Shown here: positions 1-64,000 of the stretch, piece by piece
Numbering within the stretch: the stretch's first letter is position 1
How the letters are laid out: the number at the start of each line of letters is the position of its first letter
Program-made: the position numbers and the translations under genes
Origin: a virus
IMG/VR virus record: IMGVR_UViG_3300019487_000319
Length of the DNA: 64,000 nucleotides
Strand: one strand, 5' to 3'
The notes under the pieces: model-generated
The model's input: the letters and a program-made list of their open reading frames with translations, nothing else
What the model was told of the DNA's origin: nothing
Databases searched by the model: none

Positions 1-165
1 ATTAATAAAGACACTAAAAAATCATTCGGAGAATTATACAGAGATACTATATTAAAACTTGAAAAATTAAAATCAATGGGTTACAATGTAAAATACATTT
101 GGGAAAATGATTGGAAAAAATTTCAGTGTGGAATAGATAAAAAGATTAAAATACAGAATATTTAA
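1..165 (+). CDS. 3' end of an endonuclease-like gene (Vsr/PD-(D/E)XK-type homing-endonuclease tail); the 5' end lies outside the window
   Basis: Frame 1 is open from the window edge to TAA at 163-165 and ends ...LEKLKSMGYNVKYIWENDWKKF. A similar tail (IRLLHIFEYHWIKNK) follows the nuclease core of ORF 46783-48339. Confidence 0.4.
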   Translation: MNKDTKKSFGELYRDTILKLEKLKSMGYNVKYIWENDWKKFQCGIDKKIKIQNI

Positions 166-166
166 A

Positions 167-901
167 ATGAAAATACTGGCATCTACGCTCAATCATAATT
201 TACCGGAGCTAACAGACAACTTGACAGAACAACTTAGACGTTCAAAATTTACTGATTATGAATTGATGATTGTAGATAATGGCTCTAAGGAACCGTTGGC
301 TAAATCCACGACTCATGTTTCTCCTGAGAATACTTTCTTCGGTGGAGGAGTAAATCTTATTCTGGATTACTTTCTTAATGATACCAACCATGAATATCTA
401 TACATTTTCAATAACGATTTGATATTTCATGGACATGGATTCCTAGAACAATCCGTTAGAGAAATGGAGGCTGCTGGTGCAGACGTTTATTCACCATCAG
501 TAATCAATATGTCTCTTGACCAATGTGCATGGAAACAAATGCATTGTTGGGGAACGGGAGGAACAAGAGAAGTGAAGTGGATAGATTTTCAATGTCCAAT
601 ATTAAGTAGAAGATTGTGTCAACACATAAAAAGTTACCCTGACCAACTTGTGTATGGATGGGGTGTGGATTTTTATACCGGAATGGTGTGTCAACAATTG
701 GGATTCAAAACCGTCGTGTCTGATGCCAATTCTATAGGTCATTTAAATTCCCAAACTTTAAAACTTAATAAGGTAAACATCGGATTAAATGATTTTTGTC
801 AACGTGCCGACGCAAATATGTTTGCATTTTTTAACAGTCAACCAGAACTTACCTCACTATTTCATCATTACAGAGAGTGGGCTAAAAATTATACATTATG
901 A
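167..901 (+). CDS. glycosyltransferase, GT2-like (GT-A fold)
   Basis: 244-aa ORF with YELMIVDNGSKEPL and IFNNDLIF (DxD-like), as in family-2 GTs. It is the first gene of a tightly packed plus-strand sugar operon and overlaps the next ORF by 4 nt. Confidence 0.55.
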   Translation: MKILASTLNHNLPELTDNLTEQLRRSKFTDYELMIVDNGSKEPLAKSTTHVSPENTFFGGGVNLILDYFLNDTNHEYLYIFNNDLIFHGHGFLEQSVREMEAAGADVYSPSVINMSLDQCAWKQMHCWGTGGTREVKWIDFQCPILSRRLCQHIKSYPDQLVYGWGVDFYTGMVCQQLGFKTVVSDANSIGHLNSQTLKLNKVNIGLNDFCQRADANMFAFFNSQPELTSLFHHYREWAKNYTL

Positions 902-1530
902 AATTACTTACCGAAATAGCTAGAAATCACAAAACTGATAAAGGAGAAGAAGGACACGTTTATACCGAAGTCTATGATGATTATCTTTTACCAATAAGAT
1001 TAAAGGAGATGAATTTTCTTGAAATAGGTGTATTCGACGGAGAATCTATGAGAATGTGGAAAGAATATTTGCCTAATGCGAATATTATTGGTTTGGATAT
1101 TAATCCTGAATGTAAGAAACATGAAGGAGAGAAAAACAAAGTTTATATAGGTTCTCAAGTAGATGAAATGGTTTTATGGAAGATTTTTAATGAAAACAAA
1201 CCCATTTCAGTTGTAATTGATGATGGAAGTCATCGATGGGATCACGTTATTAGAACTTTTGATATGGTATTTCCTTTATTGGCACCAGGCGGCTTATACT
1301 TTGTTGAAGATTTACATACTTCTTACGCAGGCGACCCTTGGGCCGCAGGTTCAGAGACGGCTATCAATTATCTGAAGGGATTAATTGATGATGTTAATCT
1401 TCGTGGTAAATCTTTTATGGGATTGAAGGAAGTTGCCGGAAAACCATTATCATACAATGAACGTTGTATTGAGTGGGTTCATAATTACAAAAGCCTAATG
1501 GTTATTAAGAAGCGTCAAGAATCACTATGA
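898..1530 (+). CDS. class I SAM-dependent methyltransferase (TylF/CmcI-like, sugar O-methyltransferase type)
   Basis: FLEIGVFDGESMRMW (SAM motif I), IIGLDINPE, VVIDDGSHRWDH and APGGLYFVEDL. It overlaps both neighbouring ORFs. Confidence 0.6.
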   Translation: MKLLTEIARNHKTDKGEEGHVYTEVYDDYLLPIRLKEMNFLEIGVFDGESMRMWKEYLPNANIIGLDINPECKKHEGEKNKVYIGSQVDEMVLWKIFNENKPISVVIDDGSHRWDHVIRTFDMVFPLLAPGGLYFVEDLHTSYAGDPWAAGSETAINYLKGLIDDVNLRGKSFMGLKEVAGKPLSYNERCIEWVHNYKSLMVIKKRQESL

Positions 1531-2351
1531 TAAGTTGTGAATTCCACGGAAGACTAGGAAACAATATGTTTCAAGTCGCTGCGGCCGCGGCTTTAGCAAA
1601 AAAAGTCAATGTGGAATTTTCTGTACCAAAATACATGTTAGCAGGTCATAGAGGATCACTTCCATCCGACCTTAATGGTTTTGATTATCCATATAATTAT
1701 CACAATGATTCTGATGTAGAACATCATGAAAAAATCGGAGAGAAGGATTCCAAATTTACTGATTTGCCTATAAGGGATAACATCAAACTTTGTGGATTTT
1801 TTCAATCCAGCAAGTATTTTGATGATATTCGTGAAGAGTTGATTCAAAAATATTTTAAACCAGCAGATTGGGTATTGAAACTCTCGGAGAAATATAAAGT
1901 AAGTGATAAAAGTCTCGGAGTATGTGTAAGACGAGGCGATTATTTGATGTTACAACACAATCATTGTGTATTATCTCCAGAATTTTACCAAAATACCTGT
2001 TCTGATGTTGTTTCTAATGAGAGTATTGATTCGGTATATGTATTTTCCGATGATTTTGATTGGTGTGCTGATGTATTTAGTGAAATATCGCCCATATTTG
2101 TCAAGGATGATAAGTTTGTTCAAATGTATTTAATGACACAAATGAAACATATCATACTGGCTAACTCGACCTTTTCTTGGTGGGGTGCCTATCTCAACAA
2201 TAAAGGAGGTCGAATTTATTTTCCCGACCCTTGGTATGGCCCGGCCAACGATAATATAGATGTCAGTGGTTTGATTCTTCCTAATTGGAGAGTAACTAAA
2301 CACGAAAGAACAATTCAATCATATCTGCAACACGAAGCATTGAAAGGATAA
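1527..2351 (+). CDS. GT11-type (alpha-1,2-fucosyltransferase-like) glycosyltransferase
   Basis: Three GT11 signature blocks are present: N-terminal HGRLGNNMFQ, central VCVRRGDY, and C-terminal LANSTFSWWGAYL. Confidence 0.7.
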   Translation: MISCEFHGRLGNNMFQVAAAAALAKKVNVEFSVPKYMLAGHRGSLPSDLNGFDYPYNYHNDSDVEHHEKIGEKDSKFTDLPIRDNIKLCGFFQSSKYFDDIREELIQKYFKPADWVLKLSEKYKVSDKSLGVCVRRGDYLMLQHNHCVLSPEFYQNTCSDVVSNESIDSVYVFSDDFDWCADVFSEISPIFVKDDKFVQMYLMTQMKHIILANSTFSWWGAYLNNKGGRIYFPDPWYGPANDNIDVSGLILPNWRVTKHERTIQSYLQHEALKG

Positions 2352-3062
2352 ATGAAATTAGCAATATGTCTATCCGGCCAACCAAGATTGTTTGATGTCG
2401 CCTACGAATCGTTAAAGCGATTTTACTTTCCAAAGTATGAGTGTGATGTATTCATTCACACATGGAAGGATTCGAACTATAATTCTCAGTTCTCAAATAA
2501 AGTCGTCTCGAATTCCGAAGACCTTCATGGAAATTATATCAAACTGTTCAAACCTAAAAAGGTTATGATAGAAGACCAGATTGTATTCGATAAGACCGGT
2601 ATCTCAGACCCTATATGGGGATGTAAGTTAAATTCGGTATTATCTATGTTTTACTCTGTTCAATTGTCCAACAAACTAAAATGTAAATTTGAACGAGAGA
2701 ATGATTTCAAATATGATTACGTAATGAGAATTAGAACGGATTTGTCATTACACCGACCAATTATTCCGGAAGAAATTCTTCCAAAACACATTGGTTTATT
2801 TAATTGGACTCAGGATTCCGAATATAATGAAAGAGGATTTTCGGATGTATTCTCTGTCGGACCATCAGATTTAATGGATGTATATTCTAATGCTTTTGAT
2901 TCCTTACATCACTATCTATATACGGATAATACATGGAATTTTCATGATTCCAGATTAAGAAACGAATATTTGTTACGAAGACATTTAGAAGTGAATCAAA
3001 TCTCCGTTCAACGATTTCATCATTTAGATGCACAAGACCCTAGTTTCGGAATAGTAAGATGA
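2352..3062 (+). CDS. hypothetical protein of the sugar operon (possible transferase)
   Basis: 236-aa ORF that starts 1 nt after the previous stop and overlaps the next ORF. N-terminus is MKLAICLSGQPR. No motif I can assign. Confidence 0.45.
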   Translation: MKLAICLSGQPRLFDVAYESLKRFYFPKYECDVFIHTWKDSNYNSQFSNKVVSNSEDLHGNYIKLFKPKKVMIEDQIVFDKTGISDPIWGCKLNSVLSMFYSVQLSNKLKCKFERENDFKYDYVMRIRTDLSLHRPIIPEEILPKHIGLFNWTQDSEYNERGFSDVFSVGPSDLMDVYSNAFDSLHHYLYTDNTWNFHDSRLRNEYLLRRHLEVNQISVQRFHHLDAQDPSFGIVR

Positions 3063-3979
3063 AAACAGACATTATAATTCACGTTTTGCCGTTTGAGATT
3101 GATAGATTTGAATATCAAATACTAGAACTAAAAAAGTGCAGTTCCTTATTGAATACTGACGACCAAATAATTATTGATGCAACATTGAATATCAATGATA
3201 TGTTAATCGATTGGAAAAATTCATCCATTCCTAAAGATTTCTTTATTGACCGATTTCTTCATCTCAAAAATCTATGTGATTACGCCGAATGTGTATTTGA
3301 TGTGGATGATAAGGAAAAATGTCTAGGTATAAACGCCAAGAGAAGAAACAGTATTAGGGAACGAGCAGACAAGTGTGACTCGTTTTTGTATCTGGATAAC
3401 GATATGGTCTATCCACATCATGCTTTAAGATATGCATTAGATGCAGCAAAATTGGTAAATACAGAATATTACCTTATCTCTCCACAATCCACCCAACTAT
3501 GGGATGATTCGTGGAAGGTATTGGTCAATGATTCATATTCGAATGTAGGATGTGATAAAATCACAGAACAGAATCCATTTGAAGTCTGTTCAAGAGTATA
3601 TGGAGATATTGAAGTTGTTCCTGTAGATGGATTCAAATTCGGTGGTGGATGGTTTAATTTATTTTCATCCAAACTATTATCTTATACCGATATTCCTGAT
3701 GAATTGGGAGGATATGGATTAGATGATATGTATGTTATGCAGGCGTGCCAAATTATGAAAAGCTTCGGTATGCCCGTTCAACAGTATATATTAAAAAATC
3801 TTGTGGTAACGCAAAATTACCGTTATGGTTATCACATGCAGGATGTGTATAAGAAGTTTATACCATTCATAAATAAGAAAGAAATGTTCATAACCAATGC
3901 AAAGAACCATTATCAAATGGTGATTCAAAGATTTTGGGAGAAATGTAAACATGATATCATTCATAATCCCTACTCGTAA
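3059..3979 (+). CDS. hypothetical protein of the sugar operon
   Basis: 306-aa ORF, translationally coupled on both sides. Has an LYLDNDM (DxD-like) segment but no confident family assignment. Confidence 0.45.
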   Translation: MKTDIIIHVLPFEIDRFEYQILELKKCSSLLNTDDQIIIDATLNINDMLIDWKNSSIPKDFFIDRFLHLKNLCDYAECVFDVDDKEKCLGINAKRRNSIRERADKCDSFLYLDNDMVYPHHALRYALDAAKLVNTEYYLISPQSTQLWDDSWKVLVNDSYSNVGCDKITEQNPFEVCSRVYGDIEVVPVDGFKFGGGWFNLFSSKLLSYTDIPDELGGYGLDDMYVMQACQIMKSFGMPVQQYILKNLVVTQNYRYGYHMQDVYKKFIPFINKKEMFITNAKNHYQMVIQRFWEKCKHDIIHNPYS

Positions 3980-5195
3980 TAATTTGCCTTACGTAAAGAC
4001 GGCAATTTCTAGCATTCGAAAATTTTATTTGGGTGCAGAAATCGTATTATTAGATGACAACTCTACCGATGGAACTGATAAATGGGTTAGCGAAACTTAC
4101 GACCCACATCTTACATATTATAAAAACGAAGGCAGACAAGTGGGACACACCGTTCTCTATGATATCGGTATTAAAATGTGTAAACATGAAATCTTCTCAA
4201 TATTTCATGCCGATATGATTTGTGGGCCTAATTATGTTGAAAATCTTCTTAAACATTTGAAGCCAGAAGGTGTAATTTCAGCAACAAGAATAGAACCACC
4301 GTTACATCCTCCCGGAAAAGAAAAAATTGTGATGGATTTCGGCATGTATCCCGGGGATTTTAAACAATCCGAGTTTATTACATTTTGTCGTGATTCCCAA
4401 GAGAATTCGTCTAATAAGGATGTAACGACAAGGGGTATATTCGCACCGTGGGCAATGTATAAAGAAGATTTCCTAAAAATCGGCGGGCATGATTCTTTGT
4501 TTTCTCCATTCCCATACGAAGATTCCGATATATTTCAACGTTTTATTTTAGCCGGATACAATATCAAACAAAGTCGTGATTCTTTTGTTTATCATTTTAC
4601 ATGTCGTGGACACAGATGGACAGAACAAGTTCAAAAAGATGATAACTTCTATAAGTTATGTTGTGCAAAAAACATGAATCACTTTATACGAAAGTGGGGA
4701 AGCTGGATAGAAAACGACGAGTTATGTTATCCAGTTATCAAACCATTCTACAACATCGGATTTGTGGTTACAAATTGCAATCTCCAATTACTCGGTGCAT
4801 TGGAACCTTGGTGTTCTACCATCTCATGTGATTGTCCAGAATGGGAATCTTACATCAAACAAGTTCAATCAGGAACTCCATTCGACTTAAAAAAGAGGGT
4901 GTTTTATAGGTCGGCTGAAATCAAGAATGACATAATTGTTCATTTTGATGCTTCGCAGTTGACACAAGAAAGATTCACATTCCTTACTCAATTACCAAAA
5001 ATACTTTTGGATAGTGGAGATTTGGGAGAAATGAAATTCGACATATTTACGTTCTTCATAAAGAGAATGCCAAGGTTGGAGTCATTGTTGATTCACAATA
5101 ACAATGAACTCTATCGTTCACGATTAATTGAAATTCCGGTGACCGACGAATATTACACCAACGAATTATTTAGAGTCTTTCAAAATACCAAGTAA
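3951..5195 (+). CDS. glycosyltransferase family 2 with an extra C-terminal domain
   Basis: MISFIIPTRNNLPYVKTAISSI...VLLDDNSTDGT...FHADMI is a classical GT2 N-terminus. About 180 further residues are of unknown function. Confidence 0.7.
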   Translation: MISFIIPTRNNLPYVKTAISSIRKFYLGAEIVLLDDNSTDGTDKWVSETYDPHLTYYKNEGRQVGHTVLYDIGIKMCKHEIFSIFHADMICGPNYVENLLKHLKPEGVISATRIEPPLHPPGKEKIVMDFGMYPGDFKQSEFITFCRDSQENSSNKDVTTRGIFAPWAMYKEDFLKIGGHDSLFSPFPYEDSDIFQRFILAGYNIKQSRDSFVYHFTCRGHRWTEQVQKDDNFYKLCCAKNMNHFIRKWGSWIENDELCYPVIKPFYNIGFVVTNCNLQLLGALEPWCSTISCDCPEWESYIKQVQSGTPFDLKKRVFYRSAEIKNDIIVHFDASQLTQERFTFLTQLPKILLDSGDLGEMKFDIFTFFIKRMPRLESLLIHNNNELYRSRLIEIPVTDEYYTNELFRVFQNTK

Positions 5196-6135
5196 CGGTG
5201 TCTTTTAAAGCTTTGTCGAATGGTGTGTGTTCAATCTTACCAAACGTGTGTTCAAAATCTGTGGTGTCGATTGCATATCTAAAATCGTGACCTTTTCTAT
5301 CTTCTACGAATTGTATTGATTTTTCTGGGTCTTTATTACACAATACACAGAGTTTTTTGACCAGGTCAAGATTTCGGATTTCATTATTTCCACCAATCAA
5401 ATACTGGCCTCCTGGCTGTCCACGTTTTACAACTTCCCAAACACACTTACAATGGTCATCGACGTAAATCCAATCTCGAATGTTTGTTCCTATTCCATAA
5501 ACAGGAACCGGTTCGTCGTTCTTCAGCTTCTTAATTGCTAGAGGAATAAGTTTTTCTGGATATTGTCTTGGACCAAAGTTATTTGAACAGTTGGTTATCA
5601 TGACAGGAAAATTGTGTGTTCTATAGAATGATTTACACAATAAATCCGATGACGCCTTCGAAGCGGCATACGGTGAATTTGGATGGTATGGAGAACGTTT
5701 TGTAAATGGCAAATCACCATCACCTAAATCACCAAACACTTCATCGGTGGAAATGTGAATGAATCTTACATCTGTTCTTCCTTTCCATAATTCCAAGAAA
5801 GTATTCAATAGAGTGAAGGTTCCGTTGATATTGGTTGTAATGAACGATTGGCCGGATTCTATCGACCTATCCACATGTGATTCAGCAGCAAAATGAACAA
5901 TTGTGTCGATGTTATATCGTTCGTATATTGTCTTCAGAAGAGATACGTCATTTATGTCTCCTTTGTAAAACTCATATCTATTACGAAGAACAAAATAGTC
6001 AGGTAAATTTTTGTGGCTTGCTGCGTAGGTGCATAAGTCAAGATTCACCACTAATTCCACTTCATCCTTTTTGGCCAAGAGATGAATAAAATTGCTACCG
6101 ATAAAACCAAGTCCCCCCGTGCAAAGTATTCTCAT
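5170..6135 (-). CDS. rmlB: dTDP-glucose 4,6-dehydratase
   Basis: MRILCTGGLGFIGSNF (Rossmann GxxGxxG), ISTDEVFG, YAASKASSD (YxxxK) and a DDHC block. Typical size of 321 aa. Confidence 0.9.
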   Translation of the reverse strand: MRILCTGGLGFIGSNFIHLLAKKDEVELVVNLDLCTYAASHKNLPDYFVLRNRYEFYKGDINDVSLLKTIYERYNIDTIVHFAAESHVDRSIESGQSFITTNINGTFTLLNTFLELWKGRTDVRFIHISTDEVFGDLGDGDLPFTKRSPYHPNSPYAASKASSDLLCKSFYRTHNFPVMITNCSNNFGPRQYPEKLIPLAIKKLKNDEPVPVYGIGTNIRDWIYVDDHCKCVWEVVKRGQPGGQYLIGGNNEIRNLDLVKKLCVLCNKDPEKSIQFVEDRKGHDFRYAIDTTDFEHTFGKIEHTPFDKALKDTVTWYFERL

Positions 6136-6335
6136 ATATTTTTAAATTCTTTTCTAAGTTGTTTAATAGATTTATTGAATTTTGCGTTGCACTTTTGTGA
6201 ACAAAATTTAGTTTTTATTATATTTTCTGTTCCTTCTTTTTTGAATAATTTTTCACAAAAATCACATCGAATCGAAAAAATAAACACATCAGTATTTATT
6301 TGACTCTTTCTTAGGAATATCTTATTCAGTATCAT
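6132..6335 (-). CDS. small CxxC...CxxC zinc-ribbon-like protein
   Basis: 67-aa ORF with CDFCEK...CSQKC. Its stop overlaps the rmlB start by 4 nt. Confidence 0.4.
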   Translation of the reverse strand: MILNKIFLRKSQINTDVFIFSIRCDFCEKLFKKEGTENIIKTKFCSQKCNAKFNKSIKQLRKEFKNI

Positions 6336-6415
6336 CCATCATACATATCATTTTAAATTCCGACCCACCAATAATAAAAATACGCTTGTATCATACAATT
6401 TCTATTTATTGCAAT

Positions 6416-6763
6416 ATGACACTGTTATTAATTTTATCCTGTTTTATCGCAATATTTTTACTTGCTTGGTTCAAATCCGATTTCATTATTGAATACGGAA
6501 AGTTACTGGGATTATCCAAGTTATTAAAACTTCGTGAATATAAAATGAAAAAATTGGAACATGCTAATCCCGTTCCAACATATACTCAATTCTTGAGAAT
6601 GACTTATGATAACTTCTTCGTTAAATTGATTACTTGTCCTATTTGCTTAGCCATTTGGTTATCAATCATCGTAGGAATATTCTATCATCTATCTACTTTT
6701 ATTCCTGTCATTTGTATAATGTCTTTGATATTTTACGGAATTTGTAGAAAACTATTAACTTAA
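6416..6763 (+). CDS. small integral membrane protein (DUF1360-like CPxC..W motif)
   Basis: The ORF track starts at a TTG (6386). The first ATG gives MTLLLILSCFIAIFLL. There are three hydrophobic segments and LITCPICLAIWLS. Confidence 0.45.
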   Translation: MTLLLILSCFIAIFLLAWFKSDFIIEYGKLLGLSKLLKLREYKMKKLEHANPVPTYTQFLRMTYDNFFVKLITCPICLAIWLSIIVGIFYHLSTFIPVICIMSLIFYGICRKLLT

Positions 6764-6764
6764 T

Positions 6765-7055
6765 ATGGATGTCCGTGGCGTTGGTGCGTTCTTTTATTTT
6801 TTAACCAGCAATGGATTAAATGGAGTGAGTCCAGATACGAACGCATTTATAGTATGTGTTGAAGAATATAGCCGTCTTTGTGCATGTGACAGTCCTGAAT
6901 TTAGAGAGTCTAAACAAAATAATTGTAGAGCACTCTACGAAACATGTATATCTCGGTCGGATGGATTAAAATCTATATTCTTATCCAAGACACAAGGAAA
7001 CAGGATTACTTTTTATTCCGACCACGGAAAAATACTAAAAACTTTTTCTCGTTAA
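6765..7055 (+). CDS. hypothetical protein (weak call)
   Basis: 96-aa ORF starting 2 nt after the previous stop. Cys-rich with no recognisable motif. It fills the convergent gap. Confidence 0.25.
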   Translation: MDVRGVGAFFYFLTSNGLNGVSPDTNAFIVCVEEYSRLCACDSPEFRESKQNNCRALYETCISRSDGLKSIFLSKTQGNRITFYSDHGKILKTFSR

Positions 7056-7321
7056 TTTCCGTCTTCTGGTTTAACATCAAATATATCCGATGGAAGTTCG
7101 GAACCATCAGGTAGATGCAATTTTCCATTTTTCAATTGTTCCTTGCCAGCTTCAAGTGTTCCTAAAACTACAGCCGCACCTGGGTCATGAGTCATATAAG
7201 ATAAGAAAGTAAGAAGGTCATAATCTACCTTTTCTCCATTATGAAACATAACTAATACTTCACAATCATCCATATCTTCGGGATAACGTGTTAATGCTTT
7301 TTTAAGATAACCTAATTTCAT
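7052..7321 (-). CDS. hypothetical protein
   Basis: 89-aa ORF that starts 2 nt after the upstream minus-strand gene ends. Confidence 0.5.
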   Translation of the reverse strand: MKLGYLKKALTRYPEDMDDCEVLVMFHNGEKVDYDLLTFLSYMTHDPGAAVVLGTLEAGKEQLKNGKLHLPDGSELPSDIFDVKPEDGN

Positions 7322-7322
7322 A

Positions 7323-7589
7323 TTATTCGTATTTCTTTGTTTCGCCTTGTTTGAAATTTTTGAACATGACTTTCCCTTCTGCGGCTAAAATCAACATTTC
7401 ATCCAGTTCTTGAATTAAATCATTCCTTTGTATATTCAAGATATTAGTTTTCCTCGTTGCATCAGCCACATCTTTGTCTGTCTTTGACTTATCTCTCTTC
7501 AATTCTTCGAGATGCCAAATTTTTAGGTTTACTATTCCGAGTTGGTCTATTAAATTCCCGAATGATACATTCATAGTTTTTCTTTCCAT
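7323..7589 (-). CDS. DUF4254-like protein
   Basis: LIDQLGIVNLKIWHLEEL ... NILNIQRNDLIQELDEML ... FKQGETKKY resembles, from memory, the C-terminal half of DUF4254. That family often sits next to glycosyltransferases. Confidence 0.45.
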   Translation of the reverse strand: MERKTMNVSFGNLIDQLGIVNLKIWHLEELKRDKSKTDKDVADATRKTNILNIQRNDLIQELDEMLILAAEGKVMFKNFKQGETKKYE

Positions 7590-7655
7590 ATACCGAAATA
7601 ATTTGTCTCGGAATATAATTTGTTATCTACTCTAAAAATCCCATATATTAATTTT

Positions 7656-8885
7656 TTAATCATTTCCAATGACTTTAAATTGTGGGCATGGAACAATAAA
7701 TTTACCACCAGCTTTTATGTAATCTGATTCTCTTTTTATAAATTCCGACAAAAAATGCCACGGGAGTATAAGTAAATAATCAGGTTTAGCTTTTCTCATT
7801 TCATCTTCCGAAAAAATTGGTATATTGGTTCCAACCGTCTTCAACCCCCACTTATACGGGCTTCTTTCGGCCATACCATCAATCAGTGTATGATCCAAAC
7901 CAAAATATTGTAACAACGTGTTTCCCTTGGTAGATGCACCATATCCCCACACCGTCTTTCCGTTAACTTTTTCAGTTTTAACAAAATCAACAACTTGTTT
8001 CTTTAGATTTTCTATTTTGTAATAGAAACTTTCCCAAACAACTAATTGTTTATCACCGACATGTCCATTGATCTTTTCATGAAACAACAGAGACTCCATT
8101 CTGAAAAGACAAACGTCTCTGTATGGTTGAGTTGAAAAGTTTTCTGTTTTAAACGTATCCTTTACAACGTATATTCTGAACGACCCACCATTTACATCGT
8201 TCAATTGACAATCTATAACTCTAAATCCATTTGACTCAAGAAGGTTTTTCATATTAGTCAATGTATAGTAGTAAATGTGTTCGTGACAAATGTTATCAAC
8301 TGCCACTTGATGAATCATAAGTGGTGTGTAACTCAATTGCAAAACAAACAGACCATCATCATCCATAACGTTATATACATCTTGTAAAAATGGATTTGGA
8401 TTATCCAAATCATAAAACATTGCTATACACGTCACTACTTTTGCTTTAAGATGGCCGAATTTTTGACTTCTATATGCTTTTTCACTAAAGTAATCTTGAA
8501 CAATAACATTTGCGTGGGTTTCGGATTCTTTCTTAAATGTATCATCGGCGGGGTCTATTCCGATTCGGATTATATTATCATCCAAAAAGCTTAAAAGAGT
8601 CCCATCGTTACAAGCAATATCCAACCATACATCATTTTCTTTTAGATTAACTAAACCACAAATCGAATGAACTATAGACTTTAGTTCATTTTTCATGGTG
8701 GCATTAATTCCGGAACGATACCAGTATCTTCCATACATAGTATCCAATGGTGCAGGCTTTTCTAGTCTGACCGCCCCTAAATTATTATCATAAACAAGTT
8801 TTATTTCTTGTTTAGGATGTGCTGTTTGACCTTCTTTAATAAAGTCAGACACATGTAATTCTCCGAGTGTAAATAATTCTTTCAT
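7656..8885 (-). CDS. NDP-hexose C-methyltransferase (TylC3-like)
   Basis: SAM-binding WLDIACNDGTLLSF plus the C-terminal C-methyltransferase block VWGYGASTKGNTLLQYFGL...PDYLLILPWHF...GGKFIVPCPQ. Confidence 0.75.
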   Translation of the reverse strand: MKELFTLGELHVSDFIKEGQTAHPKQEIKLVYDNNLGAVRLEKPAPLDTMYGRYWYRSGINATMKNELKSIVHSICGLVNLKENDVWLDIACNDGTLLSFLDDNIIRIGIDPADDTFKKESETHANVIVQDYFSEKAYRSQKFGHLKAKVVTCIAMFYDLDNPNPFLQDVYNVMDDDGLFVLQLSYTPLMIHQVAVDNICHEHIYYYTLTNMKNLLESNGFRVIDCQLNDVNGGSFRIYVVKDTFKTENFSTQPYRDVCLFRMESLLFHEKINGHVGDKQLVVWESFYYKIENLKKQVVDFVKTEKVNGKTVWGYGASTKGNTLLQYFGLDHTLIDGMAERSPYKWGLKTVGTNIPIFSEDEMRKAKPDYLLILPWHFLSEFIKRESDYIKAGGKFIVPCPQFKVIGND

Positions 8886-8886
8886 A

Positions 8887-9738
8887 TTACCAAATCCAAT
8901 TCTTTAAACATTCTTCCAACGATTCATGAACTTCTTTCATTTCTAATCCAACACTTTTTAATTTATCGGTATTCAACACCGTATTTGACCTTGGTGCCCT
9001 CACCATCGAATTAAATTGTTCCAAACTTTCGAAATATTGAAATTCCTTTTCTACTTTTAGCGTTTTCTTTATCATTTCTACAACTTCAGTTGTTGTGATT
9101 TCGCCTTTATTGGTTACATTATATATTCCAAACGGAACCTTGTTTTGTAGGGAATCCAAACACACCTTTACGTATTCTTTTTTATTTGATAAGGAATTCT
9201 TAACATTTAAAAGTGTGTTGTATCTTAACAATTTAGAAATGTAGTTTCTTTCATTGTTTCTTTCTTCAAATGGAATTCTCAATCTCCAAATGTATTTATC
9301 AGGCAACTCACTCAACATTTCTTCTCCTAATGCTTTCGTTCCACTGTAAAAACTACATGGTTGATTTTTAAAGGAAAAATTCGGTTCATCTTCCTCGGTA
9401 AATCCTCCATCTTTATATCCATTGTATATACAGCCCGATGAAACATGTCCCAACACTATGTTTTTTCTTGCACATAAAGTGGCTAATATTCTAGGAAATA
9501 CTACATTACCTGATAATGTTTCTGATTTAGCATCCTCACACACATCTACATTTGGTTTTCCGGTGTATCCAGCACAATTGATAATAGTGTCTATTTTAAA
9601 TGTAGATATAAATCTATCAATCTCATCGATATTTGCATCTATTGCAGACATTGGATATGACCCTATTCCACGACCTGCTAATTGTCGTTGAAATTCATGT
9701 CCTATATATCCACTAGACCCAAATAATAAAACTTTCAT
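8887..9738 (-). CDS. NAD(P)-dependent sugar-nucleotide reductase (RmlD-like dTDP-4-dehydro-6-deoxyhexose reductase)
   Basis: MKVLLFGSSGYIGHEF (Rossmann), SSGCIY and FYSGTKALGE (YxxxK). It is 283 aa and sits between the C-methyltransferase and rmlA. Confidence 0.7.
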   Translation of the reverse strand: MKVLLFGSSGYIGHEFQRQLAGRGIGSYPMSAIDANIDEIDRFISTFKIDTIINCAGYTGKPNVDVCEDAKSETLSGNVVFPRILATLCARKNIVLGHVSSGCIYNGYKDGGFTEEDEPNFSFKNQPCSFYSGTKALGEEMLSELPDKYIWRLRIPFEERNNERNYISKLLRYNTLLNVKNSLSNKKEYVKVCLDSLQNKVPFGIYNVTNKGEITTTEVVEMIKKTLKVEKEFQYFESLEQFNSMVRAPRSNTVLNTDKLKSVGLEMKEVHESLEECLKNWIW

Positions 9739-10598
9739 ACCAATCTCTCTAAGTAACTTTTATAATCACTTTTTGGTAGGCTTCCTACCGATTCCTTAAA
9801 TTGTTCTTTAGAAATGAAACCATTTACTAAACATGATTCTTCATAACATCCAATCATTATTCCCTGTCTTTCTTGGACAGATTGAATGTATGCTGATGCT
9901 TGAAATAATGTGGCTGGGGTACCGGCATCCAACCATGCTGTTCCTCTTTCCATAATTTTGGCTGTTAGTGTTCCTTCTTGCATATACATTTTTAACAAAT
10001 CCACTATTTCTAACTCCCCTCGTGTGGATGGCCTTAATGTATTAGCAAAATTAGAAGCCATTCCATCAAAATAATACAGACCCGGTATAGCATATTTACT
10101 CTTTGGTTGTATTGGTTTTTCTTCTAAAGAAATAACGTTACCCATTTTATCGAACTCAACTACACCATAAGCTCTTGGATTATTAACTTCGTATCCAAAC
10201 ACCGACGCTCCTTTTGGTGGAGTTATAACATATTTGTATTTATCAGGAGGTTGAATATTTCCATGAAATATGTTATCTCCGAGAATCAAACAGGAGGGTT
10301 TTTCTTCCAAGTAATCCTCAGCAATAATTAATGCCTGAGCTAATCCTTTTGGTTGGTCTTGAATCGCATATTGTATGCACAATCCCCATTTGTTTCCGTT
10401 TCCTAATAAGTTTTTGTAAAAATCAATGTATTGAGGGCTTGTTATCAATAATATCTCTTTTATTCCGTTATTGATTAAAGTGGTCAACGAATAATAGACC
10501 ATCGGTTTATCATATACAGGCAATAGTTGTTTATTAACCATTGTTGTCAATGGATATAATCGAGTTCCTGACCCACCTGATAAGATTATGCCTTTCAT
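9735..10598 (-). CDS. rmlA: glucose-1-phosphate thymidylyltransferase
   Basis: MKGIILSGGSGTRLYPLT...KQLLPVYDKPMVYY...PKGLAQA...LGDNIF...EKP..PKS.YA..GLYF. Canonical RmlA blocks at 287 aa. Confidence 0.9.
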   Translation of the reverse strand: MKGIILSGGSGTRLYPLTTMVNKQLLPVYDKPMVYYSLTTLINNGIKEILLITSPQYIDFYKNLLGNGNKWGLCIQYAIQDQPKGLAQALIIAEDYLEEKPSCLILGDNIFHGNIQPPDKYKYVITPPKGASVFGYEVNNPRAYGVVEFDKMGNVISLEEKPIQPKSKYAIPGLYYFDGMASNFANTLRPSTRGELEIVDLLKMYMQEGTLTAKIMERGTAWLDAGTPATLFQASAYIQSVQERQGIMIGCYEESCLVNGFISKEQFKESVGSLPKSDYKSYLERLV

Positions 10599-10850
10599 TT
10601 ATTTACTTTGATGATTTTGATTTAAATAATTAACAATTTCATTTACCAATTGATTACATCCTTCTTCGGATTCTAATAAAGCCAGATCGCCGTCGGTGAG
10701 GCCAAATACAAACACCTTTCCGAGAGTCCACACAGCAAGTTCAACATCTGTATCCTTACATGTAATAGAATGACTTCCAGTAAATGATTCCCCCATTGCT
10801 TTCAGGGGAAACGTTTCATTAAGTAGTTTGAATAGATGTCTGGTTTTCAT
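10599..10850 (-). CDS. hypothetical protein
   Basis: 83-aa ORF immediately upstream of rmlA on the same strand. Confidence 0.5.
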   Translation of the reverse strand: MKTRHLFKLLNETFPLKAMGESFTGSHSITCKDTDVELAVWTLGKVFVFGLTDGDLALLESEEGCNQLVNEIVNYLNQNHQSK

Positions 10851-11589
10851 TTTTGTTTAATCTTTCTTTCCAATTCCACACAAGAGGTTTTACAAACATT
10901 ATCTTTTGTGGTGATTTAGTTATTATGTATTCTTTTCCTTCGTCGTATCCATACTTCTCAAGAGCAGCTTTTGGGTCTTTTCTTGCTAATTCTCCCCTAG
11001 CTCCTGTTTCCTTTTTCCATAAACCCAATGGGCCTTTTCTAATAGAATTTCCTGATGTCTTTCCTACTTCTATCCAATTAGATGCACGGTATATCGCACC
11101 GTTTCTTAATTTCTCTCCATTATATTGTTCTACTCGTTCCGGTTGAACATAGGTTTCTATCATCAGTAACGGTTGATTATACTTCTCTTTCCATCTTTTT
11201 GCACCTTGTATGGATAATTGTTTTAAAACCATACTTCCGGTATTTTTTATGGTTATATTCTTTTGAATGAAACAACAACGAGAATTGTTTGCTAACATTC
11301 CTAAATTCTTGATTCTAGTTTCTTTATCCCATCCGATATAGTCATCTCGACAGGATATAGCAATAGTTGCAGAAGATAAGCCGATGGCTCCTATGTGATT
11401 ACCGGATTGAGTTTCGTAGATTAACCATCGTATGTTTCTGGTAGGGGAATCAGTATATTTTACGTAAGAATGGTATTTATCAATAGTTTCTCTGAATAAT
11501 TTGTTCTGTTCCGGAGAGGAACATTCTACTAAAAATACCGGCGTTTTTACAGTATCAGAGTAATCAAATATGGACAAAGAAAAAGACAT
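10819..11589 (-). CDS. DUF4338-family protein (Druantia DruA-type domain)
   Basis: Ordered blocks CRDDYIGWDKETR, LANNSRCCF, KNTGSMVL, LLMIETYVQPE and NGAIYRASNWIEVGKTSG match the DUF4338 consensus as I recall it (RD.%IGW / nNsRFL / N.aS / ETFVD / G.cYrAaNW..vG.T.G). Confidence 0.65.
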   Translation of the reverse strand: MSFSLSIFDYSDTVKTPVFLVECSSPEQNKLFRETIDKYHSYVKYTDSPTRNIRWLIYETQSGNHIGAIGLSSATIAISCRDDYIGWDKETRIKNLGMLANNSRCCFIQKNITIKNTGSMVLKQLSIQGAKRWKEKYNQPLLMIETYVQPERVEQYNGEKLRNGAIYRASNWIEVGKTSGNSIRKGPLGLWKKETGARGELARKDPKAALEKYGYDEGKEYIITKSPQKIMFVKPLVWNWKERLNKNENQTSIQTT

Positions 11590-11645
11590 ACATATAACCG
11601 TTTCTACGTTAATATGTATGTCCGAAAAACTAAAAACGTTTTATT

Positions 11646-12326
11646 TTAAACCGTAACTATTCCGCTATTTACTCTTAACATTGGGCATTTTGATAAACAA
11701 AGACGGGTGGTATCTATCATATATTGGTCTTTAGATATAGCTGCCAATTCAATAGAAGGGTCGCTCATACGAACATCTTCCCATTCTAATCTATAATCTG
11801 ATTTATATCTTACCAATGGGTCGTTCTTTGCTTCTTCTGCATTAGGGGCGTCATCAAATACTTGTTCTCCCATAAAACCTCTATGGAATTTAGAAAGGTG
11901 GAGAACCCAACCCTCCCAATTTTTATGAAGCCAATCTGCTTCATTTGGAAATCTTACATCCGAAACGAAAAATACCTTTTGAGATTTGGGGGAATCGTTC
12001 TGATGTTTTTTATATTCGGCCCTTAACACATCATCAACTTTCTTAATCCATATATCCGGGTCAACATTTTCTCTCATTCCACATCCTATCCACACCAAAC
12101 CCGGTCGAATGACTTTTTTCTCGTCAGTATTATCGGTAAAAGCCGAGATACCAAACAATTGTTGACAAACGGGGTCTGCTAATTTTTTTAATTCATCGGC
12201 AAAAGCAAGTTTTCTAACTTCATAACCTTCTTCCTGTAAAATTGATGATGCAATTTTACAAAAAGTATCCTTACCACATCTAGCATATCCAGAAATCCCT
12301 ATAACTGTAAAATTTTTGTTACTCAT
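11646..12326 (-). CDS. deoxynucleoside monophosphate kinase (T4 gp1-like P-loop kinase)
   Basis: FTVIGISGYARCGKDT (compare T4 gp1 LSGVKRSGKDT), a later FFVSDVRFPNE block, and similar length and architecture. Confidence 0.6.
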   Translation of the reverse strand: MSNKNFTVIGISGYARCGKDTFCKIASSILQEEGYEVRKLAFADELKKLADPVCQQLFGISAFTDNTDEKKVIRPGLVWIGCGMRENVDPDIWIKKVDDVLRAEYKKHQNDSPKSQKVFFVSDVRFPNEADWLHKNWEGWVLHLSKFHRGFMGEQVFDDAPNAEEAKNDPLVRYKSDYRLEWEDVRMSDPSIELAAISKDQYMIDTTRLCLSKCPMLRVNSGIVTV

Positions 12327-12338
12327 AATAATTTCCTT

Positions 12339-12866
12339 TCAACTTTCTCCATTTAATAAAACATTTTCTATTTCTTTGTCGTTTAATCCATATCCTTGGC
12401 AAATATTAACCAATTCTTCCATTCCGCCTTCAAGATTTATTAACATAAATACATATTCATTCGCACGATCGACAGAAATATCAAATTTTTTAGAAACTAA
12501 ATTCAATAATTCTTTGTTAAACTTGTCTTTTTTCGATTTTACCCACGGATAAAATTTTCTATCAGGTTGAACCAATGTAATTAACAGTGTATAGAATTGT
12601 TCCGATGGAATAATATCGAAATATTTGAATAACCATGCCATATCTTCGATGTAATTTGGATTCATGGATATTGCTCTCAGAAGCATGAAGTGAGAAAAAT
12701 TCTTCTTATCGAATTCTGATAAATTTTTATAATAGTTCGGGTCTTGGATTTCCTTAATTTGTTTGACGTGTTCAAACAAACTCACGGGCTTAATCTTTTC
12801 CATCGACTGGTCTTCCGAATCTTGACAATCTTTCGATTTTTTGGGCTCTTTGAGCTTTCTTTTCAT
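12339..12866 (-). CDS. possible clamp-loader small subunit (T4 gp62-like); otherwise hypothetical
   Basis: FSHFMLLRAISMNP...YTLLITLVQPDRKFYPWVKSK...FDISVDRANEYVFML resembles the gp62 pattern as recalled. Alternative start at Met22 (12803). No gp44-like partner is in the window. Confidence 0.35.
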   Translation of the reverse strand: MKRKLKEPKKSKDCQDSEDQSMEKIKPVSLFEHVKQIKEIQDPNYYKNLSEFDKKNFSHFMLLRAISMNPNYIEDMAWLFKYFDIIPSEQFYTLLITLVQPDRKFYPWVKSKKDKFNKELLNLVSKKFDISVDRANEYVFMLINLEGGMEELVNICQGYGLNDKEIENVLLNGES

Positions 12867-13059
12867 ACAATGTTAATTTTGATAACAATCCTGCTTGTGT
12901 AGATTGTAATGTATTTTGGTTTTTTGATAGTATAACGACATTCTCTTCCGATTTAGTTACTCTATTTTTTAACCAACGATATCTTTTTTCACAAAAAACT
13001 ATATATCCTGATACCAAAGAAACCACCAACAGTATAATTAGATATGTTATTATAGACAT
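12790..13059 (-). CDS. N-terminally membrane-anchored coiled-coil protein
   Basis: MSIITYLIILLVVSLVSGYIVF followed by a charged helical region. Its 3' end overlaps the next ORF's upstream start. Confidence 0.4.
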   Translation of the reverse strand: MSIITYLIILLVVSLVSGYIVFCEKRYRWLKNRVTKSEENVVILSKNQNTLQSTQAGLLSKLTLYEKKAQRAQKIERLSRFGRPVDGKD

Positions 13060-13103
13060 GATTATGATTATAATAGTTTATCGACAAACAATCTCAATAT
13101 TTT

Positions 13104-14312
13104 TTAACGTCCCACATCGTTAAAATATATCTGTCTAGCTTTTTCATAGGACATTCCACTCATATCTCCATAAAAGAGTTTCGTAGAGTTGAGCGGACCT
13201 GATGATTTTAATTTCTTATATCGTTCTATGGCTTTTGGTCGCCACCAATCCAATATGGCTTTTGTATCATACTGAAACAGTGGTTTCAAAATCAAATCCT
13301 TTTCTTCGATTTTATTTGATAGAAATTCTTTTGTGTTTTCGTAAAAACAAGAATAATATACACCCCGCTCAAATCCATGAACATAGTTAGATGATTTGAT
13401 TTGAGCAGAATCGAATATCATATTTATGACTCTTAATTTAGCTCCTGTAACAGGACCAGAAACATCTTCCTTCTGTGTCATCTTTTTCTCATATTCAGAT
13501 GATTTGTTTATCTTAATCCAATCATGCCACTTCTTATAAATTTTTTCTTCAGGTTGAATGGCAATCTTGCCGGCCGACGTTCCGCATTTATGCCACCATT
13601 TTAAACTATTATACATGGAGAATGAACCATAAAGGCTTGTCGTCGTCATTCCTACTAAAACAGAATCATACGTCCGTTTCCAAGCATCTCTGACTACTTT
13701 GGAAACTACCATTGCAGCGGATAACTTTCCTCCTAAGAATGGATAACCAAATGGTTGAGTAGAAACAATCGTTGTTCCAATTGCTGAATTAACTAATTTT
13801 CCTTCCTTGAGTTTATTATCCATTGACCATCCAATATAATTGTCTCTATCTCCAATGGAAATTACATCACTGGCAATTGAACATATTCCTAAGATTCTTG
13901 GATTATCAAGATTTCCATCATGGATCCAAAACTTCATAAATCTACCAGGTGCCTGATTAAATTCGGCAGAACTACAAAAATAACGAAGTGTGGTCCACAT
14001 TTTGTCATCTTCTTCGTTATCTATCAATTGAATTGTTGGAACCATGTTTTCAATTTCTTTTATGGTTCGTTCTTCATCCATGATATCTTCTGGTGCCCAT
14101 ATTTTTGCCTTGGCTACGCCAGCACGATTAAGGTGAGAATTCATAGCCTTTCTATCAGATATTTCTTCCCATTTTTTTCGAAAAGTAAATTCCTCAACAC
14201 TCAATGATTTAAGATAATCCATATTTTCTATCAACTTCCTTGTTTCTACATTAAGGTTAAATGAAGCTTGGGATGGTGCTGACTCAAAAAATATATCCGA
14301 TGTATCTGCCAT
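13104..14312 (-). CDS. DUF4338-family protein, long form (402 aa)
   Basis: GRFMKFWIHD...ILGICSIASDVISIGDRDNYIGWS...NSAIGTTIV...GGKLSAAMV...VLVGMTTTSLYGSFSMYNSLKWWHKCGTSAGK. Same block order as 10819-11589, but highly diverged. Confidence 0.6.
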   Translation of the reverse strand: MADTSDIFFESAPSQASFNLNVETRKLIENMDYLKSLSVEEFTFRKKWEEISDRKAMNSHLNRAGVAKAKIWAPEDIMDEERTIKEIENMVPTIQLIDNEEDDKMWTTLRYFCSSAEFNQAPGRFMKFWIHDGNLDNPRILGICSIASDVISIGDRDNYIGWSMDNKLKEGKLVNSAIGTTIVSTQPFGYPFLGGKLSAAMVVSKVVRDAWKRTYDSVLVGMTTTSLYGSFSMYNSLKWWHKCGTSAGKIAIQPEEKIYKKWHDWIKINKSSEYEKKMTQKEDVSGPVTGAKLRVINMIFDSAQIKSSNYVHGFERGVYYSCFYENTKEFLSNKIEEKDLILKPLFQYDTKAILDWWRPKAIERYKKLKSSGPLNSTKLFYGDMSGMSYEKARQIYFNDVGR

Positions 14313-14317
14313 AAGGA

Positions 14318-14346
14318 ATTTTATCTCTATAAAAAGAGAAAGTCAA
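14318..14346 (-). promoter_or_regulatory. sigma70-like promoter TTGACT-N17-TAAAAT ending 5 nt before the ATG of 13104-14312 (would give a leaderless mRNA)
   Basis: The minus strand reads TTGACTttctctttttatagagaTAAAATtccttATG. The -35 is at 14346-14341 and the -10 at 14323-14318. Confidence 0.45.
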
Positions 14347-14368
14347 CATATCATACTATTTATTATAT

Positions 14369-14659
14369 ATGCAATTCAAAAAAATAAATCCGGCGATGTT
14401 GGTGTATCATTACTTTCAAAGATCGCCCAGTGAATTTGTTTTATTTGATGATGAAATGGATTTACCTATTATTTACGGTAGTCGAAATCTCGTCGATTCT
14501 ACCGTTAGGAAACTTTCCTCTTCTGTAACGATTATTTATTACAAAAGAGATAATTCTGAGAAGGCCGCATTTAAGAGAAACGTTATATACAAAGGTAAAA
14601 AACCAGAACCTTCACTGAAGCCAACCATTGAAGTTGAAAGGGTAAAACCTAGCCCTTAA
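14369..14659 (+). CDS. hypothetical protein (isolated plus-strand ORF)
   Basis: 96-aa ORF in an otherwise minus-strand region. No motif. Confidence 0.35.
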   Translation: MQFKKINPAMLVYHYFQRSPSEFVLFDDEMDLPIIYGSRNLVDSTVRKLSSSVTIIYYKRDNSEKAAFKRNVIYKGKKPEPSLKPTIEVERVKPSP

Positions 14660-14823
14660 AGTTCTAACAAAATATCGAATTCACACTTACTGAATCGTTC
14701 TTCATCCATGAAAGCTATTTCCGTATCGATTTCATCTTCATCAAGACTTACTTTGACGACCTTCTTGGTTTTTAGATCGAAAACCCCACATATATGAACC
14801 GGTATTTTTTTTGATTTCGGCAT
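14656..14823 (-). CDS. possible small ORF (55 aa) below the ORF-track cutoff
   Basis: Hand translation gives MPKSKKIPVHICGVFDLKTKKVVKVSLDEDEIDTEIAFMDEERFSKCEFDILLEL*. It is co-oriented with its neighbours and fills a 200-nt gap. Confidence 0.25.
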   Translation of the reverse strand: MPKSKKIPVHICGVFDLKTKKVVKVSLDEDEIDTEIAFMDEERFSKCEFDILLEL

Positions 14824-14855
14824 ATATGTGGGGAATTTTCGTTCACCGATGATTA

Positions 14856-15290
14856 TTACACGGTGACAGGCTTTGTGACGGAAACAACCGGCGTAGGAGT
14901 TGTTGGAGCCGGAGCCGGAGTCGAAACGGGGGCCACGGTCATAACATTGACGAGCTTCGTTTGGTCATCTAATTGAATTCCGGCAGACTTGGCAGAATCC
15001 AAAACCGATTGAAGAACGGGACGCATAGCGAACACCAAACAAGGACGGCCTTTGCCTGGATTGGTTGTGCCAATGACGCCGACCGTCTTTTCACTGTCGA
15101 TTGCCTTCTTTAGTCGAACACGAAGAGTAATCGGTACGAAATCAGGGTTTAAATTAAAAAGGTCTTTTATCGTAAAATAAACCGAAGCCGAAGGCCAGAC
15201 GACCGTGAGGTTCGTGTTATTTTTTCTTTGTGTCTTCTTCGTCGCGGGAGAAGACGTTACTGTGTTTGTTGTGTTTGTTGTATCATTCAT
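14856..15290 (-). CDS. hypothetical protein with a Pro/Thr/Ala-rich C-terminal tail
   Basis: 144-aa ORF ending in STPAPAPTTPTPVVSVTKPVTV. It is preceded by a promoter-like site. Confidence 0.55.
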   Translation of the reverse strand: MNDTTNTTNTVTSSPATKKTQRKNNTNLTVVWPSASVYFTIKDLFNLNPDFVPITLRVRLKKAIDSEKTVGVIGTTNPGKGRPCLVFAMRPVLQSVLDSAKSAGIQLDDQTKLVNVMTVAPVSTPAPAPTTPTPVVSVTKPVTV

Positions 15291-15339
15291 AATGTGTTTT
15301 TATACTTTTTCTGTATTCCTCCTGTGGAATTACAGGTTT

Positions 15340-15368
15340 ACTTTAACGTAAACAAATAAAATTGTCAA
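15340..15368 (-). promoter_or_regulatory. sigma70-like promoter TTGACA-N17-TAAAGT
   Basis: The minus strand reads gggTTGACAattttatttgtttacgtTAAAGTaaacc, in the gap upstream of 14856-15290. Confidence 0.45.
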
Positions 15369-15378
15369 CCCATTTTTT

Positions 15379-17649
15379 TCATACCTTCTTTAAAAAAAGT
15401 CCGTTCATCGTTTTTGCAATCTGCCCAACCTGCGTAACATCAATCATACTAGCGTCTTTTCCATACATTGAACGGAATTGTTTTTCCGTTGTTTGGGTCG
15501 CCATTCCTAAAAATCCACCGAAAGCATTTACACTTTTATAATCCGATTCTATAAAATAACTCAGTATTTTAATACCATGTGACCGCATAATATTAACCTG
15601 ACGTTTGGTGTGTTTCACAGCTTCTTCACCACCATAAGAAAATCCTTTTCCACCGCCGCGGTCATAAAAACAATAACACGGTTCACCGTCTGAAATGTTT
15701 ACGAAGTAATGGTCTTCTCCATTGGATCGTTTATTTATTACACAATCCGTCATGATTGCTTCAAAGGCCAATCCTTCAGGAGTTGCACCACCAGCTTTCA
15801 AAAATGGAAAAATCTGGCGTATCTTACTTGGTTTATCAACTTCTGAATCATATATGATAACAATATATGGAAGACTTGCCTTATCCATATCATGTGTTGT
15901 ACGAAGAGAAACCGACACATGTAAATTTTGAATCATCGAACATGCTTGACACAATGCTGCCAACAGTGTCATCGTAGGCAACCATTTTGTACTACAATCC
16001 ATCGAACCACTGGCATCCACCGAAATATGAAGTTTGGCTGTATTAAACTGGTCCATCTGAATCTTATAAAAGAGATTTTCTACTCCTGCACCAAACTCCG
16101 CTATAATTCTTTTTTCTAATTTACCGGAAGAGCGTCTAATATATTTAATGATGTTGGTTTCATTTCTGATTTGAAGTTTTCTTCCCAATCTTTTACCCAT
16201 AGCAATACCCTTCATTATTGCTTCCAAATTTTCTTTATTAGGTTCAATTCCACCTAATGCTATTCCGGGAGATTCTTCATGTGTAGAAAGAGGAAAGATT
16301 TCCTTTCCAGAAAACAATAACGATTTTGTCAGATTTTTTACAACGATACAATCGACTTTTCTTATGACTCCTTCAGAATTTTCTGGACTAAAATGAGCAT
16401 GAGAAATATGAATTCCTGATTGTTCAACGATTTCTAAAATCTTAGCTCTTTCGGCCGTCAAGGTTTCCTTTACCGAATCAAAATCATTCATTAACATTTC
16501 TTTCGTCTGTTCAAAATGTTTTTGAATTTTATCTCGTTGTGATGGGGTGAATTCACTTAAATCACCACGAGGGTCATCTTCCGTAGTCTTACCATCTTCA
16601 ATTTTTTCGGCTTGAGTAGGCATGCCTCCCAATACGTCCTCAATTGATTCAGATTCCGACTCTGCCAACTTTTCTTTTTCAGATGATGGTTCACCGGTTT
16701 TTTCTTCTTTATTTTCGGAATGTTCTCCGGATTTGCTTATTTGTGTCGCGGACGGATCATCTTTATTCCCATCAGGTTCATTAGATGGTTCATTAGAATT
16801 ACCACTCAACACATTTTTTATCTGCTTAATTGTAGAATTGGCTCCACCACCGTTATTGGCTTCTTTTTTCTTTTTATCGATTGCATCTAATATCATTTCG
16901 ACAATTTTGAATGAGAGAGTCATTCTATCCGATGTAGTCTTTTCTCTTAAAATGGTTGATATATCGAATAAAGCATTTATCTTTCTTAATTCCGGCAAGG
17001 CATCTAAATCAGTCGCGGGATTGGTCAAATATATGATTCTATATTCGTAGGATTCCAAATTATTGAGACGATATCCCTTCGATTTAAGCGTTGCACTTAT
17101 TGCTTTGGAATTCCAAAGCTTATCATACAATGCTTTATAATATCCTCGGTATCCGGGACATGTTTTGAAGGCATAGGCATCAATATATCTGTCTTCGACA
17201 ACATTGAACATCATTTTACAAAAGTGAGCTACTTCTTCTTTTGTGACTCGCTTTTCTTTGCCCTTCTTATACAGTTCCGATGGAATCTTATTCCAAATAG
17301 ACCTAAATATATTAAAATCCGTTTTAACGATGTGCATTGATTCGTGTAATGCTAATCCGACACACCAATCAAAGTCGGATTTTTTTCTAACGGAAGCTGA
17401 CAAAAAAACAGTTTTTCCATCGGTTGCTCCGGTACTTCCGGCAGGTAAATATTTAACAGGTATGGATGGGTTTGTAGCAATGGATACAAAGTTAGAAATG
17501 ACTTTTCGATACGATGCCAATAAAATTAAATCCATTGTAAATAACTTACCCTCAGTTGTGGTTTCTTTATCATGATTTATATAATCATCGATAGACGTGC
17601 CGTCCAACCAGAAATCGGAATAACACGTATCTTTATCTACAACATCCAT
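15379..17649 (-). CDS. CobT-like VWA-domain protein (N-terminal HExxH region, acidic linker, C-terminal von Willebrand A domain)
   Basis: LALHESMHI (HExxH, aa 102-106), a long Glu/Ser/Lys-rich linker, and the MIDAS-type HISVDASGSMD motif. It lies directly upstream of an AAA+ partner. Confidence 0.7.
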   Translation of the reverse strand: MDVVDKDTCYSDFWLDGTSIDDYINHDKETTTEGKLFTMDLILLASYRKVISNFVSIATNPSIPVKYLPAGSTGATDGKTVFLSASVRKKSDFDWCVGLALHESMHIVKTDFNIFRSIWNKIPSELYKKGKEKRVTKEEVAHFCKMMFNVVEDRYIDAYAFKTCPGYRGYYKALYDKLWNSKAISATLKSKGYRLNNLESYEYRIIYLTNPATDLDALPELRKINALFDISTILREKTTSDRMTLSFKIVEMILDAIDKKKKEANNGGGANSTIKQIKNVLSGNSNEPSNEPDGNKDDPSATQISKSGEHSENKEEKTGEPSSEKEKLAESESESIEDVLGGMPTQAEKIEDGKTTEDDPRGDLSEFTPSQRDKIQKHFEQTKEMLMNDFDSVKETLTAERAKILEIVEQSGIHISHAHFSPENSEGVIRKVDCIVVKNLTKSLLFSGKEIFPLSTHEESPGIALGGIEPNKENLEAIMKGIAMGKRLGRKLQIRNETNIIKYIRRSSGKLEKRIIAEFGAGVENLFYKIQMDQFNTAKLHISVDASGSMDCSTKWLPTMTLLAALCQACSMIQNLHVSVSLRTTHDMDKASLPYIVIIYDSEVDKPSKIRQIFPFLKAGGATPEGLAFEAIMTDCVINKRSNGEDHYFVNISDGEPCYCFYDRGGGKGFSYGGEEAVKHTKRQVNIMRSHGIKILSYFIESDYKSVNAFGGFLGMATQTTEKQFRSMYGKDASMIDVTQVGQIAKTMNGLFLKKV

Positions 17650-17652
17650 AAT

Positions 17653-18627
17653 TTAGAATTTATGGGTTTTTAACCCTCCCTTTTTTCCCTTGATAGGATT
17701 AGGTGCGGCAGAAGCATTGGTATCAATATATTTCTGAACCAATTGTTTGATATAAAGTCTTTCGGATTCCGTTCCGCCATCTTTATCAAACATTGGATAG
17801 ATGGATAATTCTGCTAACTCTTTAAGAGAAAATCCGTCAATAACCATCTGAGCCATTTCAATAACAATACCGGTGGGAATGAATCGGGAAATAGGAGCGT
17901 CGTCTAATTTAGCCTGTTTCTTTGTATCATGTGAAATATTACAAATATCATTGAAGTAGTCCTTGTTTTCTTCAAAATCATTTTCAAATAAAATTTTCAA
18001 TAACTTCATCTCTCCGTCAAAATCCAACGGTTCCATTTCAACGATGACCGGAAATCGACGAGACGTGGCTTCATCGATGACTTTCGTTGCGGTATATTGT
18101 AATCCTATGTTTGTAGTAGAAACAAACGTAATACTGGTAGGAATCTTGATGATTGAGGATTCTACTGATTCATCCAACCGTAAATATCTTTGTGTAGAAT
18201 CCAAGACCGGCATCAATATATTCCAAGCATCATGATGTCCACGAGAAAGTTCATCTAGTAGAATTACTGCATTCTCAGTTTGTATTGCTCTAACAAATTC
18301 CGATGGATTAAATATCGTTCCTTGCTCTTTTTTGAATGTGGTATTTCCAATAAGTGTTGCCCGGGCATCTTGTGTAGAACCAAGATTGAAATAGAAGAAG
18401 GGTCTATTCAATGCTTTTGCGACGGATTGAGCGGCTTTGGTTTTTCCGCATCTTGTCGGTCCTACTATTAAAACGTTTCGACCTCGTAACACTGCCCATA
18501 CCAAACCCTTCCATTGTGTTTCGTCTATAATCAAATCCTTTGGAATTAAAGACTTGGAATCAGTAAGCATTTGCGTAACATCTACGTTTGACATATCGTT
18601 GAGAATGGAGTTTTTCATTACCTCCAT
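17653..18627 (-). CDS. CobS/MoxR-type AAA+ ATPase
   Basis: Walker A is VLIVGPTRCGKTKAA and Walker B is VILLDELSR. At 324 aa it is adjacent to the VWA protein, as in CobS/CobT and MoxR/VWA pairs. Confidence 0.75.
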   Translation of the reverse strand: MEVMKNSILNDMSNVDVTQMLTDSKSLIPKDLIIDETQWKGLVWAVLRGRNVLIVGPTRCGKTKAAQSVAKALNRPFFYFNLGSTQDARATLIGNTTFKKEQGTIFNPSEFVRAIQTENAVILLDELSRGHHDAWNILMPVLDSTQRYLRLDESVESSIIKIPTSITFVSTTNIGLQYTATKVIDEATSRRFPVIVEMEPLDFDGEMKLLKILFENDFEENKDYFNDICNISHDTKKQAKLDDAPISRFIPTGIVIEMAQMVIDGFSLKELAELSIYPMFDKDGGTESERLYIKQLVQKYIDTNASAAPNPIKGKKGGLKTHKF

Positions 18628-18656
18628 ACTATTCCATACTTTTTATACAATGTCAA

Positions 18657-18688
18657 GAAAGAAAAAACGTGTTGTGAACCAACACGTT
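18657..18688 (-). terminator. rho-independent terminator after 18706-19209
   Basis: The minus strand reads AACGTGTTGgttcaCAACACGTT (9-bp stem) followed by TTTTTCTTTCTT. A TTGACA box follows immediately. Confidence 0.6.
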
Positions 18689-18705
18689 CTATATTAGAAA
18701 GCGAA

Positions 18706-19209
18706 TTAAGCTACCGGTGCAGTAGGGGCCGGTGGTGTTGCGGCTGCCGGTGCTGGTGTAGGTTCACCCGTAGGAATGGTATCGGATTCGTAACGAGCCA
18801 TTCTCTCAAGAATATTTTCAAGTTTTTCATATTCAGGAAACTCTGAAAATCTCGATTGAATTCCTTCTCCATTGTTTGCATTTTTTACTGTTCTAACAAA
18901 AATAACAGGCATCGTATGAGACGGAGAAAAATAAACACTTTCTACTACATCAATATCATTATCCGTAATATAATGTCTCGTGTATGCATGATGATTGGCA
19001 TCCCATTTGAATCCGAATAATTCCAATGAATCTAAGTGGAGTTGTTCTGTAGCCTGCTGACCATCGACGATTTGGGGGACAGGGAATTTCATTTTCATAA
19101 ATCCCAATTCCTTCAACGTCTCAATTTGGTCTTCGGTAAAAGCATCCATTCCTTTCAATACTTCACGAATGGTTTCTTTTATTAATGCTTTAATCTCATG
19201 TTTTTTCAT
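18706..19209 (-). CDS. hypothetical protein with a conserved N-terminal leader (candidate virion-internal protein)
   Basis: 167 aa. The N-terminus MKKHEIKALIKETIREVL is shared with the next two genes. The tail is PT/A-rich. Confidence 0.55.
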   Translation of the reverse strand: MKKHEIKALIKETIREVLKGMDAFTEDQIETLKELGFMKMKFPVPQIVDGQQATEQLHLDSLELFGFKWDANHHAYTRHYITDNDIDVVESVYFSPSHTMPVIFVRTVKNANNGEGIQSRFSEFPEYEKLENILERMARYESDTIPTGEPTPAPAAATPPAPTAPVA

Positions 19210-19210
19210 A

Positions 19211-19477
19211 TTATTTCTTGAATCCTAATCCGGCCACGTCACCTATTCCAGCTATGAATTTTCCGATCTTATCACTCCAATTAGCATTTCGTGCAGACCT
19301 CCATCCGTGTTTAAATCCAGCTTTAAATTCTTCAGACATGTGTGAATAGTCTCCGGCTTCTCCCTTTAGATGGTCGTTCATTCCTTGTCTAAATCCTTTT
19401 TTGTATTCGTTGGATTTTCCAGATAAATCAGTAGTAATTATCTCTTTAATGACTTGTTTAAGTTCATCCCTCTTCAT
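19211..19477 (-). CDS. hypothetical protein with a conserved N-terminal leader
   Basis: 88 aa, N-terminus MKRDELKQVIKEIITTDL. Confidence 0.55.
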   Translation of the reverse strand: MKRDELKQVIKEIITTDLSGKSNEYKKGFRQGMNDHLKGEAGDYSHMSEEFKAGFKHGWRSARNANWSDKIGKFIAGIGDVAGLGFKK

Positions 19478-19481
19478 ATCA

Positions 19482-20270
19482 TTATTTTAATTTAGGTGTT
19501 TTCTTAGGATTTACTACCAATTTTTTATCAACCTTATGTTTCAGAGGCTTGACTTTGTTCTCAGTTTCCTTGAAATCTCTTTGGTGCTTGATATCCTTTT
19601 CATCTACCGTTTTCATTGGTTGATTTGGCTGGTCTTCATCCTTTTTGACTGCCTTCTCATTGTAATCTTTTTCATCGTTTTTGGTGTCGCCGACTTCTTT
19701 TCTTTTTGGCTTATTATGTTGTGGCAAATCACTCTTGTCTGATTTATCTTCCAAATGGTTCATCGCCTTTTCTCTTGCTTGGTCCACCTTCGTATCCTCT
19801 ACATCTTGGAAATTAGCTTTTACAAAATTCTTTACTTGTTCCCACGTCAAGGCTATGGCACGAACTCGGTCATCGAGATTTACCATTGCTTCAATGTTGA
19901 ACATGTCTTCGGCAGTTTGAGAAATACGAACACGGAGTAGCGGCTTTGCATCTACATTTAAATCGTTATGGTCATCCCAATAAACCAAAAAATCTTTATC
20001 AATTTCTTTTACAATTTTACTAAGTTGATCCATCATTTCGGCTCTAGTTGCATCCAATCGTTCGTTACCCGTTTTCTTATATCCCTTATCGATGGTTTCT
20101 TTTTCTTCTTTGGTTGGTTCGGGTTTTGTTACGTTGGTTATTTCAGATAAAACCTTCTTGACAATTTTTCGTAACGACTCCTTGACAACTTGTTTTTTAG
20201 ACGTGGCTCTCTCGGTTAGGACTTCATCCCAAGATTCTCTTACAAGTTTTTTTAATTGGTCTTTATTCAT
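19482..20270 (-). CDS. hypothetical highly charged protein with a conserved N-terminal leader
   Basis: 262 aa, N-terminus MNKDQLKKLVRESWDEVL. The remainder is Lys/Glu/Asp-rich. Confidence 0.55.
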   Translation of the reverse strand: MNKDQLKKLVRESWDEVLTERATSKKQVVKESLRKIVKKVLSEITNVTKPEPTKEEKETIDKGYKKTGNERLDATRAEMMDQLSKIVKEIDKDFLVYWDDHNDLNVDAKPLLRVRISQTAEDMFNIEAMVNLDDRVRAIALTWEQVKNFVKANFQDVEDTKVDQAREKAMNHLEDKSDKSDLPQHNKPKRKEVGDTKNDEKDYNEKAVKKDEDQPNQPMKTVDEKDIKHQRDFKETENKVKPLKHKVDKKLVVNPKKTPKLK

Positions 20271-20304
20271 ATTTATCTCCGATATGAGTATAAATATTAC
20301 AAAG

Positions 20305-21078
20305 TCAACTAAAAAACGGATTTTCGGTCTTATTATCGACTTTGATTTCCTCTATTTGTTCCTTATAGATAGTATCTTTTGGATAGGGTAAAAATGGGTG
20401 TTTTAGATTGGCTAATATTTTCTTCTTTTCGACCTTATTTCCCAATAAATACACATATCGATGTTTGGTGGATTCTTTTTTCCTCCAGAACGTTTTACCG
20501 ATGGTCTTTTTCAAATGTTCTACGTTATGAGAACCATAAGTGGAAAAGGCGGTTCTTGAATGCATCCATTTATACGGTGGCCCGATTTCTGAAATAGAAT
20601 AATTAGGCATTAAAGCTAATGAAGAATTCCCTTGATAGTAAAATCCTGAAGCCTGATAGATGGTTCCTCTGTGACCTTGTTCATTATCAGCATAACTTAT
20701 TACGGCTTTAACGTTAGGAAGATGCTTTGTCAACATCGATAAAGTCTTTGATATACAATAACTTTCTATATTTTTGCCGTATCCATCATAAATGACTAAT
20801 CGGGTTAATTCCGTAACTTGTTCCAAGGTTATGAGTGGAGATATAGATTCGGCTGCACTTCTTCCAACCGGGCCGCCGTAGATGACTGTTCCGATTAATT
20901 TTTCCTCATTGCCTTCAATGAATTGGGAGGGAGTTTTTGTATTAATGAAGATACCAAAAGCCACATCACATAGGGTCCATTTGTGACTATAATGATTTTT
21001 TTCGACAAATGATTTACCTATATCTTTAGGAATTACCCGTATTGACACGAGTGATGTATCGACATAACCTTCTTCCAT
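20305..21078 (-). CDS. Mom-like acyltransferase-fold protein (candidate DNA-base-modifying enzyme)
   Basis: FVEKNHYSHKW, AFGIF, IGTVIYGGPVGR, ELTRLVI..GYGKNIESY and VISYADNEQGHRGTIYQASGFYYQG. This block order is that of the phage Mu Mom family as I recall it. Confidence 0.6.
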   Translation of the reverse strand: MEEGYVDTSLVSIRVIPKDIGKSFVEKNHYSHKWTLCDVAFGIFINTKTPSQFIEGNEEKLIGTVIYGGPVGRSAAESISPLITLEQVTELTRLVIYDGYGKNIESYCISKTLSMLTKHLPNVKAVISYADNEQGHRGTIYQASGFYYQGNSSLALMPNYSISEIGPPYKWMHSRTAFSTYGSHNVEHLKKTIGKTFWRKKESTKHRYVYLLGNKVEKKKILANLKHPFLPYPKDTIYKEQIEEIKVDNKTENPFFS

Positions 21079-21092
21079 AACTTCTTTTAAAG

Positions 21093-21389
21093 TTACACCA
21101 GTTTGGATTCCAACAAAAGATTTTTTAATTCGGTTTCGTTTTTATATATTACCAGCTTAATGTGAGGGTGGACGCTTTGGATATAATTCTTTAAAAACGT
21201 TGTTAGTGAAACCGACCCGTTCTGATGAATGAATCCTATACTACATGCATCTACTTTACCCATATTTACATCCAACAAAAAACTTTTATAGTCGTTATAT
21301 GCATTTGTTACACATTTAACAGAGGATATTGTTGATTTTACATTGTTTTTTTCGTCGAAGATGAAAGCTTTTAATTTTGGAGTATTCAT
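21093..21389 (-). CDS. hypothetical protein
   Basis: 98-aa ORF, co-oriented with its neighbours. Confidence 0.5.
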   Translation of the reverse strand: MNTPKLKAFIFDEKNNVKSTISSVKCVTNAYNDYKSFLLDVNMGKVDACSIGFIHQNGSVSLTTFLKNYIQSVHPHIKLVIYKNETELKNLLLESKLV

Positions 21390-21394
21390 TGTTG

Positions 21395-21763
21395 TTACTT
21401 GTTTTCCAACTCGGAAATCCGGGTTTTTTGACGAAGAATTTCTTCTTCATTGATAGAGTTTTGTTTGTTAAGGAGAGTGATTTCTCCCTCACAACGTTCC
21501 AATAACTCTTTAGTATGAGTGAGTTCAATAGTCATCGACTCAATTTTTTTCTTATACTCCGAAACTTCTTCTTGAGACTTTTCTAGTTCTTCCCAAATTT
21601 CCTTCCTCATTTGAGCTTCCGCATTAGTCACCGACTCTATTGCTCTTACCTGCATATCCGTCATTAGTTTCATCTGTTGTAATCTAACTCGTTTATTAGC
21701 AATAAAATACGTAACAATCATTGTTATTAGAGCCGGTATAATCGTTGCTAATAATTCCATCAT
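21395..21763 (-). CDS. N-terminally membrane-anchored coiled-coil protein
   Basis: MMELLATIIPALITMIVTYFIA followed by a heptad-like charged region. Same architecture as 12790-13059. Confidence 0.5.
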   Translation of the reverse strand: MMELLATIIPALITMIVTYFIANKRVRLQQMKLMTDMQVRAIESVTNAEAQMRKEIWEELEKSQEEVSEYKKKIESMTIELTHTKELLERCEGEITLLNKQNSINEEEILRQKTRISELENK

Positions 21764-21833
21764 ATAAGAAATCGCCCACCTTATGTGGACTCATATTATA
21801 AATATGATTGGGTTTTTCTAAAACTATAAAGAA

Positions 21834-24800
21834 TTAAGATTTTGGTTTGATTTCGCAAACATCATTGCTGCAAAACCTTTCTACGTCCGCTTCTTCGTGT
21901 TTTATTCCTTTAAACCTCACAGGTTTTAATTTAGAGGATAGTTCATCGTAAGTTTCAATAGAAATGGTTTCGTAGGGCATCTGTTCGTATGCACCCTTTT
22001 CTGTAATAGGCAAAAATGAAATACCTTTTAGTTGATATTGATAGAAATTTAAAAGATGTTTGATTTGGTTCGCTTCATCCTTTCTAAAAGAAATGGTACA
22101 TGAAACTTGATTGTCTGCCCAATATCTTTGTAAGAACGCTGCCAGTGCAGCTTGTTCCCATATACTTACATCTTTAACTGGTCTTAGATTATCACCAATC
22201 TTGACAGGAATTTCTACAACAACAGTGGTATCTTCCGACCCCTTACAATCTTCGATGTGATATCCGGCTTCTTTTAATGGTCCAACTAAATCACTATATT
22301 TTGAAAGTCGCATTCTCCTTATGTAACAAACATTTTCTGGAAAATGAACGCCGGGGGTCGCACCGGCGACCAAACTCACCGTTCCACTTGGTTTGATAGA
22401 AGTCTTCTTTATACTTTTTGGTATGGCTAACCAATCGGAATATACTTCATCATAATACTCAATTTTTTTGTATCCCTTTTCGCACCATGTTTTAAATTCG
22501 TCTATTCCACGGTTAGCTAAAAATTGAACTATACCACTCATACTACAACCTATTCTTCTATTTCTTAACATTACTCTATTAGTTTCCGGCCAATGAGTTT
22601 GACCCAACGTCACTGTCTTGGCATACAAATATGCATATTTAAGTGTAACGAGAAAATCATCAAGATTTTCATGATTATTTGGGAATGTTTCAACTAAGCA
22701 GCATAATTCATAGCTTTCCAATGATTGTTCGAGACAATTGATTATTATAATCCCATCTACTTGATTATCAGAAACTTGTGTAATAATTGAATAATTATAA
22801 TTATCATCTACTGTAATGTTATATACATCTTCTTTTTCTGATAAAAATGTCACCGATTTAACTCGATGATTGTATCCTTTTTCTTTTTCAATTAATTCTT
22901 TGTAGCTTTTTAGAACGTAAGGATTTTCGGTTTTAAGAGATTCTGGATTTCTTATTCTAAAAGAAATTTTTCTATTTCGGCATTCTCTTTCCCATTCTTT
23001 CTTTAAAGGATTCCTATCCAAAGATTGTTTCAAGTCTTTGAATATCATAATTTGTTGATGTAATGTGTCTCTTTGTTTATTCTCAAAGTGGATCTTCTGC
23101 CCCTCTTTTCTAAATTTGATTTGTCCTTCGTGTTTATTTTGACATGAATGTGAACAAAATACAACATGGCGACTTCCCCAAGATACTATCATTTCATCAT
23201 TACATGTAATACATTTCTTCTTTGCAAACATTCGTTCGTTTACCCAAACTGTTTCTAAATCTGTCTTTTTTGATTGTTCTATATAGTATTCTTTATCCCA
23301 TTCTTTTTTATTTTTTTTCATTTTTGATGAATATAGTTCTCTACATTCGTCAGTATGAGAATTGGACAATCTTTTTAAATACTCTACATCTTTGCATCTT
23401 TCTTTCGTTTTTTCTCCAATTAATTTTTTCGATTCTTCCGTATGTTGTCTTCCAAACATAGGATTGTTTTCTCCTTGATTATCGTGGTCAGCATGAAATT
23501 TACAATGATCCTTAAATGTCATTAATTCTAGGTTATCTATAGAATTATTTAATCCATTATAATCTTTGTGATGAACAACTATTCCACCTTTACACCACCC
23601 ATTTGATTTCGATTCATTATATAGTTCGTTCCATTTTTCTGGATTGTGAAATTTAACAATTAAACGATGTTCCATTTCTCTTTTCCTTTTTACATCATTT
23701 GTATCCATGCTTACAATATAATATTTATTAGGATTATCCTTAAACATCTTTTCTTTTCTTTTTTGAAATCTTGGAAGAGAGTCTCCAATTTTTAAATCTT
23801 TAGCACGACACGTTTCTCCATTTAATAAAATCATTTTGTGGTCTGGAGTGACTCTTAATTTTCCTCCTTCTTCAAATTCTATTTCTACCAATTCTGCATT
23901 TTCTCTAGTCTTTCTTGGATTTCTTCCCCACTTTATTTCTACCATTCCACTTTTATTCATAGAATATACTGCAACATCATTTCCTTCTTCTGCTAATTCT
24001 TTTATAGAAACTGCATTTCTTCCGTCTGCAACTGCAATGAGAGTGTCTCCGGTTAAACAAGGATTACCCCCTTCAACCCGATGGTCTTTGTGGTCCATTC
24101 CATTATTCATCCTTGAATATCCTTTCATATTTTCCAACCAAGCATATCCCGGCTCACCATTTACTTTAGTTCTCTCGGCAGCATTGGAATAATCCATTCC
24201 CAAATCACAAAAGATAGAATTGTTTGATGTCCATCCATATTCAGACCGATGTGGATTCTTTTTATAATTTTTTAAATCCAAATATTCTTCTGAGTTGTAG
24301 TCACCAAATACAATTTCAGCCGTTCTTCTTACATTTCCAGCAACAACACACTTTCCAATAAGATTCATAACATCAACAATAGTAGTTGTTGTTATTAGGT
24401 GTCCTACATTTTTATCAAAAATTACACGAAGGGTTTTATGAAGTTCAATCAAGGGTTGAGAACCGGATGAAACACCACCGAACCCTTTAATTGGTTCGCC
24501 CGCGGCTCTTATTAATGAATAATCGAAATGAACTTCCTTGGTTTCAAGTAGATAGGATTCGATTAAAAGTTTTGTTGATTCGACCCAACCCTCTCTCGTA
24601 TCAGCAATTTTATAAATATTGTCGGGTGATGGGCTTGGTTTCCCTACTTTAATTTTCCCTGACCCTTTACAATCAAATCCAACACCAACACCCAACATTG
24701 ACATATCCATCAAAAAACAGAATGATTTTGACACATCCTCTTTTATGGTTGAGGTCGAAACGAATGCACAGTTATTTAGTGCGGCATATAAATGTCTTTC

Positions 24801-25133
24801 TTCGGTTATGGGGCTTCCCATCGACCACAATCCTCTTCCGGGAGGAAGAAATTTCATATTGAACATTCTATCATACATCTCTTGGGCAGATTTTTGAGCC
24901 TTTATTGAATTCCATCCAAGTTTATGTTGTTCAATCCATACCTTTTGCATGTTGAACGTTCCTTCTACTACTCGTTGAATTGTTTCCCACCATCTTTCAT
25001 TATCTCCATTGGCTTTCAAACGGGAGTATGTTCTTAAATAAACTAATGCACCTAGTCCATTGAATCCGAACGGTGGTTTTTGTCTTTTATATTTATCGAG
25101 GAAGCTATCAGTCAGCCGAAATTTACCATCCAT
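21834..25133 (-). CDS. nrdJ: class II (B12-dependent type) ribonucleotide reductase precursor, interrupted by an intein
   Basis: RTYSRL...ERWWETIQRVVEG at the N-terminus and a C-terminal Cys pair (CSNDVCE). The active-site motif GGNP/CLEQSLESYELC is split by 441 aa. The exteins total 658 aa. Confidence 0.85.
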   Translation of the reverse strand: MDGKFRLTDSFLDKYKRQKPPFGFNGLGALVYLRTYSRLKANGDNERWWETIQRVVEGTFNMQKVWIEQHKLGWNSIKAQKSAQEMYDRMFNMKFLPPGRGLWSMGSPITEERHLYAALNNCAFVSTSTIKEDVSKSFCFLMDMSMLGVGVGFDCKGSGKIKVGKPSPSPDNIYKIADTREGWVESTKLLIESYLLETKEVHFDYSLIRAAGEPIKGFGGVSSGSQPLIELHKTLRVIFDKNVGHLITTTTIVDVMNLIGKCVVAGNVRRTAEIVFGDYNSEEYLDLKNYKKNPHRSEYGWTSNNSIFCDLGMDYSNAAERTKVNGEPGYAWLENMKGYSRMNNGMDHKDHRVEGGNPCLTGDTLIAVADGRNAVSIKELAEEGNDVAVYSMNKSGMVEIKWGRNPRKTRENAELVEIEFEEGGKLRVTPDHKMILLNGETCRAKDLKIGDSLPRFQKRKEKMFKDNPNKYYIVSMDTNDVKRKREMEHRLIVKFHNPEKWNELYNESKSNGWCKGGIVVHHKDYNGLNNSIDNLELMTFKDHCKFHADHDNQGENNPMFGRQHTEESKKLIGEKTKERCKDVEYLKRLSNSHTDECRELYSSKMKKNKKEWDKEYYIEQSKKTDLETVWVNERMFAKKKCITCNDEMIVSWGSRHVVFCSHSCQNKHEGQIKFRKEGQKIHFENKQRDTLHQQIMIFKDLKQSLDRNPLKKEWERECRNRKISFRIRNPESLKTENPYVLKSYKELIEKEKGYNHRVKSVTFLSEKEDVYNITVDDNYNYSIITQVSDNQVDGIIIINCLEQSLESYELCCLVETFPNNHENLDDFLVTLKYAYLYAKTVTLGQTHWPETNRVMLRNRRIGCSMSGIVQFLANRGIDEFKTWCEKGYKKIEYYDEVYSDWLAIPKSIKKTSIKPSGTVSLVAGATPGVHFPENVCYIRRMRLSKYSDLVGPLKEAGYHIEDCKGSEDTTVVVEIPVKIGDNLRPVKDVSIWEQAALAAFLQRYWADNQVSCTISFRKDEANQIKHLLNFYQYQLKGISFLPITEKGAYEQMPYETISIETYDELSSKLKPVRFKGIKHEEADVERFCSNDVCEIKPKS
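22737..24059 (-). mobile_element. intein (441 aa) carrying an HNH homing endonuclease with a NUMOD3-like motif
   Basis: It begins with Cys1 (CLTGDTLIAV, codon TGT at 24059-24057) and has block B RVTPDHKM. The HNH region is VVHHKDYNGLNNSIDNLELMTFKDHCKFH, followed by GENNPMFGRQHTEESKK. It ends VYNITVDD...GIIIIN, followed by the +1 Cys (codon at 22736-22734). Confidence 0.85.
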
Positions 25134-25260
25134 AATTATTCATCTTTTCAATTTTTAATTCAGTATTGACTAATAATTATTTTGCTAAATACAATTAGTT
25201 CAAGAAATTATTTATTACCAAAAAATATTTATTGGCGTTTACTTTTTCTGAAAAGTACTA

Positions 25261-26673
25261 TCAGTTGAAATCATCATCGCTAGGAATTTCTGCTTCGTCT
25301 AACGACTTATTTTTCTTAATTTTATTCCACTGGTCCCTAAGAACATTTTTAACTGTATCTTCGGCACTGCTCATCTTTTGTTGAACTTCGATTCCTTCTC
25401 TCGTAGCGGGGTCAAACACTTGAATGTTTCCGTTAGATGAATCAAATATTGTTGGGAATGTCAAACCATCGGCACCGAAACGATTCTTCATTATATGAAT
25501 TCTTGCCGTCCCGGAGGCTTTGTCTTCCATTTTTCTTGATAAAGATAAAATTAAATCTCCGGTCATAATTTTTCTATAAGAATCGGCTACATTATGAGCT
25601 TGGATGACATCTTCTTCATGTGAAGAACGATTAGATTGAGATGCCGTCCAAATAGGAATCTGAAGTTCACCGGCAACGGCACGGAGTTCTTCATAGACAC
25701 TACCGGCTTCAGAATATGAGTTAGAATTCCTTTCAGCTGTCATTGGTCTTAATAAGTCCGCATAATCTACAACAGCCATATCAATTTTTTCTCCGGTTAA
25801 CATTTGAATCCTCTCAATGTGAGTCTTTAAATTATGAGGAGCAATGGTTTTCATTGGAAAATACTTAATAAAAAGTTTTCCAGTAACCTCGGCAATCTTT
25901 TTCTTAACTACATCAACATTCTTTCTTATACTTTGAAAGTCAATTCCTGTGAAGCAGGCATCATATCTTAATCCGACATAATTTTCATTTAATTCCAAGG
26001 TAAAGTGAACAACGTTTTTACCTTTCTTCATTGCCTCGGCACCTAATCTAGCCAATACCCATGATTTACCCGAACCAGCAGGAGCCACTATAAATGCTAA
26101 TTCACCCTTAGCCAAACCACCATCACAAACTTGGTCTATAATATCCCATCCAGTTGGAACTGTGTCTCTAGCCATTTCACTCATACGCTTTTCAACGTCT
26201 TCAAAATAAACGTGGCCCAGATTTCTTTCGGTTCCAGCCTTCAAGGCTTCATCAATGACGACTTTTATGTTTTCGTATTGTCCCTGTTTTAAATAATCCA
26301 CCGAATTAAGAATAGCGTTTTTCAATTTTTGATTTTTGCAAAATTCCAAAAAGGTTTCTTTTACAAACTTTAAATCAGTATCGTTTATCTTACTATAAAC
26401 CAACTTCAACTGGTCTATTGCTGACCGTTTTAATACTTCATTCTCTATTGAATCGGATTTTATTTTGAATACGTTAAGTGTAGGAATGTCTTTGTATTGC
26501 ACAAAATATTCCTTCGTGGTTTCAACTATCCATTTATTTGCATCGGTTTCCCAATATTCTACATTGAGAATGTCGAAAATTCGTTCCAAAAATAATCGGT
26601 CTGAAGTCAATGCTGTTACGCATTTGGTTTGAAATTCCTGTCCAAATTTCTTGAGATTATCTATTTCTGCCAT
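25261..26673 (-). CDS. replicative DNA helicase (DnaB / T4 gp41 family)
   Basis: Walker A is FIVAPAGSGKSW and Walker B is DMAVVDYADLL. IWTASQSNR is also present. 470 aa. Confidence 0.8.
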   Translation of the reverse strand: MAEIDNLKKFGQEFQTKCVTALTSDRLFLERIFDILNVEYWETDANKWIVETTKEYFVQYKDIPTLNVFKIKSDSIENEVLKRSAIDQLKLVYSKINDTDLKFVKETFLEFCKNQKLKNAILNSVDYLKQGQYENIKVVIDEALKAGTERNLGHVYFEDVEKRMSEMARDTVPTGWDIIDQVCDGGLAKGELAFIVAPAGSGKSWVLARLGAEAMKKGKNVVHFTLELNENYVGLRYDACFTGIDFQSIRKNVDVVKKKIAEVTGKLFIKYFPMKTIAPHNLKTHIERIQMLTGEKIDMAVVDYADLLRPMTAERNSNSYSEAGSVYEELRAVAGELQIPIWTASQSNRSSHEEDVIQAHNVADSYRKIMTGDLILSLSRKMEDKASGTARIHIMKNRFGADGLTFPTIFDSSNGNIQVFDPATREGIEVQQKMSSAEDTVKNVLRDQWNKIKKNKSLDEAEIPSDDDFN

Positions 26674-26892
26674 ACTTTATTCTTTCTATGTTATTGATGT
26701 ACTGTATCATCCGTACCTTTGGTGTAAACTTAAAATAACCTCGGATGATGAGGATATTGATTTGTATTATGTAGAAGTACTTTTTACATAAATGTCCCTG
26801 TAATTTTATTTTGACTTTTTTGTTTTTGATGATACTTATATTATGAAATCGCCTGTAGAGGCGCTCAACAATTAAAAGAAAGAGATAAGATT

Positions 26893-27771
26893 ATGAACTA
26901 TCCAGATATTAACATTCTAGTCAACGGCAACCGTTGCAAATTCTATTACCACGAAGGAAAAACATACATTGAGGCTAAACATGGCTCTGAGTATGAAATT
27001 GAAATTAAAAATACCGGCTGGGGTCGTATAGAAGCTGTGTGTTCCGTTGATGGACTTTCCGTAATGACCGGAAAAAGTGCGGACGAAAAAGAAAATGGAT
27101 ACGTAATTGACGCGTATCATCCTCTAAGAATCAAGGGATTTAGATATTCTAATGACCATGTAGGTTCTTTTAAATTCGAGTTAAAGGAAAATTCCTACGC
27201 AGCTTCTAAAGGAAAGAAAGCCAAAAGAAATTGTGGTGTAATTGGAATTCGTTTGTTTGAAGAAGAACAGGAGCCTGTTCTTCTTCCGACTGTATGGATA
27301 AATCACATTTATCATCATGATGATTTTAATCCAAAACCATATACAAAACCTTATAAACCATATTGGGATGACAATATTACATGGTGTGGAACGAATTCTT
27401 TGGGTGGAAATTTTAGTACAACTCATGAAATAAACCTATCAGGATTAAATTCATCGGTATCTACAAAAGGTTTGTCAGTACAGCCTATGAAATCTTGTTA
27501 TGATGCTAATGTTCTTCGTTCGGTTGAACAAAAAGCAAAAAAACAACCAAAGGGATTTGATATGGGTACAGCATGGGGGTCTAAAAAGGAAAGCAAGGTT
27601 GTCACGGTATCATTCAACCGTGGCTCTATGGGATTCTCTACGGATATCTATTATGCAAGTCGAGACTCATTGATTGAAATGGGGGTGCCTATTGAAAATC
27701 ATACAAAAGTCGTGGCACCAAAAAGTTTTCCTGGTGGATATGCCCAACCGCCTAAAGGATGGAACGGATAA
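26893..27771 (+). CDS. hypothetical protein (stand-alone plus-strand transcription unit)
   Basis: 292-aa ORF with the RBS-like aaagaaagagataagattATG. It is followed by a strong hairpin terminator. No recognisable motif. Confidence 0.6.
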   Translation: MNYPDINILVNGNRCKFYYHEGKTYIEAKHGSEYEIEIKNTGWGRIEAVCSVDGLSVMTGKSADEKENGYVIDAYHPLRIKGFRYSNDHVGSFKFELKENSYAASKGKKAKRNCGVIGIRLFEEEQEPVLLPTVWINHIYHHDDFNPKPYTKPYKPYWDDNITWCGTNSLGGNFSTTHEINLSGLNSSVSTKGLSVQPMKSCYDANVLRSVEQKAKKQPKGFDMGTAWGSKKESKVVTVSFNRGSMGFSTDIYYASRDSLIEMGVPIENHTKVVAPKSFPGGYAQPPKGWNG

Positions 27772-27787
27772 CTAAGTTACAAAATAC

Positions 27788-27820
27788 AAAAGCCTCCGGA
27801 TTTCTCCGGAGGCTTTTTTA
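27788..27820. terminator. bidirectional rho-independent terminator
   Basis: aaaaGCCTCCGGAtttcTCCGGAGGCtttttt: a 9-bp GC-rich stem flanked by an A-run and a T-run. It sits between the converging ORFs 26893-27771 (+) and 27818-28003 (-). Confidence 0.75.
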
Positions 27821-28003
27821 GTCTTCATAAAGTGGTCCCCATTCACCTGGCTCTATTTTTTGATAGGCAATTATTCTTTTTACGACTTTTGGTTTTAGAG
27901 AGTCTTCTTTTTTTGCTTCCTGCATCTCTCCGAATTTTTCCATCCTTTGTTGACCTTTTTTATCGGCTTCTTTTTCTTTGTCGGTCTTTTTTCTTCTGGG
28001 CAT
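27818..28003 (-). CDS. small Lys/Glu-rich hypothetical protein
   Basis: 61-aa ORF whose ATG lies inside the 3' part of the upstream ORF, in another frame. Confidence 0.4.
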   Translation of the reverse strand: MPRRKKTDKEKEADKKGQQRMEKFGEMQEAKKEDSLKPKVVKRIIAYQKIEPGEWGPLYED

Positions 28004-28191
28004 GATATCACCACCGTTTCATACAGTTCTTTGTTCAACTCCGTTTCGAGGTATCTCTTCAATAATTTTTCAGTTTTTGGATTGACTTCAACGTGAAGTT
28101 TTTGTTCTAATTCACACGTCCATTTACCCTTTAGTTTTTTTCCCCGTTTGGTTATAGGAGCAGAAACAAATTGAAAAGTAATAGTTTTCAT
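27895..28191 (-). CDS. hypothetical protein
   Basis: The preferred start MKTITFQF... forms an ATGA overlap with the stop of 28188-29264. The Lys-rich 3' end overlaps 27818-28003. Confidence 0.45.
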   Translation of the reverse strand: MKTITFQFVSAPITKRGKKLKGKWTCELEQKLHVEVNPKTEKLLKRYLETELNKELYETVVISCPEEKRPTKKKKPIKKVNKGWKNSERCRKQKKKTL

Positions 28192-29264
28192 TCTCTGACA
28201 TAACCATCTAACTTCATGAAGCAATCATTTGCCCATGTTTGATAGTTTGGAATATTATTCCACAACTTGTCTTCGGTTATTAACTTTGAAAACTCGAATC
28301 GATTCAACTTTGTGATGGGTTGGTCTAATGTATCCTTGACATGTAATTGAGCAAAAGTTTGTAATTGAGTATCATGCAATTGCATCAACTCATAGTTTCT
28401 ACTAAGAATAGATTCGGCGGTCTTGATATTTTCATATATCTTCCAGTCGTGTTCAGGATTTTGACACAATTGTAACAAGTCTTGTGTGGTAAGTTTCTTT
28501 TCATCCTTCAACTGAGGAAACGCTTTCAACAACGTTTTTAGACCACACCCTCTGACGCCAGGAATATTATCTGACACATCTCCATCCAAGGCTCTATATA
28601 AGGCGAAATTAATCGGATGAATACCGTATTCATTTACTACTTCGGCCGGGCCGTAAAGCTTCTTCTTTGTTGGACTCCACACCGTAACACGTTCGTTGAT
28701 TAATTGTAAAAAGTCTTTGTCTGAGGACATAATACAAACATCCCAATCTTTGAAATGTTCCACCGAACAATATGCAATTGTATCGTCGGCTTCTACATTA
28801 TCAAGGGATAAAATATTTACAGGCAAAATTTGCAAATAGGAAACGGTTCTTTGAAGTTGTTTCTTTAGATTCTTTTCTTCTTCGTTCAATCCTTCTTCGG
28901 TATTTTCATACGCCCGATTTAAACGAATTTTTGTTTTTCTTTTATCTTTGTATTCAGGATAAATTTTACGTCTTTTAAGTGATCCACCGGGACCGTCAAA
29001 GATGATAACACATCGGTCCGGTTGTGTTAATTTTAATGCATAACCTACACTTTTTAAAAATCCGGATATTCCTCCTGTGTGGACACCATCTTCATTCATA
29101 GCAGGAATTGCAGCAAAACACCGTAAGAAAGTATTGTATCCATCTACAAGTAGTACCTTCTTACGAATAGAGTTAGTTAAACCATTTGATTGTGCTTGAG
29201 TTTTGGAATCCTTAATGTTTTCCCAGATGGAAAATAGCTTACCCTTTTGTGTCCCATCCATCAT
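28188..29264 (-). CDS. 5'-3' exonuclease / flap endonuclease (T4 RNase H-like)
   Basis: KKVLLVDGYNTFLRCF, VIIFDGPGGSLKRRKIYPEYK, EADD, SSDKDFLQL and DVSDNIPGVRGCGLKT (H3TH). These are the PIN-like FEN blocks. Confidence 0.8.
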   Translation of the reverse strand: MMDGTQKGKLFSIWENIKDSKTQAQSNGLTNSIRKKVLLVDGYNTFLRCFAAIPAMNEDGVHTGGISGFLKSVGYALKLTQPDRCVIIFDGPGGSLKRRKIYPEYKDKRKTKIRLNRAYENTEEGLNEEEKNLKKQLQRTVSYLQILPVNILSLDNVEADDTIAYCSVEHFKDWDVCIMSSDKDFLQLINERVTVWSPTKKKLYGPAEVVNEYGIHPINFALYRALDGDVSDNIPGVRGCGLKTLLKAFPQLKDEKKLTTQDLLQLCQNPEHDWKIYENIKTAESILSRNYELMQLHDTQLQTFAQLHVKDTLDQPITKLNRFEFSKLITEDKLWNNIPNYQTWANDCFMKLDGYVRE

Positions 29265-29267
29265 AAC

Positions 29268-30437
29268 TTATTCGTCAGATACTTCCTTTCCTGCAATTTC
29301 TGAATCCTCGTCGTTGGTTACAGTAACGTCTTCGTCGATTTTACTGTTTGGGTCCCTGTATTTCATTATATAGGAATTACAGATTACTCCGTAAACCTTC
29401 TGTTTGAAGTCAGCGTCTGTGTTAACCTTTTCAACGAATTCTCTGGTAGTAAGTCTGAATGACTCTTCTCCTATATCAATGGTATATGCGCCACTTGCGG
29501 CCTTTGCATGTCCATTTTCCTTCAACCAATCAAGCCAGCTGGCAAGGTCTTGAATACCAGAATCAAAGAAGATACTGAAATCAGCAGTTCTTTGCGGCGG
29601 TCCCATACGATTCTTTACCACTTGGGCTTTACACTTATTTCCTATAACATCATCGCCCTTCTTGATTTTACCAAGGTTGCTCAAACGAACACGAACCGAA
29701 CAGTGATATGCAAGTGATTTTCCACCACTTACTACATATTTATCACCAAATGCCATGGCAGCCATGTTCATACGAAGTTGGTTTGTAAATACAATCAATA
29801 CTCTCTGTTTTCCAATGAGATTAGTAATCTTTCTCATGGCCTTGGAAATAATGATTGACTTGGATGTATTGTATCCGTCCTTGCCGTGTTCCGATTCCAT
29901 TTCGGTTTCACAACTAGCAGCGGCCACGGAATCAACCACGATGGTTAATATACGGTCGCTATTAGATTTACGGATAGTACCAATAATGTGTTCCATATAA
30001 GCAAAAATCTCTTCAACCGTTGTAAGATTGACGTATGGACACGCACCAAGATTAACGCCGATTGCCTTCCAAAAATCAGGAGCAGCGGCGGTTTCGGTAT
30101 CAATCATTACACCAATGCCGCCTTTCTTTTGGGTGTTAGCGATAATGTGAGCAGCAATAAGGGATTTTCCTGACCCCTCCAAACCATTTAATTCAACCAT
30201 TCTTCCAACCGGCAAGCCGCCGTCGGCACGATTAGAAATAGCTAAATCAAGTAATGTGGAACCAGTAGATATCCAATCGGTAATAACCGATGGGTCTTCT
30301 TGGTCGTCTAAGAAGAAGGCGACCTTACCACCTTCTTTGTTTAATTTATTCAACGAATCAACTAACAAATCGGCTAATTCATCACGTCCGACTTTATCAG
30401 TAGTGGACACGACTGATCCTTTTTCTCTTTTCTTCAT
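29268..30437 (-). CDS. RecA/UvsX-family recombinase
   Basis: GGLPVGRMVELNGLEGSGKS (Walker A), TIVVDSVAA (Walker B) and an FTNQLR block. It is adjacent to the SSB gene. Confidence 0.8.
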   Translation of the reverse strand: MKKREKGSVVSTTDKVGRDELADLLVDSLNKLNKEGGKVAFFLDDQEDPSVITDWISTGSTLLDLAISNRADGGLPVGRMVELNGLEGSGKSLIAAHIIANTQKKGGIGVMIDTETAAAPDFWKAIGVNLGACPYVNLTTVEEIFAYMEHIIGTIRKSNSDRILTIVVDSVAAASCETEMESEHGKDGYNTSKSIIISKAMRKITNLIGKQRVLIVFTNQLRMNMAAMAFGDKYVVSGGKSLAYHCSVRVRLSNLGKIKKGDDVIGNKCKAQVVKNRMGPPQRTADFSIFFDSGIQDLASWLDWLKENGHAKAASGAYTIDIGEESFRLTTREFVEKVNTDADFKQKVYGVICNSYIMKYRDPNSKIDEDVTVTNDEDSEIAGKEVSDE

Positions 30438-30457
30438 AATGATATCTTTCTAATAAT

Positions 30458-30487
30458 TCTGAAAGGGAAGTCTTTTCAGACTCCCCG
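30458..30487 (-). terminator. possible terminator after the SSB gene
   Basis: The minus strand reads GGGGAGTCTgaaaAGACTTCCC (one mismatch) followed by tttc. The T-tract is weak. Confidence 0.3.
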
Positions 30488-30504
30488 TTTCAGTTTATTT
30501 ATGA

Positions 30505-31434
30505 TTAACTGTTGAATAACTTGTCAAACGCTGAATTAAACTCAGTAACACTGGCTTTTGCGGCCGCTACAGCGGTAGGCGACTTTGGAGTGGTTACAGG
30601 AGACTTTGTTTGGCTGGGAGTGGAAACCGTTGGTGCGGGTTCTTCCACTTGAGCTTCTACAGACGTTGATTCGATTTCTGGTGTAGCCTCGACAGCCGTT
30701 TCATCGGTTGAGTCCGTTGTTTCGGTTTCAGTAGAACCATCAGTTCCGTCTTCACGCTTCTTTAGATACTCTTCGAGATTGTTTTTCAAATCGTCGTAGG
30801 TAGCTACTTCATAGACTTCAAGAAGGTTTGGTTGTTTCTTGAGAATGTTTTCAACAAGTGATTTTGCGTTAGGCAACTTCGTATCAATGACCGGACAAGG
30901 ACGAGGCTTTGGGAGAATTGAAGTGTCAGGATATTGTTTTCCTGCAACCGACTTACATTCTACAACCATATCAAATCCATTTGAAACGTCTGTGATATCA
31001 CCGTAATCTGGTTCCGACATAAATCCAAGCAATTGCTTGTAAACCGTCTGTCCAAAACCCCAGAAACGAACACCCTTATCTTCTTCTCCACGAACGATTA
31101 CGGGAACATAGGTTCGAAGTTTAGGTTCAAGGTTTCTTCCCAATCTCCATTGGTCTTTATCTCCACTCTTCTTTAAGTGGTCGGATAATTCTACAACCGG
31201 GTCAGGTTGATTAAACGTAGCTGGACTCAAAAACGTCTTGTTGTTTAGTCCGTAATGGAACTTTAATTCCACGAAAGGATTTTCTGGTTGGTGTTGGTAA
31301 GGAACAATACGTACAACATACTTTCCTTTATCCTTTTCAGGCTTCCAGATAAATTGTTTGGTTTTGGAGGATTTCTCGTTTTTCTTGTCCAGTTGTTGGA
31401 GACGAGCTTTAATTGCGGCTAAGTCAATAGGCAT
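30505..31434 (-). CDS. single-stranded DNA-binding protein (T4 gp32-like)
   Basis: DLAAIKARLQQL...FIWKPEKDKGKYVVRIVPY...FVELKFHYG...RTYVPVIVRGEEDKGVRFWGFGQTVYKQL...GFDMVVECK parallels the gp32 blocks. The tail is acidic then PT-rich. Confidence 0.8.
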   Translation of the reverse strand: MPIDLAAIKARLQQLDKKNEKSSKTKQFIWKPEKDKGKYVVRIVPYQHQPENPFVELKFHYGLNNKTFLSPATFNQPDPVVELSDHLKKSGDKDQWRLGRNLEPKLRTYVPVIVRGEEDKGVRFWGFGQTVYKQLLGFMSEPDYGDITDVSNGFDMVVECKSVAGKQYPDTSILPKPRPCPVIDTKLPNAKSLVENILKKQPNLLEVYEVATYDDLKNNLEEYLKKREDGTDGSTETETTDSTDETAVEATPEIESTSVEAQVEEPAPTVSTPSQTKSPVTTPKSPTAVAAAKASVTEFNSAFDKLFNS

Positions 31435-31540
31435 AATTTTTTAATTGTTTAAATGTTTAATTAGTAATTCAATCGTTAACTCAATAAGTTAATTCTTGGT
31501 TACTAATACATATAAACCTTACCGCCTAAAGATTCAATTC

Positions 31541-31945
31541 TCAACTTATAATATCAAAAATTTTTATCGGAATAATTTTAACGGAAATTTCGTTTGTTAT
31601 AATCAGAGAATTTTGATACAACGACCAATTCACGGAAAACTTTTTATCAAACACACCATTATTTTCGTCTTCAATCAATCGATTCATTGCGTTCAATGTG
31701 TAAAGAGTGTTCGTTAATTTTTTTCTATGAATAGAAATTGTGTCGTGTAATTTATTTTTAGATTGATTTTCTTGGATGCCTATCACGTTGTAGGTAATGA
31801 ATATCTCTTTTGGAGAAATAGTATTCAAGAACACAAAAAATTTTCCATCATCGGATATTCTATAAAACCGTTTTATTTCTTCAATGGTTTTTTCGAATGT
31901 AGTGTCTGTGGAAAACGTACATAATAACTGTCGTTTTTCATTCAT
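31541..31945 (-). CDS. hypothetical protein
   Basis: 134-aa ORF, co-oriented with its neighbours. Confidence 0.5.
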   Translation of the reverse strand: MNEKRQLLCTFSTDTTFEKTIEEIKRFYRISDDGKFFVFLNTISPKEIFITYNVIGIQENQSKNKLHDTISIHRKKLTNTLYTLNAMNRLIEDENNGVFDKKFSVNWSLYQNSLIITNEISVKIIPIKIFDIIS

Positions 31946-31949
31946 AGAA

Positions 31950-32636
31950 TTAACTCTTTGGATGATTTTTTAATGCATCCAAGATATATTGTGGGCCATT
32001 ATTTTCAATCCACGTTGATACCTCTTGTAACAATGAATCATCGGATTGTAAAATCTTTTTTATTACCGTCGAGTCCGCTTTTTTCTCTGCCGAACTTTTT
32101 GGTTCGGGTGGAGGGAGTTTAGTTGGTTCTGGTTCAGGTTCTGCGGCCGGTGCATCAACCGATACAACATTAGTAGGAGCAGGTGCTTCTGGAGTTGCAG
32201 GCACTTCTGCTGGTTTTTCTGAAGCCACAGAAGAAATAGGTAACGATGTTGTTGGTGGTTTTTGTTCTGCACCGGGAGAATCTTTTGGAGGTTCTTCTTT
32301 TGTTGGTGTTCCGCCCTCTGGTGGTTGTCCGAATAAATTAGTTTGCGGTGCCGGCTTCTTTTCAAAATGAGTTCCACGCTGAATGGCACGTTGTTTATAT
32401 TCTGGTGTAGGAAAGGTTACTAAAAGACCGTCTTTGTTGTATGCTTGACGTTCTGGATATTTTCCCTCAAGAACCTTATTGGAAAACTCTACAACTTCTT
32501 TGGTAGGTATTCCTTTTTTGGTTAAATAATCACGTAATGCCTCCATGTGTTCATTACAAGAAATTTCAAAAACACCATCTTTAACACGGGGGTCAACACT
32601 TACTTGGTTAAGAATCTTTTCTATAATCGTTGTCAT
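31950..32636 (-). CDS. hypothetical protein with a long Pro/Glu/Ala-rich linker
   Basis: 228 aa. A structured N-terminal domain, then PAPQT...EPEPEPTKLPPPEPK, then a short C-terminal domain. Confidence 0.55.
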   Translation of the reverse strand: MTTIIEKILNQVSVDPRVKDGVFEISCNEHMEALRDYLTKKGIPTKEVVEFSNKVLEGKYPERQAYNKDGLLVTFPTPEYKQRAIQRGTHFEKKPAPQTNLFGQPPEGGTPTKEEPPKDSPGAEQKPPTTSLPISSVASEKPAEVPATPEAPAPTNVVSVDAPAAEPEPEPTKLPPPEPKSSAEKKADSTVIKKILQSDDSLLQEVSTWIENNGPQYILDALKNHPKS

Positions 32637-32681
32637 AACTTGTCGCTATGACTATAAATATTCAAATAAATTCGAAAACCC

Positions 32682-34064
32682 TTATAATTGTATCTGTTTT
32701 ACTTCGTTGTAAGAATCTCCGACATATATCTTTAATGGGAATCTATCTCCCATTTTCATAATTGATATAATGTCATTAAGTGTGTTGGCTCCATCGTCCT
32801 TACAAAAATCAAATAATATAGAATCATACGTATATAATACCGTTTTTGTTTGCTTATCTCTCAAATACTGATTGATTTGTTTTAACGATGTCATCGCAAT
32901 TTCAGTTTCCGTCGCTTGAAGAATATAATTAAACAACTTACTCGGATTTGGGTCGAGAACGTGTTGATTCGTAATTCTCCGTTTAAAAATTGGTGTCAAT
33001 ACAAATCCATTCGATAAGAAAAATTCCCAATTAGTTTTTATAAAATTATCTAAGTTTTTCAAATATTTTATGGTTCTATATTCATCTTCTACTCCACCAT
33101 AAAGTTGTCTAAAAGTTAATGTTTTTGATTCATCCATTTCATATTCAGATAATTCTTTTTTCTTAAAATACAACTCTCCCAAATATCGATAGATATCTAC
33201 ATCGATGGATAAATTGAATTTTGTTAAGTGACAAATAATTCGAGGATGGAATGCGGAATAGTCAATTAACACCATTTTTCCATCTTTTCCAAATCTTGAT
33301 TTAAAACACGACCTTACACCATTTTCTTTATTCAGAGCAGCATAGTTAACATTTTGAAATCTGTTGCTAGGTCTTCCTGTAGAAGTGTAGATGTTGTATT
33401 GACTATAAACCATATCTCCTTTATACACGTCTGCATTTTCATGAAATTTGTTAAAACATGTTTTGTTTACATAGATTCCATTTTCTTCTAATTCTGATAA
33501 CGTTTCGATAATGATTTCATTCTCTTTATCATAACCATCATCCTTTTTACAGTTTGGAATCGATTCAAAAAACACTGTACACATTTTATCAAATAATTCC
33601 TTATGTTTCAAAATTGGTATTGATTGATTTGCATCTTTCTTTGTTAAAGATTTTATCAATTTATGTGCAGCAGTTTCGTATTGAGATTCTTCGACCATTT
33701 TATTTTCCGACAAAAATATTAATAAATTTATATCATTTATAGATGGAAGTCTTATTTGTTGTATCGTTGACTTTTTATCAAATGCCCATCTTGATTTAGT
33801 GACTCGATTCAAATCAAAAATCAGTTTGTCTTTGTCTGTAAGTATTTTTCCATCGGGATGAGAAATAGATACGTTATAAGTTTTTTTGGTCGAGACATCT
33901 TTTACTAATACAACTGATGTGGGAGATTGTGTCGGATGGACATGAGGATTTCTCGGAATGGCTTGAATGATTACACCATGACCTTCAATCTCCGATAAAA
34001 ATCGATTATACTCTTCCACCGAATTCATTATCAGTACACTACTTAAAGGGTGAGGTAGTGTCAA
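32682..34064 (-). CDS. family A DNA polymerase, short and divergent (polymerase domain)
   Basis: Motif A-like is MVLIDYSAFHPRI, motif B-like is SKTLTFRQLYGG, and motif C-like is VLYTYDSILFDF. Only 460 aa. The likely true start is Met13 (MNSVEEY). Confidence 0.7.
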   Translation of the reverse strand: MTLPHPLSSVLIMNSVEEYNRFLSEIEGHGVIIQAIPRNPHVHPTQSPTSVVLVKDVSTKKTYNVSISHPDGKILTDKDKLIFDLNRVTKSRWAFDKKSTIQQIRLPSINDINLLIFLSENKMVEESQYETAAHKLIKSLTKKDANQSIPILKHKELFDKMCTVFFESIPNCKKDDGYDKENEIIIETLSELEENGIYVNKTCFNKFHENADVYKGDMVYSQYNIYTSTGRPSNRFQNVNYAALNKENGVRSCFKSRFGKDGKMVLIDYSAFHPRIICHLTKFNLSIDVDIYRYLGELYFKKKELSEYEMDESKTLTFRQLYGGVEDEYRTIKYLKNLDNFIKTNWEFFLSNGFVLTPIFKRRITNQHVLDPNPSKLFNYILQATETEIAMTSLKQINQYLRDKQTKTVLYTYDSILFDFCKDDGANTLNDIISIMKMGDRFPLKIYVGDSYNEVKQIQL

Positions 34065-34076
34065 TTTTTATTATAC

Positions 34077-36683
34077 TTACAAGAGTCTGGTCTTTATGTA
34101 TTTGGTCAACGGAAGAAGCCCGGCTTGAATGGTCGTTTTCCATTCTCCACTCTGTAATCCATGAGTTACATTTACAACTCGAAAGATAATATTTTCTTCA
34201 CTGTATGGTTGTGGTAGGTTTCTAACTAAAAAGTATTGAAATGTTCTTATTCCGCCAATTCCCGAAATAGTCAGTTCTAAAGTTATGCCGGGTTGTATTC
34301 CGCAGTATCGTTGATTCTTTTCTTCATTACCATCATCAAATGTTGACCGAAGAAGTTTTTGTTGACCTGATGGAAGAACGAGTTTTATAATTTCTCCATT
34401 ATCGAGAGTCATTTGTAGGGTGTCAATACTGTTGTCGTTGATAGTGTGTAGTCCCTTTATTATATCTCTCATTTGTTCTTTGGCATATTTTTCTTGTTCT
34501 GCATCTGTTCCAGCGCCGTTTCTTGGTTTTAGGTCTTGTGCAAACACCAAATCTTTGAATTGATAGTTTAGTAAATCCTCTTTATCAGTCAATGAAGCCT
34601 TGGAGCCTGAATTATTAGAACCACCGTATATCGCTCTCGTGGCTTGGGCATCGGATAATTGTGGTCTAAATTTCAAAGACTCAATAAAGCTGTCGGCATC
34701 ATAATAATCAAACGTATAAACCTTGTTCTCAATAGTCTTATTATTTAAGTTAATATAATTCTTATCTACAATGGTCATCTGACCTTCGGCTTCTATCAAG
34801 GATAAATCCCAAAATCCATCAACCGACTTCATCAACAAATCAAGTATTTTTGTATAAATGTCTTGATAGGTTTTTACCGATTCATCATCTATTATATTTT
34901 TAAACGATTGAAAACTTATATAAACGTTTGTTAGCAGTCCGGAATAATCCTTTTCCACAATTTGATTATTATACAAACGTCTTTCCGTTTTTGCTGGAAA
35001 ACTAAATGACCTATTTCTGTCTTCTTCATTAGCTGATGTTCCACCCAAAATGTATCTATTTACATTTATTACGTCATCCAAATTTATTCGGAAACATTTA
35101 TTTTCAGGTGTTTGATAATAAACTTGTCGAATTTTTTCGTCGGCCGGAGATAAGTTAGTTATAGCTTTTCTTTTTGCTAATTGATACTGTTTGTAATATT
35201 CGTTATTTTGTTGTGGATTTTTGATTGCATCATTACCACTGTATTTTGTTAACCCCTGTGTTCCCATGTGGTATTTTGGTGCCTGATAGTTAGGAATCAA
35301 AACATTTGGGTCACAGGAAATCATGTTTGGATGACCACCTATAATTGATGTGGTTATATCCACTTTAAATGGAGGGATGTCTCCTGTTCCAGGAAGATAG
35401 GAAAAATAGTTCAATATATCAACTATCAATCCCATGTTTATCCATAACTTACTTAGGTCTTTTGTTTCTGTGGCGTCAAAATCATATTTCTGTGGGTCGC
35501 CTAAACTTTGTGCTTGTGGAGTCAAGAAATTTGCATACTCACCCTTTTCCCTACCAGTGAATATCCCTCGAATATAAGACATCTTAGCATCCTTTAAGAA
35601 ATTAACCTTCTCTCTTAATCTTTCTTTCTTTTGGGTGTCAGTTTCGCCTGGTAAATTTGAAAACTGTGATAAATCTCCCTTTTCCAAAGCAAATAAATCA
35701 GCCAATATAGAAGCAAATGGTCTTTTTGATGTTCCTGAATAATTAGCAAAGAAATTCGTTATAGAATTTCGGTCGTTAATATTAATATTCTTTAACAGTT
35801 TGAAATTAGTGAACATACTTGATTGTTTCTCTTCAAGGTTCACAAATGTCTTTATTCCTTGTAATATTCCTGGTCCCTCTTTATCTCCCGGTGTTGTGGA
35901 ATTGATTATTAATGCACTATTCTTTGTGAGGCCGGAATAGAGTTTGTCTTTGGATGTTATTTCCGTGGAACAGATAATCTTACTTCCTTCGACCGTCCAA
36001 TTAAAATTAGTAACAATTCCATATACAACTTCATAATTACCTTTTGATAAGATAGAACTATTATATAGGTCTGTTGTATCCTGAAATAATCGTTTCATGT
36101 TGGAAAGATCTTTTATATCCACCAATGAAATTGGATTAAAATGATTCCATCCAAACTCTAATAGAATTGTTATTCCAGGCACCAAAAAATATGGAGTAAG
36201 ATACTCTAGTTGTTTAGGGGAAAAACAAACCCACTCCACTGTTGCACGTCTGAATAGTTCTTTTTGAACAGTTACGTCTATTTTGGAAATTTCGGGGGTT
36301 CCGGTGTGAATAGGGTAATCACTGTTTCTAATATCTTGGTCTAGGGTATGTGGAGAACCGTCTGGTTGATACCCTATTATTTGTCTGTATTTACTATTTC
36401 CTCCATTTGGAATAAAGCCGTACGTTTGGTCATATCCTTTTCCACCAAACAATACAAAACGAGGTTTGTTCTTACTTAAAGACCCTTCACTATTTGAACA
36501 CATTCTGGCCCAAGAAACCATTGGCCCTTTATATTTTGACCAGTCTCCGGTTGCTAAATCCCATCCGCCTGCAGTATCATTTTTTACATAATTCAGTCCC
36601 CTACTCAATTTTCGTCGATTGAGTTCTTGTTGGATTTCAGTTGGTAAATTATGAGGAATCCAAGGAATGAATGGTATAGGCAT
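34077..36683 (-). CDS. putative tail hub/baseplate structural protein
   Basis: 868-aa ORF in the tail module downstream of the tape measure and LysM genes. Assigned by position only. Confidence 0.5.
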   Translation of the reverse strand: MPIPFIPWIPHNLPTEIQQELNRRKLSRGLNYVKNDTAGGWDLATGDWSKYKGPMVSWARMCSNSEGSLSKNKPRFVLFGGKGYDQTYGFIPNGGNSKYRQIIGYQPDGSPHTLDQDIRNSDYPIHTGTPEISKIDVTVQKELFRRATVEWVCFSPKQLEYLTPYFLVPGITILLEFGWNHFNPISLVDIKDLSNMKRLFQDTTDLYNSSILSKGNYEVVYGIVTNFNWTVEGSKIICSTEITSKDKLYSGLTKNSALIINSTTPGDKEGPGILQGIKTFVNLEEKQSSMFTNFKLLKNININDRNSITNFFANYSGTSKRPFASILADLFALEKGDLSQFSNLPGETDTQKKERLREKVNFLKDAKMSYIRGIFTGREKGEYANFLTPQAQSLGDPQKYDFDATETKDLSKLWINMGLIVDILNYFSYLPGTGDIPPFKVDITTSIIGGHPNMISCDPNVLIPNYQAPKYHMGTQGLTKYSGNDAIKNPQQNNEYYKQYQLAKRKAITNLSPADEKIRQVYYQTPENKCFRINLDDVINVNRYILGGTSANEEDRNRSFSFPAKTERRLYNNQIVEKDYSGLLTNVYISFQSFKNIIDDESVKTYQDIYTKILDLLMKSVDGFWDLSLIEAEGQMTIVDKNYINLNNKTIENKVYTFDYYDADSFIESLKFRPQLSDAQATRAIYGGSNNSGSKASLTDKEDLLNYQFKDLVFAQDLKPRNGAGTDAEQEKYAKEQMRDIIKGLHTINDNSIDTLQMTLDNGEIIKLVLPSGQQKLLRSTFDDGNEEKNQRYCGIQPGITLELTISGIGGIRTFQYFLVRNLPQPYSEENIIFRVVNVTHGLQSGEWKTTIQAGLLPLTKYIKTRLL

Positions 36684-36684
36684 A

Positions 36685-37437
36685 TTACACCCACTCCTTT
36701 CCAGAAATGACTTCTACAAATTTACCGAATTTTTCTTTGTATCTTATAAACATCATAGGCTTAATTTTTTCAATAATTCTTTGTTGTCTCACTTCGTCTC
36801 GTTTTTTAATCGACAAGACTTCGTGTTTTGGTTCGTCATACTCAAATATAATGTTTCTTTCTTTATCATAACCATCTACAAAATATCCATATATTTCTAT
36901 TTCTCCACCGTTCATTGCGTGTTGAAGATTCCATCCTTTTTCTTTATTTATATTATCTATGAATCCACAAGCAATTGGATTATAATTTTTTTGTGATGGT
37001 AATAATCTTTTATTTTGTAAATCTTTAATTGTGGCAAGTCTGAGTTTATATTTTGTTTCTTCTGTGTGATGTTTTCCCCTCATAAATGATACTTTTCCAA
37101 ACATCGGATTGTTTTTTCCCATTTTTTGTAATGATAATTTTCTTTTTACTTCATCATTTCTTTTCGTTCCTTTTTTTGCACAAGAATTACACCTTACATC
37201 TCTATATTTCATGGCACTATTCCTCGATACGTATGTCATTATATCGTTACAAGAAGGACATCTTTTACACCAATTTTCATTTAAAAAGAAAATGAAATCC
37301 ACCATTTTTCTTTGTTTTTTACCTCTACATTTATAACATAAAGAATTCTCGATAATAGCTTTATTTAAAGATAATTTACAAGAATAAATTTGTTCTTTAT
37401 CACACACAGGACATAACTTTTTATATATTAAATTCAT
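36685..37437 (-). CDS. free-standing homing-endonuclease-like gene (Zn ribbons + NUMOD3 motifs + C-terminal nuclease-like domain)
   Basis: CPVCDK..CYKCRG and CPSC..CNSC, GKNNPMFGKVSFMRGKHHTEETKYKL (two NUMOD3-like repeats), and IYGYFVDGYDKERNIIFEYDEPKHE. It is wedged between tail genes with 1-4 nt junctions. Confidence 0.55.
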   Translation of the reverse strand: MNLIYKKLCPVCDKEQIYSCKLSLNKAIIENSLCYKCRGKKQRKMVDFIFFLNENWCKRCPSCNDIMTYVSRNSAMKYRDVRCNSCAKKGTKRNDEVKRKLSLQKMGKNNPMFGKVSFMRGKHHTEETKYKLRLATIKDLQNKRLLPSQKNYNPIACGFIDNINKEKGWNLQHAMNGGEIEIYGYFVDGYDKERNIIFEYDEPKHEVLSIKKRDEVRQQRIIEKIKPMMFIRYKEKFGKFVEVISGKEWV

Positions 37438-37733
37438 GATTTATTTAAATTATGAAATTCTGTTATTATAGATGAAATATTAGTAGGCACACGAAGTTGA
37501 AGACCCGGCTCGATACTCATTCTTCCTTTTCCGATGTTGTTAGCTAAAGCAATTACCCACCACAAAGTAGGGTCATTATAAAATTTAAAAGCCAATGTAT
37601 CAAGATAATCTGCTTCTCCCGATATCAATATAATATCCGACTCTTGTGGAGTTATGACAGGGTATTCTGTGGTTTTATATACCCTTTTCCCATCAAATCG
37701 TTTTTCTACTTGAGTTGATTCGTAACGTTTCAT
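37434..37733 (-). CDS. LysM-like tail protein (P2 gpX-like position)
   Basis: 99 aa. DYLDTLAFKFYNDPTLWWVIALANNI...IEPGLQLRVP resembles a LysM motif. It follows the tape-measure-proximal gene. Confidence 0.55.
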   Translation of the reverse strand: MKRYESTQVEKRFDGKRVYKTTEYPVITPQESDIILISGEADYLDTLAFKFYNDPTLWWVIALANNIGKGRMSIEPGLQLRVPTNISSIITEFHNLNKS

Positions 37734-37735
37734 GA

Positions 37736-40090
37736 TTATATTATTGACTTACCGGCCTTTGCTCCGGATGTAGTTGGAAGTTTAGTTGGGTCTTGTGAAT
37801 CTTGAGCAGGAAGTCCTGGTTCTTCTCCTGCCGGACTACGATTAACATCTACATCAGAACTAGGATTTGATTCTTCGACGTTAATTCTCTTGGATACATC
37901 CAATGTGGTTCCTGTGTCTCCATTATACTCCACCATATTTTTATGAAATTCCGTTGGCTCTGGTAAGAAAGGAGTATTTTTATCTGATGGAATAAACACA
38001 TTGTTTATATAATCATCCGTGAATGGAGCGTGACCAAAGTTTGCATTACCCACTATTGCACGATCTTTTTCTAAGACATCACATGTTACAGCAATTTCCA
38101 CTTCCCTAGGAAGTTGTGCGTAGTTTTTTCCAACCATCTTCGACCTTATAGATTTATTTAAATAATTCCATTCCTCTAATGGATTATTGATTTCATTCAT
38201 CGTTTCCCACGAAGCATCGTCTGGTATGTTTATGTTTACACTCTTTAATACAATCGGTTGAAATTTGTATAAATCACCAATCGTTACCATGAACATTGGA
38301 GGAACAATAAATCTATTGAATGCGTCCGGTCCTCCTTTTTTAGTGTAATTGGATGGTTTTACTGCACCAGCCATATAATTGATTTTTCTCCAAGTAGGAA
38401 GAAGTTCCTTAATACTATTAACAACCACATTAAATGTAAATGATAGGGTTCTGCTATATCCACTGTATGTATAAACTTGATCGGCACGGCCAATAAATCT
38501 TAATTCATCCCAAAATGCTGTACCACCTTCCGATATACCCTTGACGGTTGCTCTAAACGGAATGTATTTTTCATTAACAATATCATAAAAATAAAATGCA
38601 ATAATGTCATCGTGATATGGTTTCCACTCAGTCCACCCAGCGAAATCATCCAAAGGTATTTTTTCTTTGGATTGCCCATTGTTGGAAAGTATTCTGTCTT
38701 TTCCTATTACGGATATTCTATTTAATCCATCCGATTTATTTGTTGTTGAAAACTTTTGATTAAACGCTGTTAAATTATTTTCCAAAGTCCTAGTATGAGA
38801 AAAATACTCTCGTTGATATCCTTGGTTCGAACCAATTTTGTTATATCCCATACTTGTAGGGTCAGTATTAGGTAATGATATTGCCCTACTTCCTTGATTA
38901 ATTACTGTTTCGTATCTGGCATACTTTAATCCATCTATAACGTCTTTTAATGTTTGATTAATCTTCTTGACTGCATCTATTTTTGGATTATCCATCTTGG
39001 TTTCCCAAAATCGATTATTTGGTCCTGGCCTTTCAGAAGAATATCTGGAATAATTAACTAGAATGTCAGAATTTGTAAATTCTCCATCATCTACCCTCTT
39101 TACATACTGTGCATATTTTGTTAGTTCACTCGTAAGGTCGTATCCTGTATTTGAACCCTTTACGGTGACTCCGGTGAATCCTATATTTATAGGAATAACG
39201 GCCCATACTCCACCGGCCATAGGTATAAGTTTGGAACGATTAGTCACGTTTTGATTGTTTGATGCGAACCAAGATTGAATCAATGGTATTCTATTAGATT
39301 GAACCATTAATTCATAGGCTTTTTCATCGGCTCTAAATTGATTTGATGGTGGAATTAAATTGGTTGTAGCAAATAAGGATTTCATTGCATTCTTCATTGA
39401 CTCGAATAGGTTTTGAATTCCTCTACCTGATACTGTTTTTGGCCAACTGGTTTGTAATTTATAATATGCCTGTCCTGCATTTGGCGATCTAATTAATCCT
39501 CTTCCACCCGTGACGGCCTCTCTTGATAAAGCATTCACACCAACCGTAGATAATGGTGTTCCGGTTGTTCCGGTTAATAAACCAACAACATCTATGTGTC
39601 TAGTAACTCTTGGTGCCAACCCTAAAGTAGCCGGTTGGCCGACGGATAACATTACAGACAATGGATTGTAAATTCTCGTTTCTGGATAAGGTTGTAATAA
39701 TTGTAATGCTCCTTGTTTAACATAAAACATTACACCATCCGGAGATATGGAAAACTTACCTATACGAACTAAGTCGTTTAGTGTTGATTGAATTGGGGCC
39801 GCACGAGATTCAATAAATTTAAATGGTCTTGGTAAATCTCCAACGAATGTCCTATTTCCTTCTCCGGGATATTTGTAAATAAATGGTTGTTTATTTGGTA
39901 GAAAATTCAACAAAGAATCATGATCTGTATATGGAGAAAATTTACGATATAGATTTTCTGAATTTGCATTAAATAATAAACTAATTTTTCCCGGTTGTGG
40001 CCCTAATGGATAATTAGGGGGTACATTTTGTACAAGCGGAGGGAATCCCTGTAATGGGGCTATCGCATCTATTCTGTTATTATCTGCCAT
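37736..40090 (-). CDS. putative tail/baseplate structural protein
   Basis: 784-aa ORF immediately downstream of the tape measure gene. Assigned by position only. Confidence 0.5.
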   Translation of the reverse strand: MADNNRIDAIAPLQGFPPLVQNVPPNYPLGPQPGKISLLFNANSENLYRKFSPYTDHDSLLNFLPNKQPFIYKYPGEGNRTFVGDLPRPFKFIESRAAPIQSTLNDLVRIGKFSISPDGVMFYVKQGALQLLQPYPETRIYNPLSVMLSVGQPATLGLAPRVTRHIDVVGLLTGTTGTPLSTVGVNALSREAVTGGRGLIRSPNAGQAYYKLQTSWPKTVSGRGIQNLFESMKNAMKSLFATTNLIPPSNQFRADEKAYELMVQSNRIPLIQSWFASNNQNVTNRSKLIPMAGGVWAVIPINIGFTGVTVKGSNTGYDLTSELTKYAQYVKRVDDGEFTNSDILVNYSRYSSERPGPNNRFWETKMDNPKIDAVKKINQTLKDVIDGLKYARYETVINQGSRAISLPNTDPTSMGYNKIGSNQGYQREYFSHTRTLENNLTAFNQKFSTTNKSDGLNRISVIGKDRILSNNGQSKEKIPLDDFAGWTEWKPYHDDIIAFYFYDIVNEKYIPFRATVKGISEGGTAFWDELRFIGRADQVYTYSGYSRTLSFTFNVVVNSIKELLPTWRKINYMAGAVKPSNYTKKGGPDAFNRFIVPPMFMVTIGDLYKFQPIVLKSVNINIPDDASWETMNEINNPLEEWNYLNKSIRSKMVGKNYAQLPREVEIAVTCDVLEKDRAIVGNANFGHAPFTDDYINNVFIPSDKNTPFLPEPTEFHKNMVEYNGDTGTTLDVSKRINVEESNPSSDVDVNRSPAGEEPGLPAQDSQDPTKLPTTSGAKAGKSII

Positions 40091-40099
40091 ATTCTATAA

Positions 40100-42481
40100 T
40101 TACGTTATACGAGGATTATTGACCCCATATCCATTCTTAAATTTAGTAGTTCGGTCTGTCTGAGAAGATAACAATTGACTATCCAAGTAAACAACGGAAG
40201 AAATTCCTCCATTCAACATATCTTTTCTCAAAGCACAGATTTCATCGTATATTAATTTAAATGTATCTGGCTGTTCGGATTTGTTGTTTCTTACACCTTC
40301 TGTAGAAGCATTGTTGAATCCTACTGATATATCCCTTAGTTTATCAAATTTTACATCAGGAATAGAATTTATAGCAATAGCCAAATCCTTTAACGCACTT
40401 GTTAAACTGACTACTTGAATTATTGTTCCTGCCAAACTTAAAGATTGAAGGTCTTTGAAACCGTTGACTACAATTTGAAATCCGTTAGCAAAATTTTGTA
40501 TTGCCTTAGATGCAATCCACATTGCTGCTGAAAATGGAATTAATGATGCACCTAATGCTGCAATAGCCAATGCTCCCAATCCTATTAATGGAAGAATTGG
40601 TCCAAGAACTGCGGCACCAATAGCCAATGCAGTTATACCGGCCGCGGCTATAAAGAATGTCTTCCATTCTACTCCATTCATCAATTTCATAGCAAAAGCA
40701 AATGGAATCAATGCAGCACTAAGAGCTAATACACTAAACACACCACGTAATACCGATGGATTCCCCATTGCTTTTAATCCACTAGCAGTTCCTTGTAGGA
40801 ATCCTCCCAATCCTTTACCTATACCGGCACCTATACCAGCAAAGAATTTTCCTAATCCAAAAAATATTGCTGCAAGTCCTCCCACTAAAACTATACCAGC
40901 GGCAATTCCAGCTACCCATTTATTCGTATTTAAGTTTATCCAATTTAGGGTATTAGCTATCCCTCCCAATACAGTATCAATAATAGGAAGAAATATTTCT
41001 GCAACTCTTTGAGTTAGTGCTTTCCATGATTGTTGAATCGATTCAATTCTAGCACTATTGTTTTTTATCATTAACGTATGTTTTTCACTCTTAGCTTCAA
41101 GTTCTGCACGCTTTGCTGTAGCTCGTGTTAGGTCTTCGTAAATTTTAAGTTGTTTTCTTATCTCCGGGTCTGAAGACTGACGTATTTTTTGCATTTCTCT
41201 ATCAGCTTGAAGTATTCTACCAACTTCATCGGCTGATTTACCCAATGCTTCAGCAACGGCACGTTGTTGGAATGGATCTAATTGTTCAAAACTTGTTTCT
41301 TTTGCAATTCGAAGTATTTCAGAATTCAATCCTTTTATATCTTTTCTGTATGCTAACTCTCTCGCAGTTTGTAAATTAATACTTTGTCCAAGTAATACAC
41401 TGGCTTCCATTTCACTTCTTACAGAAGATGTAAAATCAATTAATTTTTCTGCTGAGCTTGCCGCCGAACTTAAACTCGTTCCCAATCTTTTTGCTTCTAC
41501 AGCAGCTTTAGCTATCTCAATTGGGGAACGAGACATGAATGCAAAATGTGATTTCGTTGCACTTGAAATGTCTTTCATTACATCGTCAAGATTGGTTCCA
41601 GCTGCTCTTGATAATCTAGCAGTGAATAACAACATGTTCTCTTGCATCTTGGATGTACTTCCAGCAACGGAAGACATGTTCTTTAAAAATTCGGCAGAAG
41701 ATGCCGATGTGATACCCAATTGTTGACTCATCAACGACATGGTTTCACTTACACTCTTACTGGATACAAGGGTTGTTCCGAACGCATCGGCCATAGCCTG
41801 AACAGATTCATAAACATTTCTAGCAGTCACTCCTACAGCACCGAGGGTAAAGTGTATATCTCTTGTATCCTTATCTATGATTCCAGTAAACTCTCTGGTT
41901 ATACCCATACTTTTTCTGAAATCAGCTGCAGCTTTATCTATTTCATTAAATACATCCAGAATAAATTTAAACAATGAAACCGCTAGGGTTATACCAACTA
42001 AAATTGGTCCACCCTTACTCCACAACCTAGAATACTCAGAGAAAGATTCTTTTAACTTAGAAAACCCTAAAGCATCAGCGACATATCCCCTTGAACGTTC
42101 AGCGGAAAGTTTGGCGTATTCTTGTGACATCGATTTAATCGTGTCTCGATGATCCATTAACGCATTAAGTTGTCTCGTTAATTCATTAGATTCTGCGGCA
42201 GTTAGTGCCCTACCCATTGTTCTTAATTGATGAATTCTTTGGTGGGCTTCCATCGATGCCCTCAATCGTTCCTGAATATTGATTTCAATAGCTGATAATT
42301 TTTGTTGTGTGGTGAGTTGTTCTTCTTGGATGGATTTAATGATACCTTGTTCTACACCATGCATCTTTAAGAACCTACTTTGAATTTCTAAGGAACGTTC
42401 GATATTCTTGAAATTCTGTAATACATTGAGACTGGCATCTTGATAAGCCTCTAATGTTTTTTTGTCTAGGTTTTCCGGCAT
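40100..42481 (-). CDS. tail tape measure protein
   Basis: 793 aa. Long coiled-coil segments and a central Gly/Ala-rich multi-pass hydrophobic region (GIAAGIVLVGGLAAIFFGLGKFFAGIGAGIGKGLGG...). It lies between the chaperone-like ORFs and the baseplate genes. Confidence 0.75.
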   Translation of the reverse strand: MPENLDKKTLEAYQDASLNVLQNFKNIERSLEIQSRFLKMHGVEQGIIKSIQEEQLTTQQKLSAIEINIQERLRASMEAHQRIHQLRTMGRALTAAESNELTRQLNALMDHRDTIKSMSQEYAKLSAERSRGYVADALGFSKLKESFSEYSRLWSKGGPILVGITLAVSLFKFILDVFNEIDKAAADFRKSMGITREFTGIIDKDTRDIHFTLGAVGVTARNVYESVQAMADAFGTTLVSSKSVSETMSLMSQQLGITSASSAEFLKNMSSVAGSTSKMQENMLLFTARLSRAAGTNLDDVMKDISSATKSHFAFMSRSPIEIAKAAVEAKRLGTSLSSAASSAEKLIDFTSSVRSEMEASVLLGQSINLQTARELAYRKDIKGLNSEILRIAKETSFEQLDPFQQRAVAEALGKSADEVGRILQADREMQKIRQSSDPEIRKQLKIYEDLTRATAKRAELEAKSEKHTLMIKNNSARIESIQQSWKALTQRVAEIFLPIIDTVLGGIANTLNWINLNTNKWVAGIAAGIVLVGGLAAIFFGLGKFFAGIGAGIGKGLGGFLQGTASGLKAMGNPSVLRGVFSVLALSAALIPFAFAMKLMNGVEWKTFFIAAAGITALAIGAAVLGPILPLIGLGALAIAALGASLIPFSAAMWIASKAIQNFANGFQIVVNGFKDLQSLSLAGTIIQVVSLTSALKDLAIAINSIPDVKFDKLRDISVGFNNASTEGVRNNKSEQPDTFKLIYDEICALRKDMLNGGISSVVYLDSQLLSSQTDRTTKFKNGYGVNNPRIT

Positions 42482-42524
42482 AAATCACTATATTACTATT
42501 ATAAATAGTGTCTATGTCTGTCTT

Positions 42525-42734
42525 TTAGAACGGTTTTGCGATAACTTTTTTTGGCTTTTTATCATCGGGTTGTGCTTCTTTTTCTTTTTTCATTTGTTCT
42601 AACAACCATTTTGTATAAAAAAATCTTAATGGGACAGGTAGTGCATATACTTCATCATGAGTAAATGCACCATTTGAATGATATGCTAAAGAAATAATGT
42701 CCGAATGAATTCGGACTTTATCTTCAGGTTTCAA
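42525..42734 (-). CDS. small ORF upstream of the tape measure; possible frameshift extension or second tail-assembly-chaperone product
   Basis: It has no ATG (the ORF track starts at a TTG) and no SD. It overlaps the end of 42724-43557 by 11 nt in the +1 frame. Confidence 0.4.
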   Translation of the reverse strand: MKPEDKVRIHSDIISLAYHSNGAFTHDEVYALPVPLRFFYTKWLLEQMKKEKEAQPDDKKPKKVIAKPF

Positions 42735-43557
42735 TGTCAGGCCATAGAAAGGAAGCTCCCAATGGGATATCTATCCTCCTTTCATGGTCGCATCGTTCAC
42801 ATGTAAAATCAAAGGTCAAATCGATATTTGGAATAACTTCTTTCATGTGTTTTCTTAATGCTAAACTATCTTTTGATAAGAAATCTTGTTCAATAAACTT
42901 TCTAATGATTGCCTTGTCGGCATTTCCATCTACCGAAGTTATAACATATTTTAAACGAGTAGTTAAATCGTTATTAGATTCTTTGTTTATTTTCTTTAGA
43001 TTTTTTAATTCTTGTTCTATGGAAAGTTCATCAACTTGATTCAATAACTTGAATGTAAGCTTTTTCTTAGAATGAGGCAATTCATACGAGAATTCATTCA
43101 CTCCTTCTACCACGTTATCAAGGTTTACTTCTTTATTGCCGATTTCACTTAGGTTTATTTTTACTTTGTTTTCCTCTAAGCAATTTGGACATTTTATAGA
43201 AACAGGGTATTCATCTCCATAAGCTAAACGTCTTACTGCAATTAGTATTGCATTTTTATCTTGTGCAAATATTTCAGCAACTTGAACTGCTTTGTCAACC
43301 AATAGAGATTCAATAAGTTTATCTAATACTGTTCCCTTCCTAATTAACTCTTGGTTGGCTAATATATCTTCTTCCTTTGCGGTCATCTGTTTTAATTCAA
43401 TTACACCTGACGATAGTGGATGACCTTTAGGGTATAGTTTTCCCTTTGTAGGAAGTGGAACCATTTCAGTTGGATACTTTGTAACTTCTTTTGTTGGTGT
43501 TGAAACTGGTGGATTCATACCACCTGGCCTTCGTAACGGAATTACTTCATCACTCAT
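42724..43557 (-). CDS. putative tail assembly chaperone-like protein with two CxxC pairs
   Basis: 277 aa with CPNCLEE...CERCDHE. It occupies the gpG/gpE-equivalent position just upstream of the tape measure. Confidence 0.4.
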   Translation of the reverse strand: MSDEVIPLRRPGGMNPPVSTPTKEVTKYPTEMVPLPTKGKLYPKGHPLSSGVIELKQMTAKEEDILANQELIRKGTVLDKLIESLLVDKAVQVAEIFAQDKNAILIAVRRLAYGDEYPVSIKCPNCLEENKVKINLSEIGNKEVNLDNVVEGVNEFSYELPHSKKKLTFKLLNQVDELSIEQELKNLKKINKESNNDLTTRLKYVITSVDGNADKAIIRKFIEQDFLSKDSLALRKHMKEVIPNIDLTFDFTCERCDHERRIDIPLGASFLWPDIET

Positions 43558-43576
43558 AATATTAACCTATCATTCA

Positions 43577-43589
43577 ATTAATATATAGG
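43577..43589 (-). promoter_or_regulatory. conserved box CCTATATATTAAT, 19 nt upstream of the ATG
   Basis: An identical 13-mer is found at 62777-62789, 17 nt upstream of the tail-fibre ATG. Confidence 0.35.
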
Positions 43590-43611
43590 GGAATGTCCAA
43601 ATTTTTCGTTA

Positions 43612-44559
43612 TTATATTTGACCCGAAATCCGTTTGTTTAATTCCTGTCTTTGCTTTTCAAGATCAGGTATAACATCTCTTCTCATTCTCTCTACATCCC
43701 TTTTCTTGTAGTCAAGTTCTTTTTTCTTTGTAGCTAAATCTCTTTCAGTGGCTTGTTTTTCTTTTTGTGCATTAATTTTAGCTTGTGCAGTATCTTTAGC
43801 TCTTTGTTCCGAACTGTAATCAGGTTCATCCAATCCAATCTCTATCCCACTAGGCGTTGCAGATAGCGGAGGATCACCCATTAATTCCAAAATACATTCT
43901 CTTACTAAATTAGTAATGTATTCTTTCATATCAGGTTTAGAGGGCTTAAAATTTACATCTTGTGAAGAAAATTTATCTACCAAGAGTCTAAAAAGGCTTG
44001 GGTCGAACCAACCGAATACCCATTGAAAGAATTTTCTTTTATTGTCTTCGGATTGTGTTTTTGCTCCTAATGCGTTTCTTATATCGGTAGAGTTTACTTC
44101 CTTCCCATCTACCTTAGCATCTTCTACAAAGATGACATATCCATGTTTTCTTCCTACTTCCATGTTGTTTTTATTTGATTCGTAAGGTTGAAAATATGAC
44201 TCTGTTCCCTTGCCTGTTAACCACACTTCTTTTCCGTTTTTTTGTCCAACGGAAATTATAAATCTAGGTTTATCTTTGTTGCTGACAGCAAATACAATTG
44301 CAGCATCAGGATATTTTTGAACAACTTCAACCGGAGAATATCCATTTTTTACTTTGATAACATGACTTGAAGGGATTCCATGTTTTACCCATATTGCTTC
44401 TTTTTCTGCAAAGGATAAAGGAAAATGAGTCGGCTCTACTTTATCCGAAGAAACAATAAATGTATCAGGACCAACCACACTTTTTAATTTGTTATAAATA
44501 GACAAATGTCCTTTATGTGGTGGTTGAAATCGTCCGTTGTATATTCCTATTGTTTTCAT
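43612..44559 (-). CDS. nucleotidyltransferase of the cytidylyltransferase/NMNAT superfamily with a C-terminal coiled-coil extension
   Basis: IGIYNGRFQPPHKGHLSIY is the (H/T)xGH motif in a GxFxPxHxGH context. The C-terminal third is Lys/Glu-rich. Confidence 0.55.
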   Translation of the reverse strand: MKTIGIYNGRFQPPHKGHLSIYNKLKSVVGPDTFIVSSDKVEPTHFPLSFAEKEAIWVKHGIPSSHVIKVKNGYSPVEVVQKYPDAAIVFAVSNKDKPRFIISVGQKNGKEVWLTGKGTESYFQPYESNKNNMEVGRKHGYVIFVEDAKVDGKEVNSTDIRNALGAKTQSEDNKRKFFQWVFGWFDPSLFRLLVDKFSSQDVNFKPSKPDMKEYITNLVRECILELMGDPPLSATPSGIEIGLDEPDYSSEQRAKDTAQAKINAQKEKQATERDLATKKKELDYKKRDVERMRRDVIPDLEKQRQELNKRISGQI

Positions 44560-45341
44560 TATGACACGTAATTCGTGAGTTCATATCTTCCAGTAGGCAT
44601 TCTGTAAATGCTTATATGGAGATATTTCTTGGTCGGCTTGCCCTTATATTGTAAAAGTTTGTAATGGGTATCCTTATGTTGTTCATATCCAATGCCACCA
44701 TACATATATGGTTGACGAATACCGTATTTGTCGGCTTCGCTTTGTTTATGTTCACTTGGGTCAATAACAATCTTGTTACTTTCAATGAACTGTTCAACCG
44801 CTGCTAGTGTTTCAGAAAGATTTTCGTAGAAGGGTTTATTTGTTTCAGTGACCGGGTCTTTCTCAGGTTGTGGTTTAATTATTGCATGACTATAACCCAA
44901 ATTTTCTCTAATTAAAGACTTGATGATTTCTTTCAATTCTTCTACGGATATTTTTGATTCTCGGATATCAGCCCAAGTGAGTCTATCAGGACCATTCGTT
45001 TCATAGTCGCCGATTCCTTGATCATCATCGTAGTGATATCGAGATGCTTTAACATATCCTTGTATGTTTCCCACTTCGTAAAAATTGTAATTGGCTTGGG
45101 CCACATCTTTTGCTACTTGATCTACATCTTCCTCAGTTTCTAAATCCATTCTTCCTTCACCATATTCGTAACGAATAAATAAAACTTCATCGCCTTGAAC
45201 TCTTTTTTCCACGGCAATCCATTGATAGTTGTTTCCTTGAGTTGGGTAAAACGCAATGAATTCGCCTTCTTTAATTTTATAAATAAGACCTAAAATGTCA
45301 TCTGGCGATTTTGACGGAAGTGGCTTAATTTCTCTATTCAT
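44559..45341 (-). CDS. hypothetical two-domain protein
   Basis: 260-aa ORF with an internal EELKEIIKSLIRENL segment between its two halves. Confidence 0.55.
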   Translation of the reverse strand: MNREIKPLPSKSPDDILGLIYKIKEGEFIAFYPTQGNNYQWIAVEKRVQGDEVLFIRYEYGEGRMDLETEEDVDQVAKDVAQANYNFYEVGNIQGYVKASRYHYDDDQGIGDYETNGPDRLTWADIRESKISVEELKEIIKSLIRENLGYSHAIIKPQPEKDPVTETNKPFYENLSETLAAVEQFIESNKIVIDPSEHKQSEADKYGIRQPYMYGGIGYEQHKDTHYKLLQYKGKPTKKYLHISIYRMPTGRYELTNYVS

Positions 45342-45371
45342 ATCACCATATAAATATGTTACATATCTTCT

Positions 45372-45405
45372 AAAAACAAAAAAGCCGTCCGTCAGGACGG
45401 CTTTG
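45372..45405 (-). terminator. rho-independent terminator after the sHSP gene
   Basis: AGCCGTCCgtcaGGACGGCT (8-bp stem, extendable by A-T pairs). The minus strand continues TTTTTTGTTTTT. Confidence 0.7.
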
Positions 45406-45419
45406 TTATATTTTGTTAA

Positions 45420-45902
45420 TTACCTCACTTCTATTTGTTTAACTGTATCCGTCTTTGGAGTCGGCTTTACCTTGTTGAGAGTAATTTCTAATATTCCATT
45501 TTCAAATTTAGCAGATACGTTGTTTTTATCAACATTCTCACCTAGGGAGAATGAACGACAAAAAGACGACCGTTTCAATTCCTTATGGATATATTTGTGT
45601 TCTTTTGTCTCAATGGATTGTTTTTCCCCTTTAATTCTAAGGACATTATCTTCTACTTCAACTAATACTTGTTCCTTTTTAAGACCTGGAACCTCTGCTT
45701 CAATAACCACTTTATCCAATTCATCTCTTATATCAACTTTTGGATAAGACCCTTTTCCAAAAAAATCCACTCCGAAATTTGAATGTAATTCCGGAAAGTT
45801 ATCGTTGAAGAATGTTTCAAATAGTGAAGAGAATGGAGTTAAAAACTCATCTCTATTTAAGGATGGAACCGATGTATTGTATCTAACTAATGAATTTTTC
45901 AT
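45420..45902 (-). CDS. small heat-shock protein (Hsp20/alpha-crystallin family)
   Basis: PKVDIRDELDKVVIEAEVPGLKKEQVLVEVEDNVLRIKGEK...FCRSFSLGENVDKNNVSAKFENGILEITL is a canonical alpha-crystallin domain. Confidence 0.85.
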   Translation of the reverse strand: MKNSLVRYNTSVPSLNRDEFLTPFSSLFETFFNDNFPELHSNFGVDFFGKGSYPKVDIRDELDKVVIEAEVPGLKKEQVLVEVEDNVLRIKGEKQSIETKEHKYIHKELKRSSFCRSFSLGENVDKNNVSAKFENGILEITLNKVKPTPKTDTVKQIEVR

Positions 45903-45978
45903 AATTGACCTTTCTTTTAATAACGTTTTAGTCTATTAAACGATTTACCCTCACAAGAAGCGTAAACCTTATCAGAAT

Positions 45979-46006
45979 ATATATAGAGTAAAAATAAGGT
46001 TTCAAG
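45979..46006 (-). promoter_or_regulatory. promoter candidate upstream of the sHSP gene: exact CTTGAAA (-35 of sigma32 type) with a CTATATAT -10-like box 13 nt downstream
   Basis: The minus strand reads aaCTTGAAAccttatttttactCTATATATattc. It can also be read as a sigma70-like TTGAAA plus TATATA. Confidence 0.35.
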
Positions 46007-46089
46007 TTATTTTATTCAGATAAAATTCAATGATGGATGTTGTTTTTAACTCCATTCTTAAACTCTTTATTGTCTATTGAACATGTGAT

Positions 46090-46134
46090 TATAAAAACGA
46101 AAACTCTCTACTACTAAAACAAGCAGTAGAGAGT
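46090..46134 (-). terminator. rho-independent terminator after the tail tube gene
   Basis: The minus strand reads CTCTCTACTgcttgttttagtAGTAGAGAG (9-bp stem) followed by TTTTCGTTTTTAT. Confidence 0.6.
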
Positions 46135-46166
46135 GTCCCTTAATAGGATTATTAGGCAGTATATAA

Positions 46167-46658
46167 TTAAAACTGTAGTATGGCGTAGTCGTACGACAAA
46201 GTAAGTGTAATTCCGAGTGGGTCGCCATTGTTCGTCCAGTCTAGGGTCTGGAAATCGGCATTAGTGATGAATGCACCTTTCAATGTCCATTCCTCAACCT
46301 TATCACCGACTGGTCCAAGGACATTTATGGTTATGTCCTTTTTATAGAAATCTTGATATCCATCACGGCCAGTAACCGATTCGTGAGAAAGACGAATCCA
46401 TTCCATTACAGCTTGGGCACCGGATGGAACAACTGGGTCATAAAGTTCAGCAGTAATTTCGTTCCAAATCGTCTTTCCTTTGTAGTATCTTTGAAGGTTG
46501 ATGTGGTCGAGGGCCTTGCGTTCGCTAGTTGGCTTTGGTCGGTCACATTTCTTCAAAATGAACGATGGGATACCATCGACATACATGATGAAACGATTTT
46601 GTGTTTTTGTTTCGAAGGCCGTCCAGAATATCTCATTGGAATTTAGTAAATCTGCCAT
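46167..46658 (-). CDS. tail tube protein (T4 gp19-like)
   Basis: 163 aa. FIMYVDGIPSFILKKCDRPK...NEITAELYDPVVPSGAQAVMEWI...WTLKGAFITNADFQTLDW...ITLTLSYDYAILQF matches the gp19-type pattern. Its context is the tail module. Confidence 0.7.
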   Translation of the reverse strand: MADLLNSNEIFWTAFETKTQNRFIMYVDGIPSFILKKCDRPKPTSERKALDHINLQRYYKGKTIWNEITAELYDPVVPSGAQAVMEWIRLSHESVTGRDGYQDFYKKDITINVLGPVGDKVEEWTLKGAFITNADFQTLDWTNNGDPLGITLTLSYDYAILQF

Positions 46659-46694
46659 AAAATTATCTTTCTTTTAATGTTTTATAATCCAACA

Positions 46695-46707
46695 CTAATA
46701 TAAATAT
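46695..46707 (-). promoter_or_regulatory. conserved box ATATTTATATTAG (late-promoter-like), 36 nt upstream of the tube gene ATG
   Basis: The plus strand reads ctaatataaatat. The identical 13-mer is at 52208-52220, with near-identical copies at 58114-58127, 45346-45357, 51811-51822, 54734-54746 and 42496-42508. Confidence 0.4.
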
Positions 46708-46782
46708 ACATCAAATAATAATTTGATTTTTTTTGTATTCGATTCTTAATTATTGTTACTGCGTTTGAACCAATGGATCAAT

Positions 46783-48339
46783 ATGAATAAAGAACCGATT
46801 ATTAAAAAATGTGAAGTCTGTGATAAGGATTATGAAATTCCACATCGAAAAAGGAGCAAAGCGTCTCAACGGAGATTTTGTTCTAAGTCATGTTCTAATA
46901 GAAGTCCCGATGTTTTAGAAAAAATACAACGTAACAAGTTACTTACATATAGGAAAAAATATGGCGTGGATCACCCAATGAAAACCAAAGAAGTTGTTTC
47001 TAATTTTAAGTCATCTATGAAGGAAAAATATGGGATAGAACATGCTTTACAGTCGTCGATTTTTTTACAAAAATCCAAAGATACTAAATTAGAAAAATAT
47101 AGTGATGAAAATTTTAATAATGTAGAAAAGATGAAAAAAACATGTTTGGATAAGTATGGTGTAGAAAATTATGTTTTAACAGATGAGTATAAGGAAAAAA
47201 CAAAACAGACTTGTTTAGAAAAATACAACGTAGAATTTCCTTCACAAGCAAATTCATATAAGGAAAAATACAAAAATACAATTTTTGATAGATTTTTATC
47301 ATCTGGAAGATTCGATAATTTTACTCCATTATTTGATATAAAAGAATACAACGGTGTTCTTAAAAATAAAAAATATGAATTTAAATGTGATAGATGTGAT
47401 CAGACAGTTTTGTGTAATTTAAATGATGGCAGGTTTCCATTTTGTTTCAAATGTGACAAAGATGACGCTTCATACGGTCAAAAGGAAATATACGATTTCT
47501 TAAAAGAAGAATTGGGAAACGATGTAACAATTTTAACAAACGAACGAACTATTTTATATCCTAAAGAAATAGATATTTATATACCTTCATTAAAACTAGC
47601 CATCGAATTCAATGGAACATATTGGCATTGTGAATTAACAGGAAATAAAAATAAAACGTATCATCTTAATAAATCAAATAAATGTATATCTAAAGAAATT
47701 CGTTTACTTCATATTTTTGAATACCACTGGATAAAAAATAAAGAAATAGTGAAATCTATATTAAGAAATAAAATAAATGTTACAAAAAATAAAATATATG
47801 CTAGAAATTGTTTTATTAAATCCGTAGATATGCATGATTGTATCGAGTTTCTTGACAACAATCACATTCAGGGACGTGATAAAAGTAGTTTTAAATACGG
47901 ATTATACTATGATGATGAGTTAATATCCATTATGACTTTTTGTAAATCCAGATTTGATAAAAAATATGAATATGAAATGTCACGTTTTTGTAATAAATTA
48001 AATCTATCTGTGATTGGTGGATCATCCAAACTTTTTAGTTATTTTATTAACAACCAAAATCCAAAATCTATAGTGACATACTGTGATAGAAAATATTTTG
48101 ATGGTTCTGTTTATAGTAATTTAGGGTTCACCTTTGTAGGCCATACACCACCAAATTATTATTATGTTAATCAAGAACACACTGAATTATTTAATAGAAT
48201 GTCTTTTCAAAAACACAGACTCCAGAAAAAATTATTTTCCTTCGATAAAAATCTATCTGAGTGGCAAAATATGAAAAATAACGGATTTGATAGAATATGG
48301 GATTGTGGAAACTCTAAGTGGGTATGGAAGATAAATTAA
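46783..48339 (+). CDS. three-part homing-endonuclease-type protein: KYG repeats + Vsr/PD-(D/E)XK-like nuclease + Mom-like acyltransferase-fold domain
   Basis: First ATG at 46783 (MNKEPIIKKCEVCDK). There are four ~25-aa repeats (KKYGVDHPM / EKYGIEHAL / DKYGVENYV / EKYNVEFPS). The nuclease core is KEIDIYIPSLKLAIEFNGTYWH...LLHIFEYHW. The C-terminus is FLDNNHIQG..YGLYY..EMSRF..VIGGSSKLF..IVTYCDRKYFDGSVYSNLGF. Confidence 0.6.
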   Translation: MNKEPIIKKCEVCDKDYEIPHRKRSKASQRRFCSKSCSNRSPDVLEKIQRNKLLTYRKKYGVDHPMKTKEVVSNFKSSMKEKYGIEHALQSSIFLQKSKDTKLEKYSDENFNNVEKMKKTCLDKYGVENYVLTDEYKEKTKQTCLEKYNVEFPSQANSYKEKYKNTIFDRFLSSGRFDNFTPLFDIKEYNGVLKNKKYEFKCDRCDQTVLCNLNDGRFPFCFKCDKDDASYGQKEIYDFLKEELGNDVTILTNERTILYPKEIDIYIPSLKLAIEFNGTYWHCELTGNKNKTYHLNKSNKCISKEIRLLHIFEYHWIKNKEIVKSILRNKINVTKNKIYARNCFIKSVDMHDCIEFLDNNHIQGRDKSSFKYGLYYDDELISIMTFCKSRFDKKYEYEMSRFCNKLNLSVIGGSSKLFSYFINNQNPKSIVTYCDRKYFDGSVYSNLGFTFVGHTPPNYYYVNQEHTELFNRMSFQKHRLQKKLFSFDKNLSEWQNMKNNGFDRIWDCGNSKWVWKIN

Positions 48340-50357
48340 ATCTTTTGGTCAATAAAGACCTCCAAGTGGTCAAGGGCATATCCTTTTGATAATCGGTTTG
48401 GATTCATTCCTTGAGATTTTGCATCCGTGGCCATCTTATGTAATTCCTTCTTGAACGCTTCCCTAAAGGTTGCCATATCGGTTTTAACCCACTCATTTTT
48501 TCTATCTAACACGTTTTCTTCCTTAACGTGACTTCCGAGATGATGCCAAATCGGTCCACTATAAGAGAATTTCTTTCGATAGTCGTTATTGTATAAGAAT
48601 GATGTATATTTTTCATCATAATCTATATCATCGTCATCATTGAATCCTTTATTTTTCCTTGAAAATGACCACGCACCGTTTGGTTTGTCTGTCATCGATA
48701 GATAGTCAGGGTGTTTGTTTGTTATTACATTTCCATTCTTGTCTCTGATGTAAGTAATTCTTTGTCTCTGACCCTTTCCTCGTTTCTTTGGGTCAACAAA
48801 TTCACTACCACCTAACAACAATTTTTCAATATACGGCCAGACAAAAGCGTAAATTCCCCTCTTCGATGGAGGTCCATGAAATGTGGTAGGCGGTCCTTTG
48901 TATCCTTTTTGTTTTGTTAAACTAAGACCACCAAAAGTAACAAACTCCATTTTTTTATCTTTAAATGGATTATGTTTTCCTTCAGCAACTTTTCTACCCC
49001 ACGTTATGTATGGGTCATGCATTCTAAATTTATCCATATCTGACATGTGCATTGACGAACGGTGTTTTACTATATTTTTACCTGTTTTTGTTTTAATCCA
49101 ATCTGACACTGAATCTTTTACATCGGAACTTGGATTTCCCCACCAAAAAATAAAATCAGAGTCTTCTCTCCATCTATCATCATTCCTATTATATCCTGGA
49201 ACCTGCTGATGCGTCATAGTTTCACTATCTGATGATATAGCTTTTACATGTAAATCATCATCAACTAGACCAATCCATATACGTGTTCCTTTTGATTCTT
49301 TGTAAAATGATTTTTTGTATTCTGGATGTTTTAAATCAAATGCAGCATCTTTTGGATGTGGAATTAAATACTCTTCCGGAGTATATTTTTTCTTTATGGT
49401 TTTTGAATATTTAGGGTTTTCTTCTCCTGATAAATTAAACTGAACGATGGTAGGGTCAAGGACTGTTCCATCTTTTAATTCTATCCAAGTATGTTGATGT
49501 CTTCCTTGTCTAATAATATAACCTTCTACAACCCAAAAATCTTTCATACCCCTTTTTATTGCCTCTTCTGAAAATACTTTAGTAAATTCCATACAAACAC
49601 CAGATTTATCACAGTGTAATTTATCAGAGACTTCTTTAGCTAAATCGGTGTAATTTTTTTTTAAATCTACTGATTCTTTTAATGTAACTTCTTTATCATA
49701 TAACTGATTAGTTGCATCTTTTAATCTCTTTAAGTCACCAAAATTACGAAGAGCTTTAAACACAATGTTTTCGTTACTAAATTCCCCCTCTTTATTAAGT
49801 CCAGATTCACGATAAGCGGTTATTGATTTCATTAATGATTTCAATTTATCAACATCTTCCGTCTCGATAAATTTTGTTATTTGATCTTTTAACTGATGAT
49901 ACTTCTTTTTAATTTTTTCTTTATCTAATTCTATGTTTTCTCTTTTTGGTTCCTGTATCCATTCATCATGTAAAATAGAATAGATTCCTATGGATCTATT
50001 TGTGTCAGCAATATCTTGAAGATACACTTCAACTTTATGACCTTTAATGTCAATATTTTGGTGTTGAGTATTCCACTTAAAACCAAAATTATCCATTATC
50101 TTTCTTAGGTATTCTGGATTTATTTTCTCCTTGGAAGCATCAACTAATATATGAAGGTCTATATCACTTGTTGGGGTCCAGTTATAATTTGCTGCCGAAC
50201 CTAAAAAGTAAATATCTTGAATACCACCTTTAAGGTCCGTGGAATCATAAAAGTCCTTGGAGATTTTTAATAATCGTTTGCGAATCTCCGGTTTGAGTTT
50301 CATATCCTCATTCCAAAGATTCGGGTCTAACGTTTTATTGTAAACCCTAAGTTTCAT
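48336..50357 (-). CDS. multidomain protein: Pol-beta-type nucleotidyltransferase + transglutaminase-like Cys protease fold + unknown C-terminal domain
   Basis: YFLGSAANYNWTPTSDIDLHI is the GS-x(n)-DxD NTase motif. GVCMEFTKVF...GRHQHTWIELKDGTVLDPT gives the C...H.W.E...D(P)T transglutaminase-core pattern. 673 aa. Confidence 0.55.
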   Translation of the reverse strand: MKLRVYNKTLDPNLWNEDMKLKPEIRKRLLKISKDFYDSTDLKGGIQDIYFLGSAANYNWTPTSDIDLHILVDASKEKINPEYLRKIMDNFGFKWNTQHQNIDIKGHKVEVYLQDIADTNRSIGIYSILHDEWIQEPKRENIELDKEKIKKKYHQLKDQITKFIETEDVDKLKSLMKSITAYRESGLNKEGEFSNENIVFKALRNFGDLKRLKDATNQLYDKEVTLKESVDLKKNYTDLAKEVSDKLHCDKSGVCMEFTKVFSEEAIKRGMKDFWVVEGYIIRQGRHQHTWIELKDGTVLDPTIVQFNLSGEENPKYSKTIKKKYTPEEYLIPHPKDAAFDLKHPEYKKSFYKESKGTRIWIGLVDDDLHVKAISSDSETMTHQQVPGYNRNDDRWREDSDFIFWWGNPSSDVKDSVSDWIKTKTGKNIVKHRSSMHMSDMDKFRMHDPYITWGRKVAEGKHNPFKDKKMEFVTFGGLSLTKQKGYKGPPTTFHGPPSKRGIYAFVWPYIEKLLLGGSEFVDPKKRGKGQRQRITYIRDKNGNVITNKHPDYLSMTDKPNGAWSFSRKNKGFNDDDDIDYDEKYTSFLYNNDYRKKFSYSGPIWHHLGSHVKEENVLDRKNEWVKTDMATFREAFKKELHKMATDAKSQGMNPNRLSKGYALDHLEVFIDQKI

Positions 50358-50365
50358 TAACTTTA

Positions 50366-51310
50366 TTATTGAACACCTAAATAGCGTTCTGCATTAGCTA
50401 ATGACTCTTCATGACACGATGGGCAAAGAGTAGAAGATGTACCTGGATTTATTTTCTTTCCACATTTCATACATTTTCCGGTTTTTATAGCCAGTTTAAC
50501 CTTTTCTTGATGGTCATCTTTTTTATCTTCCTGAAGTTCATTATGCATTTTCAGTAATTCATCTGATAGTTTCTTAATCAATTCTAAATCTTGAATCACT
50601 GCTTGTTTACGATGAATACCTACCTGAGCAACACGATTTATATCTTTTATCAAATTAATTTCATGTTTTTCACTGTAACCATGTTCTTGTTCATGATCTT
50701 CGTTAATTATTTCACATAAAATACTAAGAATGTTTTCTTTTAATTTTGATGTAATTTCATCAGGCTTGCTACTAATACCATATTCTTTTCCCTTTGGCTG
50801 GGCACCCCAATAATGTAATTTTCCATGTTCTTCATTAACCGGAATGATATTAAGTTGTGGGTGTTTGGATTGAATTGCATCCATTTTTGTAGGATGTTGT
50901 GTAAATATCATTGCATCCTCTACTGATGGTTCATAACCTTTTTTAGTCAAATATTTACCATCTAATTTTCTTTGAACAATGTAATTCTCTCCACTTATTT
51001 CATTTTCCATTAAACCTAATTCTTTTTTACCATACATGGATGCGTATGCCGATTTTAGATCAACAGGAGAAGGTTTACCATCTATACGAAAATTTTTATT
51101 ATCTAATGGAACGTTATTTCTGACTTCAGGTTTCCCATCAGGCATTTGAACCGTAACGGTTGCTGTCTTTCCATCTTTACTGGGTTCGATGGTTAAAACC
51201 TTAAATGTTTTTGGTTGAAGACCTGTGGTCACGAGGGTTATCTTTGAATAGGTTTGTACACCCTTTGTATCCTTATCACCGCCACTTGTTATTTGAGATG
51301 TAGATATCAT
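50366..51310 (-). CDS. hypothetical protein with a C-terminal zinc ribbon
   Basis: 314 aa, ending CMKCGKKINPGTSSTLCPSCHEE. Confidence 0.5.
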   Translation of the reverse strand: MISTSQITSGGDKDTKGVQTYSKITLVTTGLQPKTFKVLTIEPSKDGKTATVTVQMPDGKPEVRNNVPLDNKNFRIDGKPSPVDLKSAYASMYGKKELGLMENEISGENYIVQRKLDGKYLTKKGYEPSVEDAMIFTQHPTKMDAIQSKHPQLNIIPVNEEHGKLHYWGAQPKGKEYGISSKPDEITSKLKENILSILCEIINEDHEQEHGYSEKHEINLIKDINRVAQVGIHRKQAVIQDLELIKKLSDELLKMHNELQEDKKDDHQEKVKLAIKTGKCMKCGKKINPGTSSTLCPSCHEESLANAERYLGVQ

Positions 51311-51810
51311 ACGTATTGACTTAAAATTTTTATTGTTTCTCGGGCAGACTTATGCAATATGCCGGTGCCACCCTTGTTATTCCATTCAGTAATAACGACC
51401 TCTGTATCATCTATAATTATATCTCCAGGCCTCGAATACTCTTGTTTTTTATGTTTGTTTGCAACTAAAATGATGTCCGATTCTCTGAGATTAGGTATAT
51501 TTTTTCTTAACCAACTATGTTTACCTCTATAAACCCCATTATTCCTTTCATTCTCCTTCCCCATAGCACTTAATATTTTAACAATCATGAAGTTAGAATA
51601 AATATAATTCCACATATCCTTGGAATAAGGCAACCATTCTAATTCCGAAAAAAACCTTTCTACCCCATGTTTTCGTATTTGAACCCATATAGGGTCATCA
51701 TCGTTAAAATAATAATTCATTCTTTTTCCGGTAGTTTTTTCTACACCGGAGTCGAAGTCTGCTAAGACTCCATCCATATCGACATAAATAATTTTATTAA
51801 CATCACTCAT
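51307..51810 (-). CDS. HAD-superfamily 5'(3')-deoxyribonucleotidase-like protein
   Basis: IIYVDMDGVLADFDSG is the DxDxV/T motif I in the NT5C-type context. 167 aa. Confidence 0.7.
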   Translation of the reverse strand: MSDVNKIIYVDMDGVLADFDSGVEKTTGKRMNYYFNDDDPIWVQIRKHGVERFFSELEWLPYSKDMWNYIYSNFMIVKILSAMGKENERNNGVYRGKHSWLRKNIPNLRESDIILVANKHKKQEYSRPGDIIIDDTEVVITEWNNKGGTGILHKSARETIKILSQYV

Positions 51811-51862
51811 GAGTATAAATATAAAGAAAGATATATAAGAAATTGACGGAAGTTTTTTTGTT

Positions 51863-51990
51863 CTGTACTTTAGAGCGTCGAGCGAAACAATGAGCGATAG
51901 CGAAGTGAAGCGACGGGCTCGATAGATACAATAAAGAAATAATTAGTACTGATCTTAAAAGATCAAGAATAAAGTACTTTAAAAGTACAG
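51863..51990. other. structured intergenic element: a 9-bp inverted repeat enclosing a locally GC-rich (A)GCG(A) repeat block and GTAC palindromes
   Basis: CTGTACTTT (51863-51871) pairs with AAAGTACAG (51982-51990). Inside are gagcgtcgagcgaaacaatgagcgatagcgaagtgaagcgacgggctcga, tgatcttaaaagatca and aaagtacttt. Confidence 0.3.
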
Positions 51991-51993
51991 TAC

Positions 51994-52197
51994 TCAGTAA
52001 GGATGTATCCTCACAGGATTTTTTAAAATCTTACTTCCGATTTGTCGAACAAATGATGGATACTCTTTAGAGTCAATTTCTGTCCATGCGTGGGATGCAC
52101 TCCAGGGTTGTCCGTAGTCATGCCCACTAGAAACATGCGACAGATTTTCGTCATCATATTCTACAAAAACCGGCGTTATATCAGATGATTTTTTCAT
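51994..52197 (-). CDS. hypothetical protein
   Basis: 67-aa ORF preceded by an ATATTTATATTAG box. Confidence 0.45.
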   Translation of the reverse strand: MKKSSDITPVFVEYDDENLSHVSSGHDYGQPWSASHAWTEIDSKEYPSFVRQIGSKILKNPVRIHPY

Positions 52198-52207
52198 AAA
52201 CTCTCAT

Positions 52208-52220
52208 CTAATATAAATAT
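52208..52220 (-). promoter_or_regulatory. conserved box ATATTTATATTAG, 10 nt upstream of the ATG of 51994-52197
   Basis: The plus strand reads ctaatataaatat, identical to 46695-46707. Confidence 0.4.
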
Positions 52221-52245
52221 CAGGAAATAAAACCAATCGAAGAAC

Positions 52246-52887
52246 TTAATAGGTAAATTTCTTAAAAACAGAATACGGTTTATTCAAAGCTTTTAAGGCA
52301 ATTTCTACTTCTTTAAGACATTCATTTATTCCTCCACCTGTCAAAACAATATTGTTATATTGTTTCAAAAAATCCATCAAATCAGGAATATGAACACAGT
52401 CGGCCGCTGCCTGTAATAATGTATAAACTTCTTTCTTATCTATACGTCTATACTGTCTTAAATATTTTGCCCACATTTCTCTATCCATATCTCGTGAATC
52501 ACGAATGTTATTTTCATACATGAATCTTACAAAGTTAGCGACAGAATCTTCATCAATACTGTTATCCATACAATACCTAAAGAAAGCATAACCCTTATCG
52601 TAGAAAATTGAGGTATCTAAAACACTTTCGTCTAAAGCGTTGTCTAATAACCACGTCTTATAGTCTTGTTCGGACACCATTCCCATTGTGTCTTCTCCAT
52701 TATACAAGAAAATAATTTTGTAAGCTTCGTTATCTATACTGTTTAACCACTCACACCATTCGTGAGGTTTAAAAAATATTCCACCTTCATATTCTGGTTG
52801 AATATCAACATTCATTATAACTTTTCCCGAAAAAGATTCTTCTATTATAATGGATTTAAGAGAAGTCATTATAATTTTTTCCCTCAT
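52246..52887 (-). CDS. possible isochorismatase/nicotinamidase-fold hydrolase
   Basis: MNVDIQPEYEGG (compare VDxQNDF), FYDKGYAFF (Lys block) and IVLTGGGINECLKEVEIAL (nucleophile Cys block) occur in the D-K-C order of cysteine hydrolases. There is a large insertion, and the call is from pattern only. Confidence 0.35.
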   Translation of the reverse strand: MREKIIMTSLKSIIIEESFSGKVIMNVDIQPEYEGGIFFKPHEWCEWLNSIDNEAYKIIFLYNGEDTMGMVSEQDYKTWLLDNALDESVLDTSIFYDKGYAFFRYCMDNSIDEDSVANFVRFMYENNIRDSRDMDREMWAKYLRQYRRIDKKEVYTLLQAAADCVHIPDLMDFLKQYNNIVLTGGGINECLKEVEIALKALNKPYSVFKKFTY

Positions 52888-53350
52888 TATTTAAATCAAT
52901 GATTCTTTTTATTTCATTACCAGAATGTTGAATCAATGCTTTTAATCCAAAATGTAATGGATGTGGCCATTGTCCATATTCTACCCATTTATATTTGTCC
53001 GTTTCCCAATTTAAACGGGGGTCAAATTCGTCATCAACAATGGCCAAAAAATTATGATATTTAAATCCAGATTGTTTATCTTCATAAACATAAAGAGGAA
53101 TAAGTTTTTCAATGATTCCTCTATATCCTACTTCTTCAGTGGCTTCTCTTTTTACAGCCTTAGCAGGATTTTCACCTGAATCTATAGCGCCGCCCCACAC
53201 TCCCCAAGTCCCTGGTTGTAACACCATCATAGAACGGAGTGGTAACAATAACCTACCAGTGGTTTTCGCCATAAAAATACATCCAGCACCCTGTTTTCCC
53301 CAGAATCCGGTTCTTGATAAGGCACCACCATGTAGTTCGTCGTTACTCAT
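52856..53350 (-). CDS. Nudix hydrolase
   Basis: The Nudix box is GGAIDSGENPAKAVKREATEEVGY (Gx5Ex7REUxEExGU). Confidence 0.8.
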   Translation of the reverse strand: MSNDELHGGALSRTGFWGKQGAGCIFMAKTTGRLLLPLRSMMVLQPGTWGVWGGAIDSGENPAKAVKREATEEVGYRGIIEKLIPLYVYEDKQSGFKYHNFLAIVDDEFDPRLNWETDKYKWVEYGQWPHPLHFGLKALIQHSGNEIKRIIDLNNEGKNYNDFS

Positions 53351-53352
53351 AA

Positions 53353-54732
53353 TTAAACATCTTCTATTTTTGTAACCCTATTCCAAGGTATTATATCACA
53401 GGAATAAATTTCATATCCTACACCAGAAGAATATAATTCCAATCCTTCGGTATTTATAGTTAAAATAACAAGAGGTTCATCCTCGTCAAATTTATCAGAA
53501 AGCCAGTTCATCAAGGCATCTTCAAGTGAAGCTCTATCATCAAAGAGATACACAGCTTTTGAACAAAATTTGGCAGGTCTATCGGGTTTAGGCAATATAC
53601 CATTAATTTTCATATTTGGTATATTCTTTTTTGGGGTTACATGATATACCACTTTAGGTTGAACAGTGATATTTTCTGCCACTAAATCTTTCCAACTACC
53701 AACCACATCTTGATCCCAATATAACACTTCAATTATATTTTTGTGTTTAAAAAATGGATGATTATAAATAAACTCTTCTGTCTTGGGATTATGATGTAGG
53801 GTGGATTCTTTTGTATCGTCTGTAACAAGAAGAGAAACATTATCACCCTCCACATACACCAACAAACAAACATAATTGTTATCTACCTTGTTTTTTAAGA
53901 ATTTCCTGACTTGATAATGATATGCTTTATCTCTATCCCAACCATAAGCATTGTTACCACTTAAAATTAATCCATATTGGTCATATTTAGTTATTTCTTT
54001 TATTTCTCTTGGTGTAGGATTTATAAAAACTTCTACATAATCCGACTTACCTGCTAAATTACTTTCAAATGAATCAAGAAATTTTTCTGATATGGTTCCA
54101 GTATTTACTATTCCCTTAGCCTGATAATCTCTTATGTCATCTAACGTAGATTCACCACCCTCAACGAACCAATGAGCCATAGAACCTAATCCATGAATAA
54201 AATTTAAAAGTTGGTCTATTTTTAAGAGTTGGCCTTCCGGAGTGTGTTCCAATTCCACAGATTTAGCCATTTTATATAATGTTCTACTTCTATCGCTGTA
54301 TCTTCCGTTCCCACCGGAACCAATTTCACCAAAATTTCTAACTAACTTAGAACCAGATTTATCTGAAATAAAAGTGAACCATCTTTCCCATTCTTCCTCG
54401 GTAATATCTTTATAATTCTCCTTTTCAAAGAAGCTATCTGCTAATACACCATCTTTTATATCACTGTTTATAAATAACTTAGATATCAAAACTCTTAAAA
54501 TATCCCATATCTTTTTTAAGGAAGATTCATCTACACGTCCATATTTTGCAAACTTCGCCCATATTAATTTTAAGTCTCTAGCAGGTACAAGTTTCCAAGA
54601 CTGATGTTTTTGACCAGAATGAAATTCAGACTTAACATCTTCTAAGATATCAATCCAATCATCATCGATAGTAGCATGTATTGATTCAACAATACATTTA
54701 TCTATTATCTTTTGAAGTTTTGATACTTTCAT
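53353..54732 (-). CDS. hypothetical protein; the C-terminal ~110 aa carry an H-Y-E-like (ADP-ribosyltransferase-type) motif order
   Basis: 459 aa with N-terminal leader MKVSKLQKIIDKCIVESI. The C-terminus reads VVYHVTPKKNIPNMKINGILP ... AVYLFDD ... GYEIYSCDIIPWNRV. Confidence 0.55.
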   Translation of the reverse strand: MKVSKLQKIIDKCIVESIHATIDDDWIDILEDVKSEFHSGQKHQSWKLVPARDLKLIWAKFAKYGRVDESSLKKIWDILRVLISKLFINSDIKDGVLADSFFEKENYKDITEEEWERWFTFISDKSGSKLVRNFGEIGSGGNGRYSDRSRTLYKMAKSVELEHTPEGQLLKIDQLLNFIHGLGSMAHWFVEGGESTLDDIRDYQAKGIVNTGTISEKFLDSFESNLAGKSDYVEVFINPTPREIKEITKYDQYGLILSGNNAYGWDRDKAYHYQVRKFLKNKVDNNYVCLLVYVEGDNVSLLVTDDTKESTLHHNPKTEEFIYNHPFFKHKNIIEVLYWDQDVVGSWKDLVAENITVQPKVVYHVTPKKNIPNMKINGILPKPDRPAKFCSKAVYLFDDRASLEDALMNWLSDKFDEDEPLVILTINTEGLELYSSGVGYEIYSCDIIPWNRVTKIEDV

Positions 54733-54898
54733 ACCTAAATAAATATCAATTTCTAAAACGTTTATTTACGAGAATTTGCCAGAAAGCCGCGGTCCTTTAG
54801 GGAGTGGAGTAAATCAGAATGCCAATAATCTCCGTGACATTCTATGATTTTATTTAATGAAGGTAAAATCCTCTTTTCTTTTGTGTCTAATTTAACTG

Positions 54899-57800
54899 TT
54901 ATGCATTCGGGAAAGACGCACCGCTTGGAAGTACATTAAAATCAAGAACAATGAATTCTGCGGTTCTCGTTGGCTTAATGAAAATCTGACCATAGAGAAT
55001 GTTTCTATCAACAATGTCGGCTGTGTTGTTTTCTTCATCCATTTTAACGAAGAAAGCAAACAAACCAGAACGTTGTTGAACCGATTCCATGTAAGGGTTA
55101 ACAATGCTCAAGAATTTGTTTCTAGTAGCAGCTGTATTTTGTTCAAATACCAAGAATTTCGATGTAGAAGCGATAAACTTCTTCAAGTTAATCAACAATC
55201 TACGAACGTTAATTCTATCCAAAGCAGATGCATCGTTTTGTAGAGTCTTTTGACCCCAAACAACAACACCTTGACCTGGGAAGGCAGCAATTGGATTAAC
55301 CTTACCATCATACAGAGTGTCACGTTCTTCGTGAGTAGTTCTATCAGTTACCTGAATTGCCGTTGGGATACCACCACGGTTCAAACCAGCAGGAGCGAAC
55401 CATTCAGCAGCAACCTTGTCGTTAGCAGCATAAACTGCTGGAAGAACAACAGATGGAGGAACCGTTACAACTTTGTTAGTGTTTGTATCAAGGATTTTAA
55501 CCCAAGGATAATAAGCACCGGCGTAGTTGGTATCGTAAGCGGCAGCGTCAGACACAACTTCATCAATCTGACCGGCTGTTGGATTTCCATCATCAACATA
55601 CAAATCCATGATGAAGAAACAATCTCCACGAGCTTCACACATATCAACAACACGTCCGGTGACGTATGGGTGATGTTGGTGAACAATACCTGGAACCACA
55701 ATTAAGTTAATATCGAATTCATCGGAATTTCCTAAAGCGGTGATTGCTTGGTTATAAGCAACCGAACCAGCAGATGAAACCGTAGTACAATCTAATCCTT
55801 GGGTGTTACCAGGTATAATATCTCCACCCACATTAATTGCTGTGGCTGGTGATTGACCATCGAAACCACCTTGGAAACCAACAATGAATTTACGCATCTT
55901 GACGTAAGTGGATTCGTTAGCAGCATCGAATTCGGATGGTACAACGTTACTTCCACTTAGGAAAGAACCAATACCAACACCACCGATTCTGTAATCGTCA
56001 TCCAAAGCGAACGGAATGTTTCTTCCGATAGAACCGTAAGAACCAAACTCAGGCAATGGAGCAAAATATTCCTTATTATCGTCAGATGAACCAATTCCGG
56101 TTGAAGAAGTTGGATACAATCCAGCGAGTTCTACGTCCGCTCCGGTAGGAGCATCATCAAACGTCACGCCGGACGGATATTTGCCAGGATTTAGACCATA
56201 GACTGAAGCTTTGGTGTACTTCATAGCAGGAATCCAATGTCCAGCGCTAGAATTCATAGGAACTGTTAGAGCTTCGAATCCGTAAGGAATTGCTGTTTCA
56301 GGAAGAACCGAATCAGACATTTCGATACGAATATGTTTGCTGTTGTTGGAATACGTTCCAAATTCAATAATCTTACCCTTGAAATCAATGTAATCATATC
56401 TATCACCAATTCTACGAGCAATAAAGTTTGAAGAATTTGGGTCAAGATTTAAGTTATTGAATTGTTCAAGAACAACCGGACGTTTATCGGTATCACTCCA
56501 CCTTCTCAAAGTAAGAGTGAATGAACCCCAATCACTTCCAGGAACAGTTCCAGCCAATTTTACGTTACTAATTTCAATCTTGAACTGTTTGTTCATGATT
56601 GTTCCATCAGCTAACGTATGAACACGGAACAAACGGAATCTCGTTGGGTCTTGACCGGACTGCCAAGGAGCAATCTTTTGTGATAAGAACCAAGGAGTGA
56701 TAGCGTTAGTAATAGAAAATTCACTGTCTCCATTTGTCAAATCATCACTGAATTCATCGGTGAAGTTGAGTGGATCACCGGTGAATTGAGAAGCGTCTGG
56801 AAGAGCACTTCCAGAAACAAACCACTCGGTTCTATTACCATAAATTTCTGCAATAGCATTATTGAACACTTTATACAAGTAAGCAGCCTCAATTTTTTGA
56901 CCAGTCACTTGTAAGTCAGGGTCACCGACAGCAGCATTTAATCCGAATACATTCGTGATATATTTATTACTGGATGGGTTCAATGAGAATTGATATGTTC
57001 CAATAGTAGTCGAACTGTTACTGTTTTTCAACGTTAAGTTGAAATCGGAAGTGATATCCGAAGCATTAGTGTTTGCACTAGCGGTGATTAGTGAAGAATT
57101 CAAGAATCCCGGAGCAATTAAATCATTTATTCCACCAAACAAGGTATCATTCAATACTGCTAAGACTCTCAAATCCACAGTTGAACCGGATGACCACAAG
57201 TTTGTGCAAGGATCGAATGTTGGTTGACCATTTGGTGTGAAGTTACCATTGTATCTACCAAACGAACCGGATAGAACACCAGCCAATTGAATTGTTGGAG
57301 TTCCACAAGAACCAGTCGAAGTATAGAACGAACCACTGATTAGGTGAATAGATAAGAACGGAGCCGCACCACCGTTGTTGAAATTCAACGTCACATCATT
57401 AGCGAAAGAACCTGAAAATGTTCCGGCTGCAATTGAAGCAGAAATACTTGAACCAGTGTACCATGAGGCCGAAGGAGACGTTAATGTAGTAAAGCCCAAA
57501 CTAATGGTTTGTCCAGAATACAATACAGAACCACTTTGAGACGTTTTTGATAATAATGCGTTGTCCGCTGCTTGAGATTGGAACGTTACTGTTACCGATG
57601 CTGAATTCATCGTTAATATATTTGATGAGATGGAAACGCTTTGACTAAATTGTGCTCCGATAGAACCAGATAGAGTAATAAATGAACTACCTGATATTAA
57701 AGCACCAGCAGAACCGTGACGATTCCAAGTTCCTTTTACTGCCCAAAGAACAAATGGGTAATTTTGTTTATATCCAGTCAAACCACCTACACGACACACC

Positions 57801-58069
57801 GTTACAAGACCACGTTCTTTAAGGTATTCAGCGGCAGTATAAGGACCGTAATATACACCATCCGGAACACCGAATTGAGCTTGAAGTTCATTAATATCGG
57901 TAATTAGCTTAGGTGAAAATGCCGGACCTTTTGCGAATGGTGCCACAACAACGGCACCAATGTCAGCAACACCTTGTGCAATACCTGATTGGTCATTCTC
58001 ACGGGTAAATACACCAGGACTCACTATTCTGTCAACTGGACTAAATCTTCCACCTTCTTGGATCGGCAT
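54899..58069 (-). CDS. contractile tail sheath protein (unusually large)
   Basis: The N-terminus is SPGVFTRENDQS...VVVAPFAKGP. The C-terminus is YYPWVKI...VPPS...AAFPGQGVVVWGQKTL...ALDRINVRRLLINLKKFI...VFEQN. A strong SD (AGAGGAAAC) precedes it. A ~400-aa Ser/Gly/Thr-rich insertion is present. Confidence 0.85.
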   Translation of the reverse strand: MPIQEGGRFSPVDRIVSPGVFTRENDQSGIAQGVADIGAVVVAPFAKGPAFSPKLITDINELQAQFGVPDGVYYGPYTAAEYLKERGLVTVCRVGGLTGYKQNYPFVLWAVKGTWNRHGSAGALISGSSFITLSGSIGAQFSQSVSISSNILTMNSASVTVTFQSQAADNALLSKTSQSGSVLYSGQTISLGFTTLTSPSASWYTGSSISASIAAGTFSGSFANDVTLNFNNGGAAPFLSIHLISGSFYTSTGSCGTPTIQLAGVLSGSFGRYNGNFTPNGQPTFDPCTNLWSSGSTVDLRVLAVLNDTLFGGINDLIAPGFLNSSLITASANTNASDITSDFNLTLKNSNSSTTIGTYQFSLNPSSNKYITNVFGLNAAVGDPDLQVTGQKIEAAYLYKVFNNAIAEIYGNRTEWFVSGSALPDASQFTGDPLNFTDEFSDDLTNGDSEFSITNAITPWFLSQKIAPWQSGQDPTRFRLFRVHTLADGTIMNKQFKIEISNVKLAGTVPGSDWGSFTLTLRRWSDTDKRPVVLEQFNNLNLDPNSSNFIARRIGDRYDYIDFKGKIIEFGTYSNNSKHIRIEMSDSVLPETAIPYGFEALTVPMNSSAGHWIPAMKYTKASVYGLNPGKYPSGVTFDDAPTGADVELAGLYPTSSTGIGSSDDNKEYFAPLPEFGSYGSIGRNIPFALDDDYRIGGVGIGSFLSGSNVVPSEFDAANESTYVKMRKFIVGFQGGFDGQSPATAINVGGDIIPGNTQGLDCTTVSSAGSVAYNQAITALGNSDEFDINLIVVPGIVHQHHPYVTGRVVDMCEARGDCFFIMDLYVDDGNPTAGQIDEVVSDAAAYDTNYAGAYYPWVKILDTNTNKVVTVPPSVVLPAVYAANDKVAAEWFAPAGLNRGGIPTAIQVTDRTTHEERDTLYDGKVNPIAAFPGQGVVVWGQKTLQNDASALDRINVRRLLINLKKFIASTSKFLVFEQNTAATRNKFLSIVNPYMESVQQRSGLFAFFVKMDEENNTADIVDRNILYGQIFIKPTRTAEFIVLDFNVLPSGASFPNA

Positions 58070-58113
58070 ATAAGTTTCCTCTCTTTAGTTCTTTAAACGT
58101 CACGTTTATTTAA

Positions 58114-58127
58114 CTAAATATAAATAT
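58114..58127 (-). promoter_or_regulatory. conserved box ATATTTATATTTAG, 44 nt upstream of the sheath gene ATG
   Basis: The plus strand reads ctaaatataaatat, a one-base insertion relative to the 13-mer at 46695 and 52208. Confidence 0.4.
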
Positions 58128-58162
58128 GTCATATTTTTTCAAAAGATAATTCAATTTATTTT

Positions 58163-58747
58163 TTAATTTATATATTTTCTCCACCCTTTATATTGACGAT
58201 ATCTACCCTTATTCACTCCATACATTCCACCCTCATTTAACTTATTTTCCCTACAAAATGATTTTAAATTACGAATTGAAACGACTTCACCAGAAGTAGA
58301 TATAAATCTATGGATTTTTGATTTGGAGTCGGACATTTTCTTCTTGGTTTCCGACGAAAGTTTTTTACCATAACTGGGATTTTTATTTCCCGTTCTTAAC
58401 CTCGATAACAATTTTTTGGTTTTTTTCGACAACCTACGACCCCTAGGGGAAGGTGGTTTGGATGATAAAAAATTAAAATTATAGTATTTCTGTGGTTCCA
58501 CCGAAGCATTAGTTAGATAGAACTGTTCGATTAAAAGCAGAAATGGTTCAAAACACGTTTCTATTACCTTAAATTCAAAATTCTCTTCACCGTGTTTATT
58601 CCATGCGTTTTGAAGATAGGGGTTTTCGTGTATCCCCTTTTTTAACTTCCACCTATGTTTGTAAAACCTTACATCCGTGTTATTCGAAGACCCAACATAT
58701 ATCTTACCGTCAATTCGGTTTACTATATAATAAATCCCACACATCAT
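58163..58747 (-). CDS. GIY-YIG homing endonuclease with a NUMOD3-like DNA-binding motif
   Basis: CGIYYIVNRIDGKIYVGSS...RFYKHRWKLKKGIHENPYLQNAW..GEENFEFKVIE is a GIY-YIG core. It also has GNKNPSYGKKLSSETKKKMS. Confidence 0.8.
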   Translation of the reverse strand: MMCGIYYIVNRIDGKIYVGSSNNTDVRFYKHRWKLKKGIHENPYLQNAWNKHGEENFEFKVIETCFEPFLLLIEQFYLTNASVEPQKYYNFNFLSSKPPSPRGRRLSKKTKKLLSRLRTGNKNPSYGKKLSSETKKKMSDSKSKIHRFISTSGEVVSIRNLKSFCRENKLNEGGMYGVNKGRYRQYKGWRKYIN

Positions 58748-59022
58748 CTCTTATCTGGAACGAAAACCCCTTCATTTAGGTCGAGAGAACCCTCACCATA
58801 TTTTTTAATTAATTTATCAATTAACTCGTTTTCAGATTTTTTAAGACCCTCCCAATCATCTCTTAATGTCTGTTCCTTGTTTGTAACATTTTTTATAAAT
58901 TCATCCACTTGCATCTTTTCAAGATATAAAAGACCCATTTCAAAGGTTTTACTCTGAAACTTGTCTCTCAAAAGCTTGACTTCAACAAGCTCACTATCGG
59001 TCATTTTCATTGGCTCTGGCAT
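58744..59022 (-). CDS. small coiled-coil protein downstream of the tail-fibre gene
   Basis: 92-aa ORF that overlaps the GIY-YIG ORF by 4 nt. Confidence 0.5.
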   Translation of the reverse strand: MPEPMKMTDSELVEVKLLRDKFQSKTFEMGLLYLEKMQVDEFIKNVTNKEQTLRDDWEGLKKSENELIDKLIKKYGEGSLDLNEGVFVPDKR

Positions 59023-59060
59023 AACTTTTACTTTCTACGTTTTTACATATATCTTTCAAA

Positions 59061-62000
59061 TTATCTCAATCGAATATATTTAATCGAAGTTAAACTACTT
59101 GATACGACACCACGAGCAGCTGTTACATTTCTCGCAAAAATAGAAGCACTCACGGAACCCGTAACTGTCGTAACATTAGATAAATAGAAATAAACCTTAG
59201 CATTGGTAGCAGGTACATTAGCCATAGGTTCGACGGTTATATCTATATTATTTGTTGTATTTCTTAATTTGGCCCTTACTTCATCTCCTGACGTAGTACC
59301 AACAATTTGAACCATAGCTGTTACCTCGTATGTTCCGGCACCAGGTAATAGAACATCTGTATCACCTTGACCAAAATCCACACGAGCAGAAGTTTGCGTC
59401 AAAGAATAATTCGTTCCAGACCCAGTTACACTACTACATGTAATCAAAGAACAATAAGATGCCGAACCAACAATAGGCCCTTCAAAATAATTTGTATTAT
59501 CTGTTCCTAATTGATATACACCAAACTGCCCCGCGGCGTTAGAAGCAGAAGTTCTATTGATATAAACACCGTATGAAGCAGAATGTGCAACATTTGTTTC
59601 TACAAAAAATCCTGAAGCACTTACGATTGTACCCCTAGAACCAACATTTCTAATTATTGAATTAAACCCTTTTGCATTTATTATTGTACTACTAAATGGA
59701 TTGTTAGTAATAAATCCCTGCATGTTTGTTTGATAACCTACTGAACTTGTTACTGAACAAGACTGATTCAACGTCATTACGGAATTTGCTCCATACACTA
59801 TTGGGAATACTCTTGTTGTTCCTGTTAATGTAGTAAATAAACTTAATGCAGTAATATCACTAGTGATATCTACTGTGTTTTGCAATCCTACCGTGCAACC
59901 TATTTGTGCTCCTATTGCATCTGTATAACTTCCCGTTGTTCCGTTTGTTGATGTATCAGTTTCTACAAGAATGGTTCTAGGAAACGAGGATTGGGAATTC
60001 CTCATAGTAACCTGAAAGAATGTGCTTGGATTTAAAGTACCTAGAGAAATTCTTCCCGTTGATGAAATAGACATCCATCTGTTTTGATTAGCCACAAATG
60101 TTAACAAATTATTGTCTAAAGTTCCCATTGTAGCAGCCGCACCAAAAGAATTCCCGCCTTGTAAAAACGCATTGGAATCTGGTGTCAACTTACTAGCACT
60201 AATAGAATAAGATGATGTAACAGAATTATTTGACCAACTAGATGTTCCGAATAATGTTCCGGTGATTGGACCACGGAAAAAATTATGATCTGAGGTACCC
60301 TCTTGCCATATTCCATACGTGGAAGAAGCGGTTGCTGGATTTAAAAATATCCCGTATGCAGTATCATTTGCTTCATTAAATTGAACAAATAAACCTACAC
60401 TATTACTTACGTAGTTAGCAAATTTTCTACCATCAACATAATAATGATAAAGATTTCCCAGGCTTCCGCTGCCTATAAAATTAGTTTGAGCTGAAAATCC
60501 ATGAGCCGTAGTTGCACTACCAGTGTTTTGAATTTGTGTTATACCCTGTACACCTATCATTAAACTGGCACTCTGATTCCCCTGTATATTAGACCTAGCA
60601 TCTATAGCCGTAGCATACTGTGACGGAGCTGCATTATTTGAAATAGTAGAAACAATAGCGGCACCAACAAATCGTGTACCGTGAGAGTTGGGAGCAACGG
60701 TTATACTCATTCCTTGAGAAAATCCTGAACTTCCCGTTCTAGCATTAGATATACTAACGGCATCAATAGATGCGGTATCTACTTTAGAAACATAAAGGTT
60801 GGCAACAGGATTTGCACCTATACCTACCCATCCAGAACCAGTAGGTTGTATCGTAACCGCTGTGGTATTATTTACCTCTAATTGAAGTGCATTATTATCA
60901 TTCGTTCCTAAAATACCGGCGGCACCAAAAGAATTACCATCCTGAATAAAGGCATTGGAATCTGATGTTAATTTACTAGAGGATACTGCGTATGATGCAC
61001 TAACTGCATTACTAGATGTTCCAAATAAGGATGCTGTAGCATTACCGTTTAAAAAGCTAGAACTTATTGAATTATTTGACCACGAAGATGTAATTTGATA
61101 TGTCGAACCTGTAAACAGTGTAGTTCCCCCCTCACTACTAGGAGAAGATAAGGCAAACGATGCAGTTAAAGCATAAGAAGAACTCACTGCATTACTAGCA
61201 GTACCAAACAATGAAGCAGTGGCATTACCATTCAAGAAGCTGGAGCTTATTGAATTATTAGCCCATGAGGATGTAATTTGATAAGTCGAACCAGTAAATA
61301 ACGTGGTTCCGCCGCCGGCACTCGGTGATGTCAAAGCAAATGAAGCTGTAAGAGAATATGATGAACTAACTGCATTACTTGACGTACCAAATATTGACGC
61401 AGTGGCATTACCATTCAAGAAGCTGGAGCTTATTGAATTTCTCGAATTATTTGCCCAAGAAGCCGTTCCCTCCAAACTTCCACTTTGTCTTACAAATACA
61501 CCCGTTCCTACTCCTGTATATTCTGCTGATGTTAAATGATAATACTCATTAACCTGTCCACCCTGTAGATTAGATAATGCATTGTGATCCGATGCTGGGG
61601 ACGGAGTAAATAAAGTAACAAATGTAGAATCTATTTCTGTTGCTGATGATGCTCCATTTGCTACTATTATTCTTCCTATTAATATAGACAGTCCGGTTTG
61701 TGGAGATAATACATTAGGTAGATTAGCTGGCGGCTGCGACGCCACAGCCTGAAACAAAAGGTAATTACCTGTACCTAATACAACGTAGGTATCCCCACTA
61801 GAAACAGACCTATAAACGAAATTCACCGCATACCTAGTGCCGAAACCGGACAAACTAACTAAATTTGTTCCATCATCATATTGAGTATTGTTGTATTGTG
61901 TAGTTAAAGAACTTGTCCACTCTCCCCCAACATGAAAAAAGAATCGATATGGTGTAGTAAATGTATTTGTAGAAGCGATATCAATCGATGTCGCTCCATA

Positions 62001-62759
62001 CCACACTGTTCCTGATGTGGCTGTTATATATCGGGAACCACTTTCCCCGAGTGCTAATCCAGTTTCCCAAGCAAATCTCCATGTTCGGATGAATCGTTTA
62101 TTGAGCTTATTTCCCATTCCGAATGCCAAATCATCAATGGTAATATATTCAAAAGAATTATAAATAGTTCTATTTATAGTTGCAACGGTAATGATATTTG
62201 TTCCTGTAATTCCTGCTCGATTATCCAGTATATCAAATCGGGGATTGCCGCTATTATAGTCCGCAACTATAAAATAGGTACTTCCTGTCATTGATGCGCT
62301 TAGGGATGCACTCTGAAGGAAATAATTCTTTAGAGTTCCATTCGCTGTAGGTGTGTCAAACAACTGAGCGGAAGCAGAAGATACTAAAATGATGTTACCT
62401 GTTAATTCAAGAGTTGGTTGGTTAGTTAATCCTGCATTAATCAATAATACCGGTCCAGGAATAATGTGAGAAGATGATAATGCATACGATGCCGACAACG
62501 ACGTAGGTGAAAACGTAGAGTATGATGATGAAATAGATAAACTTGATGTCGTGGAGAAACTAGATGATACAGAAATTAAAGTATTACTTGAAGTACCAAA
62601 AAGAGACGATGTTATAGATGTAGCATAAATATTTCTCCAATTTAGAGAAGAAGAACCAAAGTCAAAAGCATTATTAACCGTTGGTATCAAAGATCCCGAA
62701 CGGTTTAATACGTTCCTTTGTAAATTATCTCTATAAGATGCTGTATTTACATTCGACAT
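59061..62759 (-). CDS. large tail fibre protein with internal tandem and dispersed repeats
   Basis: 1232 aa and Ser/Thr/Asn/Gly-rich. The N-terminal FDFGSSSLNWRNIY motif is shared with the next fibre gene. Three tandem ~61-64-aa repeats are present. Confidence 0.65.
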   Translation of the reverse strand: MSNVNTASYRDNLQRNVLNRSGSLIPTVNNAFDFGSSSLNWRNIYATSITSSLFGTSSNTLISVSSSFSTTSSLSISSSYSTFSPTSLSASYALSSSHIIPGPVLLINAGLTNQPTLELTGNIILVSSASAQLFDTPTANGTLKNYFLQSASLSASMTGSTYFIVADYNSGNPRFDILDNRAGITGTNIITVATINRTIYNSFEYITIDDLAFGMGNKLNKRFIRTWRFAWETGLALGESGSRYITATSGTVWYGATSIDIASTNTFTTPYRFFFHVGGEWTSSLTTQYNNTQYDDGTNLVSLSGFGTRYAVNFVYRSVSSGDTYVVLGTGNYLLFQAVASQPPANLPNVLSPQTGLSILIGRIIVANGASSATEIDSTFVTLFTPSPASDHNALSNLQGGQVNEYYHLTSAEYTGVGTGVFVRQSGSLEGTASWANNSRNSISSSFLNGNATASIFGTSSNAVSSSYSLTASFALTSPSAGGGTTLFTGSTYQITSSWANNSISSSFLNGNATASLFGTASNAVSSSYALTASFALSSPSSEGGTTLFTGSTYQITSSWSNNSISSSFLNGNATASLFGTSSNAVSASYAVSSSKLTSDSNAFIQDGNSFGAAGILGTNDNNALQLEVNNTTAVTIQPTGSGWVGIGANPVANLYVSKVDTASIDAVSISNARTGSSGFSQGMSITVAPNSHGTRFVGAAIVSTISNNAAPSQYATAIDARSNIQGNQSASLMIGVQGITQIQNTGSATTAHGFSAQTNFIGSGSLGNLYHYYVDGRKFANYVSNSVGLFVQFNEANDTAYGIFLNPATASSTYGIWQEGTSDHNFFRGPITGTLFGTSSWSNNSVTSSYSISASKLTPDSNAFLQGGNSFGAAATMGTLDNNLLTFVANQNRWMSISSTGRISLGTLNPSTFFQVTMRNSQSSFPRTILVETDTSTNGTTGSYTDAIGAQIGCTVGLQNTVDITSDITALSLFTTLTGTTRVFPIVYGANSVMTLNQSCSVTSSVGYQTNMQGFITNNPFSSTIINAKGFNSIIRNVGSRGTIVSASGFFVETNVAHSASYGVYINRTSASNAAGQFGVYQLGTDNTNYFEGPIVGSASYCSLITCSSVTGSGTNYSLTQTSARVDFGQGDTDVLLPGAGTYEVTAMVQIVGTTSGDEVRAKLRNTTNNIDITVEPMANVPATNAKVYFYLSNVTTVTGSVSASIFARNVTAARGVVSSSLTSIKYIRLR
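60950..61465 (-). repeat. in-frame tandem repeat (~183-192 nt unit, about 2.7 copies) inside the tail-fibre gene
   Basis: The unit is SSWANNSISSSFLNGNATASLFGTxSNAVSSSYxLTASFALxSPSxxGGTTLFTGSTYQIT. The Trp codons at 61457, 61265 and 61082 are spaced 192 and 183 nt apart. Confidence 0.8.
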
Positions 62760-62776
62760 AGATGTTATAAAATGAT

Positions 62777-62789
62777 ATTAATATATAGG
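62777..62789 (-). promoter_or_regulatory. conserved box CCTATATATTAAT, 17 nt upstream of the tail-fibre ATG
   Basis: The plus strand reads attaatatatagg, identical to 43577-43589. Confidence 0.35.
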
Positions 62790-62807
62790 TAATTCCTAAA
62801 ACATTTA

Positions 62808-63737
62808 TTATGCTATTGAACAAGATCCCATAATATCATATACCAATATGGCACTAGGAATATCATAATTTCCAGAAAGAATAAATTGTAAACCAAAATT
62901 AGCACTTCCTGTAGCAACACCAGGGTCAAATATCTGTGATGAAATTGTCCGTCCACCAGCGTTATTATTAGTTTCATTTATAATAACGCCCGGTTGAGTA
63001 GAGGCAGTATCAAACGTTCCTTTCTGTAAAAGGAAATCAGCAACATATCCAATAGGTCCAACTCCCGGCCAAGCATTACCACAGATAGATAATTTTATAT
63101 AAGCACTTTGATTTGCTGCTAAACTAATCGTCAAAGCATTTGTATAAGATGATGTCGTTAAAGAAATTGTCTTAAATCCTCTTTGTGTATATTGATTGAA
63201 TAATACCGATGCTGTATTTGATAAATTAGAACTGCCAGCTGATGTAGCAAATAAAGCAAAACTTGAAGATAATGCATTTACTGAATGACTTGATGTTAGA
63301 GAATTAATTGCGTGACTTGCAGTTAAAGCATTTACCGCATGGCTAGAGGATAGAGACCCGATGGCATGAGACGCTGTGATTGCCCAACTTGCGGTAACTT
63401 GATAAGTTCCTGGAATAAGATAGGAAGCCGTATAAGCACTTGTTGCAAAGGATGACGATGTTGCGGTTTGGGAATGAACGGCATTACTTGCGGATTGTGC
63501 CCAACTTGAAGTAATAGCATACGTTCCTGGTATTAAATAAGATGCCGTGGCAGAAGTTGCAACACTTCCACTAATCTGTCCTGTTACAAAGACACTTTGA
63601 ACAAAAATATTTCTCCACTGCAAACTCGAAGTACCTAAATCATAAACTTGGTCTTGGGCCGGATTTAACGAACTCGAAAATCTCGACGAAGAAAGTGGTA
63701 TGTTATTTGAAAAAATTGGTCGATTTACATTTGCCAT
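62808..63737 (-). CDS. tail fibre paralogue
   Basis: 309 aa. N-terminal motif YDLGTSSLQWRNIF and an internal duplication TASYLIPGTY(A/Q)(I/V)T(S/A)SWA. The C-terminal ~70 aa are homologous to the next ORF. Confidence 0.6.
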   Translation of the reverse strand: MANVNRPIFSNNIPLSSSRFSSSLNPAQDQVYDLGTSSLQWRNIFVQSVFVTGQISGSVATSATASYLIPGTYAITSSWAQSASNAVHSQTATSSSFATSAYTASYLIPGTYQVTASWAITASHAIGSLSSSHAVNALTASHAINSLTSSHSVNALSSSFALFATSAGSSNLSNTASVLFNQYTQRGFKTISLTTSSYTNALTISLAANQSAYIKLSICGNAWPGVGPIGYVADFLLQKGTFDTASTQPGVIINETNNNAGGRTISSQIFDPGVATGSANFGLQFILSGNYDIPSAILVYDIMGSCSIA

Positions 63738-63751
63738 ATTTAACCTTTATT

Positions 63752-64000
63752 TTATAAAATTGAATTAATTTCCCCTCTTATCTCATACGCTATTATAGCA
63801 TTATTGAAATTAAAATTACCCTCTACAATGTATTGAATAATAATATCCGCTGCACCAGCTACAGGTCCAGGGTCAACAATCTGTGATAAAATTCTTCTTG
63901 CACCTTTATTATTGTTATCTTCTCTAATAATTACGCCGGGTTGAGTTTCGGTATCTGTCAACGTTCCTTTCTGAAGGAAATATTCCGATACATAACCAAC
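63752..64000 (-). CDS. 3' part of a third tail-fibre paralogue (continues beyond the window)
   Basis: The frame is open to the window edge (VGYVSEYFLQKGTLTDTETQPGVIIRE...). This aligns with IGYVADFLLQKGTFDTASTQPGVIINE... of 62808-63737. The TTG start in the ORF track is an artefact. Confidence 0.55.
   Translation of the reverse strand, partial: VGYVSEYFLQKGTLTDTETQPGVIIREDNNNKGARRILSQIVDPGPVAGAADIIIQYIVEGNFNFNNAIIAYEIRGEINSIL

What the first reader, a model, noticed from the sequence alone, without database searches (positions are those of the whole stretch)
167..10598. Virus-borne dTDP-deoxyhexose pathway with a C-methyltransferase and a battery of glycosyltransferases
RmlA (9735-10598), RmlB (5170-6135), a TylC3-type NDP-hexose C-methyltransferase (7656-8885) and an RmlD-like reductase (8887-9738) are all present. 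I see no RmlC-type 3,5-epimerase. Together these would make a branched (C-methyl) 6-deoxyhexose rather than plain rhamnose. Next to them are two GT2s, a GT11, a TylF/CmcI-like methyltransferase, a DUF4254-like gene and two unassignable ORFs, enough to assemble and decorate an oligosaccharide. Such a complete glycan-building cluster is unusual in a tailed phage. The acceptor is unknown and could be virion proteins, the host envelope or DNA.
Basis: partly seen in the sequence, partly recalled or inferred. Interest (0 to 1): 0.7.

Follow-up and report, generated by a model that had tools for sequence, protein, structure and literature searches.

The report
Jumbo-phage sugar island with C-methyltransferase
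A very large tailed phage carries a conserved gene island that can make activated rhamnose-type sugars, probably including a rare methyl-branched one, plus four to five enzymes to string sugars together; this kind of island is known in big viruses, but this combination of enzymes is new.

Summary
All listed ORFs exist at the stated coordinates and hit the stated families. RmlA and RmlB score above NCBIfam equivalog cut-offs.

The region is phage DNA. The window lies about 18 nt from the end of a 340,916-bp metagenomic contig of a contractile-tailed jumbo phage. The island is syntenic in related phage contigs from other samples and is under strong purifying selection.

The interpretation needs three corrections.

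1. The "RmlD-like reductase" is not an RmlD. It is an NRS/ER (Mimivirus L780)-type bifunctional 3,5-epimerase/4-reductase, with the Cys/Lys epimerisation pair invariant. The missing RmlC is therefore explained, and plain dTDP-L-rhamnose can be made.

2. The C-methyltransferase travels with DUF4254. In almost every other virus this pair sits with GDP-mannose dehydratase and often a GDP-fucose-synthase-like enzyme. Only this lineage pairs it with RmlA/RmlB/ER. Its use of the dTDP intermediate is plausible but inferred.

3. One "unassignable" ORF (3059-3979) is a DxD glycosyltransferase with a GT-A fold.

Comparable islands exist in huge phages and in a cyanophage genome, so the kind is known and the variant is new. 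The acceptor is unresolved. All transferases are soluble, and no Wzx/Wzy or DNA-hydroxymethylation genes lie in the window.

The parts
167..901 (+). GT2a: divergent GT2/GT-A-like glycosyltransferase, 244 aa, soluble. First gene of a six-gene block whose members overlap or abut.
   Evidence: PF00535 27 bits, cut-off 23.3. No PHROG. No TM segment. 82-87% identical orthologues in L001/L002 with pN 0.08-0.12 against pS 0.70-0.74.
898..1530 (+). Class I SAM methyltransferase of the Methyltransf_24 (TylF/CmcI-like) type. Candidate sugar O-methyltransferase.
   Evidence: PF13578 31.8 bits. phrog_21658 methyltransferase 96 bits. A Methyltransf_24 gene also sits inside the RmlA-ER-RmlB cassette of L034.
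1527..2351 (+). GT11-family (alpha-1,2-fucosyltransferase family) glycosyltransferase. Carries a CVRRGDY version of the family's HxRRGD donor motif.
   Evidence: PF01531 79 bits. phrog_2644 159 bits. Sequence read. GT11 homologues (26-34%) recur in C-MT islands L004, L005, L007, L009, L012, L013, L032 and L036.
2352..3062 (+). DUF7796 protein, 236 aa, function unknown. Conserved motifs are SG(Q/L)PR, D(V/I)FIH(T/S)W and YDxVxRxRxD.
   Evidence: PF25072 34 bits. phrog_13607 83 bits. Alignment A5. No PDB sequence hit and no hhalign match to the GT-A family A3. Recurs in L004, L007, L012 and L013.
3059..3979 (+). Previously unassigned ORF. It is a GT-A-fold glycosyltransferase with a DxD motif (D113-N-D115) and an invariant D223. 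It belongs to a small family with no Pfam, PHROG or PDB sequence match.
   Evidence: 317 representatives at E<=1e-3 among 1.84 billion proteins. Conserved residues from A3. AF2 model pLDDT 96.9. Foldseek gave 224 PDB matches at E<=1e-3, all nucleotide-diphospho-sugar transferase folds (TarP/TarS, GpgS, hyaluronan synthase, GlfT2, RmlT), with TM about 0.41-0.48. Viral GT2-like models matched in BFVD.
3951..5195 (+). GT2b: GT2 glycosyltransferase (residues 1-230) with an unassigned C-terminal domain of about 180 aa. It belongs to the constant core of the island in this phage group.
   Evidence: PF00535 69 bits, PF10111, PF02709. 60-81% identical in L001, L002, L035 and L036. No TM segment.
5170..6135 (-). 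RmlB, dTDP-glucose 4,6-dehydratase. Converges on GT2b with a 26-nt overlap.
   Evidence: TIGR01181 391 bits, cut-off 365.1. Overlap. Present only in the window lineage (L001, L002, L029). The closest other copy (48%) is in the L034 cassette.
6132..6335 (-). 67-aa ORF with a CxxC...CxxC pattern, upstream of RmlB with a 4-nt overlap. Present in only some relatives.
   Evidence: Sequence. tblastn hit only in L003.
6386..6763 (+). 125-aa small membrane protein, weakly DUF1360-like. It is the only protein with TM segments in the island. It belongs to the constant core.
   Evidence: PF07098 22 bits. Kyte-Doolittle maxima 2.5-2.65. Orthologues in L001, L002, L035 and L036.
6765..7055 (+). 96-aa conserved ORF of unknown function.
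   Evidence: Orthologues at 50-65% in L001/L002 and 23-30% in L035/L036. pN 0.21-0.28 against pS 0.71-0.73.
7052..7321 (-). 89-aa conserved ORF of unknown function, directly downstream of DUF4254.
   Evidence: Orthologues in L001, L002, L035 and L036. pN 0.13-0.21 against pS 0.61-0.75.
7323..7574 (-). DUF4254 short form (83 aa). A helical hairpin plus a conserved C-terminal tail. It is the constant neighbour of viral C-methyltransferases. Function unknown; proposed accessory partner.
   Evidence: PF14063 38 bits. P0241 is 100% identical at 83 aa. 15 invariant, mostly polar, residues. AF2 pLDDT 91.9 with helices 5-27 and 33-65. No informative PDB match. Lies next to or within 6 kb of a C-MT in L001-L013, L026-L029, L031, L035, L036 and L037.
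7656..8885 (-). NDP-4-keto-hexose C-methyltransferase of the TylC3/TcaB9/MtmC superfamily, in a subfamily that lacks the N-terminal zinc site.
   Evidence: PF08484 138.7 bits plus PF13489. PDB hits MtmC 4rv9 at 8e-36, TcaB9, and the 5t64 'sugar 3-C-methyl transferase'. Invariant Y54, E202, H203 (TcaB9 Y76, E224, H225) and SAM motif D89-G95. D159 and C200 replace TcaB9 H181 and Y222. 64-91% identical to thousands of metagenome proteins.
8887..9738 (-). Bifunctional NDP-4-keto-6-deoxyhexose 3,5-epimerase/4-reductase of the NRS/ER (UGER, Mimivirus L780) type, not RmlD.
   Evidence: PDB hits A. thaliana 3,5-epimerase/4-reductase 4qqr at 5e-38 and L780 7jid at 7e-30, against true RmlDs at 1e-12 or weaker. 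S101/Y131/K135 triad plus C103 (= L780 C108) and K169 (= L780 K175), all invariant in 44 homologues. RmlD structures 1vl0 and 4wpg have Tyr at the Cys position, and 1vl0 has Asn at the Lys position. TIGR01214 only 82 of 224 bits.
9735..10598 (-). RmlA, glucose-1-phosphate thymidylyltransferase. Overlaps ER by 4 nt.
   Evidence: TIGR01207 375 bits, cut-off 360.65. Overlap.
10599..10850 (-). 83-aa conserved ORF that abuts RmlA and overlaps the upstream DruA-domain gene. It ties the sugar genes to the same run of minus-strand genes.
   Evidence: Orthologues at 64-66% in L001/L002.

Best explanation
The region is one arm of a hypervariable glycan-building island in a contractile-tailed jumbo phage (contig 340,916 bp).

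Shown by sequence:
- RmlA makes dTDP-glucose and RmlB makes dTDP-4-keto-6-deoxy-D-glucose.
- The next enzyme is an NRS/ER/L780-type bifunctional 3,5-epimerase/4-reductase. The three genes therefore form a complete, RmlC-independent route to dTDP-L-rhamnose.

Inferred from gene order:
- The SAM-dependent C-methyltransferase is encoded between ER and RmlB, always with its DUF4254 neighbour.
- It intercepts part of the 4-keto intermediate and methylates the carbon next to the keto group. C-3 is most likely, by homology to 3-C-methyltransferases.
- ER then epimerises C-5 and reduces C-4. The product would be a dTDP-6-deoxy-3-C-methyl-L-hexose, such as 3-C-methyl-L-rhamnose (the nogalose core).

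Inferred downstream steps:
- Four soluble glycosyltransferases act next: GT2a, GT11, the new GT-A protein and GT2b. DUF7796 may also take part, and relatives carry at least one more GT2 and a DUF6492 beyond the contig end.
- Together with a TylF-like O-methyltransferase they would assemble and decorate an oligosaccharide in the cytoplasm of the infected cell.
- The most likely acceptor is phage structural proteins, as in mycobacteriophage and giant-virus virion glycosylation. This last step is the weakest.
For: Phage origin:
- The rest of the window encodes RNR, DnaB, UvsX, gp32-like protein, clamp loader, tail sheath, tube and baseplate.
- An identical ER protein lies on the 340,916-bp contig ERZ27251177 k141_279683, and the window sits at that contig's end.
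- The same gene order occurs in L001 (97.9 kb), where the island is internal to the contig, and in L002/L003.
- GC is 0.32-0.37 in the island against 0.30-0.41 elsewhere.

Genes are functional:
- Every island gene has pN 0.07-0.28 against pS 0.6-0.9 versus L001/L002.

RmlA and RmlB:
- Both score above equivalog cut-offs.

ER is bifunctional:
- Best solved relatives are 4qqr and 7jid. C103 and K169 align with L780 C108 and K175, which PMC9614988 reports as catalytic by mutagenesis.
- L780 accepts dTDP substrates.
- All five catalytic residues are invariant in 44 homologues.

C-MT is intact:
- The SAM motif and the Y/E/H active-site residues are invariant.

Operon coupling:
- RmlA and ER overlap by 4 nt, and ER and C-MT are 1 nt apart.

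Parallel logic elsewhere:
- In GDP-type islands the C-MT sits with a 4,6-dehydratase (GMD) and often a bifunctional epimerase/reductase (Fcl-like). Examples are L004 and DSL-LC02, with the order GMD-C-MT-Fcl.
- RmlB and ER fill exactly those two roles here.

Cytoplasmic assembly:
- No GT or MT has a TM segment, and no Wzx, Wzy or phosphoglycosyl transferase is present.

The GT count was raised by the GT-A model of ORF 3059-3979.
Against: Against the C-MT using the dTDP intermediate:
- 24 of 26 C-MT loci outside the five contigs of this phage group carry GMD rather than RmlB.
- Only six conservative residues distinguish the C-MT of this lineage from the GMD-linked ones, so the active site was not visibly remodelled.
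- More distant members of the same phage group keep C-MT/DUF4254 with a heptose-type supply set (L035) or with no dehydratase within 10 kb (L036).
- RmlA-ER-RmlB also exists as a stand-alone cassette without a C-MT (L034).

Other weaknesses:
- The position of methylation (C-3 versus C-5) and all stereochemistry cannot be read from sequence.
- GT11 enzymes normally use GDP-fucose.
- Nothing identifies the acceptor. The island lies beside replication and nucleotide-metabolism genes, not structural genes.
- Only 19% of the genome is visible.
Confidence: 0.55

Rival explanations
1. There are two unconnected sugar routes. RmlA/RmlB/ER only make dTDP-L-rhamnose. The C-MT/DUF4254 pair works on a different 4-keto nucleotide sugar, most likely GDP-4-keto-6-deoxy-D-mannose. 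That substrate would be supplied by the host or by genes elsewhere in the 341-kb genome. The GT11 enzyme would then transfer the resulting fucose-like branched sugar.
For: - GMD accompanies the C-MT in nearly all other viral loci and in an archaeal MAG.
- C-MT, DUF4254, GT11 and DUF7796 are shared with GDP-type islands, whereas RmlA/RmlB/ER are unique to this lineage.
- Only six conservative lineage-specific substitutions occur in the C-MT.
- L036 has a C-MT without any dehydratase within 10 kb.
- L034 has RmlA-MT24-ER-RmlB without a C-MT.
Against: - No GMD or Fcl lies in the window or within 10 kb in L001/L002.
- The methylated 4-keto product would lack a reductase, unless ER takes GDP sugars or the C-MT itself reduces, as MtmC does.
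- The C-MT is inserted inside the rhamnose cassette, 1 nt from ER.
Confidence: 0.25
2. The glycan is put on the host envelope (LPS core or O-antigen, capsule or S-layer) during infection. This would block superinfection or alter the receptor, as proposed for LPS-like gene clusters of cyanomyoviruses and for GtrABC-type serotype conversion.
For: - GT2, GT11 and TylF-like methyltransferases with Rml genes are the standard content of O-antigen loci (established knowledge).
- phrog_841, 'GtrB-like O-antigen conversion', weakly matches GT2b, and the GT11 PHROG is filed under moron/AMG.
- The island is hypervariable between closely related phages, like O-antigen loci.
- O-antigen GTs are also TM-less peripheral proteins.
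Against: - No flippase, polymerase, ligase or initiating phosphoglycosyl transferase lies in the window or in the 10-kb flanks of relatives.
- No lysogeny gene is seen in the 64-kb window, and the phage is T4-like in organisation.
- The same hypervariability is expected for a virion-surface glycan under selection.
Confidence: 0.2
3. The sugars decorate phage DNA. This would be an oligosaccharide hypermodification of a hydroxymethylated pyrimidine, as in T-even, RB69 or YerA41-type phages and the metaviromic GT-A/GT-B clusters.
For: - The island lies in the same run of minus-strand genes as a dNMP-kinase-like gene, two DruA-domain genes and a clamp-loader-like gene. A Mom-family gene is 10 kb away.
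- In L037 a DUF4254/C-MT pair lies among RNR, dUTPase and RecA genes with no GT within 8 kb.
- The new GT-A protein resembles TarP-type folds, which were also the top structural matches of DNA-modifying phage GT-As.
Against: - No thymidylate-synthase-like hydroxymethylase, 5mYOX/TET or C5-MT is in the window. These mark such clusters.
- dTDP-deoxyhexoses, GT11 and C-methyl sugars have no precedent on DNA.
- The Mom-family gene already suggests a different DNA modification.
Confidence: 0.08
4. Without any 3,5-epimerase the pathway gives only a D-series branched 6-deoxyhexose (for example an evalose- or D-virenose-like sugar), and the reductase is a plain 4-ketoreductase.
For: No RmlC cupin is in the window. 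The dTDP route to D-virenose proposed in silico for Coxiella uses exactly RmlA, RmlB, a C-MT and a 4-ketoreductase.
Against: The reductase carries the invariant Cys/Lys epimerisation dyad. Its best solved relatives are the two characterised bifunctional epimerase/reductases. It fails the RmlD equivalog.
Confidence: 0.07
5. The region is host DNA next to a prophage end, or an assembly chimera.
For: The window starts at a contig end, and the + strand block is transcribed opposite to most of the genome.
Against: - In L001 the island is internal to a 97.9-kb phage contig and continues into further phage-type genes, including a homing endonuclease.
- The same order occurs in contigs from at least four samples.
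- Composition is uniform.
- Flanking genes are phage genes on the one visible side.
Confidence: 0.01

Closest known systems
Plant NRS/ER and Mimivirus L780 (UGER): bifunctional NDP-4-keto-6-deoxyglucose 3,5-epimerase/4-reductase (PDB 4qqr, 7jid)
   Same: The single RmlD-like SDR domain is the same. The S/T-Y-K triad plus the Cys/Lys epimerisation pair are conserved. It replaces RmlC+RmlD. L780 accepts dTDP as well as UDP substrates.
   Different: Identity to the solved enzymes is modest. The upstream enzymes here are bacterial-type RmlA/RmlB (dTDP) rather than a UDP-glucose dehydratase. The enzyme is encoded by a tailed phage. No close homologue is in the reference phage collection, where the best match is 26%. 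It may have to handle a 3-C-methylated substrate.
TylC3/EryBIII/TcaB9/MtmC/KijD1 NDP-hexose 3-C-methyltransferases of antibiotic deoxysugar pathways
   Same: The two-domain architecture is shared (class I MTase plus the Methyltransf_14 C-terminal domain). The SAM motif is conserved, as are the Tyr and Glu-His residues that in TcaB9 sit at the sugar (the TcaB9 residue roles are from memory). The enzyme needs a 4-keto sugar.
   Different: Identity is low, with PDB matches at E-values of 8e-36 to 7e-23. There is no N-terminal Cys4 zinc site. Asp and Cys replace TcaB9 His181 and Tyr222. No 2,3-dehydratase or aminotransferase is present, so the substrate is not 2-deoxygenated. The subfamily is normally linked to GMD (GDP sugars) and to DUF4254.
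Proposed virenose (6-deoxy-3-C-methyl-gulose) pathway of Coxiella burnetii LPS (PMC3539893)
   Same: The logic is the same: a 4,6-dehydratase, then a TylC3-like C-3 methyltransferase, then a bifunctional epimerase/reductase (the GDP route) or RmlA/RmlB plus a C-MT plus a reductase (the dTDP route).
   Different: That pathway is an in silico model in a bacterium for an O-antigen sugar. Here the route is viral, combines the dTDP front end with an NRS/ER-type back end, and includes DUF4254.
GDP-type C-methyltransferase islands of huge phages (L004, L005, L031; LR756501, 735 kb) and of the cyanomyovirus genome DSL-LC02 (OR032571)
   Same: The C-MT is 64-66% identical in the huge phages and 35% in DSL-LC02. 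DUF4254 is present in the huge phages, and GT11, DUF7796, methyltransferases and several GTs recur. All are viral.
   Different: They use GMD plus a GDP-fucose-synthase-like enzyme. The window lineage uses RmlA, RmlB and an NRS/ER-type enzyme instead. The published description of DSL-LC02 mentions GMD and GDP-fucose synthase but not the methyltransferase between them.
Virion glycosylation systems of mycobacteriophages and glycan clusters of giant viruses (Mimivirus, chloroviruses)
   Same: Virus-encoded soluble GTs and methyltransferases, and in giant viruses also nucleotide-sugar enzymes, build glycans on virion proteins independently of host glycosylation (established knowledge).
   Different: No evidence here identifies virion proteins as the acceptor. 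The island is not next to capsid genes. To my knowledge no C-branched sugar has been reported in a viral glycan.

Membership tests
RmlA (glucose-1-phosphate thymidylyltransferase, TIGR01207) | Full-length match above the curated equivalog cut-off | tested here: met
   375.2 bits against cut-off 360.65, residues 2-286 of 287.
RmlB (dTDP-glucose 4,6-dehydratase, TIGR01181) | Full-length match above the curated equivalog cut-off | tested here: met
   391.1 bits against cut-off 365.1.
RmlD (dTDP-4-dehydrorhamnose reductase, TIGR01214) | Match above the equivalog cut-off, with the RmlD-type active-site strand (S-T-D-Y-V-F) | tested here: not met
   82.2 bits against cut-off 224. The strand reads S-S-G-C-I-Y. 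Solved RmlDs score 1e-12 or weaker, against 5e-38 for NRS/ER.
NRS/ER / UGER (L780) bifunctional 3,5-epimerase/4-reductase | RmlD-like SDR domain with a Ser/Thr-Tyr-Lys reduction triad | tested here: met
   S101, Y131 and K135 align to T113, Y144 and K148 of 4qqr and are invariant in 44 homologues.
NRS/ER / UGER (L780) bifunctional 3,5-epimerase/4-reductase | Cys and Lys acid/base pair for epimerisation (L780 C108 and K175, shown by mutagenesis) | tested here: met
   C103 and K169 align to L780 C108 and K175, and to C115 and K183 of 4qqr. Both are invariant in the family. Solved RmlDs 1vl0 and 4wpg have Tyr at the Cys position, and 1vl0 has Asn at the Lys position.
NRS/ER / UGER (L780) bifunctional 3,5-epimerase/4-reductase | Demonstrated conversion of NDP-4-keto-6-deoxyglucose to NDP-L-rhamnose | not testable with these tools
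   Needs an enzyme assay.
TylC3/TcaB9-type NDP-hexose C-methyltransferase | Class I MTase domain plus the Methyltransf_14 C-terminal domain | tested here: met
   PF13489 54.8 bits and PF08484 138.7 bits. Aligns over residues 36-405 to MtmC, TcaB9 and 5t64.
TylC3/TcaB9-type NDP-hexose C-methyltransferase | Active-site residues of TcaB9 (Y76, H181, Y222, E224, H225; numbering from memory, consistent with the mutant entries listed) | tested here: inconclusive
   Y54, E202 and H203 are conserved and invariant. H181 is replaced by D159 and Y222 by C200, both invariant in this subfamily.
TylC3/TcaB9-type NDP-hexose C-methyltransferase | N-terminal zinc-binding domain (PF08421 Methyltransf_13) | tested here: not met
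   No PF08421 hit, and no Cys in residues 1-75. The C-MT of L037 does have it.
TylC3/TcaB9-type NDP-hexose C-methyltransferase | Substrate (nucleotide carrier) and position of methylation | not testable with these tools
   Context gives dTDP here but GDP in 24 of 26 loci outside this phage group. C-3 versus C-5 cannot be read from sequence.
GT11 (alpha-1,2-fucosyltransferase family) | Pfam PF01531 above the gathering score, with the HxRRGD donor motif | tested here: met
   79 bits against 23.9. The motif reads C-V-R-R-G-D-Y, with His replaced by Cys. The donor sugar was not tested.
GT2 | PF00535 above the gathering score | tested here: met
   GT2b 69 bits. GT2a 27 bits against cut-off 23.3, which is borderline.
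GT-A fold glycosyltransferases (for ORF 3059-3979) | Rossmann-like GT-A fold with a DxD metal/donor motif | tested here: met
   pLDDT 96.9. Foldseek probability 1.0 to many GT-A structures. D113 and D115 are nearly invariant and D223 is invariant. No sequence-level membership of any Pfam GT family for the window protein itself; only four of the 62 aligned family members give weak hits to GT families.
Wzx/Wzy- or ABC-dependent O-antigen/capsule locus | Initiating phosphoglycosyl transferase, flippase or ABC transporter, and polymerase | tested here: not met
   None in the window or in the flanks of L001/L002. No TM proteins except a 125-aa ORF.
Phage DNA glycan-hypermodification gene cluster | GT next to a ThyS-like hydroxymethylase or a C5-MT plus 5mYOX | tested here: not met
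   None among the window ORFs scanned. The rest of the genome is unseen.
Mycobacteriophage-type virion glycosylation | GT genes beside capsid and tail-tube genes whose C-termini carry the O-glycans | not tested
   The island lies next to replication genes, and the major capsid gene is not in the window. Glycoproteomics is needed.

The most novel reading that the evidence does not exclude
Large phages share a two-protein module, a zinc-less TylC3-like C-methyltransferase plus the 83-aa helical-hairpin protein DUF4254, that makes C-branched deoxysugars. This lineage has re-plumbed the module from the usual GDP-mannose supply (GMD/Fcl) onto a hybrid dTDP route: bacterial RmlA/RmlB feeding a eukaryote/giant-virus-type NRS/ER enzyme. 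The virion, or less probably the DNA, would then carry an oligosaccharide containing a 3-C-methyl-6-deoxy-L-hexose. That sugar class has never been reported from any virus. DUF4254 would be an obligatory partner of the methyltransferase.
Probability: 0.3. Interest if true: 0.72.

Novelty: new variant of a known kind. Interest (0 to 1): 0.55.

Why it matters
- If the pathway runs as inferred, it would be the first C-branched sugar in a viral glycan. It would also be a compact four-enzyme route (RmlA, RmlB, C-MT, ER) to a dTDP-3-C-methyl-L-deoxyhexose, of use for glycodiversification.
- RmlC-less rhamnose synthesis through NRS/ER-type enzymes would not be confined to eukaryotes and giant viruses.
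- DUF4254 gains its first functional context: a constant neighbour of C-methyltransferases in viruses.
- Closely related jumbo phages keep a fixed island position but swap sugar-supply modules (dTDP-hexose, heptose-type, none). This is the signature of diversifying selection on a surface glycan.
- The acceptor question (virion, envelope or DNA) becomes directly testable on any cultured relative.

Tried and rejected
- Megablast of 1-12000 against 50,697 phage records gave no match.
- Host-flank or chimera origin was rejected on synteny and composition.
- DUF4254 gave only chance hits in a profile search of PDB sequences. Foldseek returned only generic helical hairpins with E>0.4. A suspected MazG-like relationship could not be supported and was dropped.
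- ORF 3059-3979 gave nothing in Pfam, PHROGs or a PDB profile search. Only the predicted structure resolved it.
- DUF7796 gave no PDB profile hit and no hhalign relation to the GT-A family A3.
- A search for residues that separate dTDP-context from GDP-context C-MTs gave only six conservative differences. It does not settle the nucleotide carrier.
- BLASTP found no relation between the DruA-domain ORF 10819-11589 and the Mom-family ORF.
- The TcaB9 mechanism papers were not held, so the residue roles are from memory.
- No paper linking a 3-C-methyltransferase, phage and glycosyltransferase was found. DUF4254 appears in only two papers, listed; neither was opened.
- I could not read beyond the 64-kb window of the 340,916-bp contig, nor beyond 10-kb flanks in relatives. 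RmlC, GMD, Fcl or a hydroxymethylase elsewhere in the genome are therefore not excluded.

Full report
**Observation.**
- Pfam and NCBIfam confirm RmlA (9735-10598; TIGR01207, 375 bits, cut-off 361) and RmlB (5170-6135; TIGR01181, 391 bits, cut-off 365).
- They also confirm a two-domain C-methyltransferase (7656-8885; Methyltransf_23 plus Methyltransf_14, 139 bits) and an RmlD-fold SDR (8887-9738).
- The remaining hits are two GT2s (167-901, borderline at 27 bits; 3951-5195, 69 bits), a GT11 (1527-2351, 79 bits), a Methyltransf_24/TylF-like methyltransferase (898-1530) and a DUF4254 protein (7323-7589).
- The DUF4254 gene most likely starts at 7574, giving 83 aa, as in the identical database protein.
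- The two 'unassignable' ORFs are 2352-3062 (DUF7796) and 3059-3979.
- The six + strand genes overlap or abut one another. GT2b and RmlB converge with a 26-nt overlap. RmlA, ER and C-MT are joined by a 4-nt overlap and a 1-nt gap.

**It is phage DNA, from a jumbo phage.**
- The rest of the window encodes ribonucleotide reductase, DnaB, UvsX, a gp32-like protein, clamp-loader-like protein, exonuclease, tail sheath, tube and baseplate proteins.
- The closest reference sheath proteins are from Microcystis phage Mel-JY01, a 484-kb uncultured phage and Flavobacterium phages.
- The ER protein is found 100% identical on ENA contig ERZ27251177 k141_279683 of 340,916 bp. That locus ends 184 nt beyond the GT2a gene, so the window begins about 18 nt from a contig end.
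- Three related contigs from other samples (L001, 97.9 kb; L002, 74 kb; L003) carry the same genes in the same order. In L001 the island is internal to the contig.
- Those contigs show that the island continues past window position 1: a small ORF, a NUMOD3 homing endonuclease in L001, a further 300-aa GT2, a DUF6492 protein and a 264-aa ORF. Window bases 1-165 encode the C-terminus of an endonuclease-like ORF.
- Against L001/L002 every island gene, small ORFs included, has pN 0.07-0.28 against pS 0.6-0.9. Nothing is decaying.

**The reductase is a bifunctional epimerase/reductase.**
- The 283-aa SDR fails the RmlD equivalog (82 of 224 bits).
- Its best solved relatives are the Arabidopsis 3,5-epimerase/4-reductase NRS/ER (4qqr, 5e-38) and the Mimivirus UDP-L-rhamnose synthase L780 (7jid, 7e-30). 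Genuine RmlDs score 1e-12 or worse.
- In the printed alignments S101, Y131 and K135 match the reduction triad. C103 and K169 match L780 C108 and K175.
- The giant-virus glycan review reports C108 and K175 as key catalytic residues confirmed by mutagenesis. It also reports that L780 uses dTDP- as well as UDP-4-keto-6-deoxyglucose (PMC9614988).
- The aligned RmlD structures have Tyr at the Cys position, and 1vl0 has Asn at the Lys position.
- All five residues are invariant in 44 homologues.
- The absence of RmlC is thus explained. RmlA+RmlB+ER is a complete route to dTDP-L-rhamnose.
- The same RmlC-less cassette, with a Methyltransf_24 gene but no C-MT, occurs on another phage-like 128-kb contig (L034) and in a cellular-looking locus (L033).
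- No close homologue is in the reference phage collection; the best match is 26% identical.

**The C-methyltransferase and DUF4254.**
- The C-MT aligns over nearly its whole length with MtmC, TcaB9 and the 5t64 'sugar 3-C-methyl transferase'.
- Its SAM motif is invariant in 42 family members, as are Y54, E202 and H203 (TcaB9 Y76, E224, H225; the roles are from memory).
- TcaB9 H181 and Y222 are replaced by invariant Asp and Cys. The N-terminal zinc site is absent.
- The subfamily is very widespread in metagenomes at 64-91% identity. It is rare in reference phages: 6 of 50,697 records, including the 735-kb phages LR756501/3 and the cyanophage genome DSL-LC02. PHROGs has no family for it.
- A scan of IMG/VR gave 23 viral loci.
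- DUF4254 short-form proteins (81-87 aa) lie next to or within 6 kb of the C-MT in every locus whose C-MT is at least 64% identical, except one archaeal MAG.
- A divergent DUF4254 (51% identical) on an unrelated 185-kb contig again sits next to a C-MT, this time of the zinc-domain type.
- DUF4254 is predicted with pLDDT 92 to be a helical hairpin with a conserved tail. It has 15 invariant, mostly polar, residues. No sequence or fold match is informative.
- I take it to be an accessory partner of the C-MT. This is inference.

**Which nucleotide sugar does the C-MT use?** This is the main uncertainty.

*Evidence for a different supply:*
- In 24 of 26 C-MT loci outside the five contigs of this phage group, the neighbouring dehydratase is GDP-mannose 4,6-dehydratase. 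It is often accompanied by a GDP-fucose-synthase-like bifunctional epimerase/reductase. In L004, GMD scores 439 bits (cut-off 415) and the Fcl-like protein 438 bits. In DSL-LC02 the order is GMD-C-MT-Fcl.
- Only the window lineage has RmlA, RmlB and the NRS/ER-type enzyme.

*Evidence for a carrier swap:*
- RmlB and ER fill exactly the two roles that GMD and Fcl fill elsewhere.
- The C-MT is embedded in the rhamnose cassette.
- This argues for a like-for-like swap of the nucleotide carrier.

*Evidence against a swap:*
- The C-MT of this lineage differs from the GDP-linked ones at only six conservative positions.
- More distant members of the same phage group keep C-MT/DUF4254 with other supply sets. 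L035 has an HddA-like kinase, an RfaE-like nucleotidyltransferase, an Fcl-like SDR and a B12-radical-SAM methyltransferase. L036 has no dehydratase within 10 kb.

*Weights:* about 0.55 on the coupled dTDP route and 0.25 on two independent routes.

*Predicted product if coupled:* a dTDP-6-deoxy-C-methyl-L-hexose. Methylation at C-3 is favoured because all characterised relatives that matched are 3-C-methyltransferases. A 3-C-methyl intermediate can only be epimerised at C-5. The closest chemical precedents are the nogalose core (3-C-methyl-L-rhamnose; own knowledge) and the in silico virenose routes of Coxiella (PMC3539893).

**The transferases and the acceptor.**
- ORF 3059-3979 belongs to a small family: 317 representatives among 1.84 billion proteins.
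- The family has a nearly invariant DxD and an invariant Asp.
- Its AlphaFold model (pLDDT 96.9) matches GT-A glycosyltransferases throughout PDB and BFVD.
- The window therefore encodes four glycosyltransferases. It also encodes DUF7796, whose fold I could not establish, and an O-methyltransferase candidate.
- None of these has a TM segment. The only membrane protein is a 125-aa ORF.
- No flippase, polymerase, initiating phosphoglycosyl transferase, thymidylate-synthase-like hydroxymethylase or TET/5mYOX gene was found among the window ORFs scanned.
- Cytoplasmic assembly on a soluble acceptor, virion proteins by analogy with mycobacteriophages and giant viruses, is my preferred reading.
- Envelope modification remains a real alternative, because O-antigen GTs are also peripheral proteins.
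- DNA decoration is a minority possibility, raised by the neighbouring dNMP-kinase-like, DruA-domain and Mom-family genes and by the L037 context.

**Comparative picture.**
- Within this phage group the island sits at a fixed place next to a DruA-domain gene.
- Its constant core is C-MT, DUF4254, three small ORFs including the membrane protein, and GT2b.
- Its variable content is RmlA/ER/RmlB, GT11, DUF7796, MT24 and GT2a in the window lineage. Other sets occur in L035 and L036.
- This O-antigen-like modular turnover suggests diversifying selection on the glycan.

**Novelty and score.**
- Virus-encoded nucleotide-sugar pathways with batteries of GTs are a known kind (cyanomyoviruses, huge phages, giant viruses, mycobacteriophages).
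- What is new is the combination of bacterial RmlA/RmlB, an NRS/ER-type enzyme in a phage, a C-MT/DUF4254 module otherwise tied to GDP sugars, and a new GT-A family.
- I found no paper describing a phage C-methyl sugar pathway. The DSL-LC02 paper overlooked the methyltransferase between GMD and Fcl.
- I rate it a new variant of a known kind, with interest 0.55.

Noticed in passing
window 10819-11589 and 13104-14312 (- strand): Two ORFs carry the Druantia DruA domain (PF14236; 89 and 70 bits). They are 24% identical to each other. Both are conserved in L001, L002 and L035, and at least DruA1 in L036. The first overlaps the small ORF that abuts RmlA. A defence-system domain as a conserved phage gene next to the glycan island is unexplained.
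   Followed up: partly
window 20305-21078 (- strand): A Mom-family protein (PF25680, 148 bits). It suggests that this phage modifies its DNA in a Mu Mom-like way. A Mom gene is also present in relative L035.
   Followed up: no
window 1-165 (+), 36685-37437 (-), 46753-48339 (+), 58163-58747 (-), and the insert in 21834-25133 (-): Many homing-endonuclease genes are present. There is an endonuclease-like C-terminal fragment at the contig end, and L001 has a NUMOD3 gene at the same place. There is also a NUMOD3 ORF, a 528-aa HNH ORF on the opposite strand among tail genes, a GIY-YIG+NUMOD3 ORF, and an HNH segment inside the 1099-aa RNR ORF, which is intein-like. The copy at the contig end may be why assemblies break here.
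   Followed up: partly
window 32682-34064, 34077-36683 and 36685-37437 (- strand): The 460-aa ORF matches only the C-terminal part of a phage DNA polymerase family (phrog_17, positions 954-1233). The adjacent 868-aa ORF has no hit, and a NUMOD3 endonuclease gene follows. This may be a split or highly divergent DNA polymerase.
   Followed up: no
window 43612-44559, 48336-50357, 51307-51810, 52856-53350 and 45420-45902 (- strand): A group of auxiliary genes: a cytidylyltransferase-like protein, a 673-aa Pol-beta-type nucleotidyltransferase, an NT5C 5'-nucleotidase, a NUDIX hydrolase and an Hsp20. They may serve nucleotide or NAD salvage.
   Followed up: no
L035 12743-21127 and L036 1-17095: In more distant members of the same phage group the island holds different content. 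L035 has a B12-binding radical-SAM methyltransferase, an HddA-like heptose kinase, an RfaE-like nucleotidyltransferase, an Fcl-like SDR and TylF. L036 has GT4, DUF6492, Methyltransf_21 and GT11 but no sugar dehydratase. The island is hypervariable around a constant C-MT/DUF4254/GT2b core.
   Followed up: partly
L037 5937-8258: On an unrelated 185-kb contig a divergent DUF4254 lies beside a zinc-domain C-methyltransferase (PF08421+PF08484) and a Methyltransf_21 gene. The surrounding genes are RNR, dUTPase, NADAR, RNase T and RecA, with no glycosyltransferase within 8 kb. The C-MT/DUF4254 pair may not always serve a glycan island.
   Followed up: no
L034 4552-7811 and L033 4846-7922: An RmlC-less cassette of RmlA, an NRS/ER-type enzyme and RmlB occurs on another phage-like contig (with a Methyltransf_24 gene) and in a cellular-looking locus next to a Bac_transf gene. 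NRS/ER-type rhamnose synthesis on dTDP sugars may be widespread outside eukaryotes.
   Followed up: partly
L030 10001-16662: In a Woesearchaeota MAG a 65%-identical C-MT lies in an archaeal glycosylation cluster next to an STT3/AglB oligosaccharyltransferase, a GMD-like SDR and several GT4s, without DUF4254. This suggests C-methyl sugars in archaeal N-glycans.
   Followed up: no

Follow-up and report, generated by a model that had tools for sequence, protein, structure and literature searches.

Two divergent DUF4338 genes of an uncultured marine-type phage, one probably encoding a Mom-like transferase

Two genes of the DruA/DUF4338 family (Pfam PF14236) lie a short distance apart on the minus strand of a 64,000-nucleotide stretch of viral DNA, here called the window (IMG/VR record IMGVR_UViG_3300019487_000319), and their alignments place them in different branches of that family: ORF1 carries aligned equivalents of most of the catalytic residues of Mom proteins, and ORF2 has most of them replaced. 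ORF1 (10819-11589) encodes a short DUF4338 protein of 256 aa of a Mom-like catalytic branch, predicted to consist of a GNAT core with a helical insertion between strands beta6 and beta7, while ORF2 (13104-14312) encodes a long protein of 402 aa of the DruA-proper type. The source virus is an uncultured large marine-type phage, a myovirus whose genome encodes a tail sheath, gp32, and RecA. Based on sequence, structure models, and analogy with Mu Mom, we tentatively propose, at a little under an even chance, that the two proteins are long-separated members of a GNAT clade comprising DUF4338 and Mom, that ORF1 is active, and that both genes belong to a linked DNA-hypermodification module. DUF4338 was previously termed a GNAT domain (PMC10853773), and DruA-like folds are already known in Synechococcus phages (Phold preprint 2025, 10.1101/2025.08.05.668817); the residue-level link between DUF4338 and Mom and the gene linkage described here appear to be new, as we found no precedent in the literature searched.

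Both genes are present where an earlier note on this DNA had placed them, and its assignment of both to DUF4338 holds up in the Pfam HMM search, in which ORF1 (88.7 bits, E = 5.1e-25) and ORF2 (70.2 bits, E = 2.2e-19) score well above the curated gathering cutoff of 27 bits. The motif blocks it had read can be seen in the translations (RDDYIGW/RDNYIGW, NNSR/NSAI, ETYV/TTTS, and NGAIYRASNWIEVGKTSG/SFSMYNSLKWWHKCGTSAG). The proteins are homologous (24% identity, E = 3e-7 by BLASTP; 96.9% probability, E = 1.6e-10 between their profiles by hhalign), and the description of two diverged copies stands; they are not equivalent, with ORF2 alone giving a full-length-type match to DruA.

Mom proteins are tRNA-dependent DNA aminoacyl-transferases; that of Mu uses Gly-tRNA(Gly) to modify the N6 of adenine in double-stranded DNA, the product being N6-carbamoylmethyl-adenine. 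ORF1 is probably an active transferase of this kind, as suggested by its modeled fold, its residues, and analogy with the Mu enzyme. The top PDB match of the ORF1 AF2 model (pLDDT 84.6) in Foldseek is Mu Mom (8bv8_B, E = 1e-6, target-normalised TM-score 0.55), and every one of the 31 PDB matches at E ≤ 1e-3 is a Mom or GNAT protein. Against viral models, a Mom protein ranks second (E = 5e-9), with endonuclease-like fusion proteins next (E of about 1e-6). The ORF1 C-terminus (aa 162-247) matches the Mom-like family phrog_1384 (E = 3.1e-5), and the protein is basic (pI 9.5), as is Mom. Conserved at 96-100% across the ORF1 family, H40, Y42, R104, N116, S119, Y167, and W191 align with Mom H58, Y59, R111, N121, S124, Y159, and W181, respectively (here and for ORF2, residues were mapped by profile alignment). 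Mutagenesis found Mom H58, Y59, R111, S124, Y159, and W181 to be essential or important, with N121 singled out by its invariance across the Mom family only (PMC13219725). At the position of Mom D149, where the D149A substitution strongly lowers Mom activity, ORF1 and 84% of its family have Gln, suggesting that the donor, target, or product of ORF1 may differ from those of Mom. Between its beta6 and beta7, Mom also has an HTH-like insertion (Mu residues about 175-209, including W181) that is essential for activity and that, together with W181, is tied to DNA binding (PMC13219725). In the ORF1 model, strands 173-185 and 221-235 (beta6 and beta7) enclose three helices (188-192, 197-204, and 206-213), the W181-aligned W191 is invariant, and Mom-like PHROG matches extend across the insertion region in 21 of 49 family members.

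We regard the homology between DUF4338 and Mom as remote because Mom HMMs do not match directly, with the Pfam Mom HMM (PF25680) giving no match to ORF1 or ORF2 at E ≤ 1 and our own Mom HMM scoring about 1 bit against them, and because narrow profiles match over 20 residues only. A DUF4338 profile of 133 sequences matches the Mom family over 127 columns (96.0% probability, E = 4.6e-9, hhalign), and equivalents of the Mom H, Y, R, N, S, and Y residues are 77-100% conserved in bacterial DUF4338 proteins. The C-terminal motif through which the earlier note had connected these genes to Mom is not significant in a direct HMM search, and the connection itself is seen with diverse profiles or structure.

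The window holds two further genes that had been called Mom-like. The first (20305-21078, minus strand, 257 aa), about 6 kb from the ORF1/ORF2 pair, is a true Mom-family gene (PF25680, E = 4.6e-43; phrog_1384, E = 1.6e-46) that retains H58, Y59, R111, N121, S124, D149, and Y159. The second is a 528-aa ORF (46753-48339) of the 'homing endonuclease' family phrog_3339 (E = 4.7e-127), with DUF7487 and zf-FCS domains; it is not a Pfam Mom, but its C-terminus (47797-48162, plus strand) contains a Mom-like GNAT domain, a 21-sequence alignment of which matches the Mom family over 122 columns (95.2% probability, E = 2.6e-8, hhalign). The suggestion that these four genes draw on one acyltransferase-fold superfamily is supported by the GNAT fold, the profile homology between DUF4338 and Mom, and the Mom-like domain of the fourth gene.

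The relationships of ORF2 lie elsewhere in the family. Residues 117-366 are collinear with positions 117-375 of 407 in the PADLOC DruA model PDLC00002 (E = 5.9e-18), placing ORF2 in the branch to which Druantia DruA proper belongs, and the protein also matches phrog_19197 (E = 3.3e-26). The helical insertion in its AF2 model (pLDDT 79.9), at aa 256-302, is longer and may or may not be homologous to that of Mom. Similarity to Mom or GNAT folds, which the earlier note expected of both proteins, was found for ORF1; nearly all PDB matches listed for ORF2 are acetyltransferases, chiefly protein acetyltransferases (MYST, p300), but each has E ≥ 0.08 and is individually non-significant. The Mom-type catalytic residues of ORF2 are replaced (G179, G195, F192, L227), leaving it without equivalents of Mom R111, S124, N121, D149, and Y59. 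Across its family, the position of R111 holds Gly (or, in some divergent members, Ala), that of S124 Gly (Thr in one), that of D149 Leu, and that of Y59 Thr or Ser, with the Y159 equivalent alone retained. The Gly/Ala and Gly substitutions persist in relatives with as little as 25% identity, among them proteins of cultured pelagiphages and cyanophages, and the substituted Gly positions sit in the conserved motifs TQPxGY...GGKL and TTSLYG. The gene is strongly conserved: close relatives average 75% column identity, and there are invariant family-specific motifs. This fixed loss of the Mom-type Arg and Ser suggests that ORF2 would either use a different cofactor chemistry or serve as a non-catalytic nucleic-acid-binding partner. 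Just upstream, a sigma-70-like promoter candidate (TTGACT-17-TAAAAT, 14318-14346, minus strand, intergenic) has 10 of 12 consensus matches; it is only suggestive, with the total of such sites in the region not above shuffled expectation.

The two genes are flanked by genes for a dNMP kinase, gp62, a CobS-like ATPase, and sugar metabolism. Between them, as had been claimed, are a gp1-like dNMP kinase gene (11646-12326, minus strand; phrog_139, E = 1.2e-24; Pfam DNMK, E = 8.7e-4, below its cutoff) and, downstream of ORF2, a gene for a gp62-like clamp-loader small subunit (12339-12866, minus strand; phrog_225, E = 1.8e-11; Pfam Phage_clamp_A below cutoff). On the other side of ORF2, a neighbor pair (15379-18627, minus strand) encodes a 756-aa protein with no family match and the CobS-like AAA_5 ATPase (AAA_5, E = 6.6e-16); in window-type viral loci, and likewise in pelagiphages Mosig and HTVC008M, this pair ('peptidase' and CobS) stands beside the DUF4338 gene. 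The reading of this region as a DNA-replication and nucleotide-metabolism neighborhood, not a defence island, is upheld: PADLOC, applied to the neighbors and the nine largest other ORFs of the window, found no Druantia partners (druB-E). Related loci preserve the adjacency of the long-type gene to gp62, as do cyanophages S-PRM1 and S-SSM7, with ORF2 relatives in cultured cyanophages located between gp44 and gp62, and ORF2 appears to be expressed together with replication genes.

Linkage to Mom extends beyond the window. Among 20 non-redundant related viral loci flanked by at least 9 kb on each side, 17 carry the long-type gene, 13 have Mom within 10 kb, and 3 have the short-type gene alone. 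The short-type gene directly adjoins Mom in seven loci, and some loci contain compact cassettes of short DruA, Mom, and long DruA genes, one of which (L057) is operon-like. In cultured Kyanoviridae, the long type occurs with no recognisable Mom, and inherited synteny within one phage lineage could in part cause the linkage.

Taken as a whole, this linkage points to a multi-enzyme DNA-modification kit. By analogy with Mu Mom, ORF1 would transfer an activated acyl group to a base of the double-stranded DNA of the phage; the donor would most plausibly be a charged tRNA supplying an aminoacyl group. The helical insertion would hold the DNA, and R104 and S119 would act as Mom R111 and S124 do. Together, ORF1, ORF2, and the true Mom would form a linked module that hypermodifies phage DNA against host restriction. 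A broader reading, which we think unlikely, holds that DUF4338 as a whole is a sister family of Mom, that its members are charged-tRNA nucleic-acid (amino)acyl transferases, and that its DruA-proper branch is remodelled. Cassettes of up to six genes (one to three Moms, one or two short DUF4338 genes, and one long DruA-type gene), put together in some phage lineages, would then write several DNA hypermodifications, or one multi-step modification, and the DruA-proper branch (Druantia type I DruA and ORF2) would read such a mark or write another. If this is true, defence by Druantia type I would be linked to modification, and its DruA may be of viral origin.

Other activities must be weighed against DNA modification, as the GNAT fold is promiscuous and substrate specificity is unreadable from it, as has been stated for Mom itself (PMC13219725). 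We consider it quite unlikely that one or both proteins instead serve host takeover or regulation by acylating tRNA, aminoacyl-tRNA, or a protein, which could be a factor of the replisome or of the host. Mom does bind tRNA, and GNAT toxins, such as TacT and AtaT, act on aminoacyl-tRNA (PMC13219725); for ORF2, the weak MYST and p300 matches fit a protein target, and its conserved GGK loop, where helix alpha3 begins, looks, to judge from sequence, like a CoA-binding glycine-rich loop. Yet the solved structure nearest to ORF1 is that of a DNA-modifying enzyme, ORF1 has the helical insertion and Trp tied to DNA binding in Mom, ORF1-type genes are linked to Mom genes, and bacterial DUF4338 proteins occur in DNA-related contexts, as DndF fusions and beside transposases (PMC10853773). 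Still less plausible, and in our view highly improbable, is that ORF1 N-acylates a sugar for the adjacent sugar-nucleotide and glycosyltransferase cluster. ORF1 does adjoin RmlA, along with genes for an RmlD-like protein and a C-methyltransferase and a glycosyltransferase cluster. In relatives, the short-type gene is followed by RmlA/RmlD or a DegT aminotransferase, and in locus L057 a GT4/GT1-like gene (two weak Pfam matches, below curated cutoffs) follows the long-type gene. In rearranged genomes, however, the short-type gene moves with Mom and RNR, not with sugar genes, the conserved residues and insertion of ORF1 are those of Mom, no aminotransferase was found among the window sugar genes scanned, and DUF4338 is not known as a family of sugar acyltransferases.

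ORF2 could also be an anti-defence mimic, a decoy or subunit poison of host Druantia type I or another DUF4338-based system instead of an enzyme. ORF2-type proteins are collinear with the curated DruA model (E = 6e-18 to 2e-21), which NNSR-type bacterial DUF4338 proteins match only partially, and both the replaced Mom-type Arg and Ser and the possible early promoter are consistent with such a role. We nevertheless judge it improbable. The fixed place of this gene in the replisome cluster of very divergent phages, between gp44 and gp62 or beside gp62, is atypical for accessory anti-defence genes, its strong conservation and invariant motifs argue against a decoy, and the type occurs in phages of both SAR11 and marine Synechococcus. 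ORF2-type loci number only 10 across 185,579 species genomes, each of them on a MAG contig, and the type is therefore an old viral lineage, not a recent capture.

Comparison with known systems places the favored reading, a linked DNA-hypermodification module, in context. ORF1 resembles Mu Mom (PF25680; PDB 8bv8) in its GNAT fold, conserved equivalents of most catalytic residues, helical beta6/beta7 insertion, basic charge, and phage origin, but in DUF4338 proteins beta4 is preceded by an additional helical element (RDxYIGW) absent from Mom, neither ORF gives a Pfam Mom match, and ORF1 has Gln at the D149 position. With Druantia type I DruA (PDLC00002), both ORFs have the Pfam domain in common and ORF2 is collinear over most of the model, whereas ORF1 matches it at aa 26-96 only, up to the RDxYIGW block; ORF2 also differs in residing in a phage replication module, with cellular genomes nearly lacking ORF2-type genes.

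Closer relatives of ORF2 are the DruA-like proteins of marine T4-like phages (phrog_19197: S-PRM1 gp050, S-SSM7 SSSM7_173, HTVC008M gp106 and gp122, and Mosig_00022), to which it is 25-32% identical by tblastn, with motifs and Gly substitutions in common. These phages also have neighbors in common with the window, namely gp62 in cyanophages and CobS and the 'peptidase' in pelagiphages. The short-type gene was not found in them (tblastn, E ≤ 1e-3), an HMM scan covering the entire HTVC008M genome detected neither it nor Mom, and no Synechococcus or Pelagibacter phage is among the Mom matches listed; unlike these cultured phages, the window lineage combines short type, long type, and Mom. Finally, ORF1 has all the conserved motifs (HY, RDxYIGW, NNSRF, NLxS, ETFV, GxxYxAxNW) of the bacterial NNSR-type DUF4338 proteins, which occur as N-terminal DndF fusions or in association with ISAs1 transposases, and differs from them in its viral origin, its minimal stand-alone architecture, and its Mom-like extension at the C-terminus.

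Searches with the Pfam DUF4338 model (PF14236, gathering score 27 bits) place both ORFs well above threshold, in agreement with the earlier note, which had called two DUF4338 genes at exactly these coordinates: ORF1, a 256-aa short-type gene on the minus strand at 10819-11589, scores 88.7 bits, and ORF2, a 402-aa gene of the long, DruA-proper type on the minus strand at 13104-14312, scores 70.2 bits. The two are homologous to each other, both in direct comparison (24% identity, E 3e-7, BLASTP) and when alignments of their families are compared (96.9% probability, E 1.6e-10, hhalign). With 267 relatives for ORF1 and 1184 for ORF2 at E<=1e-3, and many invariant residues among the aligned close relatives, we reject the idea of a spurious ORF or an eroding pseudogene in either case. 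No record of the exact ORF1 protein was found in the contig index, and a protein identical to ORF2 is present on a 340,916-bp contig. As the note had also described, the two ORFs bracket a gp1-like dNMP kinase gene (phrog_139, E 1.2e-24) and a gp62-like clamp-loader subunit gene (phrog_225, E 1.8e-11), and its view that this is not a defence island is borne out by PADLOC, which detected no further Druantia component among the neighbouring genes or the large ORFs; the locus does not represent a Druantia system. Cultured phages gave no megablast match to the region, and a scan of the window for tRNA genes found none. A scan for sigma-70-type promoters gave 33 sites against 41 expected and was as a whole not above chance; the positions of the four best sites alone are suggestive. 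ORF2 may have its own promoter of this type, likewise on suggestive evidence only.

Structure prediction connects ORF1 to Mom, in line with the note's suggestion of a shared acyltransferase-fold superfamily. The best PDB match to the AlphaFold2 model of ORF1 (pLDDT 84.6) is the crystal structure of phage Mu Mom (8bv8_B, E 1e-6), followed by about 30 GNATs at E<1e-3, and among viral models a Mom protein is the second-best match (E 5e-9), ahead of "endonuclease-like" fusion proteins (E ~1e-6). Matches to the ORF2 model (pLDDT 79.9, with low confidence in the region expected to hold strand beta4) are weak (E>=0.08) and nearly all are acetyltransferases. At the sequence level, pairwise BLASTP found no match between either ORF and the window's true Mom gene (20305-21078; PF25680, E 4.6e-43), PDB sequence searches with both family profiles returned nothing relevant, direct HMM searches did not connect DUF4338 and Mom, and profile-profile comparison yielded no more than a 20-residue match (2% probability) as long as the alignments were narrow (Neff about 2). 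The short C-terminal motif that the earlier note had offered as the link to Mom is therefore not significant alone. The relationship becomes visible only with a diverse profile of 133 DUF4338 sequences, drawn from a search of 1.84 billion cluster representatives that returned 1487 relatives at E<=1e-3: this profile aligns with the Mom family, including Mu Mom, over 127 columns (96.0% probability, E 4.6e-9), in a register that fits the predicted secondary structure. DUF4338 is homologous to Mom. An ungapped profile-offset scan supported the pairing of ORF1 H40 with Mom H58 and of Y167 with Y159 and did not settle beta4/alpha3, the register of which was settled by hhalign with the broad profile; a mixed-family MAFFT register of the same elements was rejected because it clashes with the predicted secondary structure. 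The ORF1 model also places helices (188-213) between beta6 and beta7, the site at which Mom carries an essential HTH-like insertion (about residues 175-209) predicted to bind DNA (PMC13219725). Among 49 ORF1-family members, 21 match the Mom-like phrog_1384 through their C-terminal part and 40 match the ORF2-type phrog_19197 through their N-terminal part.

Work from 2026 showed that Mom is a GNAT which uses Gly-tRNA(Gly) to place glycine on the N6 of adenine in dsDNA; its residues R111, S124 and R151 are essential, D149A greatly reduces activity, and H58, Y59, W48, Y159 and W181 are important (PMC13219725). Most DUF4338 members, ORF1 among them, keep Mom's important residues in the profile alignment. 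The equivalents of H58 (ORF1 H40) and R111 (R104) are invariant in the ORF1 family and present in 100% and 97% of bacterial DUF4338 sequences, respectively; Y59 (Y42) and Y159 (Y167) are likewise invariant in the ORF1 family and found in 94% and 98% of bacterial members, and N121 (N116) and S124 (S119) are each kept in 96% of the ORF1 family and in 77% and 93% of the bacterial sequences. W181 (W191) is invariant in the ORF1 family and present in 47% of the 32 bacterial sequences that reach this column. The D149 position is occupied by Gln (Q149) in ORF1 and 84% of its family and by Glu (39%) or Asp (32%) in bacteria, suggesting that ORF1 chemistry differs from that of Mom in some detail. In the ORF2 family, the H58 position is His in 85% and Ser in 15%, Y59 is replaced by Thr (90%) or Ser (10%), and Y159 is kept throughout (Y234); the other positions are uniformly changed, R111 to Gly (G179), N121 to Phe (F192), S124 to Gly (G195), D149 to Leu (L227), and W181 to Tyr (Y259). 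Divergent ORF2-type members down to 25% identity, from pelagiphages Mosig and HTVC008M, cyanophages S-PRM1 and S-SSM7 and MAG-derived sequences, carry Gly or Ala at the R111 position and Gly (one Thr) at that of S124, and the motifs TQPxG[YF]xxxGGKL and TTSLYG are common to all ORF2-type sequences checked.

Matches to the PADLOC curated DruA model (407 positions) differ in the same way, being collinear for ORF2 (positions 117-375, E 6e-18) and for the related ORF2-type protein P0130 (positions 88-369, E 2e-21), but weak and partial for ORF1 and bacterial NNSR-type proteins. Together, the residue replacements and these differing matches indicate that PF14236 covers at least two branches: a Mom-like catalytic branch, which by sequence is that of ORF1 and most sampled bacterial DUF4338 representatives, and a remodelled, DruA-proper branch that holds ORF2 and marine T4-like phage genes and, we infer, Druantia DruA itself. 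The R111 and S124 state of real DruA, of which the E. coli protein is WP_000548583.1 (PMC13203963), would follow solely from the full-length PADLOC match of ORF2-type proteins. P0346, named DruA at NCBI, was rejected as a genuine Druantia protein: its surroundings (L087) lack a Druantia operon, so the name "Druantia anti-phage system protein DruA" seems to derive from the domain and can be misleading. A search of plasmids for genuine DruA yielded nothing beyond a generic DUF4338 protein and an ISAs1 transposase, and NCBIfam has no matching model. Several bacterial DUF4338 proteins are fused or adjacent to ISAs1-family transposases (P0367, P0261, P0346/L087, and hits H31 and H32), and the N-terminus of P0261 includes a piece resembling an RNR segment.

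The note's suggestion of one fold serving four genes of the window is supported by a 528-aa "homing endonuclease" gene at 46753-48339, which stands alone on the plus strand within a long block of minus-strand genes. Its product matches phrog_3339 (E 4.7e-127) and phrog_559 (homing or HNH endonuclease), carries zf-FCS and DUF7487 domains and has no Pfam Mom match. When its C-terminal domain (about 47797-48162, plus strand) was aligned with 20 viral homologs, hhalign matched it to the Mom family (95.2% probability, E 2.6e-8), and equivalents of H58, R111, D149, and Y159 are present. A Mom-type domain in this family may reflect mis-annotation or modification coupled with mobility.

ORF2-type genes are common in metagenomes (1184 matches), and cultured Kyanoviridae carry them too. 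The T4-like cyanophages S-PRM1 and S-SSM7 have their long DUF4338 gene inserted between two clamp-loader genes, gp44 and gp62; in S-SSM7 a tRNA-Gly gene follows 3.2 kb downstream. HTVC008M carries two long-type paralogs, gp106 and gp122, the latter directly after the DNA polymerase gene. Among 185,579 species genomes only 10 ORF2-type loci were found, every one on MAG contigs. Tandem long-type pairs, and a 742-aa form extended at its N-terminus, occur on MAG contigs with scattered taxonomic labels (L090-L093, of which L092 and L093 are labelled Thermoplasmata), which are probably viral contigs binned into MAGs. ORF1-type genes are found on 347 IMG/VR contigs, with no tblastn match in cultured phages. 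We compared 62 non-redundant loci, 20 of which had at least 9 kb on both sides; within 10 kb, 17 of these 20 have a long-type gene, 13 have Mom, 13 have both, and three have neither. The order in window-type loci is Mom, p262, CobS, p756, p144, long DruA, gp62, dNMP kinase, short DruA, and in rearranged genomes short DruA, Mom and long DruA directly adjoin, abutting and co-directional in L057. This locus has a GT4/GT1-like gene (weak Pfam matches below curated cutoffs) immediately after the cassette. L068 and L070 carry short DruA, two Moms and long DruA (contiguously in L068), L061 has two short DruA and three Moms, and L054 also has two short DUF4338 genes. Tandem arrays of two to three Mom paralogs occur in L054, L061, and L067-L070; the paralogs are 28-48% identical to one another and all keep H58, Y59, R111, N121, S124, D149, and Y159, a divergence that suggests diversified donor or target specificity. 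That the linkage survives rearrangement argues for shared function or regulation, with inherited synteny also contributing.

The window is part of the genome of a large uncultured myovirus encoding a tail sheath, gp32-like SSB, RecA, DnaB-type helicase and 5'-3' exonuclease. A class II (B12-dependent) RNR gene (21834-25133, minus strand) is split by an intein with HNH and NUMOD3 endonuclease motifs, and a polymerase-sized ORF (34077-36683) has neither cultured-phage relatives nor a Pfam match. Upstream of ORF2 lie genes for a roughly 756-aa protein, without matches in Pfam, PHROG or PADLOC, and a CobS-like AAA_5 ATPase (15379-18627, minus strand; also in L001 and L002). Window-type loci conserve this pair beside the long DUF4338 gene, and so do pelagiphages, whose annotation for it reads "peptidase" and CobS.

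Going beyond fold, homology, residue conservation and linkage, we infer that ORF1 would be an active Mom-like transferase on phage DNA, with aminoacyl-tRNA, by analogy with Mom, as the most plausible donor. ORF2 could be a non-catalytic nucleic-acid-binding partner or an enzyme that relies on a different cofactor; the conserved GGK loop with which its helix alpha3 begins may recall the loops that bind CoA in other GNATs. ORF1, ORF2 and Mom may together form a DNA hypermodification module against restriction. Given the Mom homology and the recurrent linkage to Mom, a tRNA or protein target in place of DNA is a weakened reading. So is the proposal that ORF2 is an anti-Druantia decoy: its collinear alignment with the DruA model speaks for this role, and its place among the replication genes speaks against it. 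A sugar-nucleotide and glycosyltransferase cluster does lie downstream of ORF1, and the idea that ORF1 serves this neighbouring glycan pathway is weakened too. The cluster (167-10598) abuts ORF1 and encodes RmlA, an RmlD-like reductase, a sugar C-methyltransferase, a GDP-mannose-dehydratase-like enzyme, two GT2 and one GT11 glycosyltransferases and methyltransferases; relatives have RmlA/RmlD or a DegT aminotransferase in the corresponding place.

In conclusion, the finding is real and the note's interpretation of it largely right. Phage DruA-like genes were already known, six Synechococcus phages including S-PRM1, which is among our ORF2 tblastn matches, having been reported to encode DruA-like structures (Phold preprint 10.1101/2025.08.05.668817). 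In the literature searched we found no biochemistry for DUF4338 or DruA, the only structural statement being that of the Aravind group, who called DUF4338 a GNAT domain (PMC10853773), and no paper linking DUF4338 to Mom. Within that literature we likewise found no prior report of DUF4338-Mom homology with conserved catalytic residues, of the split between a Mom-like and a remodelled DruA-type branch, or of recurrent short DUF4338/Mom/long DUF4338 linkage. The linked cassettes of several paralogs suggest that large uncultured phages harbour DNA hypermodification chemistry yet to be explored, and the homology to Mom turns a domain of "unknown function" into a testable idea, aminoacyl-tRNA-dependent DNA modification. 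Druantia type I has DUF4338 as its signature domain, and abundant marine T4-like phages carry it as a conserved gene. One Pfam name hides two functionally different branches, and any model of Druantia type I has to take account of the residue replacement in the DruA-like branch.

Follow-up and report, generated by a model that had tools for sequence, protein, structure and literature searches.

Three adjacent genes of a large T4-related phage open with the same N-terminal leader of 17 residues, and we consider it somewhat favoured, with a probability of roughly 0.55, that this shared N-terminus is a portable prohead-targeting propeptide, the functional counterpart of the capsid-targeting sequence (CTS) of T4 in large T4-related phages. 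The genes lie on the minus strand at positions 18706-20270 of the 64-kb stretch of DNA that was analysed (the window), which begins at the end of a contig of ~341 kb; about 74 of the 341 kb were covered, including 10 kb beyond one window edge. The phage is related to T4 as judged from its homologues of gp13, gp15, sheath, tube, UvsX and gp32.

Layout and expression signals of the three genes

The first-pass annotation had reported three tandem genes with a common leader and otherwise unrelated products, and both statements hold: the peptides that it quoted are present at all three starts, where the leader resolves to 17 residues, and no BLASTP match was found among the three proteins past residue 18. 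The first gene of the operon, p262 (19482..20270, minus strand, 262 aa, pI 8.9), starts with MNKDQLKKLVRESWDEVL and is conserved in the clade. Its leader MNKDQLKKLVRESWDEV (aa 1-17; 20220..20270, minus strand) has candidate cleavage sites after E12 (V-R-E) and E16 (W-D-E). The other two are variable accessory genes on the same strand, namely p88 (19211..19477, 88 aa), which starts with MKRDELKQVIKEIITTDL, carries the leader MKRDELKQVIKEIITTD at 19427-19477 and is basic (pI 9.5), and p167 (18706..19209, 167 aa), which starts with MKKHEIKALIKETIREVL, carries the leader MKKHEIKALIKETIREV at 19159-19209 and is acidic (pI about 4.8-5.1) and ends in a tail rich in Pro and Ala. Searches of PHROGs and Pfam assigned no family to p262, p88, p167, p459, p213 or p260, and gave a sub-threshold DUF6459 match for p262. 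Neither blastn of positions 17000-24000 nor tblastn of p262 against the phage collection returned a match. The predicted fold of p262 consists of an N-terminal helix (aa 3-46), a small alpha/beta domain (aa 76-155) and a charged disordered tail, and the AlphaFold model (mean pLDDT 68.5) matched nothing in the PDB with E below 0.1. Distant homologues of p262 open with a related but different helix, MKPETFRQLIRRVLNEEVEK.

A promoter-like motif, ATATTTATA, lies at 20289..20297 on the minus strand, ~26 nt upstream of the ATG of p262, and an intrinsic-terminator-like hairpin of 11 pairs followed by a T-run (18664..18690, minus strand) is placed directly past the stop of p167. Read from these signals, p262-p88-p167 is an operon of its own, with the promoter-like motif at its head and the terminator closing the unit before a CobS-like gene. 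The motif occurs 11 times against 3.4 expected, and at least 11 occurrences were reached in none of 100 shuffles. It is found here upstream of p262, sheath, tube and other genes, including the gene for a 260-aa protein at 44559-45341 (motif at 45349-45357), and TATTTATA is found upstream of a TMP-like gene; in Mel-JY01 it precedes portal and tube, and among related loci 36 have it upstream of gp13, and 22 of 24 upstream of a p262 homologue. Its enrichment directly 5' of leader genes is modest (26% vs 13%, Fisher P = 0.036). ATATTTATA is a putative late promoter. The distance from the motif to the ATG is 9-33 nt, which would make the 5' UTRs very short. The T4 late promoter TATAAATA on the gene strand was considered and rejected, because the enriched gene-strand orientation is TATTTATA. 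p262 is a conserved gene of a DnaB-RNR-CobS/CobT block, where genes for replication and nucleotide metabolism flank it on one side and a CobS/CobT-like pair on the other; that this is no head module counts against the targeting interpretation. A functional link of the three genes to the downstream CobS/CobT-like pair was also rejected, since the terminator and a separate promoter-like site intervene, p262 is kept without CobS/CobT in five related loci, and most leader genes are elsewhere.

Conservation and distribution of the leader

A profile of the leader was drawn from 130 related loci, which contributed 47 distinct copies with the consensus M-K-K-S-E-L-K-Q-L-I-K-E-C-I-x-E-V. The most conserved positions are K7 (41/47), E12 (41/47), I10 (38/47) and E16 (37/47), with L or F at residue 6 in 44 copies, I or V at residue 10 in 46 and I, L or V at residue 14 in 45. 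The leader holds two (I/L)-x-E motifs in tandem, I10-K11-E12 and I14-x-E16. Conservation ends at residue 17, with nothing conserved further on, and the copies are spread over 28 unrelated, BLAST-distinct body families. The conserved Leu and Ile are encoded by four to six different codons (TTA, CTA, CTT and TTG; ATA, ATC and ATT) and K/R alternate between AAA and AGA, which indicates that the constraint acts on the amino acids, that is, selection at the protein level. The peptide has a heptad-like pattern and would form an amphipathic helix with a Lys-rich polar face. With K or E at residues 2, 3, 5, 7, 11, 12 and 16 there is no hydrophobic run longer than two residues, and the consensus lacks the uninterrupted hydrophobic core that precedes the signal-peptidase site in a Sec, Tat or lipoprotein signal peptide. 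In placement, 34 of the 47 copies are N-terminal. The other 13 are internal, which is outside the precedent of the T4 CTS.

As for chance occurrence, which had been named as a possible objection, the 17-residue peptide is non-random, whereas a bare h-x-E is too common to carry meaning. An HMM built from the three window leaders alone recovers further N-terminal copies in related phage loci. The second-generation HMM gave 18 distinct matches of at least 10 bits in the real proteome (12 of them in the training set) and none in reversed or shuffled proteomes (252,117 aa), where the best matches scored 7.1-7.2 bits. Within the window, the pattern h-[KRQ]-x-h-h-[KRDEQ]-[EDK] is found at residue 6 in 4 of 64 genes, with a background of 5e-4 per position elsewhere; the probability of at least four at one given position is 4e-8, and at any of the first 10 positions 3e-4, for a pattern that was picked post hoc with the data already seen. 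A database search with a 40-column leader profile collected 28 candidates, with 3 matches. No leader is carried by the sheath, tube, baseplate, replication or glycosyltransferase genes of the window.

The same peptide had been claimed for four further proteins of the window, with mixed results. The claim is borne out for p459 (53353..54732, minus strand), a three-domain accessory protein encoded downstream of the tail sheath that starts with MKVSKLQKIIDKCIVESI: its leader MKVSKLQKIIDKCIVES is a diverged copy in which I-V-E16 is retained and K11-E12 is replaced by D-K, and its orthologue P0191/L052 opens with MKKSELQKMVDQCIGES. Homologues of p459 domain A have a long leader, a short leader or none, which means that the leader is portable. 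The short variant, M-I-K-L-K-x-L-L-K-E, is present on many proteins, and p213 (52246..52887, minus strand), quoted as MTSLKSIIIEES from Met7 (at 52869), plausibly fits it with the possible leader MTSLKSIIIEE; the long-leader model gives it no more than 2 bits. The body of p213 is fused to p459 domain A in the homologue P0198. Neither of the two internal segments can by itself be told from chance: EELKEIIKSLIRENL (44898..44942, minus strand), residues 134-148 of the 260-aa protein, reaches 5.2 bits and MKEYITNLVRECILEL (43882..43929, minus strand), residues 211-226 of a 315-aa cytidylyltransferase-like protein at 43612-44559, reaches 7.0 bits, which is what the top matches in reversed or shuffled proteomes attain. 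The suggestion that such interdomain segments are where accessory-island enzymes are processed draws on these noise-level matches and is not supported. The Mel-JY01 homologue of the 315-aa protein has, instead of the internal segment, an N-terminal extension of 27 aa beginning MGKLINILLSELRL. Just outside the window on the same contig, leader-like segments are present in L033:7475-7831 (MKISKVEFKKIIKECIKEVL) and L033:7147-7473 (..MNGVELQLLIKECIREVL), which sit amid the neck genes gp13, gp14-like and gp15.

Head modules of relatives and known propeptide systems

The head modules of relatives, whose gp13 is 64-67% identical to that of this phage, run from portal through p276 and then three proteins of ~100 aa (with a perfect leader, MKKSELKQLIRETI..), 163 aa (MKDTKQIIRELVEEVIEE) and 171 aa (MNLTDIAKKIINE), in that order, to the protease. 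The small leader-bearing proteins between portal and protease take the positions of T4 gp67 and gp68, and the leader is also found on genes inserted between MCP, gp13 and gp15. The protease belongs to the gp21 family (Peptidase_S77, PF03420; 89 bits for L089 at a cut-off of 27); it is also present in Mel-JY01 and at many of the loci with gp13 64-67% identical. The head module was not found in the ~74 kb covered of this 341-kb contig, a search for homologues of the Mel-JY01 protease gave none from this contig among the best 120 of 8000 matches, and an IMG/VR scan with the same protease gave 12 other contigs. Judged from its relatives, this genome probably encodes an S77 prohead protease as well. 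The relatives' capsid protein has ..LLENQAKQLIDE|ATRTG in its N-terminal region, 10 residues ahead of the stretch aligned to residue 24 of mature T4 gp23*, and AKQLIDE|A is predicted to be the propeptide site of their major capsid protein. This AKQLIDE resembles the LKQLIKE of the leader, and the N-terminus of the same protein, MSDIKSLLTE, looks like the short variant MIKLKxLLKE. On the points that can be checked in sequence, the analogy with T4 drawn in the first-pass annotation is borne out: a T4-related phage, an S77 protease with the leader in the gp67/gp68 positions of relatives, two (I/L)-x-E motifs and a shared promoter-like motif.

We propose the following sequence of events. The three genes would be transcribed late as a single unit from the ATATTTATA promoter to the terminator, and each product would bear the 17-residue amphipathic helix M-K-K-x-E-L-K-x-L-I-K-E-x-I-x-E-V. 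The hydrophobic face of this helix (L6, L9, I10, residue 13, I14 and V17) would dock it to the scaffolding core during prohead assembly, after which the gp21-family (Peptidase_S77) protease would cut past Glu12 and/or Glu16, with I-K-E and I-x-E as two redundant sites. The mature proteins would be freed inside the capsid and could exit with the DNA. The steps of core docking, proteolytic cleavage, packaging and ejection are proposed by inference from sequence.

In the T4 system, gp21 cuts after L/I-x-E, the propeptides of the IP proteins (10-19 residues) direct proteins to the core, and redundant sites are frequent within propeptides (PMC9026906). Like the T4 CTS, the leader is a short N-terminal peptide common to otherwise unrelated, fast-evolving proteins and ends in (I/L)-x-E. 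It likewise occurs in a lineage with a gp21-family protease and on small protease-adjacent proteins, and the tagged genes are likewise found both in the head module and scattered elsewhere in the genome. It differs in combining 17 residues with two tandem h-x-E motifs (10-19 residues in T4), in the far larger number of families that carry it, at least 28 among the loci sampled, in that some copies are internal, behind a fused N-terminal domain, and in that its targeting function is a prediction. The propeptides of the T4 head core and shell (gp22, gp24, gp67, gp21 and the delta region of gp23) offer a further comparison: the proteins start with MLKEQLIAE (gp22), MAKINELLRE (gp24), MEGLIEAIK (gp67) and MNEPQLLIE (gp21), and MAKINELLRE|S and MLKEQLIAE|A end in h-h-x-E as does LKQLIKE, but they are carried by essential structural proteins, whereas the leader is mainly on small variable accessory proteins. 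The resemblance of the leader to the N-termini of gp22, gp24 and gp67 is one of pattern only, and with the CTS of T4 IPIII (MKTYQEFIAE) nothing is alignable beyond pattern. By this comparison the leader is an analogue or a very distant relative of the T4 peptide and a separate sequence family. Phages phiKZ, 201phi2-1 and SPN3US are also large and have many processed head proteins, and we know of no common N-terminal consensus described for their propeptides. They have a small residue at P3 (S/A-x-E), whereas P3 in the leader is I, L or V at both sites in 45-47 of the 47 copies. Their diverged gp21 homologues cleave after Glu, with redundant sites inside the propeptides (PMC9026906). Moreover, the domains of p459 recur, as in polyvalent proteins, in multidomain proteins of 500-4000 aa, and certain homologues, which are encoded beside virion genes, also contain ParB-like or nucleotidyltransferase-like domains as fusion partners. 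Polyvalent proteins are believed to be split by peptidase domains of their own (Iyer et al. 2017, PMC5512222), whereas here, speculatively, a head-protease site in the linker-like leader would do the separating.

Alternative explanations and significance

It is possible, though rather doubtful, that the leader serves as an amphipathic helix for docking or oligomerisation and is kept on the mature protein. Through it, numerous small late proteins would attach to a single shared partner, be it an assembly chaperone or a component of the neck or head, or would join with one another in a coiled coil, with neither proteolytic removal nor injection. In the model of p262 the leader is the beginning of a continuous helix of 44 residues (aa 3-46, pLDDT 72-87), and because of this continuity it could be a structural part and not a detachable tag. 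The heptad-like pattern, the copies between domains, the related helix of distant p262 homologues and the clustering of leader genes in both the neck (gp13-gp15) and the head regions agree with such a helix. It leaves unexplained that two Glu, each preceded at -2 by I/L, rank with the best-conserved residues, that conservation breaks off sharply at residue 17, and that the leader is like the propeptide site predicted in the capsid protein and the N-termini at which T4 head proteins are cleaved. An improbable alternative is a membrane-association or export-related helix that takes late proteins to the inner membrane, for example to a prohead start site of the T4 type. T4 proheads do assemble on the membrane (PMC9026906), and the polar face of the amphipathic helix is rich in Lys. 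But a hydrophobic core of signal-peptide length is absent, a charged residue comes at every three to four positions, and the cargo includes acidic soluble proteins. The net charge of ~+1 with three conserved Glu is also unlike known membrane-targeting helices.

That the leaders are alike merely through a past tandem duplication, or through the K/E/I/L-rich composition of an AT-rich genome, with no shared function, might be suggested by the adjacency of the three genes, a G+C content of ~35% and the many genes that begin with MK... This explanation, which we regard as highly improbable, is already largely refuted: the same 17 residues are on 28 unrelated families in many loci and many phages, the bodies of p262, p88 and p167 are unrelated, the reversed and shuffled controls yielded nothing at 10 bits or more, and the copies are strongly biased to the N-terminus. 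We give as little credence to an RNA-level translation-initiation signal in the 5' coding region, possibly selected by a phage-encoded ribosomal protein bS21. The relatives' head module carries bS21 (PMC9723584), the leader opens with an A-rich stretch (AAA AAA) and the 5' UTRs would be very short; the variety of codons noted above, however, places the constraint on the amino acids, and the peptide is kept in internal copies.

Phage-head proteins that enter the cell with the DNA are the first weapons against host defences, and they are hard to spot from sequence. To our knowledge, a short N-terminal tag marking such proteins has been proved experimentally only in T4, with CTS-like sequences noted in close relatives. 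The leader would be a differently spelled tag following the logic of T4, on at least 28 families in an abundant uncultivated clade of ~300-kb phages. If this is true, candidate capsid cargo and ejected effectors could be listed from sequence only, the specificity of the clade's head protease would be predictable, and foreign proteins could be loaded into phage heads by means of a second natural tag. More tentatively, the leader might be a general address tag by which large T4-related phages, whose hosts are probably freshwater Bacteroidetes, mark a large, fast-turnover capsid cargo. This cargo would comprise dozens of families including multidomain enzymes, and the internal copies would be cleavable linkers: where a gene became fused upstream of a leader gene, the polyprotein would enter the prohead and be separated into its parts by the head protease. 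A concrete question is thereby framed, namely whether fused proteins are cleaved at internal copies serving as linkers, and, should the address-tag reading be true, the packaged and injected proteome of uncultivated phages would be readable straight from sequence.

The three-gene unit and its genomic setting

Three tightly packed ORFs on the minus strand at 18706-20270 encode p262 (262 aa, 19482-20270), p88 (88 aa, 19211-19477) and p167 (167 aa, 18706-19209), with intergenic gaps of 4 nt and then 1 nt. Their N-termini are MNKDQLKKLVRESWDEVL, MKRDELKQVIKEIITTDL and MKKHEIKALIKETIREVL, respectively, which confirms the three neighbouring genes with a common N-terminal leader described in the first-pass annotation. 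The remainder of the proteins is unrelated, as had been claimed, since no pairwise BLASTP match was found among them beyond residue 18; moreover, Pfam and PHROG searches of the three returned no family above threshold. p262 is a conserved member of the gene block DnaB, RNR, Mom, p262, CobS and CobT, while p88 and p167 are variable inserts within it. The Mom-like DNA modification gene (20305-21078) lies immediately upstream of the unit; downstream, 15379-18627 encodes a CobS-like AAA+ ATPase of 324 aa together with a 756-aa CobT/vWA-like protein, and two DruA-domain proteins are encoded at 13104-14312 and 10819-11589. Of 31 related loci, 25 have the CobS/CobT-like pair downstream of their p262 homologue, and several have a CobS gene interrupted by a GIY-YIG endonuclease gene. 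The RNR gene (21834-25133, 1099 aa) contains an intein that includes a domain of the HNH endonuclease type.

The window is the terminal part of a 340,916-bp ENA metagenome contig. On sequence grounds the phage is a distant relative of T4, having genes for the neck proteins gp13 and gp15, a tail sheath of 1056 aa, a gp19-like tube, UvsX, gp32 and a DnaB helicase. The closest isolates are Microcystis phage Mel-JY01 and Flavobacterium phages, together with an uncultured 484-kb phage, and the G+C content is about 35%; its size, G+C and relatives fit the phages of about 300 kb whose predicted hosts are freshwater Bacteroidetes (PMC9723584). In the tail module, homing-endonuclease genes lie directly upstream of the sheath gene (GIY-YIG, 58163-58747) and beside the tube gene on the opposite strand (HNH, 46783-48339), and genes for glycosyltransferases, methyltransferases and sugar-nucleotide enzymes (of the NTP_transferase, RmlD-like and epimerase families) form an island at the contig end (167-10598).

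A promoter-like motif, ATATTTATA, precedes the p262 start by about 26 nt on the gene strand (20289-20297, minus), with further minus-strand copies upstream of genes at 58119-58127, 46699-46707, 45349-45357, 32653-32661, 21797-21805, 51814-51822 and 52212-52220. There are 11 copies in the window against 3.4 expected, a number reached by 0 of 100 shuffles; eight of nine gene-strand copies lie just 5' of genes (about 10-60 nt), those for sheath and tube among them, and the eight-base core TATTTATA precedes the tape-measure-like gene. Mel-JY01 has the motif upstream of its portal and tube genes; in related loci it lies upstream of gp13 36 times, and 22 of 24 loci have it ahead of their p262 homologue. 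It is found directly upstream of 11 of 42 leader genes versus 195 of 1458 others, a modest enrichment (P = 0.036). We take it to be a candidate promoter for late genes in this phage lineage, and because it is often just 9-16 nt from the ATG, the mRNAs would be near-leaderless. The motif, a hairpin terminator after p167 and a separate sigma-70-like site before the CobS-like gene indicate that p262, p88 and p167 form one unit, which, judging the timing from the motif alone, is probably expressed late.

Conservation and portability of the leader

Of the 64 window genes, 4 encode a loose leader pattern, h-[KRQ]-x-h-h-[KRDEQ]-[EDK], that begins at residue 6; the pattern was picked post hoc after data inspection, and its background elsewhere is 5e-4 per position (P = 4e-8 for a single fixed position, 3e-4 if any of the first ten is allowed). 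Trained on just the three leaders, an HMM found additional N-terminal copies on real genes in related IMG/VR loci; extended by one round, it gave 18 distinct matches of at least 14 bits in real proteomes, 12 of which are training sequences. Whether the leader is common in random proteins was checked with reversed and shuffled proteomes, where the extended HMM had zero matches of at least 10 bits. Two internal segments initially proposed as leader copies could not be told from chance by their scores of 5-7 bits, the same as the best control matches. The shared leader itself is real and far wider than first noted.

From 47 distinct copies in 130 related loci, the consensus is M1 K2 K3 S4 E5 L6 K7 Q8 L9 I10 K11 E12 C13 I14 x15 E16 V17. 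Position 6 is L or F in 44 copies, K7 and E12 are each kept in 41, I10 in 38 and E16 in 37, and conservation ends at residue 17. Four to six different codons are used at the conserved Leu/Ile positions, so the constraint is on the peptide, not the RNA. By BLAST, the proteins that follow the leader belong to 28 distinct families. A short variant, M-I-K-L-K-x-L-L-K-E, equivalent to leader positions 6-12, is present on other proteins, one of them lysozyme-like; in relatives, the capsid gene and gp13 flank an opposite-strand gene (L089:9209-9883, minus) whose 224-aa product has a lysozyme-like domain and the short leader MSIIKLKDLLKE.

Homologues of domain A of the 459-aa protein (53353-54732) variously bear the long leader, the short one or neither, which shows the leader to be a portable add-on. 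The three domains of this protein (about aa 20-210, 213-352 and 357-459), none covered by Pfam, each occur singly or within multidomain proteins of 500-4000 aa; 1005 representative proteins match it at E <= 0.001, and fusions to ParB-like or nucleotidyltransferase-like domains occur in some homologues. In the homologue P0198, the body of the 213-aa protein (52246-52887) is fused C-terminal to domain A, so the 213-aa and 459-aa genes, separated by a NUDIX gene in the window, are probably linked functionally.

The leader is N-terminal in 34 of the 47 copies and internal in 13, and many internal copies still start with Met. In many p262 homologues, a variable extension of 110-350 aa precedes the leader as an in-frame fusion, and such fusion is also seen in other leader-bearing families; these arrangements could represent cleavable linkers, internal translation starts or a mere linker helix. 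The extended p262 homologues (L002, L003, L004, L009, L011 and L014-L018) share a conserved junction, ...EPRDRFQENKNM directly before the leader, and have the promoter motif upstream of the long form. Elsewhere on the contig, beyond the window, a fusion of acetyltransferase and CCA-adding enzyme (726 aa; L033:1089-3269, minus) has an internal short-variant segment, GLIKLKEIIYE, immediately past the acetyltransferase domain, and a related 597-aa protein in L063 has a similar one before its PolyA_pol domain.

Leader genes in the head module and the proposed role

No leader was found in the sheath, tube, baseplate, replication and glycosyltransferase genes of the window. Within 10 kb past it on the same contig, two strong copies lie amid neck genes (L033:7475-7831 and L033:7147-7473), and there are weaker short-variant-like candidates at L033:5455-5934 and L033:379-1092. 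In phages with a gp13 64-67% identical, the head module has the order portal, p276, three small proteins, protease, more small proteins, scaffold and capsid. The protein following p276 (~100 aa) has a perfect leader, MKKSELKQLIRETI.., and is followed by proteins of 163 aa (MKDTKQIIRELVEEVIEE) and 171 aa (MNLTDIAKKIINE), the latter before the protease; the small leader-tagged proteins take the positions of T4 gp67/gp68. Other tagged genes are interposed among the capsid gene, gp13 and gp15, four consecutively at one locus. The protease scores 89 bits to Pfam PF03420 (Peptidase_S77), the family of the T4 prohead protease gp21, and the Mel-JY01 protease has this domain too.

It is known that gp21 cleaves after the Glu of L/I-x-E, that T4 internal proteins bear N-terminal propeptides of 10-19 residues targeting the prohead core, and that redundant sites are frequent in propeptides of large phages (PMC9026906). 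The leader consensus has two motifs of this type, I10-K11-E12 and I14-x-E16, and N-termini of T4 head proteins read MLKEQLIAE (gp22), MAKINELLRE (gp24), MEGLIEAIK (gp67) and MNEPQLLIE (gp21). The capsid protein of relatives contains ..LLENQAKQLIDE followed by ATRTG, 10 residues ahead of the segment aligning to residue 24 of mature T4 gp23*; the boundary before ATRTG is likely its maturation site, and this predicted site resembles the LKQLIKE of the leader. The reading we favour (probability about 0.55) is that the leader is a prohead-targeting propeptide like the T4 capsid targeting sequence, which would be removed by a gp21-family protease, known here from relatives. The chief rival, a docking helix that acts without cleavage, seems rather unlikely to us. 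The p262 structure model has a single helix spanning aa 3-46, which means that the leader may belong to the structure of that protein; a fold search with the model gave no match. As a prohead-targeting propeptide, the leader would follow the same logic as the T4 capsid targeting sequence, with a different sequence, in a different phage lineage and on far more tagged families.
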